Shown piece after piece: positions 1 to 64,000 of a stretch of DNA of 64,000 nt. The stretch spans positions 51,493,745-51,557,744 of the forward strand of contig NC_057726.1 of assembly GCF_004010195.1 (NCBI RefSeq), read 5' to 3'. Made by a program: the position numbers and the translations under genes. The stretch's first letter is position 1. The number at the start of each line of letters is the position of its first letter. The DNA comes from Chiloscyllium plagiosum. Lineage: Eukaryota. Under the pieces are notes generated by a model. It searched no databases, was not told the DNA's origin, and saw only the letters and a program-made list of their open reading frames with translations.

Positions 1-276
1 TTTGCAGACGATACGAAGATTGGTGGAGTTGTGGATAGTGAGGAGGGCTGTTGTCGGCTGCAAAGGGACTTAGATATGATGCAGAGCTGGACTGAGAAGT
101 GGCAGATGGGGTTCAACCCTGTCAAGTGTGAGGTTGTCCATTTTGGAAGGACAAATAAGAATGCGGAATACAGGGTTAACGGTGGGGGTTCTTAGTAAGG
201 TGGAGGAGCAGAGGGATCTTGGGGTCTATGTTCATAGCTCTTTGAAAGTTGCCACTCAGGTGGATAGAGCTTGTAA
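1..276 (+). mobile_element. CR1/HER1-type LINE RT fragment (continues from before the window, 3'-truncated)
   Basis: Begins FADDTKIGGVVDSEEG, followed by HFG and EQRDLGVYVHSSLKVATQVDR motifs of the CR1 RT. Confidence 0.9.
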
Positions 277-944
277 AGAACCATTATTGTCAAAAAAATC
301 CTTGATCCTACCCGCCAAAGATTTTTCATGTGAGCATAATAAGAATAACTTGACACTGTGCCAAATAAATAAACATTAGGATAGCTTACCAAAACCTTGT
401 CAAAGTGACACAGTTTAAAGACATTTTTAAAGGAAGAGAGACAGGAGAAAGGATACTGCAGCAGGTTTTTTGCACAGCACGATGTCACTGAGTGTAGAAA
501 TGAGTAACCGGGTAATCGTAGTGTGGAGGTGAGGTATGCCTGTAGGCCATGTTCTACTTCAAATAACACTACTTAAGTCCACAGAATAGATTAGCACCTT
601 GATTTAATAACATACAATGATACCGCTGAAGGAAGCTGTTTAACCCTTCATTTCCTGTGCTGGATTTTTTGATAGATCTATCCAATTTGTTCCACTCCAC
701 TGCTTTTCCCCATAGCCCCACAGTGTTCTTTCCTCCAAGCATTTATCCTGTTGGGACCAAACTGTTAAATCTGATTGCACCAACTGTTCAGGCAGTGCTT
801 CCAGCTGTGTAAAAAGAAGTTTCCTTCAGTCTTTATTTTTGCCAATTGTCTGAGATCCTGTCCCTGATCATTGGACCTTCTGCTATCATGTATGGTTTCT
901 CCTCATTTACTCAATTTTAATATCTCTATACCTCAGTACATAGA

Positions 945-1188
945 CTTACAAATCACATGACATCAGTTTTTTTGGAAGTACAAACTTTTGGAGCGCTGCT
1001 CCTTCGTCAGGTAGCTAGTGGAGTAGGACCATAAGACATGGTGTCCTGTGATTCTGTTCCACAAGTTACCTGATGAAGGAGCAGCAGTCTGGAAGCTTGT
1101 ACTCCCAAGTAACGTGTTGGACTGTAACCTAGTAACGTATGATTTTTAATTTTATCCACCTCAGTCCCACACCGGCACCTCCACATCA
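945..1188. mobile_element. PLE-derived short element, family C, fold-back (inverted arms)
   Basis: Left arm ggagcgctgctccttcgtcaggt is the reverse complement of right arm acctgatgaaggagcagc. Its 3' end (agtcccacaccggcacctccacatca) is shared with the copies at 1520, 41443 and 54043. Confidence 0.75.
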
Positions 1189-1519
1189 GTATATACAGGT
1201 ATAGTGTAGTACTGCTGCCTCTAAATCAGAAAGTCCTATGTTCAAGTTCTATTCAAGAATCTATTTAAGATTCTATAAATCCCTTTTTTAGATCAGAATC
1301 AGTCTGAACATTGGGGCACAGACAGCCTCACACAGGGCACCTCACACCTTCAGTGCATTATCTGGGCCAAAATGGCACCTATTGCTAAAGTTCTGAGATT
1401 CACATATGAAAGAACTGAAACCAACATGCCCATTCTAAAAGATGAGAGACTTAACAAACAATCCAGGTCTTTTTCAATGTATAATTTCAGTTACATCACA
1501 TTGTCAACTTTTGCTATAT

Positions 1520-1675
1520 ATTCTGTGTCCTACAATCTTATACTCCACAACCACCTGATGAAGGAGCAGCACTCCAAAAGCTAGTGCTTCCAAATAAACC
1601 TGTTAGACTATAACCTGGTGTTATGTGATTTTTAACTTTGTACACCCCAGTCCAACACCGGCACCTCCAAATCAT
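1520..1675 (+). mobile_element. PLE-derived short element, family C, single arm
   Basis: ccacctgatgaaggagcagcactccaaaagctagtg...aataaacctgtt...gtccaacaccggcacctccaaatca; hammerhead core with GAAA changed to AAAA. Confidence 0.8.
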
Positions 1676-2099
1676 GTATAAATTCAAGTTGGCCTTTCTT
1701 GTAAAATTTCTACTTAACATTCTCTGCTGCAAGGAGAAACAAGACTAATTTCTCCAAGTTCTCCATGATTCTTGTATGTAGCTTCTCCACTATCTCTTTC
1801 ATCCCACACACTGCCTCCTAATACATGGTGTCCAAAATTGATTATGATGGTCCAGCTGAGGCCTTACCTTTCCACATTATGACCATCTCCCACCCAAGGC
1901 AAGCTAATCTCCAGAGTTATGATTCTAACTGGCTCAGTGATTTACCGAATATGTTTGCACTTTTGATTTTAAAAAAGTAAACAATGTGGAATCTGTAGGT
2001 TTTGCCTGTGAACAGCACAGATGCTGGCCAGATAACTGATCTTTCATTCAGCACCCCCATGGGCTTGGAAGAACAAATTATGACACAAACATTTTTGAT

Positions 2100-2835
2100 C
2101 TAAAAGCCAGTACTGTAATTGTTGGAGATCTGAAATAAAAACAAAGTACTGGAGAAATTCAAGTCTGGAAACATCTGTGGAGAGAGAAACAAAGTTAACG
2201 TTGCAAGTCCAATAAGAAATCTTTGGAACTGAAAGGGCTGGGAAAGTAGTGGGTCTTTTGTGGTAGAAAAGAAGGGGATGAGCAAGTGGAACAAATGGTA
2301 AAGGTGCTCTCAAATGAAAGGTGAGGGGAATATTAAAGCTGATAGCGAAGTGATATAGATAAACAGTTGGTGTTAATAACATAAAATGAAGTACTCTCTC
2401 CACTCGCTTTGATTAGATTCCTTACAGTGCAGAAACAGGCCCTTTGGCACAAGTCCACACCAACCCTCGGAAGATTAAACCACCCAGACCCATTCCGCTC
2501 CTCCCCACTAATGTACCTATCACTATGGATAATTTAGCATGGCCAATTCACCTGACCTACACCTCTTTGGACTGTGGGAGGAAACCGGAGCACCCCGCAG
2601 ACACAGGGAGAATTTGCAAACTCCATGCAGACATTCGCCCGAGCTGGAATTGAACCTGGCTCCCTGGCGCTGCGAGGCAGCAGTGCTAATCACTGAGCCA
2701 CCCAAGCTTTGGGTTTTGCTGGAACGTTGCAGCTGTTCTAGGACAACAATGTTAGCATACAACTAAGGATGGTGTATTGAAATGACAAGCAACTGGAAGA
2801 TTTGGGTCACTCTTACATTTAGAATGGAGGTGTAT
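2100..2835 (-). mobile_element. Penelope-like element 3' remnant (family B terminus plus decayed endonuclease region), interrupted by an HE1 SINE
   Basis: The terminus at 2100-2230 resembles family B copies (18620, 22617). The segment 2705-2835 resembles, in reverse, the decayed PLE endonuclease region at 15550-15790. Confidence 0.55.
2409..2703 (-). mobile_element. HE1-type V-SINE
   Basis: Reverse complement of the tRNA-like head, V-domain (gtttcctcccacagtccaaa) and TCTAA tail. Confidence 0.9.
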
Positions 2836-3667
2836 AAAAGATTTACTTCCTTTTCCTTCTAAGTCTTGATGTTGGTCAGTCCATTGAGTGATATCTAGGG
2901 GGTGGATCTTTTAATTTTCATTTCAAATGCTTAGTGGATTGTGTCATCTGAGCAACCCTCACCACTGACCACTGTTGTATGAGGCTAACTGAAGTATTGC
3001 TTGCCATGGGGTAGGTCTTCTGCAGCTGCTACATTTTGATCTACAGACCTGCTTGATCTAGTATGGTGGAGAAAAGCCTCTAGTTAGTCTAATGAAATGA
3101 GGTTGTTATCTTAAAGTTCTAGTTTGTTAGCAATCAAACACAAAAGTGACAGATAGGAGTGACATTGTTACAGAGACTGAGTGGCGTGAAAATTCCTATT
3201 CCTTTGAGACCCTAAGCTGCTCTTCCACCAGGTCCATGTGATATCATCATCAATTAAGGCACTCCTCAGTATTAGCCCTTTCAGATCCTCCTACATCAGA
3301 CTGAACCTGACTTACACAACCCTAAAAGGTAATGCTGGTATTTCATAGAGAGCTACTTTAAACTCCACTTTTTAAAAATAGATTTTGCCAAATATAAAAT
3401 GATCCAAGTTCTGCTAAAATTAAGCAAATGAATGCTGAGAAGTGGTGCATTATCTTTCTGGAACCTGGTGTGTCCTTCCTTACCATGACAATCATGAGCT
3501 GTGGAGAGGAACTGAAACAAGTTGCTGCTATTGCTTCTGCTCAGATAATAAATGGCTCTTCATGTGCTCAACCCGCAGCCCCATTTAGAAATGCCATAGC
3601 ATGATGGCACAGACTGAAAAAGAGGCTGCACTCACCAAATCCCTTTGCAGGGCAGAAATAAATTATT

Positions 3668-3892
3668 CAGCACACCCCAAACCCTATCCCTGCGTTTCTC
3701 CATAGCTAATCCACCTAGCCTGAACATCCCTGGACACGTTGGGCAGTTTAGCAAATCTACCCAACCTCCACATCTTTGGATTTTGGGAGGAGACTGAAGC
3801 AGTTGGTGGGAACCCACACAGACAGTTAGCCAAGGGTGGAATCAAACCTGGTCCCTGGCGCTGTGAGGCAGCAGTGCTAATCACTGAGCCAC
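3668..3892 (-). mobile_element. HE1-type V-SINE (diverged)
   Basis: gctgtgaggcagcagtgctaatcactgagccac head in reverse plus a diverged V-domain. Confidence 0.85.
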
Positions 3893-6396
3893 TCAGTTAA
3901 CAATGTTTCAGTAATGAGAGAGCAAGCAGCGGAGCTCAATGGATATAATGATTGTCCAATAACTCTTGGCTTCTTGTTAGAGGGATGTCAGTCACTGTAG
4001 TTGTAAAAGTTGAAGTCCTGTAACAGGCAGAATTTTGCATTATTAAATATCCTTTTAGTAAGCACTTCTGTCCCCAAAGGGATGGTGGATTTCTTCATGC
4101 TCCTTAGAGCTGCATCCCTCACTGTACATTGCCAGAGCACACCCACCCTGAGGATTCTGCAGTACTGGAGCTGGAAGTGACATAAGTTTTGAACTCTGTT
4201 AGATCTTTCTGTGTTTGGATTGTAAACCAAAGACATGACTTAAAAGCTTAACTGGGCTTGCTGAACTCCTGGCACGGTACTCGTCTGAGGTAGCAGACTT
4301 GTGAAGTTAACGTGAGCTAATAGTATTTAACATATTATGCGTTGTTGAAATGGTCTGTTTTGCCTCTGAGTATAGAATTGGATTTTGAATTATCTAAAGT
4401 ACTAATTTGATGATCATATTTAGGCAAGCTGTACATCTAAATACTTTTGTCAAAAATACAGTTTGATTGTTGTCAGATAATGTTGCTGCTTGCCTCAATA
4501 GACTTCTCAGTTCCTCCAATACCTGAATGAGTATAGTATCTTTCATGAATCCATTCAGATTAAATCCTTGTAAACTTCATTTTCATTCAAGATGGGATTG
4601 GATTTAAAAATATGGCTCTTTTGAAATGCAAGATGCCAGAACGCTGCATTGTTGCTGGTATAGGTTTTAACAGGGCCTGTGATCTCATAGCTTGAATTCT
4701 ATTTCAGTAGTTGTTTTTGATGAAGTGGCTTGAATATAGCTTTGTCTTTCAGTGTGACAAAATTTCCCTCATTGCTCTATTCCCCTCTTGTACCATTGTC
4801 TGTGGGCTCAGACTGTTATTCAGTCAAACCAAAATTTGCCAAGTGTTGAGCTTCTTCCCCTGTACCCCTCCACCCCCACCCCACGCATCCCTTGGATGAT
4901 GTGTCCAAGATGGCAAACCCTTGGAGTGTAGTTTGAATATTTTCCTCTTAAGCTTTTTGTTTTCTTCTCTTTGAAATTTAATTATATAGGGGATTGTCCC
5001 ATCCAATCAAATAAGGCTCTAAGTAAGGCCCCACAACAAGCAATCCTTTAATTTGGCCTCTAATGTTTTGTTGGGGTAAACAGAATTAGCACAAACAGCC
5101 AGCCTTTTGGTAATTTTATAACTTAGCACAACTGTGACTGTGCAGTGGAAGCCAGCATACCTTCTAAGATTAGTCCATTCTTTTAAAGTTTCCAGAACTG
5201 CCTTAGTCTCTTCCTTCCATTGCAGCGGTTATACTGATGAAATCTGACTGGCAAGCTTTGTGCAGTATTTGTGGAGATGAAAATCACAAATATTGAAATA
5301 AAAGAGAACTAGTTTAGAAGAAACAGAAATAAGATAGACTTCAGATTTTAATGGTTAAGTTGCTGAGGGATTTTGTTCCCTCTTTACCCTCCCTACCATT
5401 TTGGAGTTGTCCTATCTGATTAGTATAAAGCTTGGAAATGCATTTGGCTTTGCGGTGTCAACAGGTTTTGCAGGCAGTATTACCTTTCTTGATATAGTGT
5501 AAAGAAAACCTAGGCCGAGAGTATTTTAATTCCAAGAATGACTTTAACTTGAGTCTTTTGTGTTGTGATGCACAACAAAATAAACCCTAGGTTCACCACA
5601 GTTTGCAGGTCCTGGAAATAGTTTACAGAACTTAATGTCTGCTGTAGACCACTAATGCCAACAGACTCCAACCAAATATTCTAAACTGGAATGTGGGCAT
5701 ACTTTAGGATGTTTCTGCTTGTCATCTTGACTGATGTTACCTGATCCACTTGATGCTCTGTTGTTTCAAATTTGCGCTGCAGACGGTGTGTGGTCCTGCA
5801 CCCTGCGGCACAGAGGATTGAACTCGTCCTTTTTTTTAACTGAAGGTTACAGATTAGTGGGGTTACAGACTAATGCACTGTAAGAAAAGCATGGACTCTT
5901 ATTACTCAGCAGAACACTAAAAAAGGAAAAGCCAAAGGATCTGTAGCAGTGGCTTAGTCAGCCTTTCTTTTCATCCAGAAGGTGCAGACATTGTATTCTA
6001 TCTTATGACTCCCAGACATTTAAATAACCAATTTTTAAATCTCAAATGCTGGATGTATTAATTGAATGTATTCCAGTGATCAAAACATAAACTGAGGACT
6101 GATATCAGCTACAGAGACTCTAATGGAGTAGTGAGGGGTATATAGCATTCTGAATACTCAAGTCTATATGCACATAATAGTTCCCAACTGTTCATTCTAT
6201 AATATTTTGTAATTATTAAATTGAATACTACCTGCTTGTGCAGTGTTTAACTCCAGTGCACACTGCTCTGGAGTAGTGAGTTGTGCATTGAGCCTGTGAT
6301 TTCTCCAGTGTATGTTGGAGCTCCAAGAGAAATTAATTGTTTCTCTAAAAGGTGCAAGCAAATTCAGAGAAGTAAGTCTTGACACTGTCACTAATT

Positions 6397-6533
6397 TCTG
6401 TGTTCCTGATGAAGGGCTTTTGCCCGAAACGTCGATTTTACTGCTCCTCGGATGCTGCCTGACCTGCTGTGCTTTTCCAGCACCACTCTAATGTAGACTC
6501 TGGTTTCCAGCATCTGCAGTCATTGATTTTACC
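6397..6533 (+). mobile_element. PLE-derived short element, family A, with 15-bp TSD
   Basis: Direct repeat acactgtcactaatt at 6382-6396 and 6534-6548. Body nearly identical (reversed) to 53502-53625. Confidence 0.88.
6403..6436 (+). ncRNA. Candidate minimal hammerhead ribozyme (PLE-type)
   Basis: CTGATGA(6406-6412), extra A, stem GGGC/tttt/GCCC, GAAA, then C-GTC. Palindromic ACGT stem III; predicted cleavage after C6433. Helix I is only about 2 bp. Confidence 0.6.
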
Positions 6534-7126
6534 ACACTGTCACTAATTGGTGTGTATGTCACTATACCCCAAATCGCATTGCAATAATAAGTTAGATATT
6601 GATGTTTATGTGAAGTTCACCAGGCATCTTGATTGCAATAAAAATTATACTTTCAGTTCAACTGAGGAATGTCGTCTTATACAAAGCAGCTTCAGTGATT
6701 CAGGGTGTATAGAACTTAAGGAGCACAATGTGGGGGGTTGGGGAGAGAGGAGATTTTCCAACTCTCCTTGTCCATATTCATGCTTGCATGAACATCACCA
6801 AATAAACCTCTCTAATTTATTACAGGTTTGATCTCGATATGTTTGTCTAGATATGAACACTGATTAAGACCTAATCCTTTAAAGTCCAAGTCTATTAGCT
6901 TGAATTATTGAAGAATTTGATTATTTTTCATGCAGCCAGTGGCTTTGTAATTAACAGAAGCCACCTTTCCCCTTCATTGATATCAATACTCTGGGAAGCC
7001 TTGGAAGTGAGGAAGTGTATATAAATGAGTTTTCTTTCTCATGAAATTAAAATGTACATTTTGACTTCAAAATTTGATGGATATCCAAAGTTTAAGTCAG
7101 TGTTTGCTTTGCAGAATATAGCACAA

Positions 7127-8023
7127 TGTTATGATGATACTTTGTCCTTAATATTGCTTGGAGTTATGTTTTGAAGGATTGTAGAAAGAAGAATTCTTTG
7201 TAAATTTTGTGGTTATACCTGGAGTGGTTTCCTCAAAAGAGATCTTTTGAAGGTTGACTGTGGACGCTGTGGAGATTTTTATTATATAAAAGATGCTTTG
7301 GAACTCTCTGAGAAATGAAAGGACTGGTGACAACAATCGGTTTGCTGAAGACTCTGCTGGTGCTGATTTGATTAGTGACTGACTTGGAAAGATTTTGGTT
7401 TTATCTGGTTCTGTTCCAGAGAAGCCTGAGTGCCAACAGACTTGGACGAACACTTGCTAAGAACCCACTGCCCATTTTGAAATTAAAACCCTCTTCGTCA
7501 TTTCAAGTGAAACGATTTCGTTCTTTTGAAAGAGTAGTTTAAAAGACATCTCAAGTGTATTTCCTGATCAAGACTTTGAGACAACTGTACATGATGAGTG
7601 GCTTGACCACATATGCCAGAACGTCGGAGCAATAGAGCAGAGAACATTCTCCACTCTACCCCTTTGCCTTTAAAAATAACACACTGGCCAAAGTGCTTTC
7701 TTTTCCCAAAAGCCAATTCCCTTGCAAAGAAATTGCCTGTGTTTTTGAGATATTTGGTGATAAGCATTTTGGCTTTTATATTGCTGACTATGTGCTTTAA
7801 CCAATTATTACATCCTTATTGAATAAATTACTGTTTTAATAAACCCATAATTGTATTTGTTATGAAACCTGGTTGATAAATCCAATTATTTACAGTCTAA
7901 TATAGTTAAGATGTTTACTTGACCATCCCAGTAACTAGGAAAACTATATTTTAATTTTGTGTTGCAGTCTATGGAGCAGTCTGACTAGAGCAACTGTGCA
8001 CTCTTCCAACCTTGGTCATAACC
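7127..8023 (+). mobile_element. Candidate solo LTR
   Basis: About 900 bp bounded by tgttatga...tcataacc (imperfect terminal inverted repeat) with AATAAA at about 7822 and 7838. No clear TSD. Confidence 0.5.
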
Positions 8024-10037
8024 AGCGATAACCCTATACTGTAATTTGTATTCTGTATTTAAACATGTCTTTGGTCCTGCTTCTCTGTTGTTCTGAACTA
8101 AAGTGGCTCGTTATAAAAGTTTGTGTGTATGTCTGAAGTATTATTCGACCCATTGGGAATCCTAGTGACTCAGTAATTCCACCTTGGTACAGTTGGCTCA
8201 CATTTAAGTAAAAGCATTAATCAGCGGTTCATATGACTAATGGTTCAACCAATACTGGTTTAAAATGACTCAATATAAAGGCATTCATGTCTAAGTGAAA
8301 TGATCCGGAGATTCTTCAGTAGAAATAGGATTTGTGCAAGATAGTTATGTTGTTGAGTGATGAAGTCCTGGAGGATGGTCTTTAATAGTGGAGACTTTCT
8401 CTCTGGATCATTGGTTTCTATCAGTATTGTATAATTGGTCAGGAAATGAAGAATGACCAATGAAAATAAAAGGCCTGTACTTAAAGTTATAACCCTGTGA
8501 ACCCTAAAATTATGATAATACATGAGTATTATACATGACACTAATTGCCAAAGGAGAGCCTGCAAATATAAAAAGTGGATTTCATTTGTTTCCCTTCATC
8601 CATTTCATTCCTATTTGTCTTCCCAGATCCACTCCTGAAATAAGAGTAAACACATTACTTCCGAAGAGGTCCTCCTTCATATTGTCAGGAAAGATTCTTT
8701 TGGCCTAAAATTTTGAGGAGCTTGTAGTGTTTTGTTGGGTATATAGCAGTTTCACTTAAATCATCTTGAAACCTGACTTCCAATAGGGTGGTGTTGTATT
8801 GCTCACTGCCTGTGTGTTCTTTATACAATAAAACTATATTTCAGGAATGATTAGGAGCAACAGGAAATGCATGATGTCAGTGTGGGAGGGATCCTTAAAG
8901 CTCCAAGGCTTGAGCTTCATTCCCGTTTTTATCTGGTGGACAAGAACACACAAACTGGAACTGAATGATGTTGACTCAGTTGTTGAAACTTCTCAACTTT
9001 CAGCTTTTGTGGAGTTGAAGGTAAATGTTCCATTCATTGAATTTTACATTTAATATGGCTGGTTGATTACAATTGAATGAATAGAGAAGAGTTGAGTAAA
9101 TGTGGTCACAGCCTCTGTGATATAATGTTGATGAAAGATAAAGTTCTCTCTGGCAGCCTGGCTTAAGCTCTGGTTCCTTCCTGCGGAGTTCAGTATATCT
9201 GATAATGTAGCTACTACTACTGCCCTTCAGGCTATGCTATGCTGTGCCATACCTCTTCCTATACTCCGGAACTGCTTTAATGCTTTTCTTACCTGTACCT
9301 AAATGTTGCCACCTGTGTCATTAGCCTCCTAAATACTATTTCCTTTTCCGAAAACCAAAAATGCTTTCCAAATCTATTGAATTTGTGAACCTGTGAACGC
9401 CCTGGAATTTCAACTAGGTTTTAAATGTTTTCCGTAAAAAAATTCTGTTGTGTTGAAAGATTAAGTTGATGAATCACTTTATTGAGAAGTGGAATCTTTG
9501 AGAAACTATGCTCCCCTAGTTTTGGATCACAAAAGCAAATTCATGTAGTGGAGTAGGGTTCACGGTTATTACATGGGCTCTTGTCAAATAATTGTGTGGG
9601 TGTGGGTGTGTAGTAGGTAATTTGTGGACCTAAATCAAATGGCTTAACAGTCAGTTTTTTTTTAAATTCGTGTTCGTTCATCCTCTCTTGTTTGGGAAAC
9701 TGGTCTAAGCTGATTTCTTTTGTACATATAAGTTATAAAGTGGCCACTATTTCTGTATGAATTTTGCTCGTGAATGTCAACTGTCTCTTTTGCCACAGGG
9801 ACATTACGACTGAGACCAAGACTGACAGTCCTCACAGATTTTCGCTTGGGTCTGTTTTTTGGTCAGCAAGAAGTGTACAATCTGGTCATGTTTAAAATTT
9901 ATTTTTCTCTTTCTCTTAACAAAAATTGCAGAAACCAGTCTGTTGTGTTCTGGCTGCTAGTTCAGTGCAAACGTGGTATTGAACCTGAAGCCTGGTTGGT
10001 CTATATGATTCAGTTATTACCTGGATAGACTAAATCA

Positions 10038-10063
10038 GGTGTGTGTGTGTGTGTGTGTGTGTG
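10038..10063. repeat. (GT)n microsatellite
   Basis: Direct observation. Confidence 0.95.
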
Positions 10064-10905
10064 AGATCACTCTATCCTTGTATAAACAGTAGGAGGAGCA
10101 ACTTTCTTGAGTAATCAGTCCAGTGGCTGAGATTGAATTAATGAGACAAGAAACATTGATCAATAGATTCATTGATAATGGTTTGGTTGGGAGTTGGTGG
10201 CTTCCTCTCTGGATTTGGTCCATCTGCAAACAGCAAGTTTACTGCAATGATCTAGTTTCCTGAGCACAACTTTCTGAGAATAGTTTGTGCACAGTTAGAC
10301 AAAAAAAAGAGCCTAATCAAGTGTGTTAAAAGCTTACTAAGAGCCCAGTTTAATGGGAATAAGTGCATGACTTGTTTGATAGAACTGAACCCAAATCAGA
10401 AATATTTCCGCTTCAGTATTGGTCTGTGCTAATATGTCAATCAACGTATCAGAAGCATGTGACTCTTTCCTATACAGTAATGATGGTGCAGTGGTGTACA
10501 ATAGGGGTAACCGAGCAAAGTAACCTGCATAAATAGTGTACTTCAGTCATGGTGTTCAAGGGGAGTTCATTCTACTCTCTAGACCAGAAAGATTGGTTTT
10601 ACCAAATCCGAATATAATCCTTAGTCAGACGCTGTCTTAAAGGCCACGTTGGCATATCAAAGGGTGATATTAAGACAGTTTTATTGCCCAGTAAATTTCA
10701 CAAGTGACCATTCTTCATAAATGATCCAGTATTGGAAAACTGTTCCAACCAAACCAATCTTCCTTTCACTTAATGTCCACTTACTTGCACTTTAGAGAGA
10801 AACGCTGTGCACAGTTTTGAAGTATGAAATCTTGCCAGTTTCTCCCTGCCATTCACCGTACTTCTAGTACCTTCATGATGAGCTCCTTGGATTTACTACG
10901 CAGGG

Positions 10906-11088
10906 CTAAAAAATGTGTCGCTGGAAAAGGGCAGCGGGTCAGGCAGCATCCAAGGAGCAGGAGAATCGACGTTTCGGGCCTAAGCGTCGATTCTCCTGCT
11001 CCTTGGATGCTGTCTGACCTGCTGCACTTTTCCAGCAACACATTTTTCAGCTCTGATCTCCATCTTCAGTCCTCACTTTCTCCTAGTT
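10906..11088. mobile_element. PLE-derived family A fold-back element with 16-bp TSD
   Basis: TSD gatttactacgcaggg at 10890-10905 and 11089-11104. About 65-bp inverted arms (aaaaatgtg...gaatcgacg / cgtcgattc...cacattttt). Confidence 0.9.
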
Positions 11089-13649
11089 GATTTACTACGC
11101 AGGGTTGAGAATCTGATGGTGGGAAATGTCTGGTCCTGAACCTGCAATGTGTCATCCACGTGGCACTATCTTGATCCAGTAATATCTTAAATGAGCTGAA
11201 GGTGATTTTGGTACCCAGTTAGTCGTGCTGAGTGCAACCAGTTGATTATTCAGCTAGGAACTGGCAATTTCTATCTTGGTCCATCTGGAGGCAGAAGGTT
11301 TATTGGAATACTCTTAGTTCCCTGCCTGAAAAGCACCAAAAGCAAAGGCAGATGACAGACATGATGAGGTTTACTGTTACTTTGCCGAAGAGATTAAGCA
11401 GCATCCCAGATGTTCAGCAGTGCCCTCCCCAACTTGAGCCTGGCGCCACCAGAGTATAAGAGGTTCATTGAATTAGCAGTCAAAACTCTGACCTGCCCCT
11501 CCCTAGATTGTTAACAGATTCACCTTAATAAACCAATAAATGGAGGTGAATGGATTCCTTGCTTTGACATTTGTTTGAAATCACAATGTATCCTGAAGAG
11601 TTGGAATTCAGAAATGCCATCCGTGATACTTCAACCTCATCCACACTTTATCCAAATCCCTCCAGTATTTGAAAGCCCAGTGCCAAGTTTCAGGTTAGAT
11701 TTCTGATCACACCTTTTACTATATGGCATTCTGTTCCCTCATTCTAATCTGAAGCCGTTGTAATTCTGCAATGCCTGAAGACCATAAAACCAAAGACCCA
11801 AACAGGCCATTCGCTCCATCAAATCTGCTCTGCTATTTCAGTGAAATCTGATAATCCTCAATTCCATTACCACTTTATTCCCATAACCTTTGGTTCCCTT
11901 TCTAATTTAAAAAAAGTCTCTAAGTTTACCTTGAATGTACTTAACAACCCAGCCTTCTGCCCTTATCAGCAGAACCAATGGAGGAATTTGCATTGCTCTG
12001 TTTACAGTGATCATTCAAGGCAAATTGGTGCCTTGATGTTTCAGCTGTTCAACAGTGTGGAAAATCTATAATAATTGCTATTTGATTTCATTTTATTCCC
12101 AAATGCCACCAATATATTAGTTTCATAAGTGGACAGTATGCTTTGGCATATTCTAACAGTTGCTCTGAAATGTATTTTTTAAAAATTCCATTGTTTTTAA
12201 AATGAAATTCCTTTGGTGATCAAGTGCTGTTTCTTTGTGGCTATTTTGAAATAGTCAAAATCAATGTTTATTTAGTCCATGGGTGAAGAGAGATTAGGTC
12301 ACTTTTAAACCAGTACAATTTAGTAATATAGTATTGTGCTTTCAAGATTTATTGCTGGATATCCCTGTTTTATTATTTGTAAAGAGCTGGGAAGTAATTG
12401 CTAAGTGAGGGTAAATCCTGAGTTGTTATCATTTGCTGCACTGTAGTCGTATACAAGTACCAATATATCAATGCAGCCACCAGTAAGAAATACAATTAAA
12501 GTTCCAGCATTTTGAGTCTAAAGTCAGATTGTTTCTAATGATAGGGTCAGAAGATATGACTTAATCCCTATGTGTTTGTTTAATATAGAAGAAATATTTA
12601 AATTAATAATGAATTGAAAATGCTTACTGTTCAATGGGCAAGTACTGTATAGTTTGAAATACAGTGGTGTACGTCTCTTGCACTGAAGCTCAACTCTGAA
12701 GATTACTTTTGGGGAAGGGATGTTTGGATCACTTGTGTGCAGCCTCATTTCTCTGTCTTTCCTGCGGCCTCCCACTCCTAGTTGGACAAAGTATCTCAAT
12801 TCTTATCTCTCATTACTTTTGACTAAAGCTTACTGTTTTATTGAGTGCTATTTTATTCTTTCTGTGTCCTGCCTGTTTATATGTTCTTTGTCTGAAGAAT
12901 AATGAGCTGTTTGCTAACTTCTTTGTCATCTTGAGGCCACATTGTTTCCTTCAGTGAAACAGGGATCCCTTTGTTCTCCTCTCTGTTGGCTGCACTTGAA
13001 TAGATACCAATAAACATAGAGGAGATTATTCACAATGGTATATTTCTCGTGTCCTCAGAGAGTTTGTGTTTTTGGGGCTAATCCAGACTGCAAATTTATG
13101 TTTGGCCCCCTCCATCTGTAACCAGTGGATCAGGTGTAATACATAGTGGTTCATTCTTTCAACAGTGCCACTACAATCCCACTATGAGCATAACCTCAAA
13201 TTGACTTTCCAGAGACTAGGGTGCATGAGACCTAGATGTCCTTAGTTAAATTTGACTTGCTTAGTGACTTTTAAACACGAGTCTTAAATTGATCGACTGT
13301 GTACGTGCACAGTCAGCGAAAGCTATTAATATTAACCTCACCATCTATTGCTTATGAATGATGAAAACAAACTGAAGTAGGTAGCAGGTTTGTTGCAGCA
13401 ACATCAATGATTGTAGTGCATTACTAAAATAATAAAACATGTTAAGCATTTAGCAGCAGACTTAAAAACAAAATTTGCCACCAGGTTGCATGAGCTATTA
13501 GTGGAGATGATCCAAAGCTTAATCTAAGATTATTGATGAAAGAGAAGTTAAGAGGGAGATGGGTTGTACAAAGCACGCTTACAGGAGTAAAGGCTGATAC
13601 ATTTCCCAAAGCTGGAGGCCTGCATCCTAGAAGGTCTTCCACTGACAGT

Positions 13650-14840
13650 GGATGCATTGGTTATAGACTTCCAAAATTCCCAATTCTCATTGAAATGTAA
13701 CATTAACATTCAAAAAGAGAGATACAGAGTGCAGGAAAAAAGTAGGCCCAGTATCTTATGAAGGAAGTAAGAGTAGGGCATTTACTAAACCATAATACAA
13801 TCGGGCAGAGTGAACACAACATTTTGAGAAAAGGAACGTGTTTGACAAACATCTTTGCAGTTCTTTGAAGAGGTAACCAGCAGGGTGGATAGTGGGGTAG
13901 CATTAGGTGCAGTGCGTTTAAAACCATTCGGTAAGGAGTCTCAAATATTAAGATAAGAGCTCATGATTAACATGGATACTGAATTGGCTAACCCATAGCA
14001 GGCAGAGCCGAATTAATTTTGGATGAGCAAACTGTAACTAGCAGAGAGCCAAAGATCAGTGCTGGGGCCTCAACTGCTTACAATCTATATTATTGATTTG
14101 AATCAAAAAACAAACAAAATATATTAACAAGTATGTTGGTAGGAAAGTGAGGAGGATGCAAAGAGTCTGTCATAGTGATAAAGATAGGTTACTCCAATTG
14201 CCCACTCATTTAACCTGAGTGAAATATGTTGTCCACCTTGGTAAGAAGAATAGAAAAGTAAAATATTTAAACCAAAGAAGATTACAGATTGCCTCAGTAC
14301 AAAGTGATCTGGGTATCCACAGATAGGAAACACAATCGACATGTAGGTACAATGAGCAATATGGAACACGCATTGAATGTTACTCTTTATTGCAAGGGAG
14401 TTGGATAAAAATAGGGGAACCTTTTTTACAACTGTACCAGGGGTTGACAAGATCACGCCTGGAGTATTTAGAGCAGTTTTGCCTTCATATTTAAGGGAGA
14501 AAATATCTTCATTGGAGGCAAATCAGAACGGCTCTAGGCTGATTCCAGGATGAAGCACTGCTTGATAAGGAAAGTTTGAGCAGGTTAGTATTACATTCAG
14601 GAGTTTAGAAGAATAAGGTTATCTTATTGAAAGACAGACTTCTGAGGGGACTTAATATGGTAGATATCGAGAGTATTTTTTCCCTTTGAATCTAAAGTAC
14701 GTTGTTGCCCCTTAAGATAGAGATGGAGAATTTCTTCTTGGAGGGTCATGAGCCTTTGGAATTTTGTCCGTCAGTGCACTGGAAGCTGAGTCATTGAATG
14801 TATTCAAGGCAAAGACGAGTATTTCCAGAAAGTAAAGGAT
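13650..14840 (+). mobile_element. Old, decayed CR1-type LINE RT and 3' region
   Basis: Recognisable remnants such as ttctttgaagaggtaacc, gatcagtgctggggcctcaact and the gagtttagaagaata 3' region. Confidence 0.7.
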
Positions 14841-15549
14841 GTATCCTGTCAGTATCAGTAGCATTTCCGTCACCATTTCCTGCAGGCACCACTGACCAAC
14901 CTCCCGTAGCAGGTTTTTATTGATAGCTCTGCATTTGATGCTCAGGATTTTATGTATGCCTTTTAGCTGACATGACAACTTTGCTACGTTTTATTTCTTG
15001 CTGCTGTAGATTGCGGTTGATGCTATGGTTAACTGGAGAGTTGCATTTTTGCTCTAGTCTCACTACTTCATGAGTCCCAACATAAAAACACCACTTCCAG
15101 TCACCAAGATGACTAAGTAACTACTTTATCTCTATCAGGTTTTAAACAATAAAATCCATCAGCGCAATTATGGGTTTCCTGTCTAAGTAAAACTTTTTGA
15201 ATAATAAGATGAATAAAGATATCACAATTTGGGGTTAATGTACAGTCAAGAATATGGAAGTATAAATGTCTCTCTCATAAATATCCCCAAAATCTATACG
15301 TACGTACGTGTATACACACGCGCACACACACACATGCCTTCTGCACAAAAAGAGAAAAAGTGAAGTGGATTTTTCTGCTGGGGTTAACTATTTGAAAAAG
15401 AACACTTTGGCCTATGGGTTATTCTTGATGGGGGTGTCGGGGAGAAAGGTTGGGACATGAGATGTTCCAGAGACTGTTATGGTATGTGTGGTCAAGTTAT
15501 TGATCATTCATATTTGTCTCTGAAGCCTTGCAGACACCACTTGTTCATA

Positions 15550-16162
15550 AAATACAATGTAGAGGAGACTAAATGCAGACTGTGTGACTGGCTTGCAGAC
15601 CGTCCCTGTTTTTCTGTAAGAATGACCCTGATCTAACCACCATTTCATTGCACCACGTTGCTTTCATAGGCCTGTTTCAGTTTTCCAGTCAAGCCTAACA
15701 CAAATAGAAAGAAACCCTTCTGTTTCCGTTTTAGATACTTTATAGGGTTCTGAACTCAGCATGGAGTTCAACAGCTTCCGACCATGAACATTGTCCTCAA
15801 TTTTGATTTCTCTCTTGCCCCACCTCTTTTTAAAAAAAAATACCCATCACCCTCACTGTCTTGTTTGCACAAACATTAATTCTGCTATTAACACCTACCA
15901 TTTATACCTACTCTTCATTTATAGCTCTTCCTGCCTGCCATTAACACTCTCTTTCATCTTTTTGTTCATGGGCACCCTTACCATCTGTTACATTTTCTTG
16001 TCCCCCATTTTCTACTACATTTTCTCAGCCCCTTTGGGTGTCCTGAAGAAGAATTGATTGGGTCTCTGTGTTGTTCTGATTCTTTCAACATAGATGCTGA
16101 GTTTCTCCAGAGTTTTGTTTTATTTCAGATATCAAGCATCTTCAGTACTTTGCTTTCATTTT
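15550..16162 (+). mobile_element. Penelope-like element remnant: decayed GIY-YIG endonuclease C-terminus plus 3' terminal repeat
   Basis: 15553 onward reads YNVEETKCRLCDWLAD, similar to PLE YIGETKRRLxDRFAEH. The stretch 15720-15790 resembles the LIFRLGTL.P.GLN.EFN end motif. It finishes with a family B-like tail (cagcatcttcagtactttgcttt). Confidence 0.65.
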
Positions 16163-16319
16163 AAGTCAGTTGAGATGTTCTTTCAATTATATTACTAGTT
16201 CGCAAGAATAAATAGGTTTTATCCTGAACTCCACAGAGGGGTTTTCTTCCCCCAAGAAATGGGAGAGATGAGTTGGGAAGATAATTCATAGCAAGCTTGC
16301 CTCCAAGTTGATTGTGGAG

Positions 16320-16480
16320 TGGGAGACAGCTAATGTTTCAATCCAAAGACTCTTCTTTTGAACTAGCTCTTTGGACTCGATGCTAACTCTGTTTCTTTCT
16401 GCACAGATGCTGCCAGACCTGCTAAGCTCTTCCAGCATTTTCTGTTTTTATTTTTGATTTCCAGCATCCACATTTGCTTT
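16320..16480 (+). mobile_element. PLE-derived family B short element with partial inversion
   Basis: cacagatgctgccagacctgct...tttccagcatcc tail, with a short reversed piece at the 5' end. Confidence 0.7.
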
Positions 16481-17347
16481 AATTTGCATTTTGTTTTTAT
16501 TTCCTTTAATTCGTCTGGTTCTTAGACTTCCTTTTAACTGAACCAGATGCCAACAATAACTTTTCCAAGCCAGTCACTATTCCAACAAAACATCCCCAGC
16601 AGTGACTACAGAAAAGTAAGCCCTATCCCCAGCTGAGAGATTTATAGGAAGCCTCCTTTTAAAAAAAGGGACTCGATGTCCACTGTGAACCTTCAATTAC
16701 CTCTTCAAGAGATATGTTCACCAAACCTGCAATGAACAATTTTTTCCACAATCATGCAAGACTTAAATCCTCCAAGCAATTTAACACTACTGTGGACATG
16801 TAGAACCATTGTTTTAGATTAGATTAGATTCCCTACAGTATGGAAACAGACCCTTTGGCCCAACAAGTCCACACCGACTCTAAAAAGAGCAATGTTGAAG
16901 GAGTCTGCAATGCCCATTCTGGTTTTGATGCAGCAGCTGATGTCTCCTGATGTAAAACTTTGAAGATGTTAAGATACTGCCCTGGGTTGCCCTACTTTTC
17001 TCTGATCTACCAGAGTGTGGCTGCTGATGGGTGATAGTAAAATCCACCTTTAAATTGGGCAAGTTCTTAACAGGTGGCTTTTGATACCCCCATGTCAATG
17101 ATGTATGTGAGTGTAAACATTTCCCGCAACATAATCTACCAGTTGTTCACGAGAAATATTGTCTACTTTCAATCTGTTGAGGAGCATTGTGCTGAAGACC
17201 TTGCCATGTACTGACAGTAGCGCTATGCCCCTGCAGTTGTAGTTGCTAAAATTGCATTTTTTTCTCATTGACTCCTAACTATTACTTTGCTTTTGGAGCT
17301 GACTATCATTTTACTCTTTTAATAAACAGATTAAACCAAATTAAAAT

Positions 17348-17453
17348 AAGGTCAGAAGTCACATGTCACCAGGTGAAAGTCCAACAGGTTTATTTGAAAT
17401 CACAAGGTTGTGACTTGTGTGACTTCTGACCCTAACCACTCCAGTCCAACACT
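17348..17453. mobile_element. PLE-derived family C fold-back element split by a CR1 insertion
   Basis: gtcagaagtcaca...tgtgacttctgac arms. The terminal ctccacat resumes after the CR1 at about 17956. Confidence 0.7.
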
Positions 17454-17953
17454 TAGAGTCATAGAGATGTACAGCATGGAAACACCTTCGGTCCAACCCG
17501 TCCATGCCGACCAGATATCCCAACCCAATCTAGTGCCACCTGTCAGCATCCGGCCCAAAACCCTTCCTATTCATATATCCATCCAAATGCCTCTTAAATG
17601 TTGCAATTGTACCAGCCTCCACCACATCCTCTGGCAGCTAATTCCATACGCGTACCACTCTCTGCGTGAAAAAGTTGCCCTTTAGGTCTCTTTTATATCT
17701 TTCCCCTCTCATCCTAAACCTATGTCCTCTAGTTCTGGACTCCCCGACCCCAAGGAAAAGACTTTGCCTATTTATCCTATCCATGCCCCTCATAATTTTG
17801 TAAACCTCTATAAGGTCACCCCTTAGCCTCTGACGCTCCAGGGAAAACCGCCCCAGCCTGTTCAGTCTCTCCCTGTAGCTCAGATTATCCAACCCTGGCA
17901 ACATCCTTGTAAATCTTTTCTGAACCCTTTCAAGTTTCACAACATCTTTCCGA
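17454..17953 (-). mobile_element. CR1/HER1 LINE 3' end (5'-truncated)
   Basis: KDVVKLERVQKRFTRMLPGL...RLRGDLIEVYKIM C-terminus and ctctatgactcta tail. Confidence 0.93.
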
Positions 17954-18180
17954 ACCTCCACATGACAATAAAATAGTAACAGCTCTTTATAGGGGGAAAA
18001 AATTCCTTTCTTTGTCAGCTTGACAATTAGTCTTTATCTTCAGTCATGTGGGTATCCTGTACCGTCCATGTCTTAGTGAACAGATCACAGGCTCATGTTG
18101 CGAAGGTACTCTTGCCATGTTTCATTAATTCTGCTGGTATCTGGTTGATCCCAGGTGCCTTGGTGTTCTTTGTGTTTTTT

Positions 18181-18484
18181 TTAGATTACATTACAGTGTG
18201 GAAACAGGCCCTTCGGCCCAACAAGTCCACACCGACCCGCCGAAGCGAAACCCACCCATACCCCTACATTTACCCCTTACCTAACACTACGGGCAATTTA
18301 ACATGGCCAATTCACCTGACTCTGCACATCTTTTGGACTGTGGGAGGAAACCGGAGCACCCGGAGGAAACCCACGCAGACACGGGGAGAACGTGCAAACT
18401 CCACACAGTCAGTCGCCTGAGGCGGGAATTGAACCCGGGTCTCAGGCGCTGTGAGGCAGCAGTGCTAACCACTGTGCCACCGTG
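18181..18484 (-). mobile_element. HE1-type V-SINE (young)
   Basis: Nearly identical in reverse to 48470-48792; flanking repeat gtgttctt. Confidence 0.93.
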
Positions 18485-18619
18485 TTCTTGTCAGTTCGTT
18501 GGACCTGGATTCGACCAAACAGCAGCAGAGTGATTTGAAAGCTTATGCTTTGAGTTGTCTAAAGACAGACTCTGGCAGTTACTTCAGTGTGAAGTTACCC
18601 CCAAGCATGGGTTTGTACA

Positions 18620-18850
18620 TCAGAAATAAAAACAAATTGCTGGAGAAACTCAGCAGGCCTAGCAACATCTATGGAGAGAAAGACAGAATCAACATTTCGG
18701 GTCCAGTTCTTCAGAACTGCTATGAAGAAGGGTCACTGGGCCAAAGTTCAGACTCTGCTTTGACAGATGCTGCCAGTCCTGCTGAGGTTCTCCAGCTTTT
18801 CTGTTCTTGTTTCATATTTCGAGCACCCACAGTTCTTTTTTTTTGTTTTG
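18620..18850. mobile_element. PLE-derived family B fold-back element
   Basis: Arms gctggagaaactcagcagg / cctgctgaggttctccagc around a degenerate tgaagaagggtcactgg core. Confidence 0.75.
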
Positions 18851-20766
18851 TGTACAACAGCCCCTGCTGAAAATTGTTCCTAGTGTCACTCATATATCGC
18901 TGGTGTTTACTCTTGCCTTGCGCAAAACAGGAATAACTACACTAAATGCTCAAAGGGAGCTGATGGATTTGGTTATCTTTGTTTATCGTGCAAGACACAA
19001 TGTTGGTTGTTTTGATCGTGAGTGCGTTCTATCAGCGTAGACTTGAAAGCTAAGTTTAGGGCCTTGAATAATGGACTTATTTAGTCATCCTGGCAGTGAG
19101 CCAGTCAAATTTATATAAAATAAAACTTGGAAAATGTAACATCAGCTGTACATTTAAACACAAAGACTATCATGACTTTTTCTAGGCTCCCTTTCTACAG
19201 AGTATAAATCACCCAAAATTCTTGTGTGTGTATTACTGGATAGAAAGGTGAAGGCTTGTGACAGACTCAGTATGAGTGTGTGTGTGTGTGTATATATATA
19301 GATATATCCTCACTGCTTTACTGACCAGATTAGGTCATCAATAGCCATAGTTTCCAAACAACCGGCAGAATCTTGTTTGTTGAAGGAGTGGTGGGCGATG
19401 TTTCTAAGAGATTAATGTGCTTTTCCGGCGATTGCCTCTTGAATGCTGAAATTTATTGAGTTTATAATTGCTTGGGAATTTTTGGTATATTGGACAACTG
19501 CTTCCAAATGGCTGAGTTGTGTCTGCTGCAGTCATGTCTCTGAAGCTGCCCTAGTTCAAATAGAATTCTTACCTGTGCAGTTGTTTTCAAGTTAATGTTT
19601 GCCACTTGATTGTAGTGTCGCTGTCTGTTCAGTTGGCAGGACATATTGTGTGCAGTAACCAACCTACATTTATGGTGGAAGGCATTAGTGTTTGAGCTGC
19701 CTGGCCTGTGGATAGCCCATGTTTGCAGCCTTTGACAGTTCTGACAGCCTCATATTTAAGATCTCCGATTATGAGACTGAAGCAGCACTTTTTTATTTTT
19801 GAATGTGTGTCTAGAAGCTACAATTGCTCCCTGATGGTTCCTATGTTGCTGTGCCACAGTTTTGCCCCAGGGATGGTAATGTTGATGGCAAGGCTCTAGA
19901 TGAAATGTTGATTGAGGGGAGGCTCAGCCATGCCCTGTGGTATTTCAGTGTGAATTATTTGAGTATTTTGTGTGAACATTGATTTTCATGGATATTTTTC
20001 CTATCTTAGTCGTAGCGATATACAACTTGGAAACAGATCTTTTTGGTCCAACTTGTCCATGCTGACCAGATATCCTAATCTAATCTAGTCCCATTTGCCA
20101 GTATTTGGCTCATATCCCTCCATACCTTTCCTATTCATGTACCCATGTGGATGCCTTTTAAATGTTGTAATTGTATCATGTCTCCACCATTTCTCTGGCA
20201 GATAGTTCCATACATGCACCACCCTCTGTGTGAAAAAGTTACCCCTTAGGTTCCTTTCCCTTTCCCTTCTCACCTTAAACCTATGCTGTCTAGTTCTGGA
20301 CTCTCCCACCCAAGGGAAAAGACGTTGTCTATTTACCCTATCCATGCCCCCATGATTTTATAAACCTCTGTGAGGTCACCCCTCAGCCTCCGCCGCTCCA
20401 GAAAAATAGCCCCAGCCTATTCAGCCTCTCACTATACTCAAATCCTCCAACCCTGGCAACATTCTTGTAAAGTTTTTCTGAACCCTTGCAAGTTTTATAA
20501 CATCCTTCCTTTAACAGGGAGATCCAGAACTGAATGTGGTATTCTAAAACTGGTCTCACCAATCTTCAGTGCATGATGTCCCAACTCCTATACTCAAAGC
20601 ACTGACCAATAAAGATAAACGTACCAAACGTGTTCTTCACCACCCTGGTTACCGGTGATTCTACTTTGAAGGGACCAAGGTTTCTTTGTTCAGCAACACT
20701 TCCCTGAACCTTACTATTAAGTGTATAAGTTTTGTCATGTTTTGCCTTTCCAAAATGCAGCACCTC

Positions 20767-21273
20767 CTATCAGAAGGATGTTGTGAAACTTGAAAGGGTT
20801 CAGAAAAGATTTACAAGCATGATGCCAGGGTTGCAGGATTTGAGCTATGGGGAGAGGTTGAATAGACTGGCGCTGTTTTCCCTGGAGCGTCAAAGGCTGA
20901 GGGGTGACCTTATAGAGGTTTATGAAATCATGAGGGACATGGATAGGATAAATAGACAAGCTCTTTTCCTTGGGGTGGGAGAGTCCAGAACTAGAGGGCA
21001 TAGGTTTAGGGTAAGAGGGGAAAGATGTAAAAGTGACCTAAGGGGAAATCTTTTCACATAGAGGGTGGTGTGTGTATGGAATGAACTCCCAGAGGAAGTG
21101 GTGGAGGCTGGTTCAATTGCAGTGTTTAAAAGGCTCTGGACGGGTATATGAATAGAAAGGGTATGGAGGGGTATAGGCCAAATGCTGGCAAATGGGACTA
21201 GATTAGGTTAGGATATCTGGTTGGCATGGACAAGTTGGACCAAAGGGCTGTTTCTGTGCTGTACATCTTTATG
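20767..21273 (+). mobile_element. CR1/HER1 LINE 3' end nested in opposite orientation
   Basis: YQKDVVKLERVQKRFT...GDLIEVY. The host sequence resumes at acctcacatt; acctc occurs on both sides. Confidence 0.9.
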
Positions 21274-22616
21274 ACCTCACATTTATGTAAATTAAACTCC
21301 ATCTGCCACTCCTCTGCCCATTGGCCCATCTGATGAAGATCCCATTGTACTCTGAGGTAATTTTCTTCGCTGTCCACTACACCTCCAATTTTGGTGTCAT
21401 CTGAAAACTTACTAACTATACCTCCTATGTTCACATCCAAATCTTTTTATATAAGTGGACCCAGCACTGATCCTTGTGGCACAGCACTGGTCACAGGCCT
21501 CCAGGCCGAGAAACAATCCTGTACCATCACCCTCTGGCTCCTACCTTCAAGTCAATTTTCTATCCAGTTGGCTAGCTCTCCCTGGATTCCATGTGATCTA
21601 ATCTCGCTAATCAGTCTACTATGCAGAACCTTGTCGAACACCTTGCTGAAGTCCATATAGGCAAAGTCTACTGCTCTGCCTTCTTCAATAGTGTTTGTCA
21701 CATCATCAAACAAAAACTCAAATCAAATTAGTGAGATACGATTTCCCACACACACAGCTATGTTGAACGATCACTAATCAGTCCTTGCCTTTCCAAGTTC
21801 ATGTAAATCCTGTCCGTCAGAGTCTCCTCCAGCTACTGATGTCGGGCTACCCGTCTCTAGTTCCCTGGCTTTTCCTTACAGTCTTTCTTAAGTGATGGCA
21901 TCACATTAGCCAATTTCCAGTCTTCTGGGACCCCAACTGTGGCTATTGATGATGTACATATCCCAGCAATCTCTTCCCTAGCTTTCCACAATGTTCTGCA
22001 ATACACCTGATCAGGTCCCAGGGCTTTATTTACCTTTGTGTTTTAAGACATCCAACATCTCTTTTGTAATATAGACACTTGTCAAGATATCACTATTTAT
22101 TTCCCCAAGTTCTCTACTCTTCTTATCCTTCTCCAAGTAAATACTGACTCAAAATACTCATTGATCTCCTGTGGTTTCACATGTAGATGGCCTTGTTGAT
22201 TTTTAATGGGCCCTATTCTCTCCCTAGTTTTTTGCACTGAATATATTTGTGGAATCTCTTTGACAAATACTGTTAAGGAGATTCCAGAGATATCTCATCA
22301 TCTCTTCTTTTGCCCTTCTGATTTTCTTCTTGTGTATGCTCCTTCTGCCCTTGTGCTCCTCTAGGCATTTACTTGATCCCAGCTGTCTATACCTGACATA
22401 TGCCTTCTCCTTTTTCTTGACCAGAGCCTCAATGTCTCTGGTCATCCAGCATCCCTTACACCTAACCAGCCTTGCCTAATGCACGAACATGAATGTATTG
22501 TCTCCGAACTCTCATTATCTTATTTATGAAGGCCTCCCAGTATCCAACTGTCCTGTTAATTGTGAATAGCCTCCCCAATCAACTTTGAAAAGTTCTTGCC
22601 TAATTCTTCAAAATTG

Positions 22617-22750
22617 AATCTGAAAGAACTGTGGATGCTGTATATCAGAAACGAAAACAGAAGTTCCTGGAAAAGCTCGGCAGATCTGGCAGCATCTGTG
22701 AAGAGAAATCAAAGTTAATGTTTCGGGACTAGTGACCCTTCCTCAGAACT
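22617..22750 (-). mobile_element. PLE-derived family B short element with hammerhead-like core
   Basis: The minus strand reads agtt-CTGAGGA-agggtcactagtccc-GAAA-catt-aact (22750-22713), with helix I agtt/aact. Confidence 0.75.
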
Positions 22751-23569
22751 AAACTTTAACTTTTAGATCAGATCTATCCTTCTCCATAACTCTTTTGTTT
22801 CCTGTTGACAGATATCTCCTCCGACTTCTCAGAACAGGTTTGTGCCATTTACCTTTGTGTTAAATGTGGTGAGTTGAACACTGTTCAGCTTTCCAGTGTG
22901 AACGTTGTATCTAGTTGAAGTATCTTGCTTTTGGTACAGAGGTTAATTTTCGTCAAGTCTAATTGAATTAATTCTGTATGTAAAATTCCAGGAATAAGAC
23001 TGTTTATAGTACTGAAGTAAACTTATAGTATGTTTACACATGGACATGTTTTATATGTTACTGCTGCACTGGCTGTCACTGTTCAATGCGGTTAGTTAAT
23101 GTCATGCAGAAGTTTGAGTAAAAGCTAGTATCCGGCCCTGGAGCCTCTTTATTCAGCTCAGTGCGTAATATTGTCAGTAGAGCCTGGAGATCTGTGGAAG
23201 AAGCCTGATTGGGACTGTACTGAAACATAGCTTGCTTGAAGTTAGGTTCTAAGTGACTTGTTCATGATGTTTTAAATGAACAGTTATTTTGACTGTTCGA
23301 TTGATTCAGTTAAAGGAGGTAAGGTAGCAGAGTATTGAGCAAATGGGACGTTGTCTTTCTGTGGGAACAGTTACTCTGCAGTGGTTAGCGCTACTAGCAT
23401 TTTGAATTGTATTTCTCTCCTTTGTCCCTTCAAACATTGAAATTTGAATGGTCTATCTCCGCTTTATATCTGTTAGATAATTGTTTTTTCGGAGTGGGAT
23501 GAGGCCAGAGGAAGTCCTTCTTTTCCAGGAAGCAAAGAGTAGAAGAAAATTTACTTTGTAGCTTCTACA

Positions 23570-24575
23570 TTGTGCTTTTCGCAACCCAAGGCACTTTACA
23601 AGCAGTGAAGTATTTAAGTGCGGTCATCTGTGTCGGAAACATGACGGTGAGATTAAGAATAGCAAGATCCCAAAATAGCTAGGAAATAAAGATAAGATCA
23701 TCCTTTATGTTAGATGATGGATAAATACTGAATTCTTCAACTTTTGTTCAAATAGTGTCATGAGTTTCTTTTACATCTACTTGAGAAGGCAAACAGGGCC
23801 TCAGTGAAATGTCTCTTCAGAAAGATGGCATCCAATCAGACTGTATTCCCTCAGTATACACAAACGTACAAATTAGGAGCAGGCCACTTGGCCTTTTGGG
23901 CCTGCTCCACCACTCGATAAGATGATGGCTGATCTGAATACTCCACATTCCCACCTAACCCAATGAACCTTTCACCTCCTGGCTTATCAAGAATCTATTT
24001 ACCTCTGCCTTAAAAACATTCAAAGACTTTGTTTCCACTTTCTTTTTGAGGAATTGAACTCTCAACCCTCTAAGAAAAATGATGGCCCGGTGGTGTTATC
24101 AGCACATTTTGTAAATGGAGTTAGAGCTGAATTAAGCCACACAGTTGTGAGTGTATGTGGAGTATAGTAAAGGGCTGTCCTGATATACAGCTATTTCTGA
24201 GATGTTACTTATATCCACTATAGTGAAGACTTACGTTGAATAGCAGTTCAGTTCATCAGACATCCACTAATTTTCCATTATTATTTCCCCAGACTCACTT
24301 CTATAAGATTAACATTTACTTTGTTTACTCTTTTTAAAAAAAATCCACAGGAATTTTCATTTTGTTTTAATATTTCTAGCTAACTTACCCTCTCACTTTG
24401 ATTCATTCCTTCTTATTAATTTTTCAGTCAATCTTTGTTTTTTAATATTCTGTCCAGTCTACTTCAATACTTGACTGAAGTGCCAGCCTACATAAGTGTG
24501 CTCAAGTTTCCAGAGTGGGACTTGAACCTGGAAATTTCTACTACTGAGGTAAGGGGCTGAACCATGGCTGACATC
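23570..24575 (-). mobile_element. Old Deu-domain-type SINE (SacSINE1-like), split by LINE fragments
   Basis: Motifs such as caaggcactttaca, tcttttacatctacttgag, ccctcagta and gggacttgaacc recur at about 26200-26520, 37060-37410 and 43870-44235. Confidence 0.55.
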
Positions 24576-26199
24576 TGAAGTGCAGTGTTGTGAAATGTGT
24601 TCTTAAAGAATCGAAAACATCCTGTCTCCCCTCAGCCTGCAACCCTTTTCTTGAATTTGTACAGGTAGATGGGCTGAAGATGCTGCGGGGCAGCTACATG
24701 TTTCGCTTTCCTTCACTGATGTGCCTCTGTGCCCCGTTCAGTGTGCTCCATGGGTTAGTTGCATGCCTCTAGGCATGTAAACATTTTCCGCATTTTGAAA
24801 CCCTATCTTACCCCCAAGGGTCAAAATAACTTTTCACTCAGTGATGCTCAAATTTCTGCTCATTTAGACTAAATGAATTGGCTGCCTTGTTCTGGGTAAG
24901 ATCACAAAGCCTGCTGTTGAAATTAAGCATGACCCTTTGATCAGTTTGTCATGGGGTTGGTTCAGGATTCACACCAAGTTTTCTTAATTCTGTGTTTCTT
25001 TTCATTCATCTGCCTTTTTAATCTATTTAGCCCTCAAGGCTGTTGTTATTGGAGATGCCATGCCCTTTAAGAGAGTGAGTGATTAAATCGCATATGCTCC
25101 CTGAGCTCTCCAGTATGCACTGGAGACTGTAAACCCTTGGCTGGAGAGGCAAAGATCAACATAAGTCATTCGGAAAGACTGTCTTATGTTGAACGATGTT
25201 CAGTGGTTTGACTGAGACCTAAGCTGTCGTTTCAATGCTGAAAAATGCTGATTCTGATTTATGTAATTTTCTACATTTCGAGTGAATTGCAAACGAATGT
25301 TTAAAATTGAATGTGTCACCACGTGTGTGTGACAAACAGCAATGATCTCAGCATGATGTGAGTTTTCATTCATTTATTTGAAATAACCCATCGTGGGTTA
25401 TAAATATCATCAGATTTACATAACTCTGCTTCAGGGAAAAAAAATGGATGTCTTCCACCTATTCTTTGAGGTGCCCGGCCCTTTCCCTTTCCGCATCCCT
25501 CCCACCCTTGACCTATTTGAATGGAATATCAAATTCCCAGTGGAAACAAAACAAAGGAATTGTTCAAAATTTCACTGAAGCTAGAAATAATTGGTGGACA
25601 TAGAAAAAAGGTTGATGTGTGGAGAATTGTAACTTGATATTTCACTCCCTGTTCTTGTGTCCAAAAAAGGTGATGTAGCCATGTATGGACTGTTTGCACT
25701 CGAGTGCAATCTGTGCTGTGAGAGTTTAACATTTTTATTGTTCCTCCTGGGCCAAAAGCAATTTTCTAAAGAAGGTTGGTTTTAATATTGTGTCTTGGCT
25801 TCCAACATGCAAAGATATGGGAGAAAAGTAATGTAAGTTTTATTTCACATTTCATGAAGTTCACCTGTACCAGGTATAATCTAATTCCAAGAAAGACAAC
25901 AGAGCATTTCCATCCAGGGTGGGGTGTGTACAAATTATTCTTGTTTACATTTCCAATTGGGCTCCTTAATCCTAACAAGTGCAGATATAAACATGTGGAC
26001 ACATGCCCATGTTTTGGGCACAGGGTAATACATAATCTGCTGATGTACAGCCTAGTACTTTTGTGACATTCTCCTCGACCCTTCCACTTGGGATCATGGG
26101 GTGGGTGTGGTCTAACAAAATGGCCTGAGGACTGATTGGCTTGTGAGTTACCAATATGGGTTAGAACCCAAAATCAAACGACATCTCTTAATTTATACA

Positions 26200-26520
26200 G
26201 CACATTTCATGATGTGGGATAACATAGAACATGTGATGCCATTCTAAACTACTCCAAAACACTTTATGATCTGTTAAATACTGAACTGCAGATCATTGTA
26301 ATACTGACCTGTTTTTAATGATCTTGTTTGAGGGATGAAATGTTGATGGACACCAGACAGAACACCCCTGCTATTTGAATGGGATCTTTTACACCCCCCT
26401 GAGAGAGCAGACTAAGGTCCTGATTAATATATTGTCTGCTAGATTGCAATTCTGGTGCTCCCTCAGTGCTTAGTTAAGAGTTCGCTAGCTCTGGAATGAG
26501 ATTTGACCCATTACCTTCGA
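26200..26520 (-). mobile_element. Old Deu-type SINE copy
   Basis: gggatcttttacacccccctgagagagcagac...ccctcagtg...gatttgaccc similarity to the other copies. Confidence 0.5.
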
Positions 26521-26549
26521 AAGAAGAATATTAGCTTATAATATCAGCA

Positions 26550-27005
26550 AGTTTCAGCCCTTCATGAAGGGCTAGATAGGGTGGATACAGACTGGACCTA
26601 TCCCCATTGCTGTGCAATCTAAAACCAGGGAACACAGAAAAACTCGCAGGACTGAGACAAGGACTTGTTTCACTGAGGGTGGGGAATCTTTGTGCCTGAC
26701 CTGCTGTGGTGTTCCAGCAATAAAGTTTCAACTGTGCAATCTAAAACCAGGGAACACAGAAAAACTCGCAGGACTGAGACAAGGACTTGTTTCACTGAGG
26801 GTGGGGAATCTTTGGAATACTGTACACCAGAGATCTGAGGAGGCTCAGTCCTTAAGTAATTTGAAATCAGAAATTAGTAAATTTAAAACTATCTGTTGAC
26901 TTCAAGGGATATGGGAATGGCATGGAAATATGGCATTGACTGAGATGATCAGTTTGATCTGCAATGGGGGAGCAAGCTTGAGGAGCTGAATGGTCTTCTG
27001 CTCCA
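26550..27005 (+). mobile_element. Old CR1-type LINE 3' end containing an 83-bp duplication around a 39-bp PLE fragment
   Basis: tttcactgagggtggggaatctttggaa and gagctgaatggtcttctgctcc 3' motifs; 26610-26692 is identical to 26732-26814. Confidence 0.75.
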
Positions 27006-29139
27006 ATGAGATGGTCAGGATTCTGGAAAATAGGGGGTGATGATTGCGATAGAGCAAATATAATAAGCCTAACTTTTCATCATGTTGAACTTTGTCATTG
27101 AAAATAAAGGAAATGGATTAAATATTGTAAATGCTGACAATGGACTTGTTGGTAATTAGATTCTTAGAATCTGATCAAATGTTGGAGCACAGGAATTGCT
27201 GTTGCAAATGAGTTGCTGATCTTTGCACAAACCAAGCCAAATCAAATCAATGGGAATGCTGCAAATGTGAAGATTTCCTAAGAATTGGAGTTGTCAACCT
27301 GAGATCAGCAGCTTTACTGAAGGGTACTCTAGATAATGAGAGTAGTTAATGTTTCCCCCCACAAATTGACATGGCTGATGAATTGACAGGAAATTTTATT
27401 TATTAAAAGCATATCCAAGCCATCAAAATGGGACTCACCACAGCGGCATCTGTTTATCCCGCAGTTAGAAATTCTGAAGTGCAGCAAGGAAAGGAGAAAC
27501 GGGTTACAAAATGGTCCTACAAATTAACCAATGAACAGATTCCCTGATGCAGTAGTTTCAAAGCAGAGACAGAATGTGGCATTAAAGAGGCATTAACATT
27601 GGCAGTCTCTGCTTCATTTTTAAGACCCTCTGCAGCAGGCCACCAGGTGTAGGAGATTTGGAATAATGTTCTCCAGTCCTTTTCAGCCAACTCTAAGTTT
27701 AAGATGCTAGTTTCATATCTTAATTGCTCCCAGCCTACCTGAATCTGAAATTATCATGTTCAGTTCATTCTTAGCATGAGGATCCTACACTACGTTGTCA
27801 TGAGTTAATCCTGTCCCATAACACATCACTCTGTCTAAAATAGCCAACACCACAGTTCCACTCCATTCTCCAATGGCTAGATAGTCCGTCTGTAGTGTAA
27901 TCAGGGTCCTATGGAATCCCAGATATAACAGACTCTGAGGGATATGCCAAGGAAATTGTAGAATCTGCTGGGCAGTTCCATGAGGGTGGAAGCCTCTGAA
28001 AATATACAATTAAATCAGATAATTTGGAGGGTTCCGCTGCAGACTAAAAAGAAATCATCCAACCCAACCAACCTATCCTGAACACCCCATCATCTATTTG
28101 ATCCTTTTCCCTACTTGTGCCCTGGCACCATATTTACATGGCATCCTGGGACTCTACCCCGACTCACTTTACATGCTAACCTTACATTTATCTTATGGAC
28201 CTAACCTCACATGAGCTGTCATGGTGCTTTTCCGTGATGCTGAGCATTTAAAGCACAGGATATAAAAACTAATTCCGTGAAAAGGTGGAGCGGGAGGGCT
28301 TCGTTTGACTTCCTCAACTGTCCTTTGCTATGAGGACCTGTCGGATTTCAATTATGCTCTGCATTTCTGAGGAAGAAACCCTGATCATGTCAAAAATCTG
28401 CAGCTCATTCCTAACATAAAATTAAGTAGCAGCAGAGTAAAAATCTGACTAACAATCAGAGTAACAATCATTCTTTGGATAATCTTATCTATTGTTCTTA
28501 AAATAAATTATTCCAAATGCACTGTATTAACTCCTCTGTTGCTACATGGACTCTTCCAGTCTCTGATGATTACAGTCTCCCAAGATTATAGTACTTTTCT
28601 TCAAGTCCCCATACTGTATGACAGAGTGTAACTACTATTATTTGGGCCTATAAACAAGTGAATTTTTTTAACTTTTGCTATTTCATCTCTCTATCCAAAT
28701 TGATTTTGTATTTTGATCTTTTGGACCAAGATCTTTCTCTTTACTGTGTGGATCCCACCTGTTATTAGCAGAACCATCCACCTCCTTTTCTTCCAGAATA
28801 TCAACTCCCTTAAAATATTCAAATTCCAGCCCTGGGTCATCTTGCAATCAGATCTCTGTAATGACTGTCATATACATGTATTACTATTTGTGTTATTAAT
28901 TTCTTTATGTTACACTGCTGCATGCATTCTGAAAAAAATTGTCTTTTAATTCTGTCTTTTTAAACATTGGTGCACTGTGTTATAGTTGTACACTGGCCCT
29001 CCTGTCACCCTCTGGTTATCATTACCCCAGCACTAGCTAGCACTACTGCCTTCTCGTTTTTCTTTCTGTATCTTCCCTTGCGTGAATCTTCCATCCCCAC
29101 TATTTGGTTTGGTTTGCTGGACTAAATTGGTGTTGTCCA

Positions 29140-29785
29140 TGTCAACAAAAGTCACAGTTAGACAGGGTGGTCAAGAAGGTGTTTAGTATACTTTGCTTTC
29201 TTGTTCAGACCTTTGAATATGGGAGTTGGGATGTCACGTTGAGATTATACTGGATGGGGGTGAGGCCTTCTTTGGAGTACTGTGTTCAGCTCTGCTTCTC
29301 AGTTAAAGGAAAGATATTGAACTGGAGAGGGTTCAGAAACACTTTACCAGGGTGTTGCCAAGAATGGAGGGTTTGAGATATGAAAGTGGACGAGAAAGGC
29401 TGGGAATCTTTTCACTGGTGTGTAGGAGGTTGAGGGGTTGACTTTATTGAAGTTTATAAAATCATGAAGGATAAAGGTAAGGTGAATGACAAGGGTCTTT
29501 TCCCTAGAGTGAGGGAGTTCAAAACTGGAGACAAAATTTGGAGGTGAGAGGAGAAAGCTTTAAAAAGGACAGGAGGGGCACTCTTTTTACACAGTGGTTT
29601 GTGGTGGAATTAACTGCCAGAGAAAGTAGATACAATGCTTAAAAGACATTTGGATAAGTTTATGAATAGGAAAAGTTTGGAGGAATATGGGTGAAACGCA
29701 GGCAACTGGGACCCGCTTAATTTGGGAACGTGGTCAGCGTGGACTAGCTGGACTGAAAGGTCTGTTTCTATGCTGTATGACTCTA
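29140..29785 (+). mobile_element. CR1/HER1 LINE 3' portion
   Basis: SQLDRVVKK...LEYCVQ motif and gctgtatgactcta tail. Confidence 0.88.
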
Positions 29786-32439
29786 AACGCCTCCCTTTAA
29801 TTATGGTGCTCTCACCCAGCCTTGGGGCCTCTCCACTCCCTGCAATGTGCAACATTTGAAGTCGGATCCTTGCAGACAAATTTCTCCTTTGAAACTTGGC
29901 ACAATTCACTGTCTCACAATGTTTCTGAAATGGCTTATTTGGCAATGGTCTATTTTGTCTTGTACCATCAGTATTTCTTCTCTTGATTCAGAGCCTTTTT
30001 TATATATAATTTTTTAAAAGTTCCCAGCTGGATGAAACTTTTTTTTCCTGATTTTCTTTTAAATTGGAAATAGAGAGCACAGTGGTGATACAATATGTAA
30101 AGTACAGTACTGAGGCAATTGGGCACTCCAACTTGTCACTTGATCCCATCCCCAAATTGCAGTATACTGGATCTTGGCATGTTCCACTGCAGTACAGTGG
30201 CAGAAGATGGGGCTCCATGAGTTTTGTGGGGAGAGAAGTAAATGAAGGGGAATTGTCTCTAGGTCCCTAGCAATGACTTGGTATGGAGCTAAGAATAACT
30301 TGACCATGCATGTTGCATGGCCTCTGGGCTAAAGAAGTGGTGGGGAGGAACCTTGTATTTTGGACTCTACCCATTTTGACATCCCTGTATTTATTACGTC
30401 AGCTTCTGAATAGATGCGCATGCTTAAATTGATTTTCGGTGTCAATGGTGTAACCTTTGTGGAAAGTTGTTATGAATTGATTTCTGCTCAAGTTAATGCG
30501 CAGGCTTCATGTGTTCCTCACTGGTGCTTTAGCTGCATGGTTAGTATTGCTCTGGCACTGTTCATATCACAGGAAACCACTGGGACAGTGTGATATCTGT
30601 ACGCTTTGGCTGGGTGGGGGTGATAATAGGAGGATGTGCATACTTGATGCACAATTACCTTGCATAATGAGTGCTAGATCGACTAAACAGACTTTTATTT
30701 TCAAATTACCAAAGTTACTTTACAGAAGGGTCCATGAATCACTTTCTTTATTGTTTTGGGCCAATTTAAATATTGTGCAGCTTGCATGGGACCAGTGTGC
30801 TTTCTTCAGGCTTGTGCATCCTGGCACAGCTACAGCATTTTACAATGGCAGTATTTCAGTGCAGCCAACAAAACTGAATGCTCCAGTAACTGAGACTCCA
30901 GTGTTGCTGATAATTTATTACACTATGTACATTTGCACTTTCTATCTGGCAGTGGAGAATTGTATGTCCTCTCTGTTTTTAAATGTGTATCCTTGATTTA
31001 AGCACCATGTGTCATCCTCCAGCTGAAAAGAGAGGCAGGTGGCTTGTTCCCTTCACCTCTGTCATTACCATCATAACTTATCCCGCAGTAAAGCGGGTCC
31101 AAGCTGATTTTTTTTCCCTATGCCTACAACCTTCTCTTCCTTGCCTCGAATATTGTTCCAACAACAGCCCCCAACATCATCAGTGTCCAACAGCACTGCT
31201 ATTGAAGGGTTCGACATAAAGGAAGTCTTCCATCAGGCCCAGCATGAGAGCTGATGTTGGAAAAGTTACGTCACTGCACATAATTCGTACTTTGTTGCTC
31301 TGTATTTCTAATCTTGGCTTTGTAGTGCATCATTTGATACATAAACAGGTGGCAGGAACCAGGTTTGGAGGAAAGAAGAAAGGCCTATGCAATGAAGCCT
31401 TTTTCTGTTGGGGTTGGTTTGCTGTACAATAAACTGTACTCCTGGTCTGAGCAAAGTACTTGCAATATGTATATTATGTTGCTGGAGGATTGTTATTAAA
31501 CAGCTGCACATGTATTCCACGATTACCAAAGGATCTCATGAGCTTTTGACAATTTATTGATTTATCTCCCATAGTTGTTTATCTTCATGGAATTTTGATT
31601 AGATTTAGTTGGTTCAAGGGATGTCTGGTCATTTAAATGCGATAGTGACCTCTTTAGTGGTTTGCAAAGGTGCATTTCTAATAAAAAGAAGTACCCCTCA
31701 CAGATTGTATGTTTGTCTTCCTGCAGTGAGCTCAGTCTTGTTGCTATGGTGAGATGTGTCTCATTTGTACAGCTGACTGCTGAATATCCAATCTTAAATT
31801 CAAATCATGCCTTGCTATACTACATATCTGTTGCAATGTACCTTGAGCATACTTATAGTATTCAACAAGATTCAAAAGTTGTGTTGATTTCACTGTGGGG
31901 GAAGGATCACAACTTCTATAACAGGCTAAGTCTATAGGCTTAAAGCAATGGCTATCAAATACAATTGAGATTTTGATAAAGTATTAGCTCAGAGGAAATA
32001 ATAAGTAGTTTTTGCAGGACTGATGCCTGTCCTTGCAGATGCATTGAGTGGGGAGCCACTCTAGATTTGGTGCTGAGATCTAAGCTGATCTTAGTCTAAA
32101 ATGAGAACATGGAAATGTCCCTGAAACGCAGTGACTTAAGTGTCTGTGATGCAAGAAAAACAATTGAGATGTTAGGTCAGCAATGGTCATCAAAAATGCT
32201 GTTTGCCCATGTCTTAAATTGCACCAAGACCCATTTTCTCATTACAGCTGTGCTCACTGACCTAAATTAGCTGACCATCAAGTAATGCCTCAGTTTTAAA
32301 ATTATAACTCGTGTTTTTCAAATCTCTTTTGTTGTCTTTTCACTCTTACCCACTTTCTGCAATCTCCTCCTGCCCCACAAAACTGAGATATCTGTACACT
32401 ACTAATTCTGACCTCTTAGCCAGGGGGGTTTTGTTTAAA

Positions 32440-32990
32440 TTTTTAAACTAGGCGGGTTGACTCTGATCCGTCAGGATATTACTCTGAGAAAGGAATCAGC
32501 AAATGGTTGTCACTTATTTTTTGAGTTGATTCAGGCGCAGTGCATGGGCATGTTCTTTCTGTCTGCAAAGATCATGCCCCTGTGTTAATTTATTTATCTT
32601 CTATTAAATGTATGTACACACAGTGTCAGCCTGACTGACCATCCTGAGTTGGTTGTGAGTACAATTCCTTGTACAGTCAAGATTATCCAACAAGTGCTGT
32701 CCTATTGCAGATTCATACATAATCTTAAAACACTGTATTGAGAGTTTTTCAAGCCTGGGTAGGTTGGGTATGGTCAGTGTTGATAAAATGTGGACTCTCT
32801 TGCTTCTCAGATGCTGAGTGACCTGCTGTGCTTCTTCCATTAGCACACTTTATGGACTTTGACTTCTCCAGCATCTGCAGTCCTCACTATCTCCTGGGTA
32901 TGGTCAGTACCTTGCTTGTTGAAGGGAGATTCAGTGGGCATGATCACCCAGTCTTTGAGAAGCATGGCCTACATATGGCATCACACCAGC
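32440..32990 (-). mobile_element. Penelope-like element GIY-YIG remnant (second PLE lineage) with nested family A insertion
   Basis: The minus-strand peptide SAIGQHLLDNLDCTRNCTHNQLRMVSQA resembles the SAI..HL motif of PLE endonucleases. Confidence 0.55.
32779..32894 (+). mobile_element. PLE-derived family A short element with 14-bp TSD
   Basis: tgggtatggtcagt at 32765-32778 and 32895-32908; tail ccagcatctgcagtcctcactatctcc. Confidence 0.82.
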
Positions 32991-32999
32991 ACTAAACTT

Positions 33000-33320
33000 C
33001 TTTCTTTTGTAACTTATTCACCGGATGTGAATGTCACTAGCCAGGCCAATATTTGTTGTTCATCCCTGATTATTCAGATGGTAGTTTAGAGCCAGCCATA
33101 TTGCTGTGGGTCTGGAGTCCATGTAGGCCTGACCAGGTAAGGATGGGAGATTTCTTTCCAGACATTAATGAACCAAATAGGATTTTCCAAAAGTTAGCAT
33201 CAGTTTCTTGGTCATATTAGATTCTTCATCTCAGATTTTTAAAAAAAATCCACCATCTGCCATGGCAGGATTTGAACCTGATTCCCCAGAACATAGGTCT
33301 CTAGATTAAAAGTATAGTAA
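33000..33320 (-). mobile_element. Second, older SINE family (non-HE1)
   Basis: Reverse B-box-like ggatttgaacc near 33270. Its tail (attcaccggatgtgaatgtc) is shared with the LINE-like end at about 63000. Confidence 0.5.
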
Positions 33321-33585
33321 TATTCATATGCATATTGGGCACAACATCTTTTTTTGTCTTAAATTGTGTGACACTGCATGACAGTATCTCAACCAATCAA
33401 CACACTCCATTCTTGTGGTATAAATGCTGGTTTTCTCTTTGAAAATGTAGTCTTGTGAAATGCTGATGGATGCAAAAAAAACTTTCTTTTCAGCAATTCT
33501 CTGATAGATCTATACTAGACAAAATGCAAAGTAGACTGGTGTAAGATATTTTGATGCTGGAAGTAGTAAAAGAGGAAATGTCACA

Positions 33586-33921
33586 GCATGGTGGCTCAGT
33601 GGTGGCGGCACGATCGCTCAGTGGTTAGCACTGCTGCCTCACAGCACCAGGAACCCAGGTTCAATTCCAGCCTTGGGCGACTGTCTGTGGAGTCTGCACA
33701 TTCTCCCCATGTCTGCATGGGTTTCCTCTGGGTGCTCCGATTTCCTCCCACAGTCCAAAGATGTGCAGGTCAGGTGAATTGCCCATGCTAAATTGCCCGT
33801 AGTGTTAGGTGCATTAGTCAGAGGGAAATGGGTCTGGGTGGGTTCCTCTTCGGAGGGTCAGTGTTAACTGGTTGGGCCGAAGGGCCTGTTTCCACACTGT
33901 ATGAAATCTAATCTAATCTAA
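33586..33921 (+). mobile_element. HE1-type V-SINE with duplicated 5' head
   Basis: gcatggtggctcagtgg directly precedes tggcggcacgatcgctcagtggttagc; B box ggttcaattcc; (TCTAA)n tail. Confidence 0.92.
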
Positions 33922-35475
33922 ATTAAGGCCAATCTCCCAAATGTTTTGCATGTTAGCTATAGGAGAGGCTACAGCAGATGATCAAAGAGATGGTGCTTAC
34001 AATACAAGAACCTCTAAGCAATGCATAACATCAATCACAACACAGAATCCTGAACCTTATTGCAAAACTAACACCGAAGCCCATAATGGTTACACTCAAA
34101 CAACAGCACTCTTGGTCAACCCTCTCATTAAATACTGTCACAGATATTTAGGACTTAATTGGTTTGTGACTGATCAAAGTGGTATATTTTTAGGAGGGAG
34201 TTGAATGACTTTGGGCCTGAGAGAAGATGGGTGAAGTGATAGATGCATTTGTGTCACTTAACAACTATCTAAGCATTTGGGGCAATGTACAAAAGAGTTA
34301 TCAGTTTGAGCCTCATGTCAGAGAATTTAGGCTCCAAAATGAGAAGAAATCTCGCAAAGGAATGAGAGATAACAAGCATGTTTCGAAAAGGTTAATCAGG
34401 AGCACTGTATTAAGTTGAACTTTGGATAGAGGGCAAAGGGAAACTTGGGCTAATGTTGAAATGTATCTTCGCACACAGTGAGAGTGATGCTGGAATGATG
34501 ACCTGTCTTTTTGTCCAATTTTAACCCTATTGACTTCGTAGAGGTTACTAAATAGCAATCAGCTGAAAGTGACTTGACCAACCTTTTCTATTTAATTTTC
34601 TTTTTAATGCAGAGGCAGTGAAGTCAAAAGTAGCAGTTGGAAAACCTATGATTTATGTCCATGTATTTTTAAAAACAATACAGATGTTAGACTATAAAAT
34701 GGTAGAAAAACTTTTGAACTCCATTGATTCTGCTTCTGACAGTCCCAGCATTCTTTACAATGTTCCCACATATGTGACCCTTGTGACCTCCTCCCAAGAT
34801 GTTTCCTCTGATGGAAATAACGCTGTGAAAGCTGTTTGTTAACCCCAAGGGCTGCATTGCAATTCCTGCAGTAATGAAAATGGAACCAGCTCTCTGTATA
34901 GTGGGTCAGATTCTTTCGTAGTAAACTCTCATTGTCCGAAAGAGTGCAGGAAGATTAGTGCAGGAATGGGGGGAAAAAAAAGCCAACAAATTCTGCATTA
35001 GTTCATTGAGATTGTGAGCTTTGCACGGACAACATACATGATACATTGGTTTACATGGAGCATATTGTTGGTGATGGCAAGATGTTTCCCTTAATTCCTG
35101 CCTTGAGCGTTTTTTTTTTGCCTGTTTTTCACAAACATTTTCTCTGTCTATTAAGAAGTGCTTTTGTTGGACATCACAAAGGGAGCCCAGTGCTTGAGGC
35201 GAACTCTATTCGGCAGGCTAATAGCATAGCAATCTCACTTTCCACAGCTTTATAAGCATCAAAATAAATGCCATGTGTAGACACATTGTAACATTGACAG
35301 TAGGGCATGACCTCTGCATAGAAGCTGGCATTGGTATTCCAGAACTTGTCTGCACCAGTCACTGACTGTCACATGTTTGGAACGCAATTGGTTTGTGACT
35401 GATGCAAGTGACAGATTTGAGGGGGTCGGTGGATTCGGGCCCCAGGAGGAGATAGAGAAAGTGATAGATACATTT

Positions 35476-35477
35476 GT

Positions 35478-35515
<38 letters not shown>

Positions 35516-35548
35516 ATGTGTATATGTAAAAACACACACACACACACA
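35476..35548. repeat. (GT)n followed by (AC)n, a self-complementary microsatellite pair
   Basis: Direct observation. Confidence 0.9.
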
Positions 35549-35662
35549 GTTATTTTTCCTTGATGCCTGCCTAGGAATAATAAAGGCCAACAGTAAAAAT
35601 GTGGCCTCATAATATTTAATCTAAGGAATGAAACAGTGGCTGTACAACTCATTCCCTCAGTG

Positions 35663-35873
35663 GAGAAAGTGAGGTCTGCAGATGCTGGAGATCAAAGTTG
35701 AAACTTTATTGCTGGAACAGCACAGCAGGTCAGGCAGCATCCAGGGAACAGGAGATACGACGTTTCGGGCACAGGCCCTTCTTCAGGAAACTTCTATGTG
35801 ACAATAGCATACAATCTCCTGTTCCCTGGATGCTGCCTGACCTGCTGTGCTGTTCCAGCAATAAAGTTTCAAC
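35663..35873 (-). mobile_element. PLE-derived family A fold-back element with 15-bp TSD and hammerhead core on the minus strand
   Basis: TSD ctcattccctcagtg at 35648-35662 and 35874-35888. About 59-bp perfect arms. The minus strand reads CTGAAGA-agggc-ctgt-gccc-GAAAC-GTC at about 35787-35758. Confidence 0.9.
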
Positions 35874-38534
35874 CTCATTCCCTCAGTGCTCCTGGAAATG
35901 AGACACGCAGAATTATCCCAGGGACGGAGTAAACAAGGTGTGGTTATCTTAAAATGCTTTGCTTTTATTTGTAAGTTACCTCTCTTCCAGGACTCGACTC
36001 TATATGTTTATAATGTTGAGACTTCTTGTTCAGCGTGAGATTAAAAAGCATAATGGTGTATTTTCTGAGATGTCTGCTGTGGAGAGGTACAGAGTACAGC
36101 TAGCTCTCTGCTGTGGTGGATCATTAGTTTGCTGGTGTTTCTGAGTAGATTTTTGACACTGTTGATTGCGAATCATTGGAGAGCAAGTTAGGCTCAGGTA
36201 CATAGTCATCTTTCAGCTGTAACATGAACTGGAATTAATGTGTGGTTGTTAAATGTGATCAAAACCACAGGTCTCAGTTTCAATTAAATAACTGTCTCTG
36301 TGAACAATGCACGTGCTGTTAGCTGAGGTCTTTCAAGCAAAACCAAAACCTTGAATCTGCTGCCTCCGTGAGACAGTTGGTGCTTTAGAGCTGCTGCATT
36401 TGCTACTCTGCAGGGCCGTACTTTATCTTTTGCCGCACTGTGGAAACTGTGTACAATAAAATTATTCAGAAATATCAGTTTTGGAAATCCCCCCCAGGTC
36501 AAATCTTGTCATTTCAGCTATGGCTTCAACCTGGTTCATTGTGTGTTGCTACATTCTGTTGCAAACTCAAAATATCTCATGGCATCAGTTTCACTCACCT
36601 GGCTGCGATGAACCTGCACCTCTTTAAACACCTTTGCCAAAAGGATAGTCAGGGGAGGAATTTGACATTAGGTGTACAGAGTAGGAAGGAGTGTGTGTGG
36701 GGAGAAACAAGGCCAAGTACAAAGCAGGCTTTCTCCCCTAATTGATGTAAGAGTTTTATGTTTTTCTTAGCCTCCACGGGAAGACCACATGTTGGCACCA
36801 GCACTGGGGAGCTTCTTGAGCTCATGCATGAAGCATCATGAAAGTGTGGAATATGCTAGATGGACCTGTCCATCAATTTACGGTGTCCCATAGTTCCAGT
36901 TCTTCATTCAGAATGGATGAATGTTTCACTGAGAAATATGGTTATTGAGATTCCTTAAGACCTGCTTGTGTGTAAAATGGTCATTTTAATCAGTTTCTCG
37001 CATTGAGAAATGTCAAACTTTCACTGCTGGATTTTTATGAAAGAGAGGGCTGTTCAGTTTATGTAATGCTTTCATGGCCTCAGGACATTCAAAAGTCCTA
37101 TATTTCTACTTAATATTGTTTTAACTACAGCCACTTCATGTAGATAAATCATTGCATTGTTTGTTTGGGTGATATGTTTGACGGGTATGTTTCCCAAGGG
37201 GTTGGAAGATCACTCTGCTTAACCTTGGGTCATTGAGTGAGATTCATTTGATTAGGCAGATGTGGCCTTTAACTAACAACCCAGCCTTATGGACTGGTCA
37301 TCCAATAATACAGCACTCCCTCAGACACCAGTGCAGTATAACCTTCTTAATTGAAATATGTGCACAGAAGCTGTGGTGGTTTCCTGCTGAGGAGGCTGAG
37401 ACTAGCTGAGGTCTCGAATGTGAAACATTTCTTTCTGATGCATAAGAAAAGCCCAAGCCTGCCTTAGTGTAAACTTCTGTCCTCGACCCTGACCAAGCTA
37501 ACTACTAACCCTAACCCTAACCGAGTACCAAAGACCATTCCAGGGTTCCCATTGTTGCCTTCCCACTTGGGGTTGAACGGGAAGCAAGAGGTGTTGAGGG
37601 GCTCATATCTCCTGGACCTCCTGCTGCAGAAGGCCTGACGATTTGCCATCTGTTCAGATCCTGGCAGGGAGTTAACACAGGAGCTTTCCTGTTTTAGTTG
37701 AAAATATTACTGCACTTTCTTAATGTGAATTAATTTTACAGTATTTCCCAACCTGGTGAACTCTATAAAGGCTGCATTTTATAGCAGATTGTGCTCTATA
37801 TAATTTATTGTTTGAGTGATCAGTTGCCTTTTGCTGATTCACTGTTGAATATTTGAAATAGTTTCAAGGCTTTGCATATGCTTTTAAGGTGTGTGTGTGT
37901 GTAGGGGTTACAGTAACCATCTTCAGTACTACTCCGTGCAAGCCTCAAAATAGTTGTTTAGAATAGTGAATTCCTTTTCCTGCTCTGTTTCTGCAGCTCC
38001 TTTCCTGGTGGTATTGACCCCTTGTTACAATGTGTGTCGATGTGAATCTGCTGCTCAGCAATACTAATTTTAAAGAGAAGTATGCAACTGATTTGTATGA
38101 ATTACAAAATCCAACCAAATACTAAAATGGAATTTTATCACTCGGCTACTTTTGGAGATAACTCTCCAGCAGAGTTCTGACACACATTGACCAACTCTGC
38201 CATTCAGTCCAGTTACTCTGTTCTGTTCCACTGTTTAGTGAGATCATGGCTGATATGTGTCTTAATTTCATCCAGCCACCTGGACTCCTATCCCTTAATA
38301 CCCCTGAACAGCAAAAATCTATTCATCTCCAATTTTTTGAGTAACCATCTGTTGCCGTTTGTTCCACACTTCCTTTTGCATGAGTAAATGTTTTCTCACC
38401 TCTGTCCTGAATGGCCTGTCTCTGATTTTGTTTTCTTGCCAAAGGTGGTATTTATTCAACTTCTTTCCAAATCCTAAAAGACCCCATCAGAGTTCTCCTT
38501 GGTTTTATATACTGGGAATACAGTCCTATTTTGG

Positions 38535-38625
38535 CAAAAGTGAGGACTGCAGATTAGAGTAGAGAGTGTGGTGCTGGAAAAGCACAGCAGGTCAGGCAGC
38601 ATCCAAGGAGCAGAAAAATAACAGT
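38535..38625 (-). mobile_element. PLE-derived family A fragment
   Basis: aaagtgaggactgcaga...gctggaaaagcacagcaggtcaggcagcatccaaggagcag. Confidence 0.8.
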
Positions 38626-38834
38626 TCCGTTATTCCCGAAGTCATTGTGATAGTTAAATATTTTCAAATAAATTCTCCAGTTTACCTAATTTCCAGACCT
38701 ACATTGTTAAGCATGGAGTCCGGTTTCTGTACTTAACAAGAATTGCTATTTGTGATAAGTAAATAGATCTTAGCTACAGGTAAGCAGTTATAAAGTTAAA
38801 CAGCATTAAACTCTAATCCCCTTTAAAAACAGTA

Positions 38835-41089
38835 TGTTAGGGTGAAAGGAAAGGCTGGCAGGTGAAGGGAATGCTGGATGACTAGAGAAATTGAGGTTTT
38901 GGTCAAGAAAGAAGAAAGCATATGTCAGGTATGAACAGCAGAGATTGAGTGAATCCTTAGATTATAAAGGCAATAAGAGTATAGTCGAGGGGAATCAGGA
39001 GGGCAAAAAGTGGACATGAGATAGCTTTGGCAAATGGGAGAATCCAAAGAGATTTTAGAAATGTATCAAGGGCAAAAGGGTAACTAGGGAGAGAATAGGA
39101 CTCGAAGATCAGCACGGCAGCCTATATGTGGAACTGCAGGAAATGGGGGAGATACTAAACAAGTATTTTGCATCAGTGGAGAAGGACATGGAGGATACAG
39201 AATGTTGGGAAATAAATGGTAACATCTTGAAAAATGTCCTTATTACAGAGGAGGTGGTGCCGGATGTCTTAAAAAGCATAAAGGTGGATAAATCCCCAAA
39301 TCCTGATCAGATGTACCCTCAAACTCTGTGGGAAGCTGGGAAAGTGATGGCTGTGGGCCTTTTGCTGAGATATTTGTATCATTGATAGTCATAGGTGAGG
39401 TGCCAGAAGACTAGAGAATGGCTAACATGGTGACACTATTTAAGAAAGGTAGTAAGGAAGCCAGGGAAATGTAGACCGGTGAGCCTGACGTCAGTAGTGG
39501 GCACATTGTTGGAGGGAATCCTGAGGGACAGGATTTACATGTGTTTGGATAGGCAAGGACTGACTAGGATAGTCAACATGGCTTTGTGCGTGGGAAATCA
39601 TGTCTCACAAACTTGATTGAGTTTTTTTGAAAAAGTAGCAAAGAGGATTGATGAGAGCAGAATGGCAGACAAGATCGATGTGGATTTCAGTAAGGCATTT
39701 GACAAGGTTTGTTATGGTGGACTAGTTAGCAAGGTTAGATCTCATGGAATACAGGGAGAACTAGCCATTTGGATACAGAACCGGCTCAAAAGTAGAAGAC
39801 AGAGGGTGTTGGTAGAGGGTTGCTTTTCAGACTGGAGGTCTGTGACCAGTGGTGTGCCACAAAAATCAGTGCTGGTCCACTACTGAACGTAGGAAGTATC
39901 ATTAGTAAGTTTGCAGATGACACTAAAATTGGAGGTGTAGTGGACAGTGAAGAAGGTTATCTCCGAGTACAACGGGATCTTGATCAGATGGACCTATGGG
40001 CCGAAGAGTGACAGATGTAGTTTCATTTAGATAAATGCAAGGTGCTGCATTTTGGAAAGGCAAATCAGGGCAGGACTTATACACTTAATGGGAAGGTCCT
40101 GAGGAGTGTTGCTGAACAAAGAGACCTTGGAGTGCAAGTTCATAGTTCCTTGAAAGTGGAGTCGCGGGTAGATAGGATAGTGAAGAAGGCATCTGATATG
40201 CTTTCCTTTGTTGGTCAGAGTATTGAGTACAGGAGTTGGGAGGTCACGTTGCAGCTGTACACGATAATGGTTAGGCCACCTTTGGAATATTGTGTGCAAT
40301 TCTGGTCTCCTTCCCATCAGAAGGAAGTTGTGAAGCTGGATAGGGTTTTTGATTAGATTAGATTCCCTACAGTGCAGAAACAGGCCCTTCAGCCCAACAA
40401 GTCCACACTGACTCACCCAGACCCATTCCCCTACTCACGCACCTATCACTATGGGCAATTTAGCATGGCCAATTCACCTGACCTGCACATCTTTGGACTG
40501 TGGGAGGAAACTGGAGCACCCGGAGGAAACCCACGCAGACTCTGGGAGAATGTGCAAACTCCACACAGACAGTCGCCCAGGGCTGGAATTGAACCCGGGT
40601 CCCTGGTGATGCGAAGCAGCAGTACTAACCACTGAACCACTGTGCCGCCCTGTTCAGAAAAGGTTTACAAGGATGTTGCCATGTTGGAGGGTTTGAGCTA
40701 TAGTGAGAGGCTGAGGGGTGACCTTATAGAGGTTTATAAAATCATGAGTGGCATGGATAGGATAAATAGACAAAGTCTTTTCCCAGGATTGGGAAAGTCC
40801 AGGACTAGAGGTTTAGACTGAGGGGAAAGATTTAAAAGGGAACTATGGGCAACTTCTCCATGTAAAGGGTGGTGCAAATGGAATGAGCTGCCAGATGAAG
40901 TGGTGGAGGCTGGTACAATTGCAACATTTAAAAGGCATCTGGATGGGTATATAAATAGGAAAGGTTTGGAGGGATATGGGCCAAGTGCTGGCAAATGGGA
41001 CTAGTTGAGGTTAGAATATCTGGTCAGCATGGACAAGTTGGACCAAAGGGTCTGTTTCTGTGCTGTAAACCTCCCTGACTCTATAACTC
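38835..41089 (+). mobile_element. CR1/HER1 LINE, decayed ORF2 to 3' end
   Basis: DFSKAFDKV, VTSGVPQ, SKFADDTKIGG and LEYCVQFWSP motifs with stops and frameshifts; HE1 SINE nested at 40349-40650. Confidence 0.93.
40349..40650 (-). mobile_element. HE1-type V-SINE nested in CR1
   Basis: Full reverse head gggcggcacagtggttcagtggttag and (TCTAA)n tail. Confidence 0.92.
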
Positions 41090-41442
41090 CCATAATGCAC
41101 ATTCAGATGTTGATGGGAAAACTAGAAAAGAAGTTGAGTAGTCTTTGCTCACAAGGTCTGTTGGGTTGGTTGTTGCTGATTAAAAGGCTTTTACTTGCTG
41201 ATTAAAAGGCTTTTAAAAGACTGGTTTGCTAGAGTCACAGGGTGTTCCGACCTGAAGCCTCCATTCCCTGCTGCTCTGATGTTCCTTCACCTGCCGTGCT
41301 TTCTTCAGTTCCACACTTTATCGACCCCAAGAGGCATAGGGTGGATGGTTCACTTGTAAATGTTCACTGATCAATTAACAGTCACAACTTATAGAGTCAT
41401 TAAAAGAAAGAAACTGGTTTTCTAAAGATTTAATATGGATTT

Positions 41443-41622
41443 CAACGAAGTCAGAAGTCTCATAACACCAGGTTATAGTCCAACAGGTTTCTTTGAATTC
41501 CACCTGATGAAAGAGCAGTGCTCTGAAAGCTTGTGATTTCAAATAAACCTGTTGGACTATAACCTGGTGTAGTGTGACTTCTGACTTTGTCCACCCCAGT
41601 CCAGCTCTGGCACCTCCACATC
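41443..41622 (+). mobile_element. PLE-derived family C fold-back element with 8-bp TSD
   Basis: atggattt at 41435-41442 and 41623-41630; arms aagtcagaagtc...caacaggttt / aaacctgttg...gacttctgactt. Confidence 0.85.
41501..41535 (+). ncRNA. Candidate minimal hammerhead ribozyme (PLE-type)
   Basis: cac-CTGATGA-a-agagc-agt-gctct-GAAA-gctt-gtg: helix I cac/gtg, helix II agagc/gctct, palindromic AGCT stem III, CUU triplet. Confidence 0.55.
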
Positions 41623-43229
41623 ATGGATTTTTACTGCAGAGAACAGAGAAACAGCTCCTAAACTGATGGAGATCTGACCACTTTTCTGTATTTTGTTCCC
41701 AGACCCAAGCTGCTCAGTTACCTAAGAACCAATGTCACAGTAGTTGGCAGACAAAGGGCCCTTTATCATTGATAAAAGGTCACTAGTCTATAGACCAGTC
41801 AATTTCTTATTGTCAACCAAAGCTCCATTCATAAAAAGTTCTTGGCTCCAGTCCATTGTGAAAATCACTGTAACCCACAGTTATGCAAAGTGTTGATTAT
41901 CAAATGTCTTGCTCTTGCTTTCCAACCAAGTAATCCTTAGTCTTTTAAACCATTCTTCCTCATTTAAGTCCAACATTTTAAAAAGCATAAAAATACCTGG
42001 TCTTTACATTTCTAAGTTCTAATGTGCAGTCTGTATGCAGTGACCCAGATGCAGTCTAACTTAAACTATAGTACTGCTGTCGCAAAATGTGATTTAACAT
42101 ATACAGACCATTCAAAAAACAATGATATTTTTAAGACTATGGTATTTGTGGAGATCTCCTTGTTGTGTTGAAACTTCTGTTTTAAAATAATTATGAAATG
42201 AGCTGTGGGCCATCTTCTACTGGCACTACCATTCTGAGTGTAAAAAAGTTTCTAATGCTCAAGTGATAAAATTCTCAATAAGCATTGTGTCTGGCAACCT
42301 GTATATAGGAGTTGTATTAAGCCCCAATCAGGATCAAGTTCTCTGACAGTGTACCAGGTTATGAAATAACTTCTTGGTTAAAAGATCCCAGTTTGTGACT
42401 AGCCTATTGATCTTTCTCATAGCATGCTTATTGAGCAGTGGTCTTCAATCAACTACAGTGAACAATTAACGGCAGTTTGACAGTCAAGTGTGAAAAGACT
42501 ATTTGGACATTGTGACTCTATTATACCTTTATAATGTTATCATGTTTTGGTCACCTAACCTAACCATTTTTTTGAGGAGAGGCTGTGCGAGGTCTTCAGT
42601 ACATTATTCAACCTATTATTGGCATAAACTAAAGCAATTTATTCCAGCTACATTGAAATAATATAAACAATTAAAACATAAGATGGGATAGAACTGATAA
42701 TAGGTAAAGTAAGAACACAACCAATAACCTACATGATAATCTAATTCTGCCTAAACCAGTACTTGAAAGTGTTAAGTTTAAATTGTTGATCGTTGCAGGA
42801 TTTTAGTAATGCTAACTGACTTTTTACTGTCTGATCTCTTTGGGTGTTTCTTTTGCTAAGTACTTTGATTACTGTGCTTTGTGATGATGTGAGCATTTTG
42901 CCATAAATTACCTTCATTCTGCTGCTGGGGCAGGAATGTATTGAAATTCTAATTGCTGTAAGCAAACAGTACGAGGTCAGTTAGAGATTAACTGTTGCCG
43001 TTGATGGAAATTTGTATTCTGCTAGATGCTTGCAAATCTCCAGATGAGGAAAATAACAGCATTAAATTCTGTCACATTTTTACATTTTGACACACTGAAA
43101 TGTTTGTAATTGCACACCTATATTTTTGACTCCTACAAACATACATTTATGTGTCTCCTGTTTGAGGACTGTGGTTCATCGGTGCCTTTCTCTGTTTCCA
43201 CAGGACTTCTAGCCAGGAAACCATTCATA

Positions 43230-43330
43230 ATGTCGCTGTCCATGCGGCCTGTGCGCCGCATTTTGTTTACTGGAATTACTAGGAGTCAGTCCTTTGCTGG
43301 AGTCAATTCACCACAGGACAAAGCATTCAG
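43230..43330 (+). CDS. RIPOR1: RIPOR1 (FAM65A)-like, first recognisable coding exon (exon 43204-43330, ATG at 43230)
   Basis: Acceptor tttctctgtttccacag|43204 and donor ttcag|gttagt. Encodes MSLSMRPVRRILFTGITRSQSFAGVNSPQDKAF(R), resembling the human RIPOR1 N-terminus as I recall it (MSLSVRPQRR...RSQSFAGV). The frame is also open upstream to the acceptor. Confidence 0.92.
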
Positions 43331-43869
43331 GTTAGTGACATTTCCAAATCATGTCGGCCCTTCTAAAAACCTATTTCCCCTGCTGTTTTATTTTAAAGCA
43401 TAATGTAGAGAATTGATAAATATTTGAGGCTAATGTTGCTCTGAAGGCTTATGTTTTTATATTGCCCCCATGGCTCAGGGATATATTGGTTAGGATCTCC
43501 CACAGTGATTAGCTGAGCTCAGCTGGGTTGGCAAGATGAGTTCTACTGTGGTAAAGTGTCAATCAGGGTTGATGCTGTTGCCGATCACTAACTACTAATC
43601 CCTCGGACATGAGGGCAACCTGTTTTTCCACAAAGCTGTGCTACGTCATTCCCACACAGACCAGACCCGTGAGGAGCTACTAGTTTTACGGACTGTAATC
43701 TTGAAATTCAGAACCTCCCTTTCTAATAGCACTGGGTATTCTTGGACCACATGAACTGAAGTGTTTTAAGAAGACTGCTATCACCACCTTCTCAAAGGCA
43801 ATTAGAGATGGCCAATCAATGTTGGCCAAACAACCAATGAGCACTTCCCACTAAATTCAATAAGTCAAT

Positions 43870-44235
43870 AACGTTTATTCAGCATCCTTCACAACTTCAG
43901 GATCCTTGCAGCCAACAATACTTCACTGCAGTAACTATACTTCCAAAACTATGTGGGAACCATGGCAGAAAGTTCATGTGCAGTAAGGCCCAATTAGCAA
44001 CACAAATAATGGCCAGATATTCTGTTTGCTCACAAACCAGGAGAGCTCCCTAACTCTTGAAGTAATGCCATTGGTTGTTTTTTATGTTTACTCGAGAGGC
44101 AGATGTGGATTGGTTTAATTTTGTCTGATAAATCCCAGCCCCGTCAGTGTCAGGGCTGTCTGAATTGTTTCCTCAAGTCTCTTGTATGAGACTTAACTCC
44201 AATCTCAGGGTTGACAGTGCCATCACTTAGCCAAT
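43870..44235 (-). mobile_element. Old Deu-type SINE copy
   Basis: gtaatgccattggtt...ctcgagaggcagatg...gagacttaactcc similarity to the 23570 copy. Confidence 0.5.
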
Positions 44236-45314
44236 GGTTGGTTGAATGAGGTTGCTTATTTCTCTGTGAAATTATAAGTAAATGTGAGTCAACCTAGGAG
44301 CACAATTGAAACTGCATCTTAATTTTGTGTAGGTGGGAATTCTGGTTTCTATGAACATCTAATTAATCTGTTTTCTATATAAGACTATGCTAAGTTACTG
44401 GGGTTTGACAGAGTGGGAAATTTAATCATCCAGTTATCAGTTAGCATCTTAAGTGCAAATTGACCTGTATCATGTAACAAGTATGAACTTGTTGGATTCA
44501 CCAATTCTGCCTGCAGATTTACCTGAATGATGCAAAACTATTATTTATTCAGTTATGGTTTTGGTTTATTGGCAAAACAACTGTGGAAAAATTTGGTTAG
44601 ATTATTGAAATATGGATTGTTTGTTGATGGTTATTCATTCTCTTTATACAGTTGTTCAAAAGAGAGGATGTGATTAAGCATTGAACAAAATGTGATAAGT
44701 TATAGTGAGGATGTTGAGGCTAAGCAGGTACAACCTGAAAATGTGCTTGTTTTTGGCGTAGTGTCTTTCTGGAAAGCTAATTTTTAACTTGCTAGAGAGA
44801 GAATGTAGTACAGTAACAGCTCGTTTGTGCACTTCTGTGTAATCCTGCATGTGACTTAGAATTTTGGCAACAGCGTCTAATGTTCTTTGCTCTCTGATGT
44901 GATCATTTTGGCCCAGTAAACAAAATAAAGTTAACTGCAGTCACCAACTTTATCCCAAGGTCGTGAACTAGTTGTACTTTCGCAAAAGAGGAATATTTTT
45001 CCAGCCTATTTTTCTTGCCCCGATTGTGTTATAAAACCGCAATTTCTGACATGAAAACCCTAAACTTTAATTGTGATTTTGAAAATGTTGAGGTCACAAT
45101 ATTTTACTCGACAACACTTATTATTTTGATTGGAAAATGGCCACCACACGCACGGGCATCATTTCACTGAAGATTTGAGTGCTGGTGCTAATGGTGTGCA
45201 GTAGAAGCGTACAGAGTATGTGATTATGATGTTAATCAGTTTGTAATGCTGATTTGACTCTTGAACCGCCATCTTTAACTTCCACTTCAACTGACATGCA
45301 CCCTTAGCCTCGCA

Positions 45315-45548
45315 CAGAATCCCTACAGAGCAGAAAGAGACCATTTGGCCCTCTGAAGAGCATTCCACCCAGATGCACCCCCCACACCCTATCCCCGTAA
45401 CCCTACACTTCTCATGGTTAATCCACTTAACCTGCATGTCCCTGGACACCACGGGGTAATTGAAAATTGCTAACTCTACTAGCCTGCATATCTTTGGGTT
45501 GTGGGAGGAAACCAGAACACCTGGCGGAAACCCAGGCAGACACAGTGA
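45315..45548 (-). mobile_element. HE1-type V-SINE, 5'-truncated
   Basis: tctttgggttgtgggaggaaaccagaacacc V-domain in reverse. Confidence 0.82.
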
Positions 45549-45559
45549 GTTAAGTACCG

Positions 45560-46075
45560 TACGCAGATCTCTTAATCTTTTACCTTGCTTTTGCCTGTAT
45601 TAATAAAGCTTAGGATGTCACTGTTTTATTCATCACTTTCTTAATCTGCCCTGCCATAATTAATGATTTGTACACACATCTCTCAAGGTTCCTCTGCTTC
45701 TGCATCCCATTTAGAATTTCATCGTTTAGTTTGTGTTGGCTCTCCTCATCACTCTCTGCACTTCTCTGAATTAACTTCCATCTGTCACTTATCTGCCCAT
45801 TCCACAAGCTAATGTATATCCTTGTGAAATTTATCACTGTCCTTTGACAATTCATAACACTTCCAATTTTGTTACCCACAGATTCTGAAATTGTGCATTC
45901 AAGACTAAGTCATTATTGTATTATAGGGATAAAAGGTGATCTGGTACTAATTGCTGAGGAATCCTCATAGCTTCCTCCAGTCTAAAGTACAACCATTCAT
46001 TGCCCTGCTCTGTTTTCTGCCCCTTGGCCAATTTATTTTTCAGGCTGTAACTGTCCCGTTATTCCATGGGCTGAC
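45560..46075 (-). mobile_element. Old CR1-type LINE RT fragment
   Basis: Degenerate RT segment (ccaattttgttacccacaga, the reversed ADDTKIG equivalent). Confidence 0.6.
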
Positions 46076-46543
46076 AAGTCTGTTGTGGTGTAGACTGTAA
46101 TGCAGTCAACTACAGTCCTTAACAATGACCATACCTGTTCTGATAAGGGTTCCAAATTGTCTTTTGACTGTACAGATGCTGCCTGACTTGTTGAGTATTT
46201 TCCACTCTTTCCTGTGATTTCACCCTGCATTGCATAAAGTCCACTGAAGATGTTACCTAGTAAGGTAATGAAACATCTGGAAATGAACCTTTCAGCTCAG
46301 CGAGCAAACCTACATCCAAAACCTCAACCTGAGCTACAAATCTTCTCAAAATTCAGTGTTCTATTACTGGGCTATCGAATGAAAATTGAAAGTGTTCTTG
46401 TTTCTCTTGGAGTAGTTTTAACCGTATGGTTTTGGTGCTAGGTGTGTTAAGCTGCTTCCTGCCAATTATTGAGGCAAAATTGTGCTCTCGGAGTTTGATC
46501 ATTTTCATCCCTTTAATTGATGTTGTGAATTCTTATTTTGCAG

Positions 46544-46696
46544 AAAGCTAAAAGTGTTCAGCACCCCCACAACACACCGGAAAACTGCCTCTCGAGCTGG
46601 CAAAATGTTCAACATTTCTCATAAATCACTCCCACCCAAGAACCCTCAGCCTGAACGGTTGGATGAGGTTTATGAAGCTTTAAAAAAGGGCCTAAA
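46544..46696 (+). CDS. RIPOR1: RIPOR1-like coding exon (153 nt, phase 2-2)
   Basis: ttattttgcag|...cctaaa|gtaag. Encodes KLKVFSTPTTHRKTASRAGKMFNISHKSLPPKNPQPERLDEVYEALKKGL, containing the RIPOR PQPERL..VY.ALK.GL motif. In frame with the previous exon. Confidence 0.93.
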
Positions 46697-48469
46697 GTAA
46701 GAAATTTTTTTTGTGTAAATGTTCTTGAATAAATGGGACCATCCCAAGAATTGTACAATTTGCTTACATTCATTTATAAAAATTAAACTACTTTGATATG
46801 TGAATGGGTCCAGTCCTGAGTGGTAAAGATGTGTTTTGTGACTCATGGGTAGTTTTCTGTAGTTTGTGATCTCTGGGGTTTGGCTTTTCTGTGAAGTGTG
46901 GTTTGTGTTGAATCCAGCCGATGTGGACAGTGACAAATGAAGAGATGAGTACTAGATATTGAAAACCATTAACTCCTGAGCGCATGTTGTTTCTCTACCA
47001 CCCCTGGAAAGAACAGTAATTTTGGCTTAAAGTTATTAACTAAATTACTGTACAATTGTCAATGAGTCCCAATGCCCATTCTGGTTCCTGTAACTTGTTG
47101 ACAATTTGTAAACAGTTCACTTGGACTAGAAGTGGAGGTCAGTTCTTTTAACAAAAAAAAACTGGAGTGCAATATGTTTACTTTGAGAATGTTTTGGTTA
47201 TCACTTGTCAGATCTTCCCACTCACCTTTGTCTTTGAGCAGTGCCTTTTTGAACATTTACCTATTGCTTAACTTGCTGATTCACTTTTGACAAATATGTG
47301 AATTATGGTTGTTTCATGAAAGAGACCCTACAAATAGTTTTGCTCTACTCTGACTCTGCAGAAAGAGACAATTAAAGATATTCACACTTTTTTAATATAA
47401 TTAATAATTAGAAAAATCCAAAATATTTACTTCTGGATACATGTTAATCTTTGCGATTTATCCAGTGAGTAAAGCAACCCTACTCCTTCATCAACTGGAA
47501 ATTTGAATGTCCAAACAGAATGGTAGCTATTGTGTTGAAAACAATATTGGATGCAGTAGCTGAAGAGGAAACTCATCTACCATCATAATATTCGATCTTA
47601 TCAATTTTATATGTTAAAAAAAGGTTGAATTTTTAAAACTTGTAATGCTCTATTTCTGCTGTTGGTAAATAGTTGTGATTGGAGTTTATTCTGGTGAAAT
47701 GAAAGTTGAAGTTGACTACCAAAAGTGTTTTAATTATTTTCTGCTTTGACAACTTCATAACAGTTGCATTTTTATGTTTAGGTAATGAACACAGTTTTCC
47801 CCGGATGTTCACTAGAAAGATTTTAGATGAACGCCCAATTCCTGTTCCACCTAAGGCTCAACTTAGTACCAGCTTTCCATTGAATCATAGTTGTGTGGTG
47901 GTCTTTGGGTAGTGATCTTCTAACAAGAAAGCCCTACTCTGGGGGAAAAAAAATCAGAAATTAATATGAATTCTTCTGGATATAATCTTATTTTAAACAT
48001 AGACCAATGCCAATTTTAACACAGTGCATGCTCATTCTGAAAGAGAGAGTCTGGTTTGGAAAGTAATGTTGGTCACTTTATAAATTTGTGATATAACTCA
48101 GCATGACTTTGCATTCTGCTCTGTTTGATTCAGCGCTAAACTTATTGATAGGACTGGAGTTCATTTTTAATTGAATATGTCAAATAAATAATTTATGTAA
48201 TAAAGACTTTCCCTGAGATTTGTCATTCACTGAGCTGACAGAGACAGGATGAAAGTTAGCATGATGATCAAACTGGGCGCTTTGGCCCCCTCTCTCTAAT
48301 GGAAAGAGACATCTGGGATTTATAGACTAAATTGCATTCTGATCCTGGCTAAAACAGATATGAATCTGTGGAATGTTTTAGAGGTAAGAGGAATAATTAT
48401 ACACTGTAACCTAGTTCAGTCCTTGGTTGAAGGGGGCGTGGAAATTGCAACTTTCACTGCTATCTTAGT

Positions 48470-48792
48470 GGGCGGCACGGTGGCACAGTGGTTAGCACTG
48501 CTGCCTCACGGCGCCAGAGACCCGGGTTCAATTCCCGCCTCAGGCGACTGACTGTGTGGAGTTTGCACGTTCTCCCCGTGTCTGTGTGGGTTTCCTCCGG
48601 GTGTTCCGGTTTCCTCCCACAGTCCAAAGATGTGCAGGGTCAGGTGAATTGGTCATGCTAAATTGCCCGTAGTGTTAGGTAAGAGGTAAATATAGGGGTA
48701 TGGGTGGGTTTCGCTTCGGCAGGTCGGTGTGGACTTGTTGGGCCGAAGGGCCTGTTTCCACACTGTAATGTAATGTAATCTAATCTAATCTA
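48470..48792 (+). mobile_element. HE1-type V-SINE, full length and young
   Basis: A box tggcacagtgg (48481), B box ggttcaattcc (48525), V-domain, LINE-like 3' tail and (TCTAA)n end. Confidence 0.95.
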
Positions 48793-49097
48793 AACCTTTT
48801 GCACCTTTTGTCGTTTTAAAAGATTTCATAATTACAGAGACAAAAGTACAAAGCACAACTGTTGACAAGTTCCTGTCTTCTTTTCACTTCCCAGTTTCAC
48901 CTTTTCTCCCGAGATGACTTCCCATCATTGGGATAAGTGTTGATGCACTATCCTTGTAGATTTCCCCATCAGTCACTAATCATTTGATATGACATATAAC
49001 TTTACGGATTGATTCAAGTGCTGGGTCATTTTTTAATTGCATTTTCTAGTCTTATTATATAAGGGATACAGTTAATTAGAAGGCAGAAGAGCTTTAT

Positions 49098-50008
49098 AGA
49101 GTCATAGAGATGTACAGCATCGGTCCAACCAGATATCCCAATCCAATCTAGTCCCACCTGCCAGCACCCGGCCCATATCCCTCCAAACCCTTTCTATTCC
49201 TATACCCATCCAAATGCCTTTTAAATATTGCAATTGTATCAGCCTCCACCACTTCCTCTGGCACCTCATTCCATATACGTACCACCCTCTGTGTGAAACA
49301 GTTGACCCTTGGGTCTCTTTTATATCTTTCCCCGCTCACCCTAAACCTATGCCCTCTGGTTCTGGACTCCCCGACCCCAGGGAAAAGACCTTGTCTATTT
49401 ATCCTATCCATGTCCCTCATAATTTTGTAAACCTCTATAAGGTCCCCCTCAGCCTCTGACGCTCCAGGGAAAACAGCCCCAGCCTGTTCAGCATCTCCCT
49501 TTAGCTCAAATCCTCCAACCCTGGCAACATCCTTGTAAATCTTTTCTGAACCCTTTCAAGTTTTACAACATCTTTCTGATAGGAGGGAGACCAGAATTCA
49601 CACAATATTCCAACAGTGTCCTAACCAATGTCCTGTACAGCCGCAATATCACCTCCCAACTCTGACCAATAAAGGAAAGCATACCAAAGGCCGCCTTCAC
49701 TATCCTATCTACCTGCGACTCCACTTTCAAGGACCTATGAACCTGCATTCCAAGGTCCCTTTGTTCAGCAACACTACCTAGGACCTTACCATTAAGTGTA
49801 TAAGTCCTGCTGAGATTTGCTTTCCAAAAATGCAGCACCTCCCATTTATCTGAATTAAACCTCATCTGCTGCGTCTCAGCTCATTGGCCCATCTGGTCCA
49901 GATCCTGTTGTGATCTGAGGTAATCTTCTTTGCTGTCTACTACACCTCCAATTTTGGTGTCATCTGCAAACTTCCTAACTGTACCTCTTATGCTCGCATC
50001 CAAATCAT
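49098..50008 (-). mobile_element. CR1/HER1 LINE 3' ~0.9 kb
   Basis: Runs from FADDTKIGG to the 3' tail on the minus strand. Confidence 0.93.
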
Positions 50009-50437
50009 AAAGTAGAGGACTTGTGTCAGACTAACAGTTGTGTTTTTTTTTAAACTGCAAAACTAAAGGTAGGGGGAAAGATATTAAACAGGGTCACCAT
50101 GGTTTGGGTGTGTTGGGGATTGAAAAGAAATGAGGTGTATTTTTGAAATTCTAGTCTAAACACACTAAGCTTCAGTATATAATGAAAGTGGCATGTATTA
50201 GATTAATGAGCCTGGACATCAAATGTCTAGGTTTAACAAGACATTCTGGATGGACCAAGGCAAATCAACAACTGGTACTAATAAATTGTAACTGCCTGTA
50301 AGTTGAGATGGTTATTGCTCACTTCCAGCATGAGGAACTATTTCCTAACATGCACTTACTATTAGTTGTTATGATAATAGTCAAACTGTGTCTGCTACAT
50401 TTGTTCAGAGAAAGTGTTGTTTATCCTGTCCTTACAG

Positions 50438-50516
50438 TGCATACTTGCAAGTTCATCAGCTGGAGCTTGACAACTTAACAGCTCAGCTCAAAGATATGAA
50501 AAGAAATTCCAGATTG
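50438..50516 (+). CDS. RIPOR1: RIPOR1-like coding exon (79 nt, phase 2-0)
   Basis: cctgtccttacag|...agattg|gtgagt. Encodes (N)AYLQVHQLELDNLTAQLKDMKRNSRL, the RIPOR coiled-coil region. Confidence 0.94.
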
Positions 50517-51747
50517 GTGAGTAATGTTGCTTAAGTAACACCTGAAGTTGTGCAAAGGTGTTGGTTTTAATATGCAGTAATATTAGACCCTGTAATGTTC
50601 AATTAAAGATACAGTTGAGTCTTTATGTATGTCCCAGTACAAAAATTCTGACAGTTGCATTGTATTGTCTGATTTCAATAATAGTTTGTAAGATGCAAGG
50701 GCAAAAGCAGGCCATGCTGCCCATCGGTTCCACTGCACCATTCAATGAGATCAATTACACTTTCCTGCCTTTTCCCCATAACCCATGGTTCCCTTATTGA
50801 CTTAAAAATATGCCTATTCTCATCCATGAATATATTTAATGACCAAACCGTCATAGCCCCTGTGCTTCATCACCACCTGAGAAAGAAATTCTTCCTCTTG
50901 GAAGGGCAACATGTGTGGGCGCAGGCTTGGATGGCTGAAGGGCCTGTTCCTGTGTTGTATTCTTCTGTTGTTTGTTCCTCTCTTAAGAGGGCAACTCCTT
51001 TCTCTGAGATGATGCCCTCTGGTCCTAGATTCTCCCACAAGGAGAAATAGCCTTTCTGCATTGACCCCCTATCAATCCAATTTAGAATCTGATGTTTCAA
51101 TAAAGTCTCCTCCTCTCATTTATTCTCCTAAATTCCAATGAGTACAAGCTCAAGCTGCTCAGCCTCTCCTCAAAGAAAATCCCTCCACATCCAGGATCAA
51201 TGTCGCGAACTTTATCCGGACTGCCTCCAATTTTCTATCCATGCTAATATATCTAACCCCATAGTCTGTTATAGTATTAAGTAGCCAAGTGTGAACCATT
51301 ATTGAATGCCTTTTGGAAATTCAATATATCTTTCCTTAGATCAGGGATCAAAACTGTTCAGTATTTAAGTGTGGTCTAACTAGTGCCGTGTGTAGATTTA
51401 GCAAGTGTGTCTCGTTTTATACTCCATTGCATTTGAAATAAAGGGCAACATTTCATTTGCCTTCACTAATACCCACTGGACTTGGCCACCTTTTCTATGT
51501 GGTTCACTCACGATTTCTACCAAGTCTCTCTTTGCTTCAGCTTGCTGCAATATTTTCTCATTTAAAAAGTATTCTGTTCTTCTCTTCCTGCCAAATGCAT
51601 AACCTCACATTTTTATATTCCATCTGTCAAATCTTTGGCTTAATCTATCTGTATCCCTAAGTAGACGACTTATGTCAGCTTCATTATTTGCCTTCCCATT
51701 TACTTTTGTGTTGTCTGTAAATATGGTGACAGGACATTAATTTCTAT

Positions 51748-52035
51748 GGTGACAGGGTGGCTCCGTGGTTAGCACCGCTGTCTCACAGCACCAGGTACCC
51801 AGGTTCGATTCTACCTTTGGGCAACTGTCTGTGTTGCATATTCTTCCTGTGTCTGTGTGAACTTCCTCTGGGTGCTCCAGTTTCCTCCCACAATCCAAAG
51901 ATGTGCAGGCTAGGTAGATTAGCCATGCTAAATGTAGGAGTACAGGGATAGGGTCGGGGGGTAGATCTGGGTGAGGTGCTCTTTGGAAGGTCAGTGATGG
52001 GCCTAATAGCCTGTTGCCACACTTCTGGGTTTCTA
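51748..52035 (+). mobile_element. HE1-type V-SINE (diverged) nested in LINE
   Basis: ggtggctccgtggttagcacc head, ggttcgattc B box and V-domain. Confidence 0.88.
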
Positions 52036-53007
52036 TCAAAATCCAAATGATTAATATACTTTGTAAATAATTGTAGCTCCCAAAGATCCCCGTGATACTC
52101 CACTAGTTACAGTTTCCATTTTGAAAATGTCTCCTTTTATTCAATGTTCTATCTTCTATTAGTTAGCCAGTCCTCTATCCATACTAATAGATTACCTGTA
52201 ACACATGGATTGTTATCTTAAGTAGCCTTATGTGTAGTACGTTATTGAATACCTTTTGGAGATCCAAATGTTATATCTTCTGGTTCCCCTGTATGTATCC
52301 TGCTTGTTACCACCTCAGGGAGCTGTAGTAAAGTTTATCAGGCATGATTCACCTTTCGTGAAGCCATGCTGACTCTCCAGGTTATATTATGTGTTTATAG
52401 ATATTCTGCTATTACATCCTTTATTTTAGTCTAATATTTCCCCAATGATGTACATTAAGCTTACTGGCCTATCATTACCTGCGTTTTTAAAATTTTCCTC
52501 CCTTTTTAAATGTTGTTACTTTAGTAATTTTCCTATCCACTGGGACTTTTCCAGAATCTAAGGATTTTTAGAGGATTATAACCAGTGCATCCACTATCTT
52601 TGTAACTAATTCCTTAATATCTCCAGAAGCAGTCAGTCAGGTCCAGGAACATATTGCCTTTAGTCCCTTCTCTAATGATACCTATTGTGTTTATGCTTCC
52701 TCCCCTCCCCCTTGATTATCTCGTATTTTGTCTTACTATTTATATCCTCGATCATGAAGACTGATGCAAAACATTTTTTCAACTCATTTGCCATTCCCTG
52801 GCTTTCCCTTATTTTCCCAGCCTCATTCTGTAAGGGCTTTATCTTGCCTCTCTTTTCTTTTTATATCTTTAAATAAACTTTTATTGTCTGTTTTTTGTAT
52901 TATATGCTAGTTTGCCCTCATAATTTATTTTTTTCCTTCCTCGTTATTTTCTGGTCTTTTTTTGTTGTTGGTTTTGAAACTTCTGCTTTTGAAGTTCTGC
53001 TTCTCCA

Positions 53008-53298
53008 GACTGCTTCTGGAGATATTAAGGAATTAGTTACAAAGATAGTGGATGCACTGGTTATAATCCTCTAAAAATCCTTAGATTCTGGAAAAGTCCC
53101 AGTGGATAGGAAAATTACTAAAGTAACAACATTTAAAAAGGGAGGAAAATTTTAAAAACGCAGGTAATGATAGGCCAGTAAGCTTAATGTACATCATTGG
53201 GGAAATATTAGACTAAAATAAAGGATGTAATAGCAGAATATCTATAAACACATAATATAACCTGGAGAGTCAGCATGGCTTCACGAAAGGTGAATCAT
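53008..53298 (-). repeat. 291-bp inverted duplicate of 52344-52634
   Basis: Reverse-complement match; no mismatch found by eye. Confidence 0.93.
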
Positions 53299-53501
53299 CC
53301 TCTGATTTACCACTAAGCTTTGCCAAATTTTCTTTCAATTTGATATTTTCCTTAACTTCCCTGATTAACATTAGGTTTTTCCCCTTCTTAGAATCCTTTT
53401 TCCTCACTGTGATAGATCTTTGTTGTGAGTCATGAGCTATTTTTTAAAATGTCAACTAATATTCATCAACCATTTTTTTCTGCTAAACTTCCAGTACATT
53501 C

Positions 53502-53625
53502 CAGGTAAAAACAATGACTGCAGATGCTGGAGACCAGATTCTGGATTAGTGGTGCTGGAAGAGCACAGCAGTTCAGGCAGCATCCGAGGAGCAGTAAAAT
53601 CGACGTTTCGGGCAAATTTTGTGCT
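53502..53625 (-). mobile_element. PLE-derived family A short element with 14-bp TSD
   Basis: cttccagtacattc at 53488-53501 and 53626-53639; truncated within hammerhead stem II. Confidence 0.88.
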
Positions 53626-53814
53626 CTTCCAGTACATTCTAGCCAACTCTGCCCTTATTCCCATGAATTACTCTTATTTAAGTTTAGCACAATTTTTCCT
53701 CACTCAGGTTTTTAACTCACAAGCAGAATGCTAAATGCTACCATGTTATTGTCACTGTATAGGATATCTTTTATTCTGAGATCATGTTTTAAACATGCCT
53801 AGTATGTTGTAGTA

Positions 53815-53910
53815 TAATTCATGGGAATAAGGGCAGGATTGGCTAGAATGTACTGGACGTTTAGCAGAAAAAATGGTTGAATATTAGTTGACATTTTAAA
53901 AAAAGATAGC
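53815..53910 (-). repeat. ~96-bp inverted duplicate of 53436-53670 lacking the PLE insert
   Basis: The reverse complement reads ...tgctaaacgtccagtacattctagccaatcctgcccttattcccatgaatta, with a single copy of the TSD. Confidence 0.88.
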
Positions 53911-54042
53911 CCAATTTGCCGTTTGGATCCTCAACAGATTAATATAGGAATCTGTCCCCAGTGCACTCTATAGATTTTTCCTCATGGCTGCATTTGCCAG
54001 TTTGTCTGTTCTAATCTATATGAAGTCATCCCTAATTAATGT

Positions 54043-54172
54043 GTGATGTGGAGAAGCCAATGTTGGACTGGGGTAGAAGTTTCAAAATCATACAACGGGT
54101 TATAGTCCAACAGGTTTATTTGGAAATGCTAGCTTTCGGAGTGCTGCTCCTTCATCATGTGGTTGCCAGATG
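54043..54172 (-). mobile_element. PLE-derived family C single arm with 8-bp TSD
   Basis: attaatgt at 54035-54042 and 54173-54180. The minus strand reads ccacatgatgaaggagcagcactccgaaagctag (core C changed to A). Confidence 0.82.
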
Positions 54173-54716
54173 ATTAATGTAATACCTTTCTTACGTGGCC
54201 CTTTGAATAACTTGAAAAAAATACAAGATTTATATTTATATATTGCAATGATAAATCTTTTTGAAATTGCACTGGTGTTCATAAACTTGTGTTTAGTTAA
54301 CAAAGGACTTAAACAAACAGTTACTTTGTTAATTTGAAGCTTGAGATACAATGGAATGTGCAGAAACTCGCTGCACAAGTGGATTGGTCTTTCGCTTTGC
54401 TTTCAGTCCCAGTTACACGTGTCCCATAAATTAAGTTTCCAAATTTCGCAAGACAGAAATATTTTGTAATACATGGTTACTTGACACCAATTCCATTTCA
54501 ATTTTTAGAATCAGGTGAATAATTTATAAACAAGCTTTAAAATTTTGCCTGAGATTTTCATGTTAAAATGAATATTGAAATAGAATTGTGACTTTCCTTT
54601 TGAAACAATGATTTTTATTTCCCTTGCATTTTGAATGTCACCAATTTCTACTTCTGTACGTTGTATTCAGTTTATAAGAAGTGTCCATTATAACTCTTCT
54701 TTCTTTTTGTTTTTAG

Positions 54717-54740
54717 GGATTTCTATATGATCTTGACAAG
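54717..54740 (+). CDS. RIPOR1: RIPOR1-like 24-nt microexon (GFLYDLDK)
   Basis: Long U-rich tract ending ttttag|ggatttctatatgatcttgacaag|gtatga. The peptide matches RIPOR1 GFLYDLDK; phase 0-0. Confidence 0.92.
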
Positions 54741-55180
54741 GTATGAGGTTTCAGTATTGCTTGCTTTCTAACATGAGTTGACATAATGAATTGAATAAAT
54801 GTGGGTTAGTCCAAATAACCTTGGTTTCGCAAAGGCAAACATAGAAACTTGTCAAGTATGTTTACTTGTTCAAAACAAATGTACAAACAATGACACAAAC
54901 AGATCTGTGATTCTTAAATTCTATCTCTTTTGCTCTAGTTACCTGTCTGCACATTGTTCATTGCTGTCCTGCCCAAGACCACCCACCTTGTTACTGAATA
55001 AAAGCCTTTTGGCATTCAAAACTTTTAGTTAGACTACTGGGGGGGTGGTAGGTGTAGGTTCTGAGTAAAAGCTATTGTAAATTTAAAGAAGGACGCTATT
55101 TCATGTTAACTGTTGGTAAACAACTTTATTCCTGCTTCATTGCCAGTGCTCCTCTCTGACTGGGCTGTACTAAATGTCTA

Positions 55181-55338
55181 GGGCTGAAAATGTGTTGCTG
55201 GAAAAGCGCAGCAGGTCAGGCAGCATCCAAGGAGCAGGACACTCTACGTTTCTGGCATGAGCCCTTCTTCAGTGCTTTTGTTTTTCCAGCAATACATTTT
55301 CAGCTCTGATCTCCAGCATCTGCAGTCCTCACTTTCTC
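55181..55338. mobile_element. PLE-derived family A fold-back element with 16-bp TSD
   Basis: ctgtactaaatgtcta at 55165-55180 and 55339-55354; arms gctgaaaatgtgttgctggaaaa / ttttccagcaatacattttcagc. Confidence 0.9.
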
Positions 55339-55736
55339 CTGTACTAAATGTCTAACAAAGTGTTGGTCTTAACTGGCCTTTTCTGTTTACTTTATTTCTC
55401 ACATTTTCCTAAAACAAACTTTCTTTGAGAACATTCTATCTTTCCCATGCAGCATAAATCTGAAATTTGTTTCCAGAATTATGTGCAAATTTGCTGCATT
55501 CTGTGAAACGTTTGTGCTATTCATGATTTGGATATATCGCTGACTGTGAGTACATAGTGAATTATACATACTCTTGTACTGGAAAATATGAATAAAAATT
55601 TAGATTGATTTAAGCATAAAGGCATCTCCAGTTTGTTTAATGTGCTTCCAATAAAAGACTTGCCAAGTCTGTTTAACATTTTCTCTCACTCTCTGTCTCT
55701 CTCTCTCTCTCTCCCCTTTTTGCCGCCTCCTGACAG

Positions 55737-55790
55737 CAAATCAAGTCAATTGAAAGGTTTATCCGGAGACTGGAGTTTCACGTTAGTAAG
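55737..55790 (+). CDS. RIPOR1: RIPOR1-like coding exon (54 nt, QIKSIERFIRRLEFHVSK)
   Basis: (CT)n tract then tgacag|...agtaag|gtaaga. Matches the RIPOR QxKsIERfxRRLEFHxSK motif; phase 0-0. Confidence 0.94.
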
Positions 55791-57537
55791 GTAAGAAACT
55801 ACAAAATGGTCAGTTCCTCGCCCCTACTTGGGGTCTCAACCCTCTTTGGATTCAACCTGGCTTGATACCTTCCACAACAGTTATAACTTGTATACTTTCA
55901 TCATAATGTGTTTTGCAACAAAATAAAATCAATACTTGAATGCTTTTCTTATGGCTAAAAGGTTACTATTGTAGCATGTTTTGGCTGGAAAGTTTAAATT
56001 GTTTACACAGGTTTTCCTTTGACTTTGACATATCAGATAATCCAGCTTGTGTTCTCATCAGCCCAAAAGTTGGCAGTTGGGAAGGCATCTCGTATATATT
56101 TATTGGACGCAAGTGTCTTGTGTTCTCACAATATACGTGGTTTGACTTGTGTTTTTATTATGTTTCTATCTATGAAAACTAATAATGACAGGAGGCTGTA
56201 CATCAAAAAATATCTAATGCCGATACAGCCACACTTTGTGCTCACTGCAGGTCACCTTCTCAATGAACCGTATGTTTTGTAGGTCTTTAACCTGAAGTGA
56301 TAGATGGTATTTTGTTGGCATGGCTGTTGGGCTTAATTTTAATGTATGCTTATCTGCTTAAGGGCTCAATTTTAAAACAAAGTTGCTTCTTCATTCTGCT
56401 GTTTGTTTGTTTGTTAACTTCCGGGTTATTGTAGATCATTTCTCATCAACCTGTTCGTGATATTATTACATACCTCTAGTGCAGGTCCGACTTGAACTTG
56501 GCCTTCTTATGGGCCTGGTCTACTCTTGTGGCCCACTACAATGTGCCACAACAGCCCTTCCTGCCTGTTGCAGATATTAGTTCTATATCTATGATAAAGC
56601 AATGTGTCTCTAATTAAACAATTGGATAATTGCTAAAGTTGTATTATACTGCTCAACAAATATAAGTAAAAGTTGACCATTCATTGTATAAGCAATATTA
56701 TATGGACACTGAAAATCAAGAGGTGGTTTTCTATGGTGGAAAGGATTGAATAAGTGGCTAATATCTGTGATTTAAAAAAGAAAGCAGGTTGGGTTCAGTG
56801 TCTGCCATTTTGTGGAATATATTGCGGATGCAACAGAGTCATCCACTGGAATATCATAGGATAAATTTCTATCAAAGTATAGCTATTTGCTTTTGATAAT
56901 AATGTATAAACATTTTGTACTAACCTTTCTGGATAGGACTTAGACTTCTGAATTTCTGAAAAAGGTCCCTTTGGCTTTGAGCTGGCTCATTTACAATTGA
57001 AATGTGAAATTTTGAAACTTCCTGGTGGGCATCAATGTGCAGGAGGCCTAGAGTGAAGCTTGGGCCTGGTAAAGCCATATTTGAGTTTCAAAAGGTTTAG
57101 AAATGAAGAGTTTAAGTTTCATAGTCACTTGCTTCCAGTGCTGTGTTTGTCCACATGAAATTGTAATTTTAGGAGCTGATCTATTCAGTTAGGCAATTAT
57201 TCCATGAATCTTGTTTTTCTTCTCATTTTTATTTTGAATCTTGTTTACCAGAGTTCACTGGGCAGTGAGCTGTTTTTGTTTTTTGGAATATTTTTCTGCC
57301 TGTACTTTGGTTGCAGCAGCCAACATTAACAAAACAATGAGGTGGCACCATATAAAACGCTGCCAATAAAAACCAGTCTTGGAATATTCTGGTGTATCGC
57401 CTGAGTGTGTGTGTGTGTGTGTGCGTGTGCGCGTGCATATATACAAATACATGAGGGGGTGTTTCAAAGGAGACTGTGTCTTTACTGGTCAACCTCACAA
57501 AATGGACAGTATGCACCTCCAGAAAATATAGATTATA

Positions 57538-57826
57538 TGATTAGATTCCCTACAGTGTGGAAACAGGCCCTTTGGCCCCACAAGTCCACACTCACCCTCC
57601 AAAGAGTAACCCACCCCCCTCTGACTAATGCACCTAATACAATTTAGCATGGCCAATTCACCTGACCTGCACATCTTTGGATTGTGGGAGGAAACCGGAG
57701 CACATGGAGGAAACCCACGCCAATACTGGGAGAATGTGCAAACTCCACACCGACAGTCACCCAAAGCTGGAATCGAACCTGGCGCTGTGAGGCAGCGGTG
57801 CTAACCACTGAGCCACCATGCTGCCC
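57538..57826 (-). mobile_element. HE1-type V-SINE
   Basis: Reverse head ggggcagcatggtggctcagtggttagc and V-domain. Confidence 0.92.
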
Positions 57827-58459
57827 CTATATCGTTTATAAGAACTCCTCGCCTTCCCAAAGAAGTGAGGGTCACCATGTTTTCATGACTCTTGTATGGA
57901 GAGCAAGTAGTTTGTGCCATCAGCAGTGCTCCCTCTTGAATTGGAGTGTGTGTGGTAGTCACTCTGAATGAGGAGGGCACTTGATCATGGCAAGAGTTTG
58001 TCCTTTTCATTTTTTAATCATAGGGAGGCTGTTGTGTTGCAGCTGCCGTACAGTTCCCATTGATCGGGAACTCTCCTGTTTTTACTGACTGTTATTGGCA
58101 GAACGGAAGTATTGACAGATTAATGATCAGTCTGTTTGGCTCCATTATGATGCACCTTCCATGGCCAATCAGTCCACTGGGAACTTGAACCCAGCGCTTC
58201 TGGCCCAGAGGGAGAAACAGTACTTTTTCCCAAGATGAAAACTTTTTGAAAACATAAGTCAAAACAACTACACTTCCAATAAATATTTTGGATGCCTTTC
58301 CAATAGCAAGCTTCTGGGATGAGGTGTAAGCATCTGAAAGAATTGAGGAATGCCTTAAGCACCACCCACTATTACAACAACATTCAGACTTGAGGGAGAA
58401 AATAGCTTAAGAAGCCAAGTTTTGGTAACGTGACTGGCTCTGCTATAATGGGGGGGATG

Positions 58460-60735
58460 TCAGGTTCCAAGCAATCAATTGTAATAGGGACCTTATTGGT
58501 CTAGGGCATGAATGGACATCTCTACAGCCGTCAGCAAGACATCAGGCTATTATGTTGCCTCCTAGTTCCAGGGACAAGGATGTCTCTATGTGGGTGCAGA
58601 ATATACTGAAAGGAGAGAGTGACCAGCAGGAGGTTGTTGTGCACATTGGTACCAACGATATAAGTATGGAACGGGATGAGGTTCTCAGAGACAATATAGG
58701 AAACTAAGCACAAGGTTAAAAACTAGATCCTCAAGGGTAGTACTGGTGCCAGTGCTAATGAGGGTTGGGATAGGAGGATAGAGTGGATGAATGTGTGGCT
58801 GAGGAGCTGGTACAGGGGGCAGGCATTCACATTTTTGGATCATTGGAATCTTTTCACTGGCAGAAGTGACCTGTACAAGAGGGATGGGTTCCATCTGAAT
58901 TAGAAATTCAACATGATAGTGAGAAAATAGAAACGGCTGGGGTTGGTACAGTGAATATGCAGAGCAAGTCAAAAAGTCAAGGCAGACAGGAGGTTGGCAG
59001 AGATTGAGGCAAGACTGATAAATTAAACTGCATTTACTTCAATGCAGAAGCTTGACAGGTAGGGCAGATGAACTCAGCATGGTTGGGAAAATGGGACTGA
59101 GCTATCATAGCCATTACAGAAATGTGGCTCAGGGATGGGCAGACTGGCAGCTTAGTTCCAGGATATAGATGTTATCAGGAGGATAGGAAGGAAGGCAAAG
59201 AGAGGAGTGGGAGTGGTGTTTTTGGGTAGGATTAATCTTGCAGCTATACTTAGGAAAGATATCTCTGGGCGATCATCTAGTGAAGTTATATGGGTGAAAC
59301 TGTGAAATGAGAAAACGAAGATTATCTCATTGAGATTGTACCATAGGCTCCCCATGAGTCAGTGGGAAATTGAGAAACAAGTATATAAGATGATTTCAGA
59401 TATCTGTAAGGATAATAGAGTTGTAATGGTAAGGGATTTTAACTTTCCAGACATAGATTGGGACTGTCACAATGTTCAGAGCTTGGATGGAGGAATTTAA
59501 GTATGTACAAGAAAACTTTATTCTTCAATATATTGATGAACCTCCTACAGAAGGAGCAACACTTGATTGACCTTCTGTTGGGAAATATGGCAGGGCAAGT
59601 TATGGAGGTGTCAGTGGGGGAGCACTTTGGGGCAAGTGATCATAATTGTATTAATTTTAAAATAGTTGTGGAAATGGATAGGACTGAGTAAAAAGTTAAG
59701 GGTCTAAATTGGAGTAAGGCCAATTTTGACAATATTAGACAGGAACTTTCAACAGTAGCTTGGTTAAAGCTATTTGCAGGTAAAGGGAGGTTGGGAAGTG
59801 GAAGGCCTTTAAAAGTTAAGTAACAAAAGTTCAGATATTCCCGTTAATGTGAAGGGCAAGGCTGGTGGCTGTAGAGAATGATAAATAACTAGAGAAATTG
59901 AGGCTCTGGTCAAAAAAAGGAAGAAGCATATGCCAGGTATAGACAGCTTGGATCAAGTGGATCCCTGGAGGAGTATAAGGGCAGTGGGAGGGAAATCAGG
60001 AAGGCAAAAAAATGACACAAGATATCTTTGGCAAATAGGGTTAAGGAGAATCCATGGAAATTCCATAAGCACATTAACAGCAATAGAGTAACTAGGCAGA
60101 GAATAGGACCCCTTAAAGGTTAGTGTGGCTGTCTATCTCTGGAACCAAAAGAGATGGGTGAGAAATTAAACAAATATTTCATGTCAGTCCTTATTATGGC
60201 GATGGGCAAAGTTAGGGTACTTTGGAAATAAATAGTGATGTCTTGAAAATAGTTCATATTACAGAGGAAAAGGTGCTGGGGGTCTTAAAACATATAGATA
60301 AATCCTCAGAACTTTGTGGGAAGTTGCATCCTTTGCTGAGATATTTGTACCATCAACAGCCAAAGGTGAGGTGCTGGAAGACTGTAGAGTCGCTAATCTG
60401 GTGCCATTACTTAAGAAAGGCTGTATGGAAATTCCAGAGAACTATAGATCAGTGAGCCTCATGTCACTGCTGGGTAAGTTGTTGGAGGAGATTCTGAGGG
60501 ACAGGATTTTATATGCATTTGTAAAGGCAAGAATTGATTAAGGATAGTCAACATAGCTTTGAGCTTGGGAAATTGTCTCTCACTGACTTGATTGAGTTTT
60601 TTGAAGAGGTGATAAAGAAAATTGATTTAAGGCATAATGGTAGACATCGTCTACATTGACTTAAGCAGACAACAAGGTTCTGCATGACAGACTGATTAGT
60701 AAGGTTAGATCACATTGGACCTGGGAGGAGCTAGC
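58460..60735 (+). mobile_element. CR1/HER1 LINE 5' and middle part: ORF1 esterase, AP endonuclease and start of RT (decayed)
   Basis: VQNILKGESDQQEVVVHIGTNDI (SGNH esterase-like ORF1), the ITE.W-like gccattacagaaatgtgg, DFNFPDIDW, SDHN and PENYRSVSL motifs. Confidence 0.9.
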
Positions 60736-61436
60736 CTGGTAACTCTGTTTTTGAAACCTGTAAACTTTTAAAATGTTTCTCCTTGCCCACAAGGGATTTC
60801 AGCTTTACTCACAGAACCTCCAGTGTTTATTTGCTCTGAGCCTCAATTTGGGACCTTCCTAAAGTCTGTCGACACCCAGTTCGTTCTGTAATTATTTTCG
60901 TGCGACTAGTATTCCAGTTTAGGGTTCCTAGTTCACACTCGCAGTTGCATGTCCCTCAACAGGTCTGAATATGTTTTTAAACGTAGACTGTAAATTCTGC
61001 CTTGATGAATCTTGCAACAAAGTTCTCTTCTGTAGGGTTCTTGAATATTCAGTTCTTTGAGCTGCTGACTGTCTCAATGAGCAGTCTTCTTGAAGCTGTG
61101 TCCAAAGATGCCCTGAGAACTCCAATGTTGCTAATTCACAGGAGGCAGCTAAGTGGAGTATGTACCACTCTGCACCAGGTTATAAGATGAGTCCTCACCA
61201 CATGTATGGGCTACCTGGTGTATTTGTGGCACACTAGCCTGTTTCCTGTAGGGATCTACAGGGCTTTCTTCATACAGCATTATCACGACTAGCCTAACTA
61301 GAAGAGACTTCAGTCTTGAATAAGACATGGTTTATTGTGTAGACAGCAAGTTACCAAGTCACATTAATGAGGTAGATATCGTTACACAGACAATGAGGAG
61401 TCCCAGATGGTAGGTCCTCTTACTCCTTCAAGATAG

Positions 61437-62467
61437 GATCATAGAATTATACAGTGTGGAAACAGACCCTTCGATCCAACTCGTCCCACCGACCAGACAT
61501 CCCAAACTGACCTAGTCCCATTTGCCAGCATTTAGCCCATAAACCTTAACCATCCCTCTGAATCCCTCTTAATCATGCCTTTTAAATATTGTAATTGTAT
61601 CCATCTCTACCATTTCCTCTGGCAGCACGTTCCATACACGCACCACATTCTGCATGAAAAAGTTAGTCCTCAGGTCCTTTCCCCTCTCACCAGTTTTTGG
61701 ACGACCCCACTCGGGGTGGGAAAAAGAGCTTGGTTAAACCCGCCCCCATCCATCCTCCTTATGATTTTATAAACCCCTCAGCCTCCGATGCACCAGTGAA
61801 AAAAAATTCCAGCGTATTCAGCCTGTCCCTGAAACTCAGACCCTCTAGCAACATCCGTGTAAATCTTTTCTGCATCCTGTCAAGTTTCACAACATCTTTC
61901 CTATCGAAGGACAACCAGAATTGTGCACCGCATTCTAAAAGTGGCTTCACCAATATCCTGTACAGCCGCGATATGACATCCCAACTACTATACTCAATAC
62001 TCTGACCAATAAAGGACAGCATACCAAATGCCCTCTTTACTATTCCATCCACCTGCGACTTCACTTTCAAGGAACTATGAACCTGCACTCCATTGTCTCT
62101 TTGTTCAGCAGCACTCCCAAGGACCTTACTGTTAAGTGTATAAGTCCTGTCCTGATTTGCCTTTCCAAAATGCAGCATCTCACATTTATCTAAACTTCAT
62201 CTGCCACTCTCAGCCTATTGGCCCATCCTGTCAGTTTCATTGCACTCAGGTAACCTTGTCACTGTCCACAACATCAGCTATTTTAGTCATTTGCAAACTT
62301 ACTAACTATACCACCTATATTATCATTCAAATCATTTATATGAAGAACGAAAAGCAATGGACCCAGTATTGCTCCTTGTAGCACACCTTTTGTCACAGGC
62401 CTCCAGTCCAAAAATCAACCATCTACCACCACCCTCTGTCTCCTACCTTCAAGTCAATTTTGTATAC
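61437..62467 (-). mobile_element. CR1/HER1 LINE 3' ~1 kb
   Basis: LHFGKANQDRTYTLN...KDVVKLDRMQKRFTRML on the minus strand. Confidence 0.92.
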
Positions 62468-62994
62468 ATAAAATTGTATACAATGGAATACATAACAGGT
62501 TGTTGGAAAGCTGGGAGTATATGATGTTCTTGAAGCTCAGATCCGGTGTTGCCACTGCAACGAGCAGGTGTCATGAGATATGGCTATGATGAAGGAGGTC
62601 AGTAGCAGGGAAACCATTTATAACAAGACTTAAGAACTTTATAAAAATTCAAGTGATGCCAGGACAATTTAGAAGCGTAAGCAGACAAAGCCTAACAGAA
62701 GAAGAATGATGAGGGGGGCTGATGCCACTGAAGGAGTGTATCCAGCAATTAAACTGCAATACAGGCAAGATGTGTTTGTTTAAACTGCACACAGCAGGAC
62801 TCAATCAAGAAAATAATTGTGAAAGAAACAGGACTGTATGGATGAGTTGGGCTGAAGGTTCTCTTTATGTACAGCGAGATGGATTCATTTGGTAAAGCTG
62901 TCACTGGGATTCATTCCAGTTAGGGAAACTGAATTTGATACTAAATCTGTGATTAGTGGAATTCTTCTCAAGAAACTGTGACAAAGACAGGAAT

Positions 62995-63450
62995 TGTTTA
63001 TTCATTCATGGGATGTGGGTGTTACACGCTAGGCAACCACTTCTTGCCTATCCTTAATTGCCCTGGAGAAGTTGTGGTGAATTCCCTTCTCGAATCTATG
63101 TGGTACTGCGGGTGCAGGGACACTGAGTGTAATTAAGAAGGGCTTTGACCCAGCAACAGTGAATGCACAACAATATATTTCCAAGTCGGGATTTTGTGTG
63201 GCTTGGAGGGAAACTTGCAGTAATGGTATTGTCCAGGCTTGAAAATTGGAGGAGGCAAGTTACCTGCTGCCAAACTATATGGCAAGTCCAGTTCAGCCTC
63301 TGAACACCCAGGATGTTGTTAAAGAGGGATTCAGGCATGCTAATAATTGAATATATAGAATGCCAAGAGGCGATGGTTAAATTCTCTCTCAGTGGATGGA
63401 GATGGTCTTTACCAGGCACTTGTGTGATGTGCATACTTCTTGCCACTTCA
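62995..63450 (-). mobile_element. Decayed 3' end of a different LINE-like family
   Basis: ttattcattcatgggatgtggg tail shared with the SINE at 33000. A similar remnant may lie at about 19380-19960. Confidence 0.5.
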
Positions 63451-63451
63451 G

Positions 63452-63656
63452 TCTTTCATTTTTCTCTTTTCCTTTTTTTCCCCTCCTCTTTCTCGCTCTC
63501 TGACTCAGACTCTAGGCTCCTGCTATTGCTCTTGCGCTCTCACCCACTCGCTCGCTGTCGTGTGCGCTCTCTCTCTCCCCTTCCACCCCATCTCGCTCGC
63601 TTGCGCGCTCTCTCTCTCTCTCCCACCCTCTCTCGACCCCCTCCTCCTCTTTTCGC
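63452..63656 (+). repeat. Pyrimidine-rich, CpG-containing low-complexity tract
   Basis: (CT)n, ctcg and cgct repeats; no AG dinucleotide between about 63516 and 63656. Confidence 0.85.
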
Positions 63657-64000
63657 AGCTCATTGTAAAGATCCTTACTCCAGTGAGACATTCCAAGTCA
63701 GCAGCATAAAGTGTAATGATTGCATCATCCTGCTGACTTCGACAGTGGTAACTGTTAGTAATTGTCAACAGCGTAATGGAATCCTTTTAAAACCAAATGG
63801 TTGTTGATTCCTTATGAATAAACAGACCGACATTGGCTCAGGTTATTTTGCTTGTGTCTGTGTTTATGATATCCAAATGAGTTAACCATTTTCCGATACT
63901 TTCCTCATTCTGGAATCGTGAAAGTTCTGTTAAACTTTCCATTCCTTAGGACCTAATTCTTTTCAGCTGGGACTTTGGAGCTGCTCCAACACTCACTCTC

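Follow-up and report, generated by a model that had tools for sequence, protein, structure and literature searches.

The 64,000 nucleotides of the Chiloscyllium plagiosum genome analysed here (hereafter the window; contig NC_057726.1, positions 51,493,745 to 51,557,744) carry short repeats which are very probably 3'-terminal pieces of Penelope-like elements (PLEs). These pieces would belong to at least three unrelated lineages (A/B, C and D), inserted by a reverse transcriptase (RT)/GIY-YIG protein encoded elsewhere and now decaying. As part of the same reading, each piece would represent a pseudo-LTR end made of a minimal hammerhead, a body of about 60 nt and a tail of about 35 nt. Self-comparison and profile searches of the 64-kb window yielded 21 related loci (eight of family A, five of family B, two old A/B-like, five of family C and one of family D), in agreement with the roughly 20 copies estimated in the initial annotation; the profiles were built from these same copies, which therefore match by construction. 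Together, the 21 loci total 2,907 bp, i.e., 4.5% of the window. PLE hammerheads were described in 2014, and the repeats add new families to this known class rather than forming a new system.

The family A element at 6397–6533 (+ strand) consists of a single arm with its tail. Its ends are exact, as it lies between two identical 15-mers. The following features were assigned to it:

6406–6433, + strand: minimal type I hammerhead (core 6406–6412, extra A 6413, GAAA 6426–6429)
6414–6417 paired with 6422–6425, + strand: stem II of this hammerhead, 4 bp
6429–6432, + strand: palindrome, followed by C17 at 6433; helix I is only 2 bp
6382–6396, + strand: left copy of the target-site duplication (TSD, 15 bp); right copy at 6534–6548
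6451–6457 with 6508–6514, + strand: predicted body-to-tail stem, 7 bp
6499–6533, + strand: tail of about 35 nt, positioned by comparison with the short ends that other A arms show

The core was found as initially described, with the cut predicted after C6433, which is C17. A strict descriptor of the minimal hammerhead (core, stem II of at least 4 bp, palindrome and NUH) detected three sites in the window (6406+, 35786– and 41504+) and none in each of 60 dinucleotide shuffles, and on this ground the 6406 motif is judged from its sequence to be a genuine minimal hammerhead. This descriptor was passed by only 3 of the 21 loci. A relaxed scan (score of at least 4.5) returned seven sites against a mean of 0.075 in 40 shuffles, namely the three strict ones plus 46244+, 22746–, 1555+ and 1070+. 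The best score was that of 46244+, which belongs to family D and was absent from the initial list. The other loci and their parts were as follows:

10906–11088, both strands: family A, two inverted arms head to head, of which only the + arm has a tail; 16-bp TSD; hammerhead truncated within stem II
26693–26731, + strand: family A, fragment without a tail, flanked by the two copies of an 83-bp direct duplication (26610–26692 and 26732–26814)
32779–32894, + strand: family A, single arm with tail; hammerhead gone; 14-bp TSD
35663–35873, – strand: family A, intact core at 35786 with a helix I of 1 bp; tail on the – arm
35814–35873: second arm of the 35663 locus, inverted and tail-less; 15-bp TSD at the locus
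38537–38620, – strand: family A, fragment with internal deletion; TSD not found
53502–53625, – strand: family A, cut short within stem II; microhomology at the junction with a short inverted arm; exact 14-bp TSD
53810–53905, – strand: empty site, inverted paralogue of the 53500 target; target sequence once, element absent
55181–55338, both strands: family A, inverted arms; 16-bp TSD; the – arm is tail-less, with a core at 55272 whose first stem II pair is broken
22615–22750, – strand: family B, core at 22746 with a helix I of 4 bp; decay has affected the palindrome and one pair of stem II
18612–18850, both strands: family B, inverted arms, of which only the + arm has a tail; one damaged core on each strand
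16375–16494, + strand: family B, old copy
16042–16160, + strand: family B, old copy; first half of the core present
2100–2226, – strand: family B, old copy; palindrome CG retained
41443–41622, + strand: family C, core at 41504 intact; second arm at 41445–41495 inverted and without a tail; 8-bp TSD
1485–1673, + strand: family C, core at 1555 with G12 mutated, preceded by the longest 5' extension (70 nt); 8-bp TSD
938–1187, both strands: family C, inverted arms; one damaged core on each strand (1070 + and 1010 –); 10-bp TSD with one mismatch
54045–54172, – strand: family C, core at 54158 with C3 mutated; 9-bp body-to-tail stem; 8-bp TSD
17348–17452, both strands: family C, inverted arms; core absent; a LINE fragment from 17454 interrupts the tail
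46240–46352, + strand: family D, single copy, ends approximate as the TSD is absent; core at 46244, stem II of 7 bp, helix I of 4 bp, palindrome decayed; frame of more than 35 codons starting from an ATG at core position 9 (46250); AC-rich loop in a 7-bp stem
46140–46225, + strand: old A/B-like fragment adjoining D (profile search, E 6.5e-5)
41254–41321: second old A/B-like fragment (profile search, E 0.0015)

Three families with different bodies had been proposed, and among A, B and C this applies only to C. Indeed, an end-to-end alignment of A with B (70% over 120 nt, E 7e-13) indicates that they are homologous and form one lineage. The CUGANGA and GAAA boxes around stem II, followed by NUH, were intact at 6406, 35786, 41504, 46244 and 22746. 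The first stem II pair (G10.1-C11.1) was G-C at 6406, 35786, 22746 and in most C arms; elsewhere it was A-U at 41504, G-U at 46244 and broken at 55272. The A-U pair at 41504 was considered as a compensatory change and rejected, its C-to-T half being a CpG transition that is also found at 1070 without a change of the partner. Helix I measured 2 bp at 6406, 1 bp at 35786, 3 bp in C and 4 bp in B and D, for 2–5 bp in the published list. The palindrome (15.2-16.2) was present in A and C and absent from D and from the B copy at 22746 (–), for which it had been claimed: this copy reads CA after GAAA, which is non-palindromic, and has a T-T mismatch in stem II. Since the B copies show CG, CA and TG, i.e., CpG transitions in both directions, we infer that the palindrome was lost through CpG decay in B and D. 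Family A carries four different 4-nt loops on a nearly constant stem II, and the stems II of A and B differ by a paired insertion, which suggests that the ribozyme was under selection in the master elements. Stem II had been said to keep its pairing between families; in a covariation test on 11 A/B copies, five pairs had changed on both sides and 64 of 500 shuffles scored equally high, so that significance was not reached. The predicted hammerhead fold was not the minimum-energy fold in any of the four motifs folded.

The initial annotation had read the repeats as PLE derivatives, and this reading is supported, independently of the ribozyme motif, by head-to-head inverted 5' arms, a 30–35-nt tail on one arm, 3' ends 90–100 nt past the cut, and TSDs together with an empty site. 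Inverted arms were found at 8 of the 21 loci (10906, 35663, 53502 and 55181 in A; 18612 in B; 938, 17348 and 41443 in C), and in all eight exactly one arm had a tail, i.e., the last 30–35 nt (35 nt in A, 33–35 nt in C and about 30 nt in B). Full A arms ended at +97 from C17 (three mapped arms plus the reference) and full C arms at +90/91 (likewise three plus the reference). Short ends in A fell near +62 (three of four inverted arms plus the lone 26690 fragment), the fourth inverted arm beginning at a microhomology at +47; in C, all three inverted arms ended near +56 to +58. For the 10900 and 938 loci, the inverted-arm ends were read from the alignment, local mapping having stopped early. The joint chance of such clustering under uniform random ends was 2e-4, for a window of end positions picked after seeing the data.

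The description of the units as TSD-bounded proved clear for A and C and failed for the five B loci and D. Exact TSDs of 14–16 bp flanked six of the eight A loci, the other two having an 83-bp duplication and none, respectively. In C, exact 8-bp TSDs were found at three of the four tested loci and a 10-bp TSD with one mismatch at the fourth. No TSD of at least 9 bp was detected at any of the five B loci or at D. The test covered 18 loci, with a background of 1.3% for exact duplications of at least 8 bp and 0 of 150 for at least 14 bp. Insertion with target duplication is shown directly by an inverted duplication (53437–53680 and 53810–53905), one copy of which holds the family A insertion at 53500; in the other, the empty site, the target occurs once and the element is missing. 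As a separate observation, the 39-nt A fragment within 26610–26814 lies between two exact 83-bp copies, far beyond the usual TSD length.

These features are in line with published descriptions of PLEs. Tails of 30–40 bp, often at one end only, and an inverted truncated copy at the 5' end have been reported (PMC8557442; PMC3846280), with tails of 34–37 bp in Drosophila (PMC2377424). According to these sources, EN+ PLEs (Penelope/Poseidon, Neptune) share with the present repeats 5' truncation, a head-to-head inverted copy, a one-end tail, a TSD, and palindromes or microhomology at junctions (PMC8557442; PMC3846280; PMC2377424). The A TSDs of 14–16 bp are longer than the 8–10 bp given in the rotifer paper (PMC3846280). 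Unlike in described EN+ PLEs, the window held no partial tandem and no PLE ORF: head-to-tail partial tandems (direct pseudo-LTRs) were absent from all 21 loci. Such tandems are published for active copies, and copies without terminal repeats also occur (PMC2377424).

That the repeats are ordinary SINE, LINE or MITE fragments resembling hammerheads by chance appears very improbable. The 20 Rfam matches at E≤10 include no hammerhead family, a result that is weakly informative for a motif devoid of helix III; the inverted loci resemble hairpin elements, and whole-element folding z-scores are weak (–0.08 to –2.69). However, the motif occupies the same place in three unrelated bodies and was never recovered in strict form from shuffled sequence, the inverted arms vary in length and are absent at 13 of the 21 loci, and the TSDs are long. 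Moreover, the 3' ends have neither poly-A nor a simple repeat, unlike the 330-bp SINE of the window. Our motifs fit the published metazoan PLE consensus (Cervera and De la Pena, 2014, PMC4209133). According to that study, such minimal hammerheads occur in fish, coelacanth, frog and reptiles, in dispersed truncated copies, and they share with the present ones the core, an extra nucleotide after position 9, G10.1-C11.1, a palindrome replacing helix III and a short helix I. Several families per genome and mostly solitary truncated copies are likewise common to both (PMC4209133). In its list, and as a lead by eye only, the Acropora Neptune motif looks similar to A and the fish Xena/Poseidon motifs to D.

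The 3'-terminal PLE reading can be compared with PAc, a Poseidon element of Anolis carolinensis (Frangieh et al., 2024, PMC11167929), whose tail lies between two RT start sites. By that account, the main RT start is located 111–118 nt into an ORF beginning at hammerhead stem II and the cut at +26, which by subtraction places the start 85–92 nt past the cut, close to the +90 and +97 arm ends observed here. A hammerhead upstream of two start sites bounding a tail is common to both, as compared by description. Family D is additionally similar to PAc in its ATG-in-core layout (cut 28 nt past the ATG versus 26) and its AC-rich stem-loop, whereas the A/B loops are pyrimidine-rich. PAc has been linked to its ORF and assayed, while the repeats described here are known from sequence alone. 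In vitro, PAc is described as having no strand difference in start site, in contrast to the single tail in eight of eight two-arm loci. As for the template, 5 of 11 mapped A arms started upstream of the cut site and none at +1, as expected if templates were mostly uncleaved RNA; templates ending at the cleavage site are excluded by this mapping. Cleavage of PAc is reported to require protein and to be dispensable for insertion, the uncleaved RNA serving as template (PMC11167929), with which the read-through arms agree.

In the mechanism that we propose, the PLE protein would be supplied in trans and would make a staggered cut, the TSDs observed being 14–16 bp in A and about 8 bp in C. One DNA end would prime reverse transcription at the distal start, as suggested by Anolis PAc, resulting in the tailed arm. 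In about one-third of insertions the other DNA end would prime about 35 nt further upstream, leading to the tail-less inverted arm. In A, copying would halt no more than about 40 nt from the ribozyme, and in C it would reach as far as about 100 nt upstream of the cut site; the template would usually be left uncleaved, as the read-through indicates. In the masters, the ribozyme would have been kept functional, most likely cutting weakly, with the help of protein or as a dimer. The region from +1 to +60 is copied in both arms, which simple twin priming from a single RNA would not explain; we infer a need for two RNAs, a tandem RNA or sequential copying.

The genomic copies themselves look dead, and the hammerhead does not appear to be maintained in them, as judged from CpG decay in the core, the lack of overall preferential core conservation, the absence of tandem cores and the read-through of the cut site. 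In C arms, a transition at the CpG of the C11.1-G12 step was present in four of five. Preferential conservation of core nucleotides across copies was confirmed for family A only: core differences amounted to 0/43 against 46/398 in the body in A (p=0.007), 4/55 against 47/381 in C (p=0.2), 23/66 against 89/521 in B and 27/164 against 182/1300 over all families, gaps being scored in cores only, which penalises cores, and body differences including subfamily differences, which favours them. The A counts and the three intact cores are nonetheless what would be expected if some copies were active, selected ribozymes cutting host transcripts, alone or as palindrome dimers, and the excess of T over A suggests that the + strand, which bears 6406 and 41504, may be transcribed. 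We regard such activity as improbable, given the absence of preferential core conservation in C, B or overall. Dimeric cleavage, which the initial annotation implied, appears unlikely for these copies from their arrangement: none of the 21 loci has tandem same-strand cores, loci with two cores have them on opposite strands, and in the only nearby same-strand pair (1070/1555) both cores are mutated. The palindrome duplex is moreover predicted at only –3 to –4 kcal/mol, and published monomers are described as uncut and dimers as poorly cut (PMC4209133), PAc requiring its protein (PMC11167929).

Small non-coding retroelements with type I hammerheads are also known as animal non-LTR retrozymes, whose canonical hammerheads lie in tandem repeats giving circular RNAs (PMC7229834). 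Spread of the present repeats through such circular RNAs is highly unlikely in our view: they are short, non-coding and hosted by a vertebrate-like genome, as retrozymes would be, but their helix I is 1–4 bp, their units are not in tandem and their ends lie away from the cut site, unlike what is described for retrozymes (PMC7229834; see also the review PMC6155905).

Within the preferred PLE reading, the nature of the masters was considered. Family D most likely derives from an autonomous Poseidon-type element; its open frame of more than 35 codons is not significant by length alone. For A/B and C, truncated copies of autonomous masters and short non-autonomous masters are about equally credible. 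The more specific proposal that A/B and C are SINE-like non-autonomous PLE families, with short master RNAs holding only the cis module and mobilised in trans, narrows the preferred reading and falls slightly short of an even chance. No locus among the 21 exceeds 250 bp or extends into coding sequence, no C frame across the core is open, and the A bodies measure 97, 99 and 100 nt, not in codon steps; pLTRs are reported to be able to act in trans (PMC3846280) and non-autonomous PLEs are known in Chlamydomonas (PMC8557442). On the other hand, the 5' ends are ragged, without a fixed start, the homology between C loci extends at least 35 nt upstream of the core (70 nt are present in one copy), the frame at 35786 is open to the 3' end, and heavy truncation is described as normal for PLEs (PMC4209133; PMC8557442). 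Truncated copies are not expected to hold the RT and GIY-YIG ORF, and the search covered window ORFs and protein searches. None of the 233 window stop-to-stop ORFs of at least 62 aa matched GIY-YIG or a PLE RT in Pfam. Sub-threshold matches to RVT_1 at 1–192 and to an endonuclease fragment at 59306 are read as LINE remains. The protein search with the D frame gave no candidate, its two matches in a representative protein library being long repetitive proteins rejected as artefacts, and that with the A frame gave one candidate, not significant. Atlas scores for the D frame were at most 0.82, and an RVT_1 cluster at 0.75 was of a kind that often arises by chance.

A further common element is a predicted stem joining body and tail, which was perfect over 7–9 bp in 8 of 14 bodies, kept at 6 bp in two further C copies and lost in four. 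Counted from the cut site, its 5' arm begins at +18 in A and C, +21 in B and +17 in D. In A and C, its 3' arm begins 25–26 nt short of the distal end, some 9–10 nt past the short end. When the rule set on A was applied to the other families, three of four C copies passed at 6 bp or more (shuffles 6–11% on the 5' condition and 1–3% on both) and D passed at 7 bp or more (shuffles 0.4% on the 5' condition), for a rule that is post hoc, C copies that are non-independent and a D 3' end set by the analyst. Almost no covariation was seen in this stem, which recalls the "AC-rich stem loop" of PAc. We put forward, as a tentative and rather doubtful model, that the host contains very-high-copy SINE-like non-autonomous PLE families and that unrelated lineages share this stem as a cis "ruler". 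The stem's 5' arm 17–21 nt past the cut and its 3' arm 25–26 nt before the distal end would then place the RT start sites on either side of the 3' arm, and the one-tail rule would mean that a dimeric PLE protein primes the two DNA ends asymmetrically, using overlapping parts of the template. If true, genome data and a 130-nt RNA could be used to test the unresolved step of PLE integration.

The representative motif list of PMC4209133 names no cartilaginous fish, and Penelope repeats have been reported in the whale shark genome (PMC8455134). A search of mainly open-access papers found no literature on shark PLE hammerheads, although the repeats may already be named in Repbase/Dfam, and a 19-nt body string occurred in none of the open-access papers searched. 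Bacterial and archaeal genome contigs gave 0 matches to a body pattern and 0 to the family A hammerhead pattern. Per-genome counts of 4,000 motifs in coelacanth and 9,000 in Xenopus are given in PMC4209133; the density found here (three strict motifs in 64 kb) would far exceed them if it held genome-wide, which one window cannot show. The addition of three lineages, and probably of a new host group, to the known class is a modest gain. Besides, the short, clean, TSD-bounded copies record both reverse-transcription start sites per insertion. If the stem geometry and the one-tail rule hold genome-wide, they would offer a handle on PLE priming and integration and a minimal template for a PAc-type assay.

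Other repeats were noted in the window:

2408–2704, 18175–18485, 33603–33924, 40350–40650, 48470–48792, 51747–52023 and 57525–57826: SINE-like copies
17454–17953, 20008–22616, 29149–29785, 38836–41083, 49097–50008, 59721–60736 and 61439–62468: LINE fragments, which we take to be CR1-like

The SINE-like family, of about 300–330 bp plus fragments, has an A/B-box-like 5' end and a 5-nt repeat tail, and presumably resembles the elasmobranch HE1 SINE. ARAGORN returned 0 genes. The LINE from 17454 is younger than the family C copy ending at 17452, as it interrupts the tail of that copy. No exons were identified by Pfam in the window, and most 2-kb bins have more T than A on the + strand (20,211 versus 17,957 over the whole window), a skew like that of an intron whose gene lies on this strand. 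An intron close to the ORF start is frequent in PLEs, and stretches resembling a branch point, a pyrimidine tract and an AG were seen by eye in A bodies at 6455–6480 and 11070–11087. A diverged direct repeat of about 120 bp is present in two copies (34134–34254 and 35365–35479). Finally, a 298-bp inverted repeat (52337–52634 and 53008–53306; 297 positions identical) consists of a decayed LINE RT fragment, presumably CR1-like, and represents either a recent fold-back duplication or an assembly artefact.
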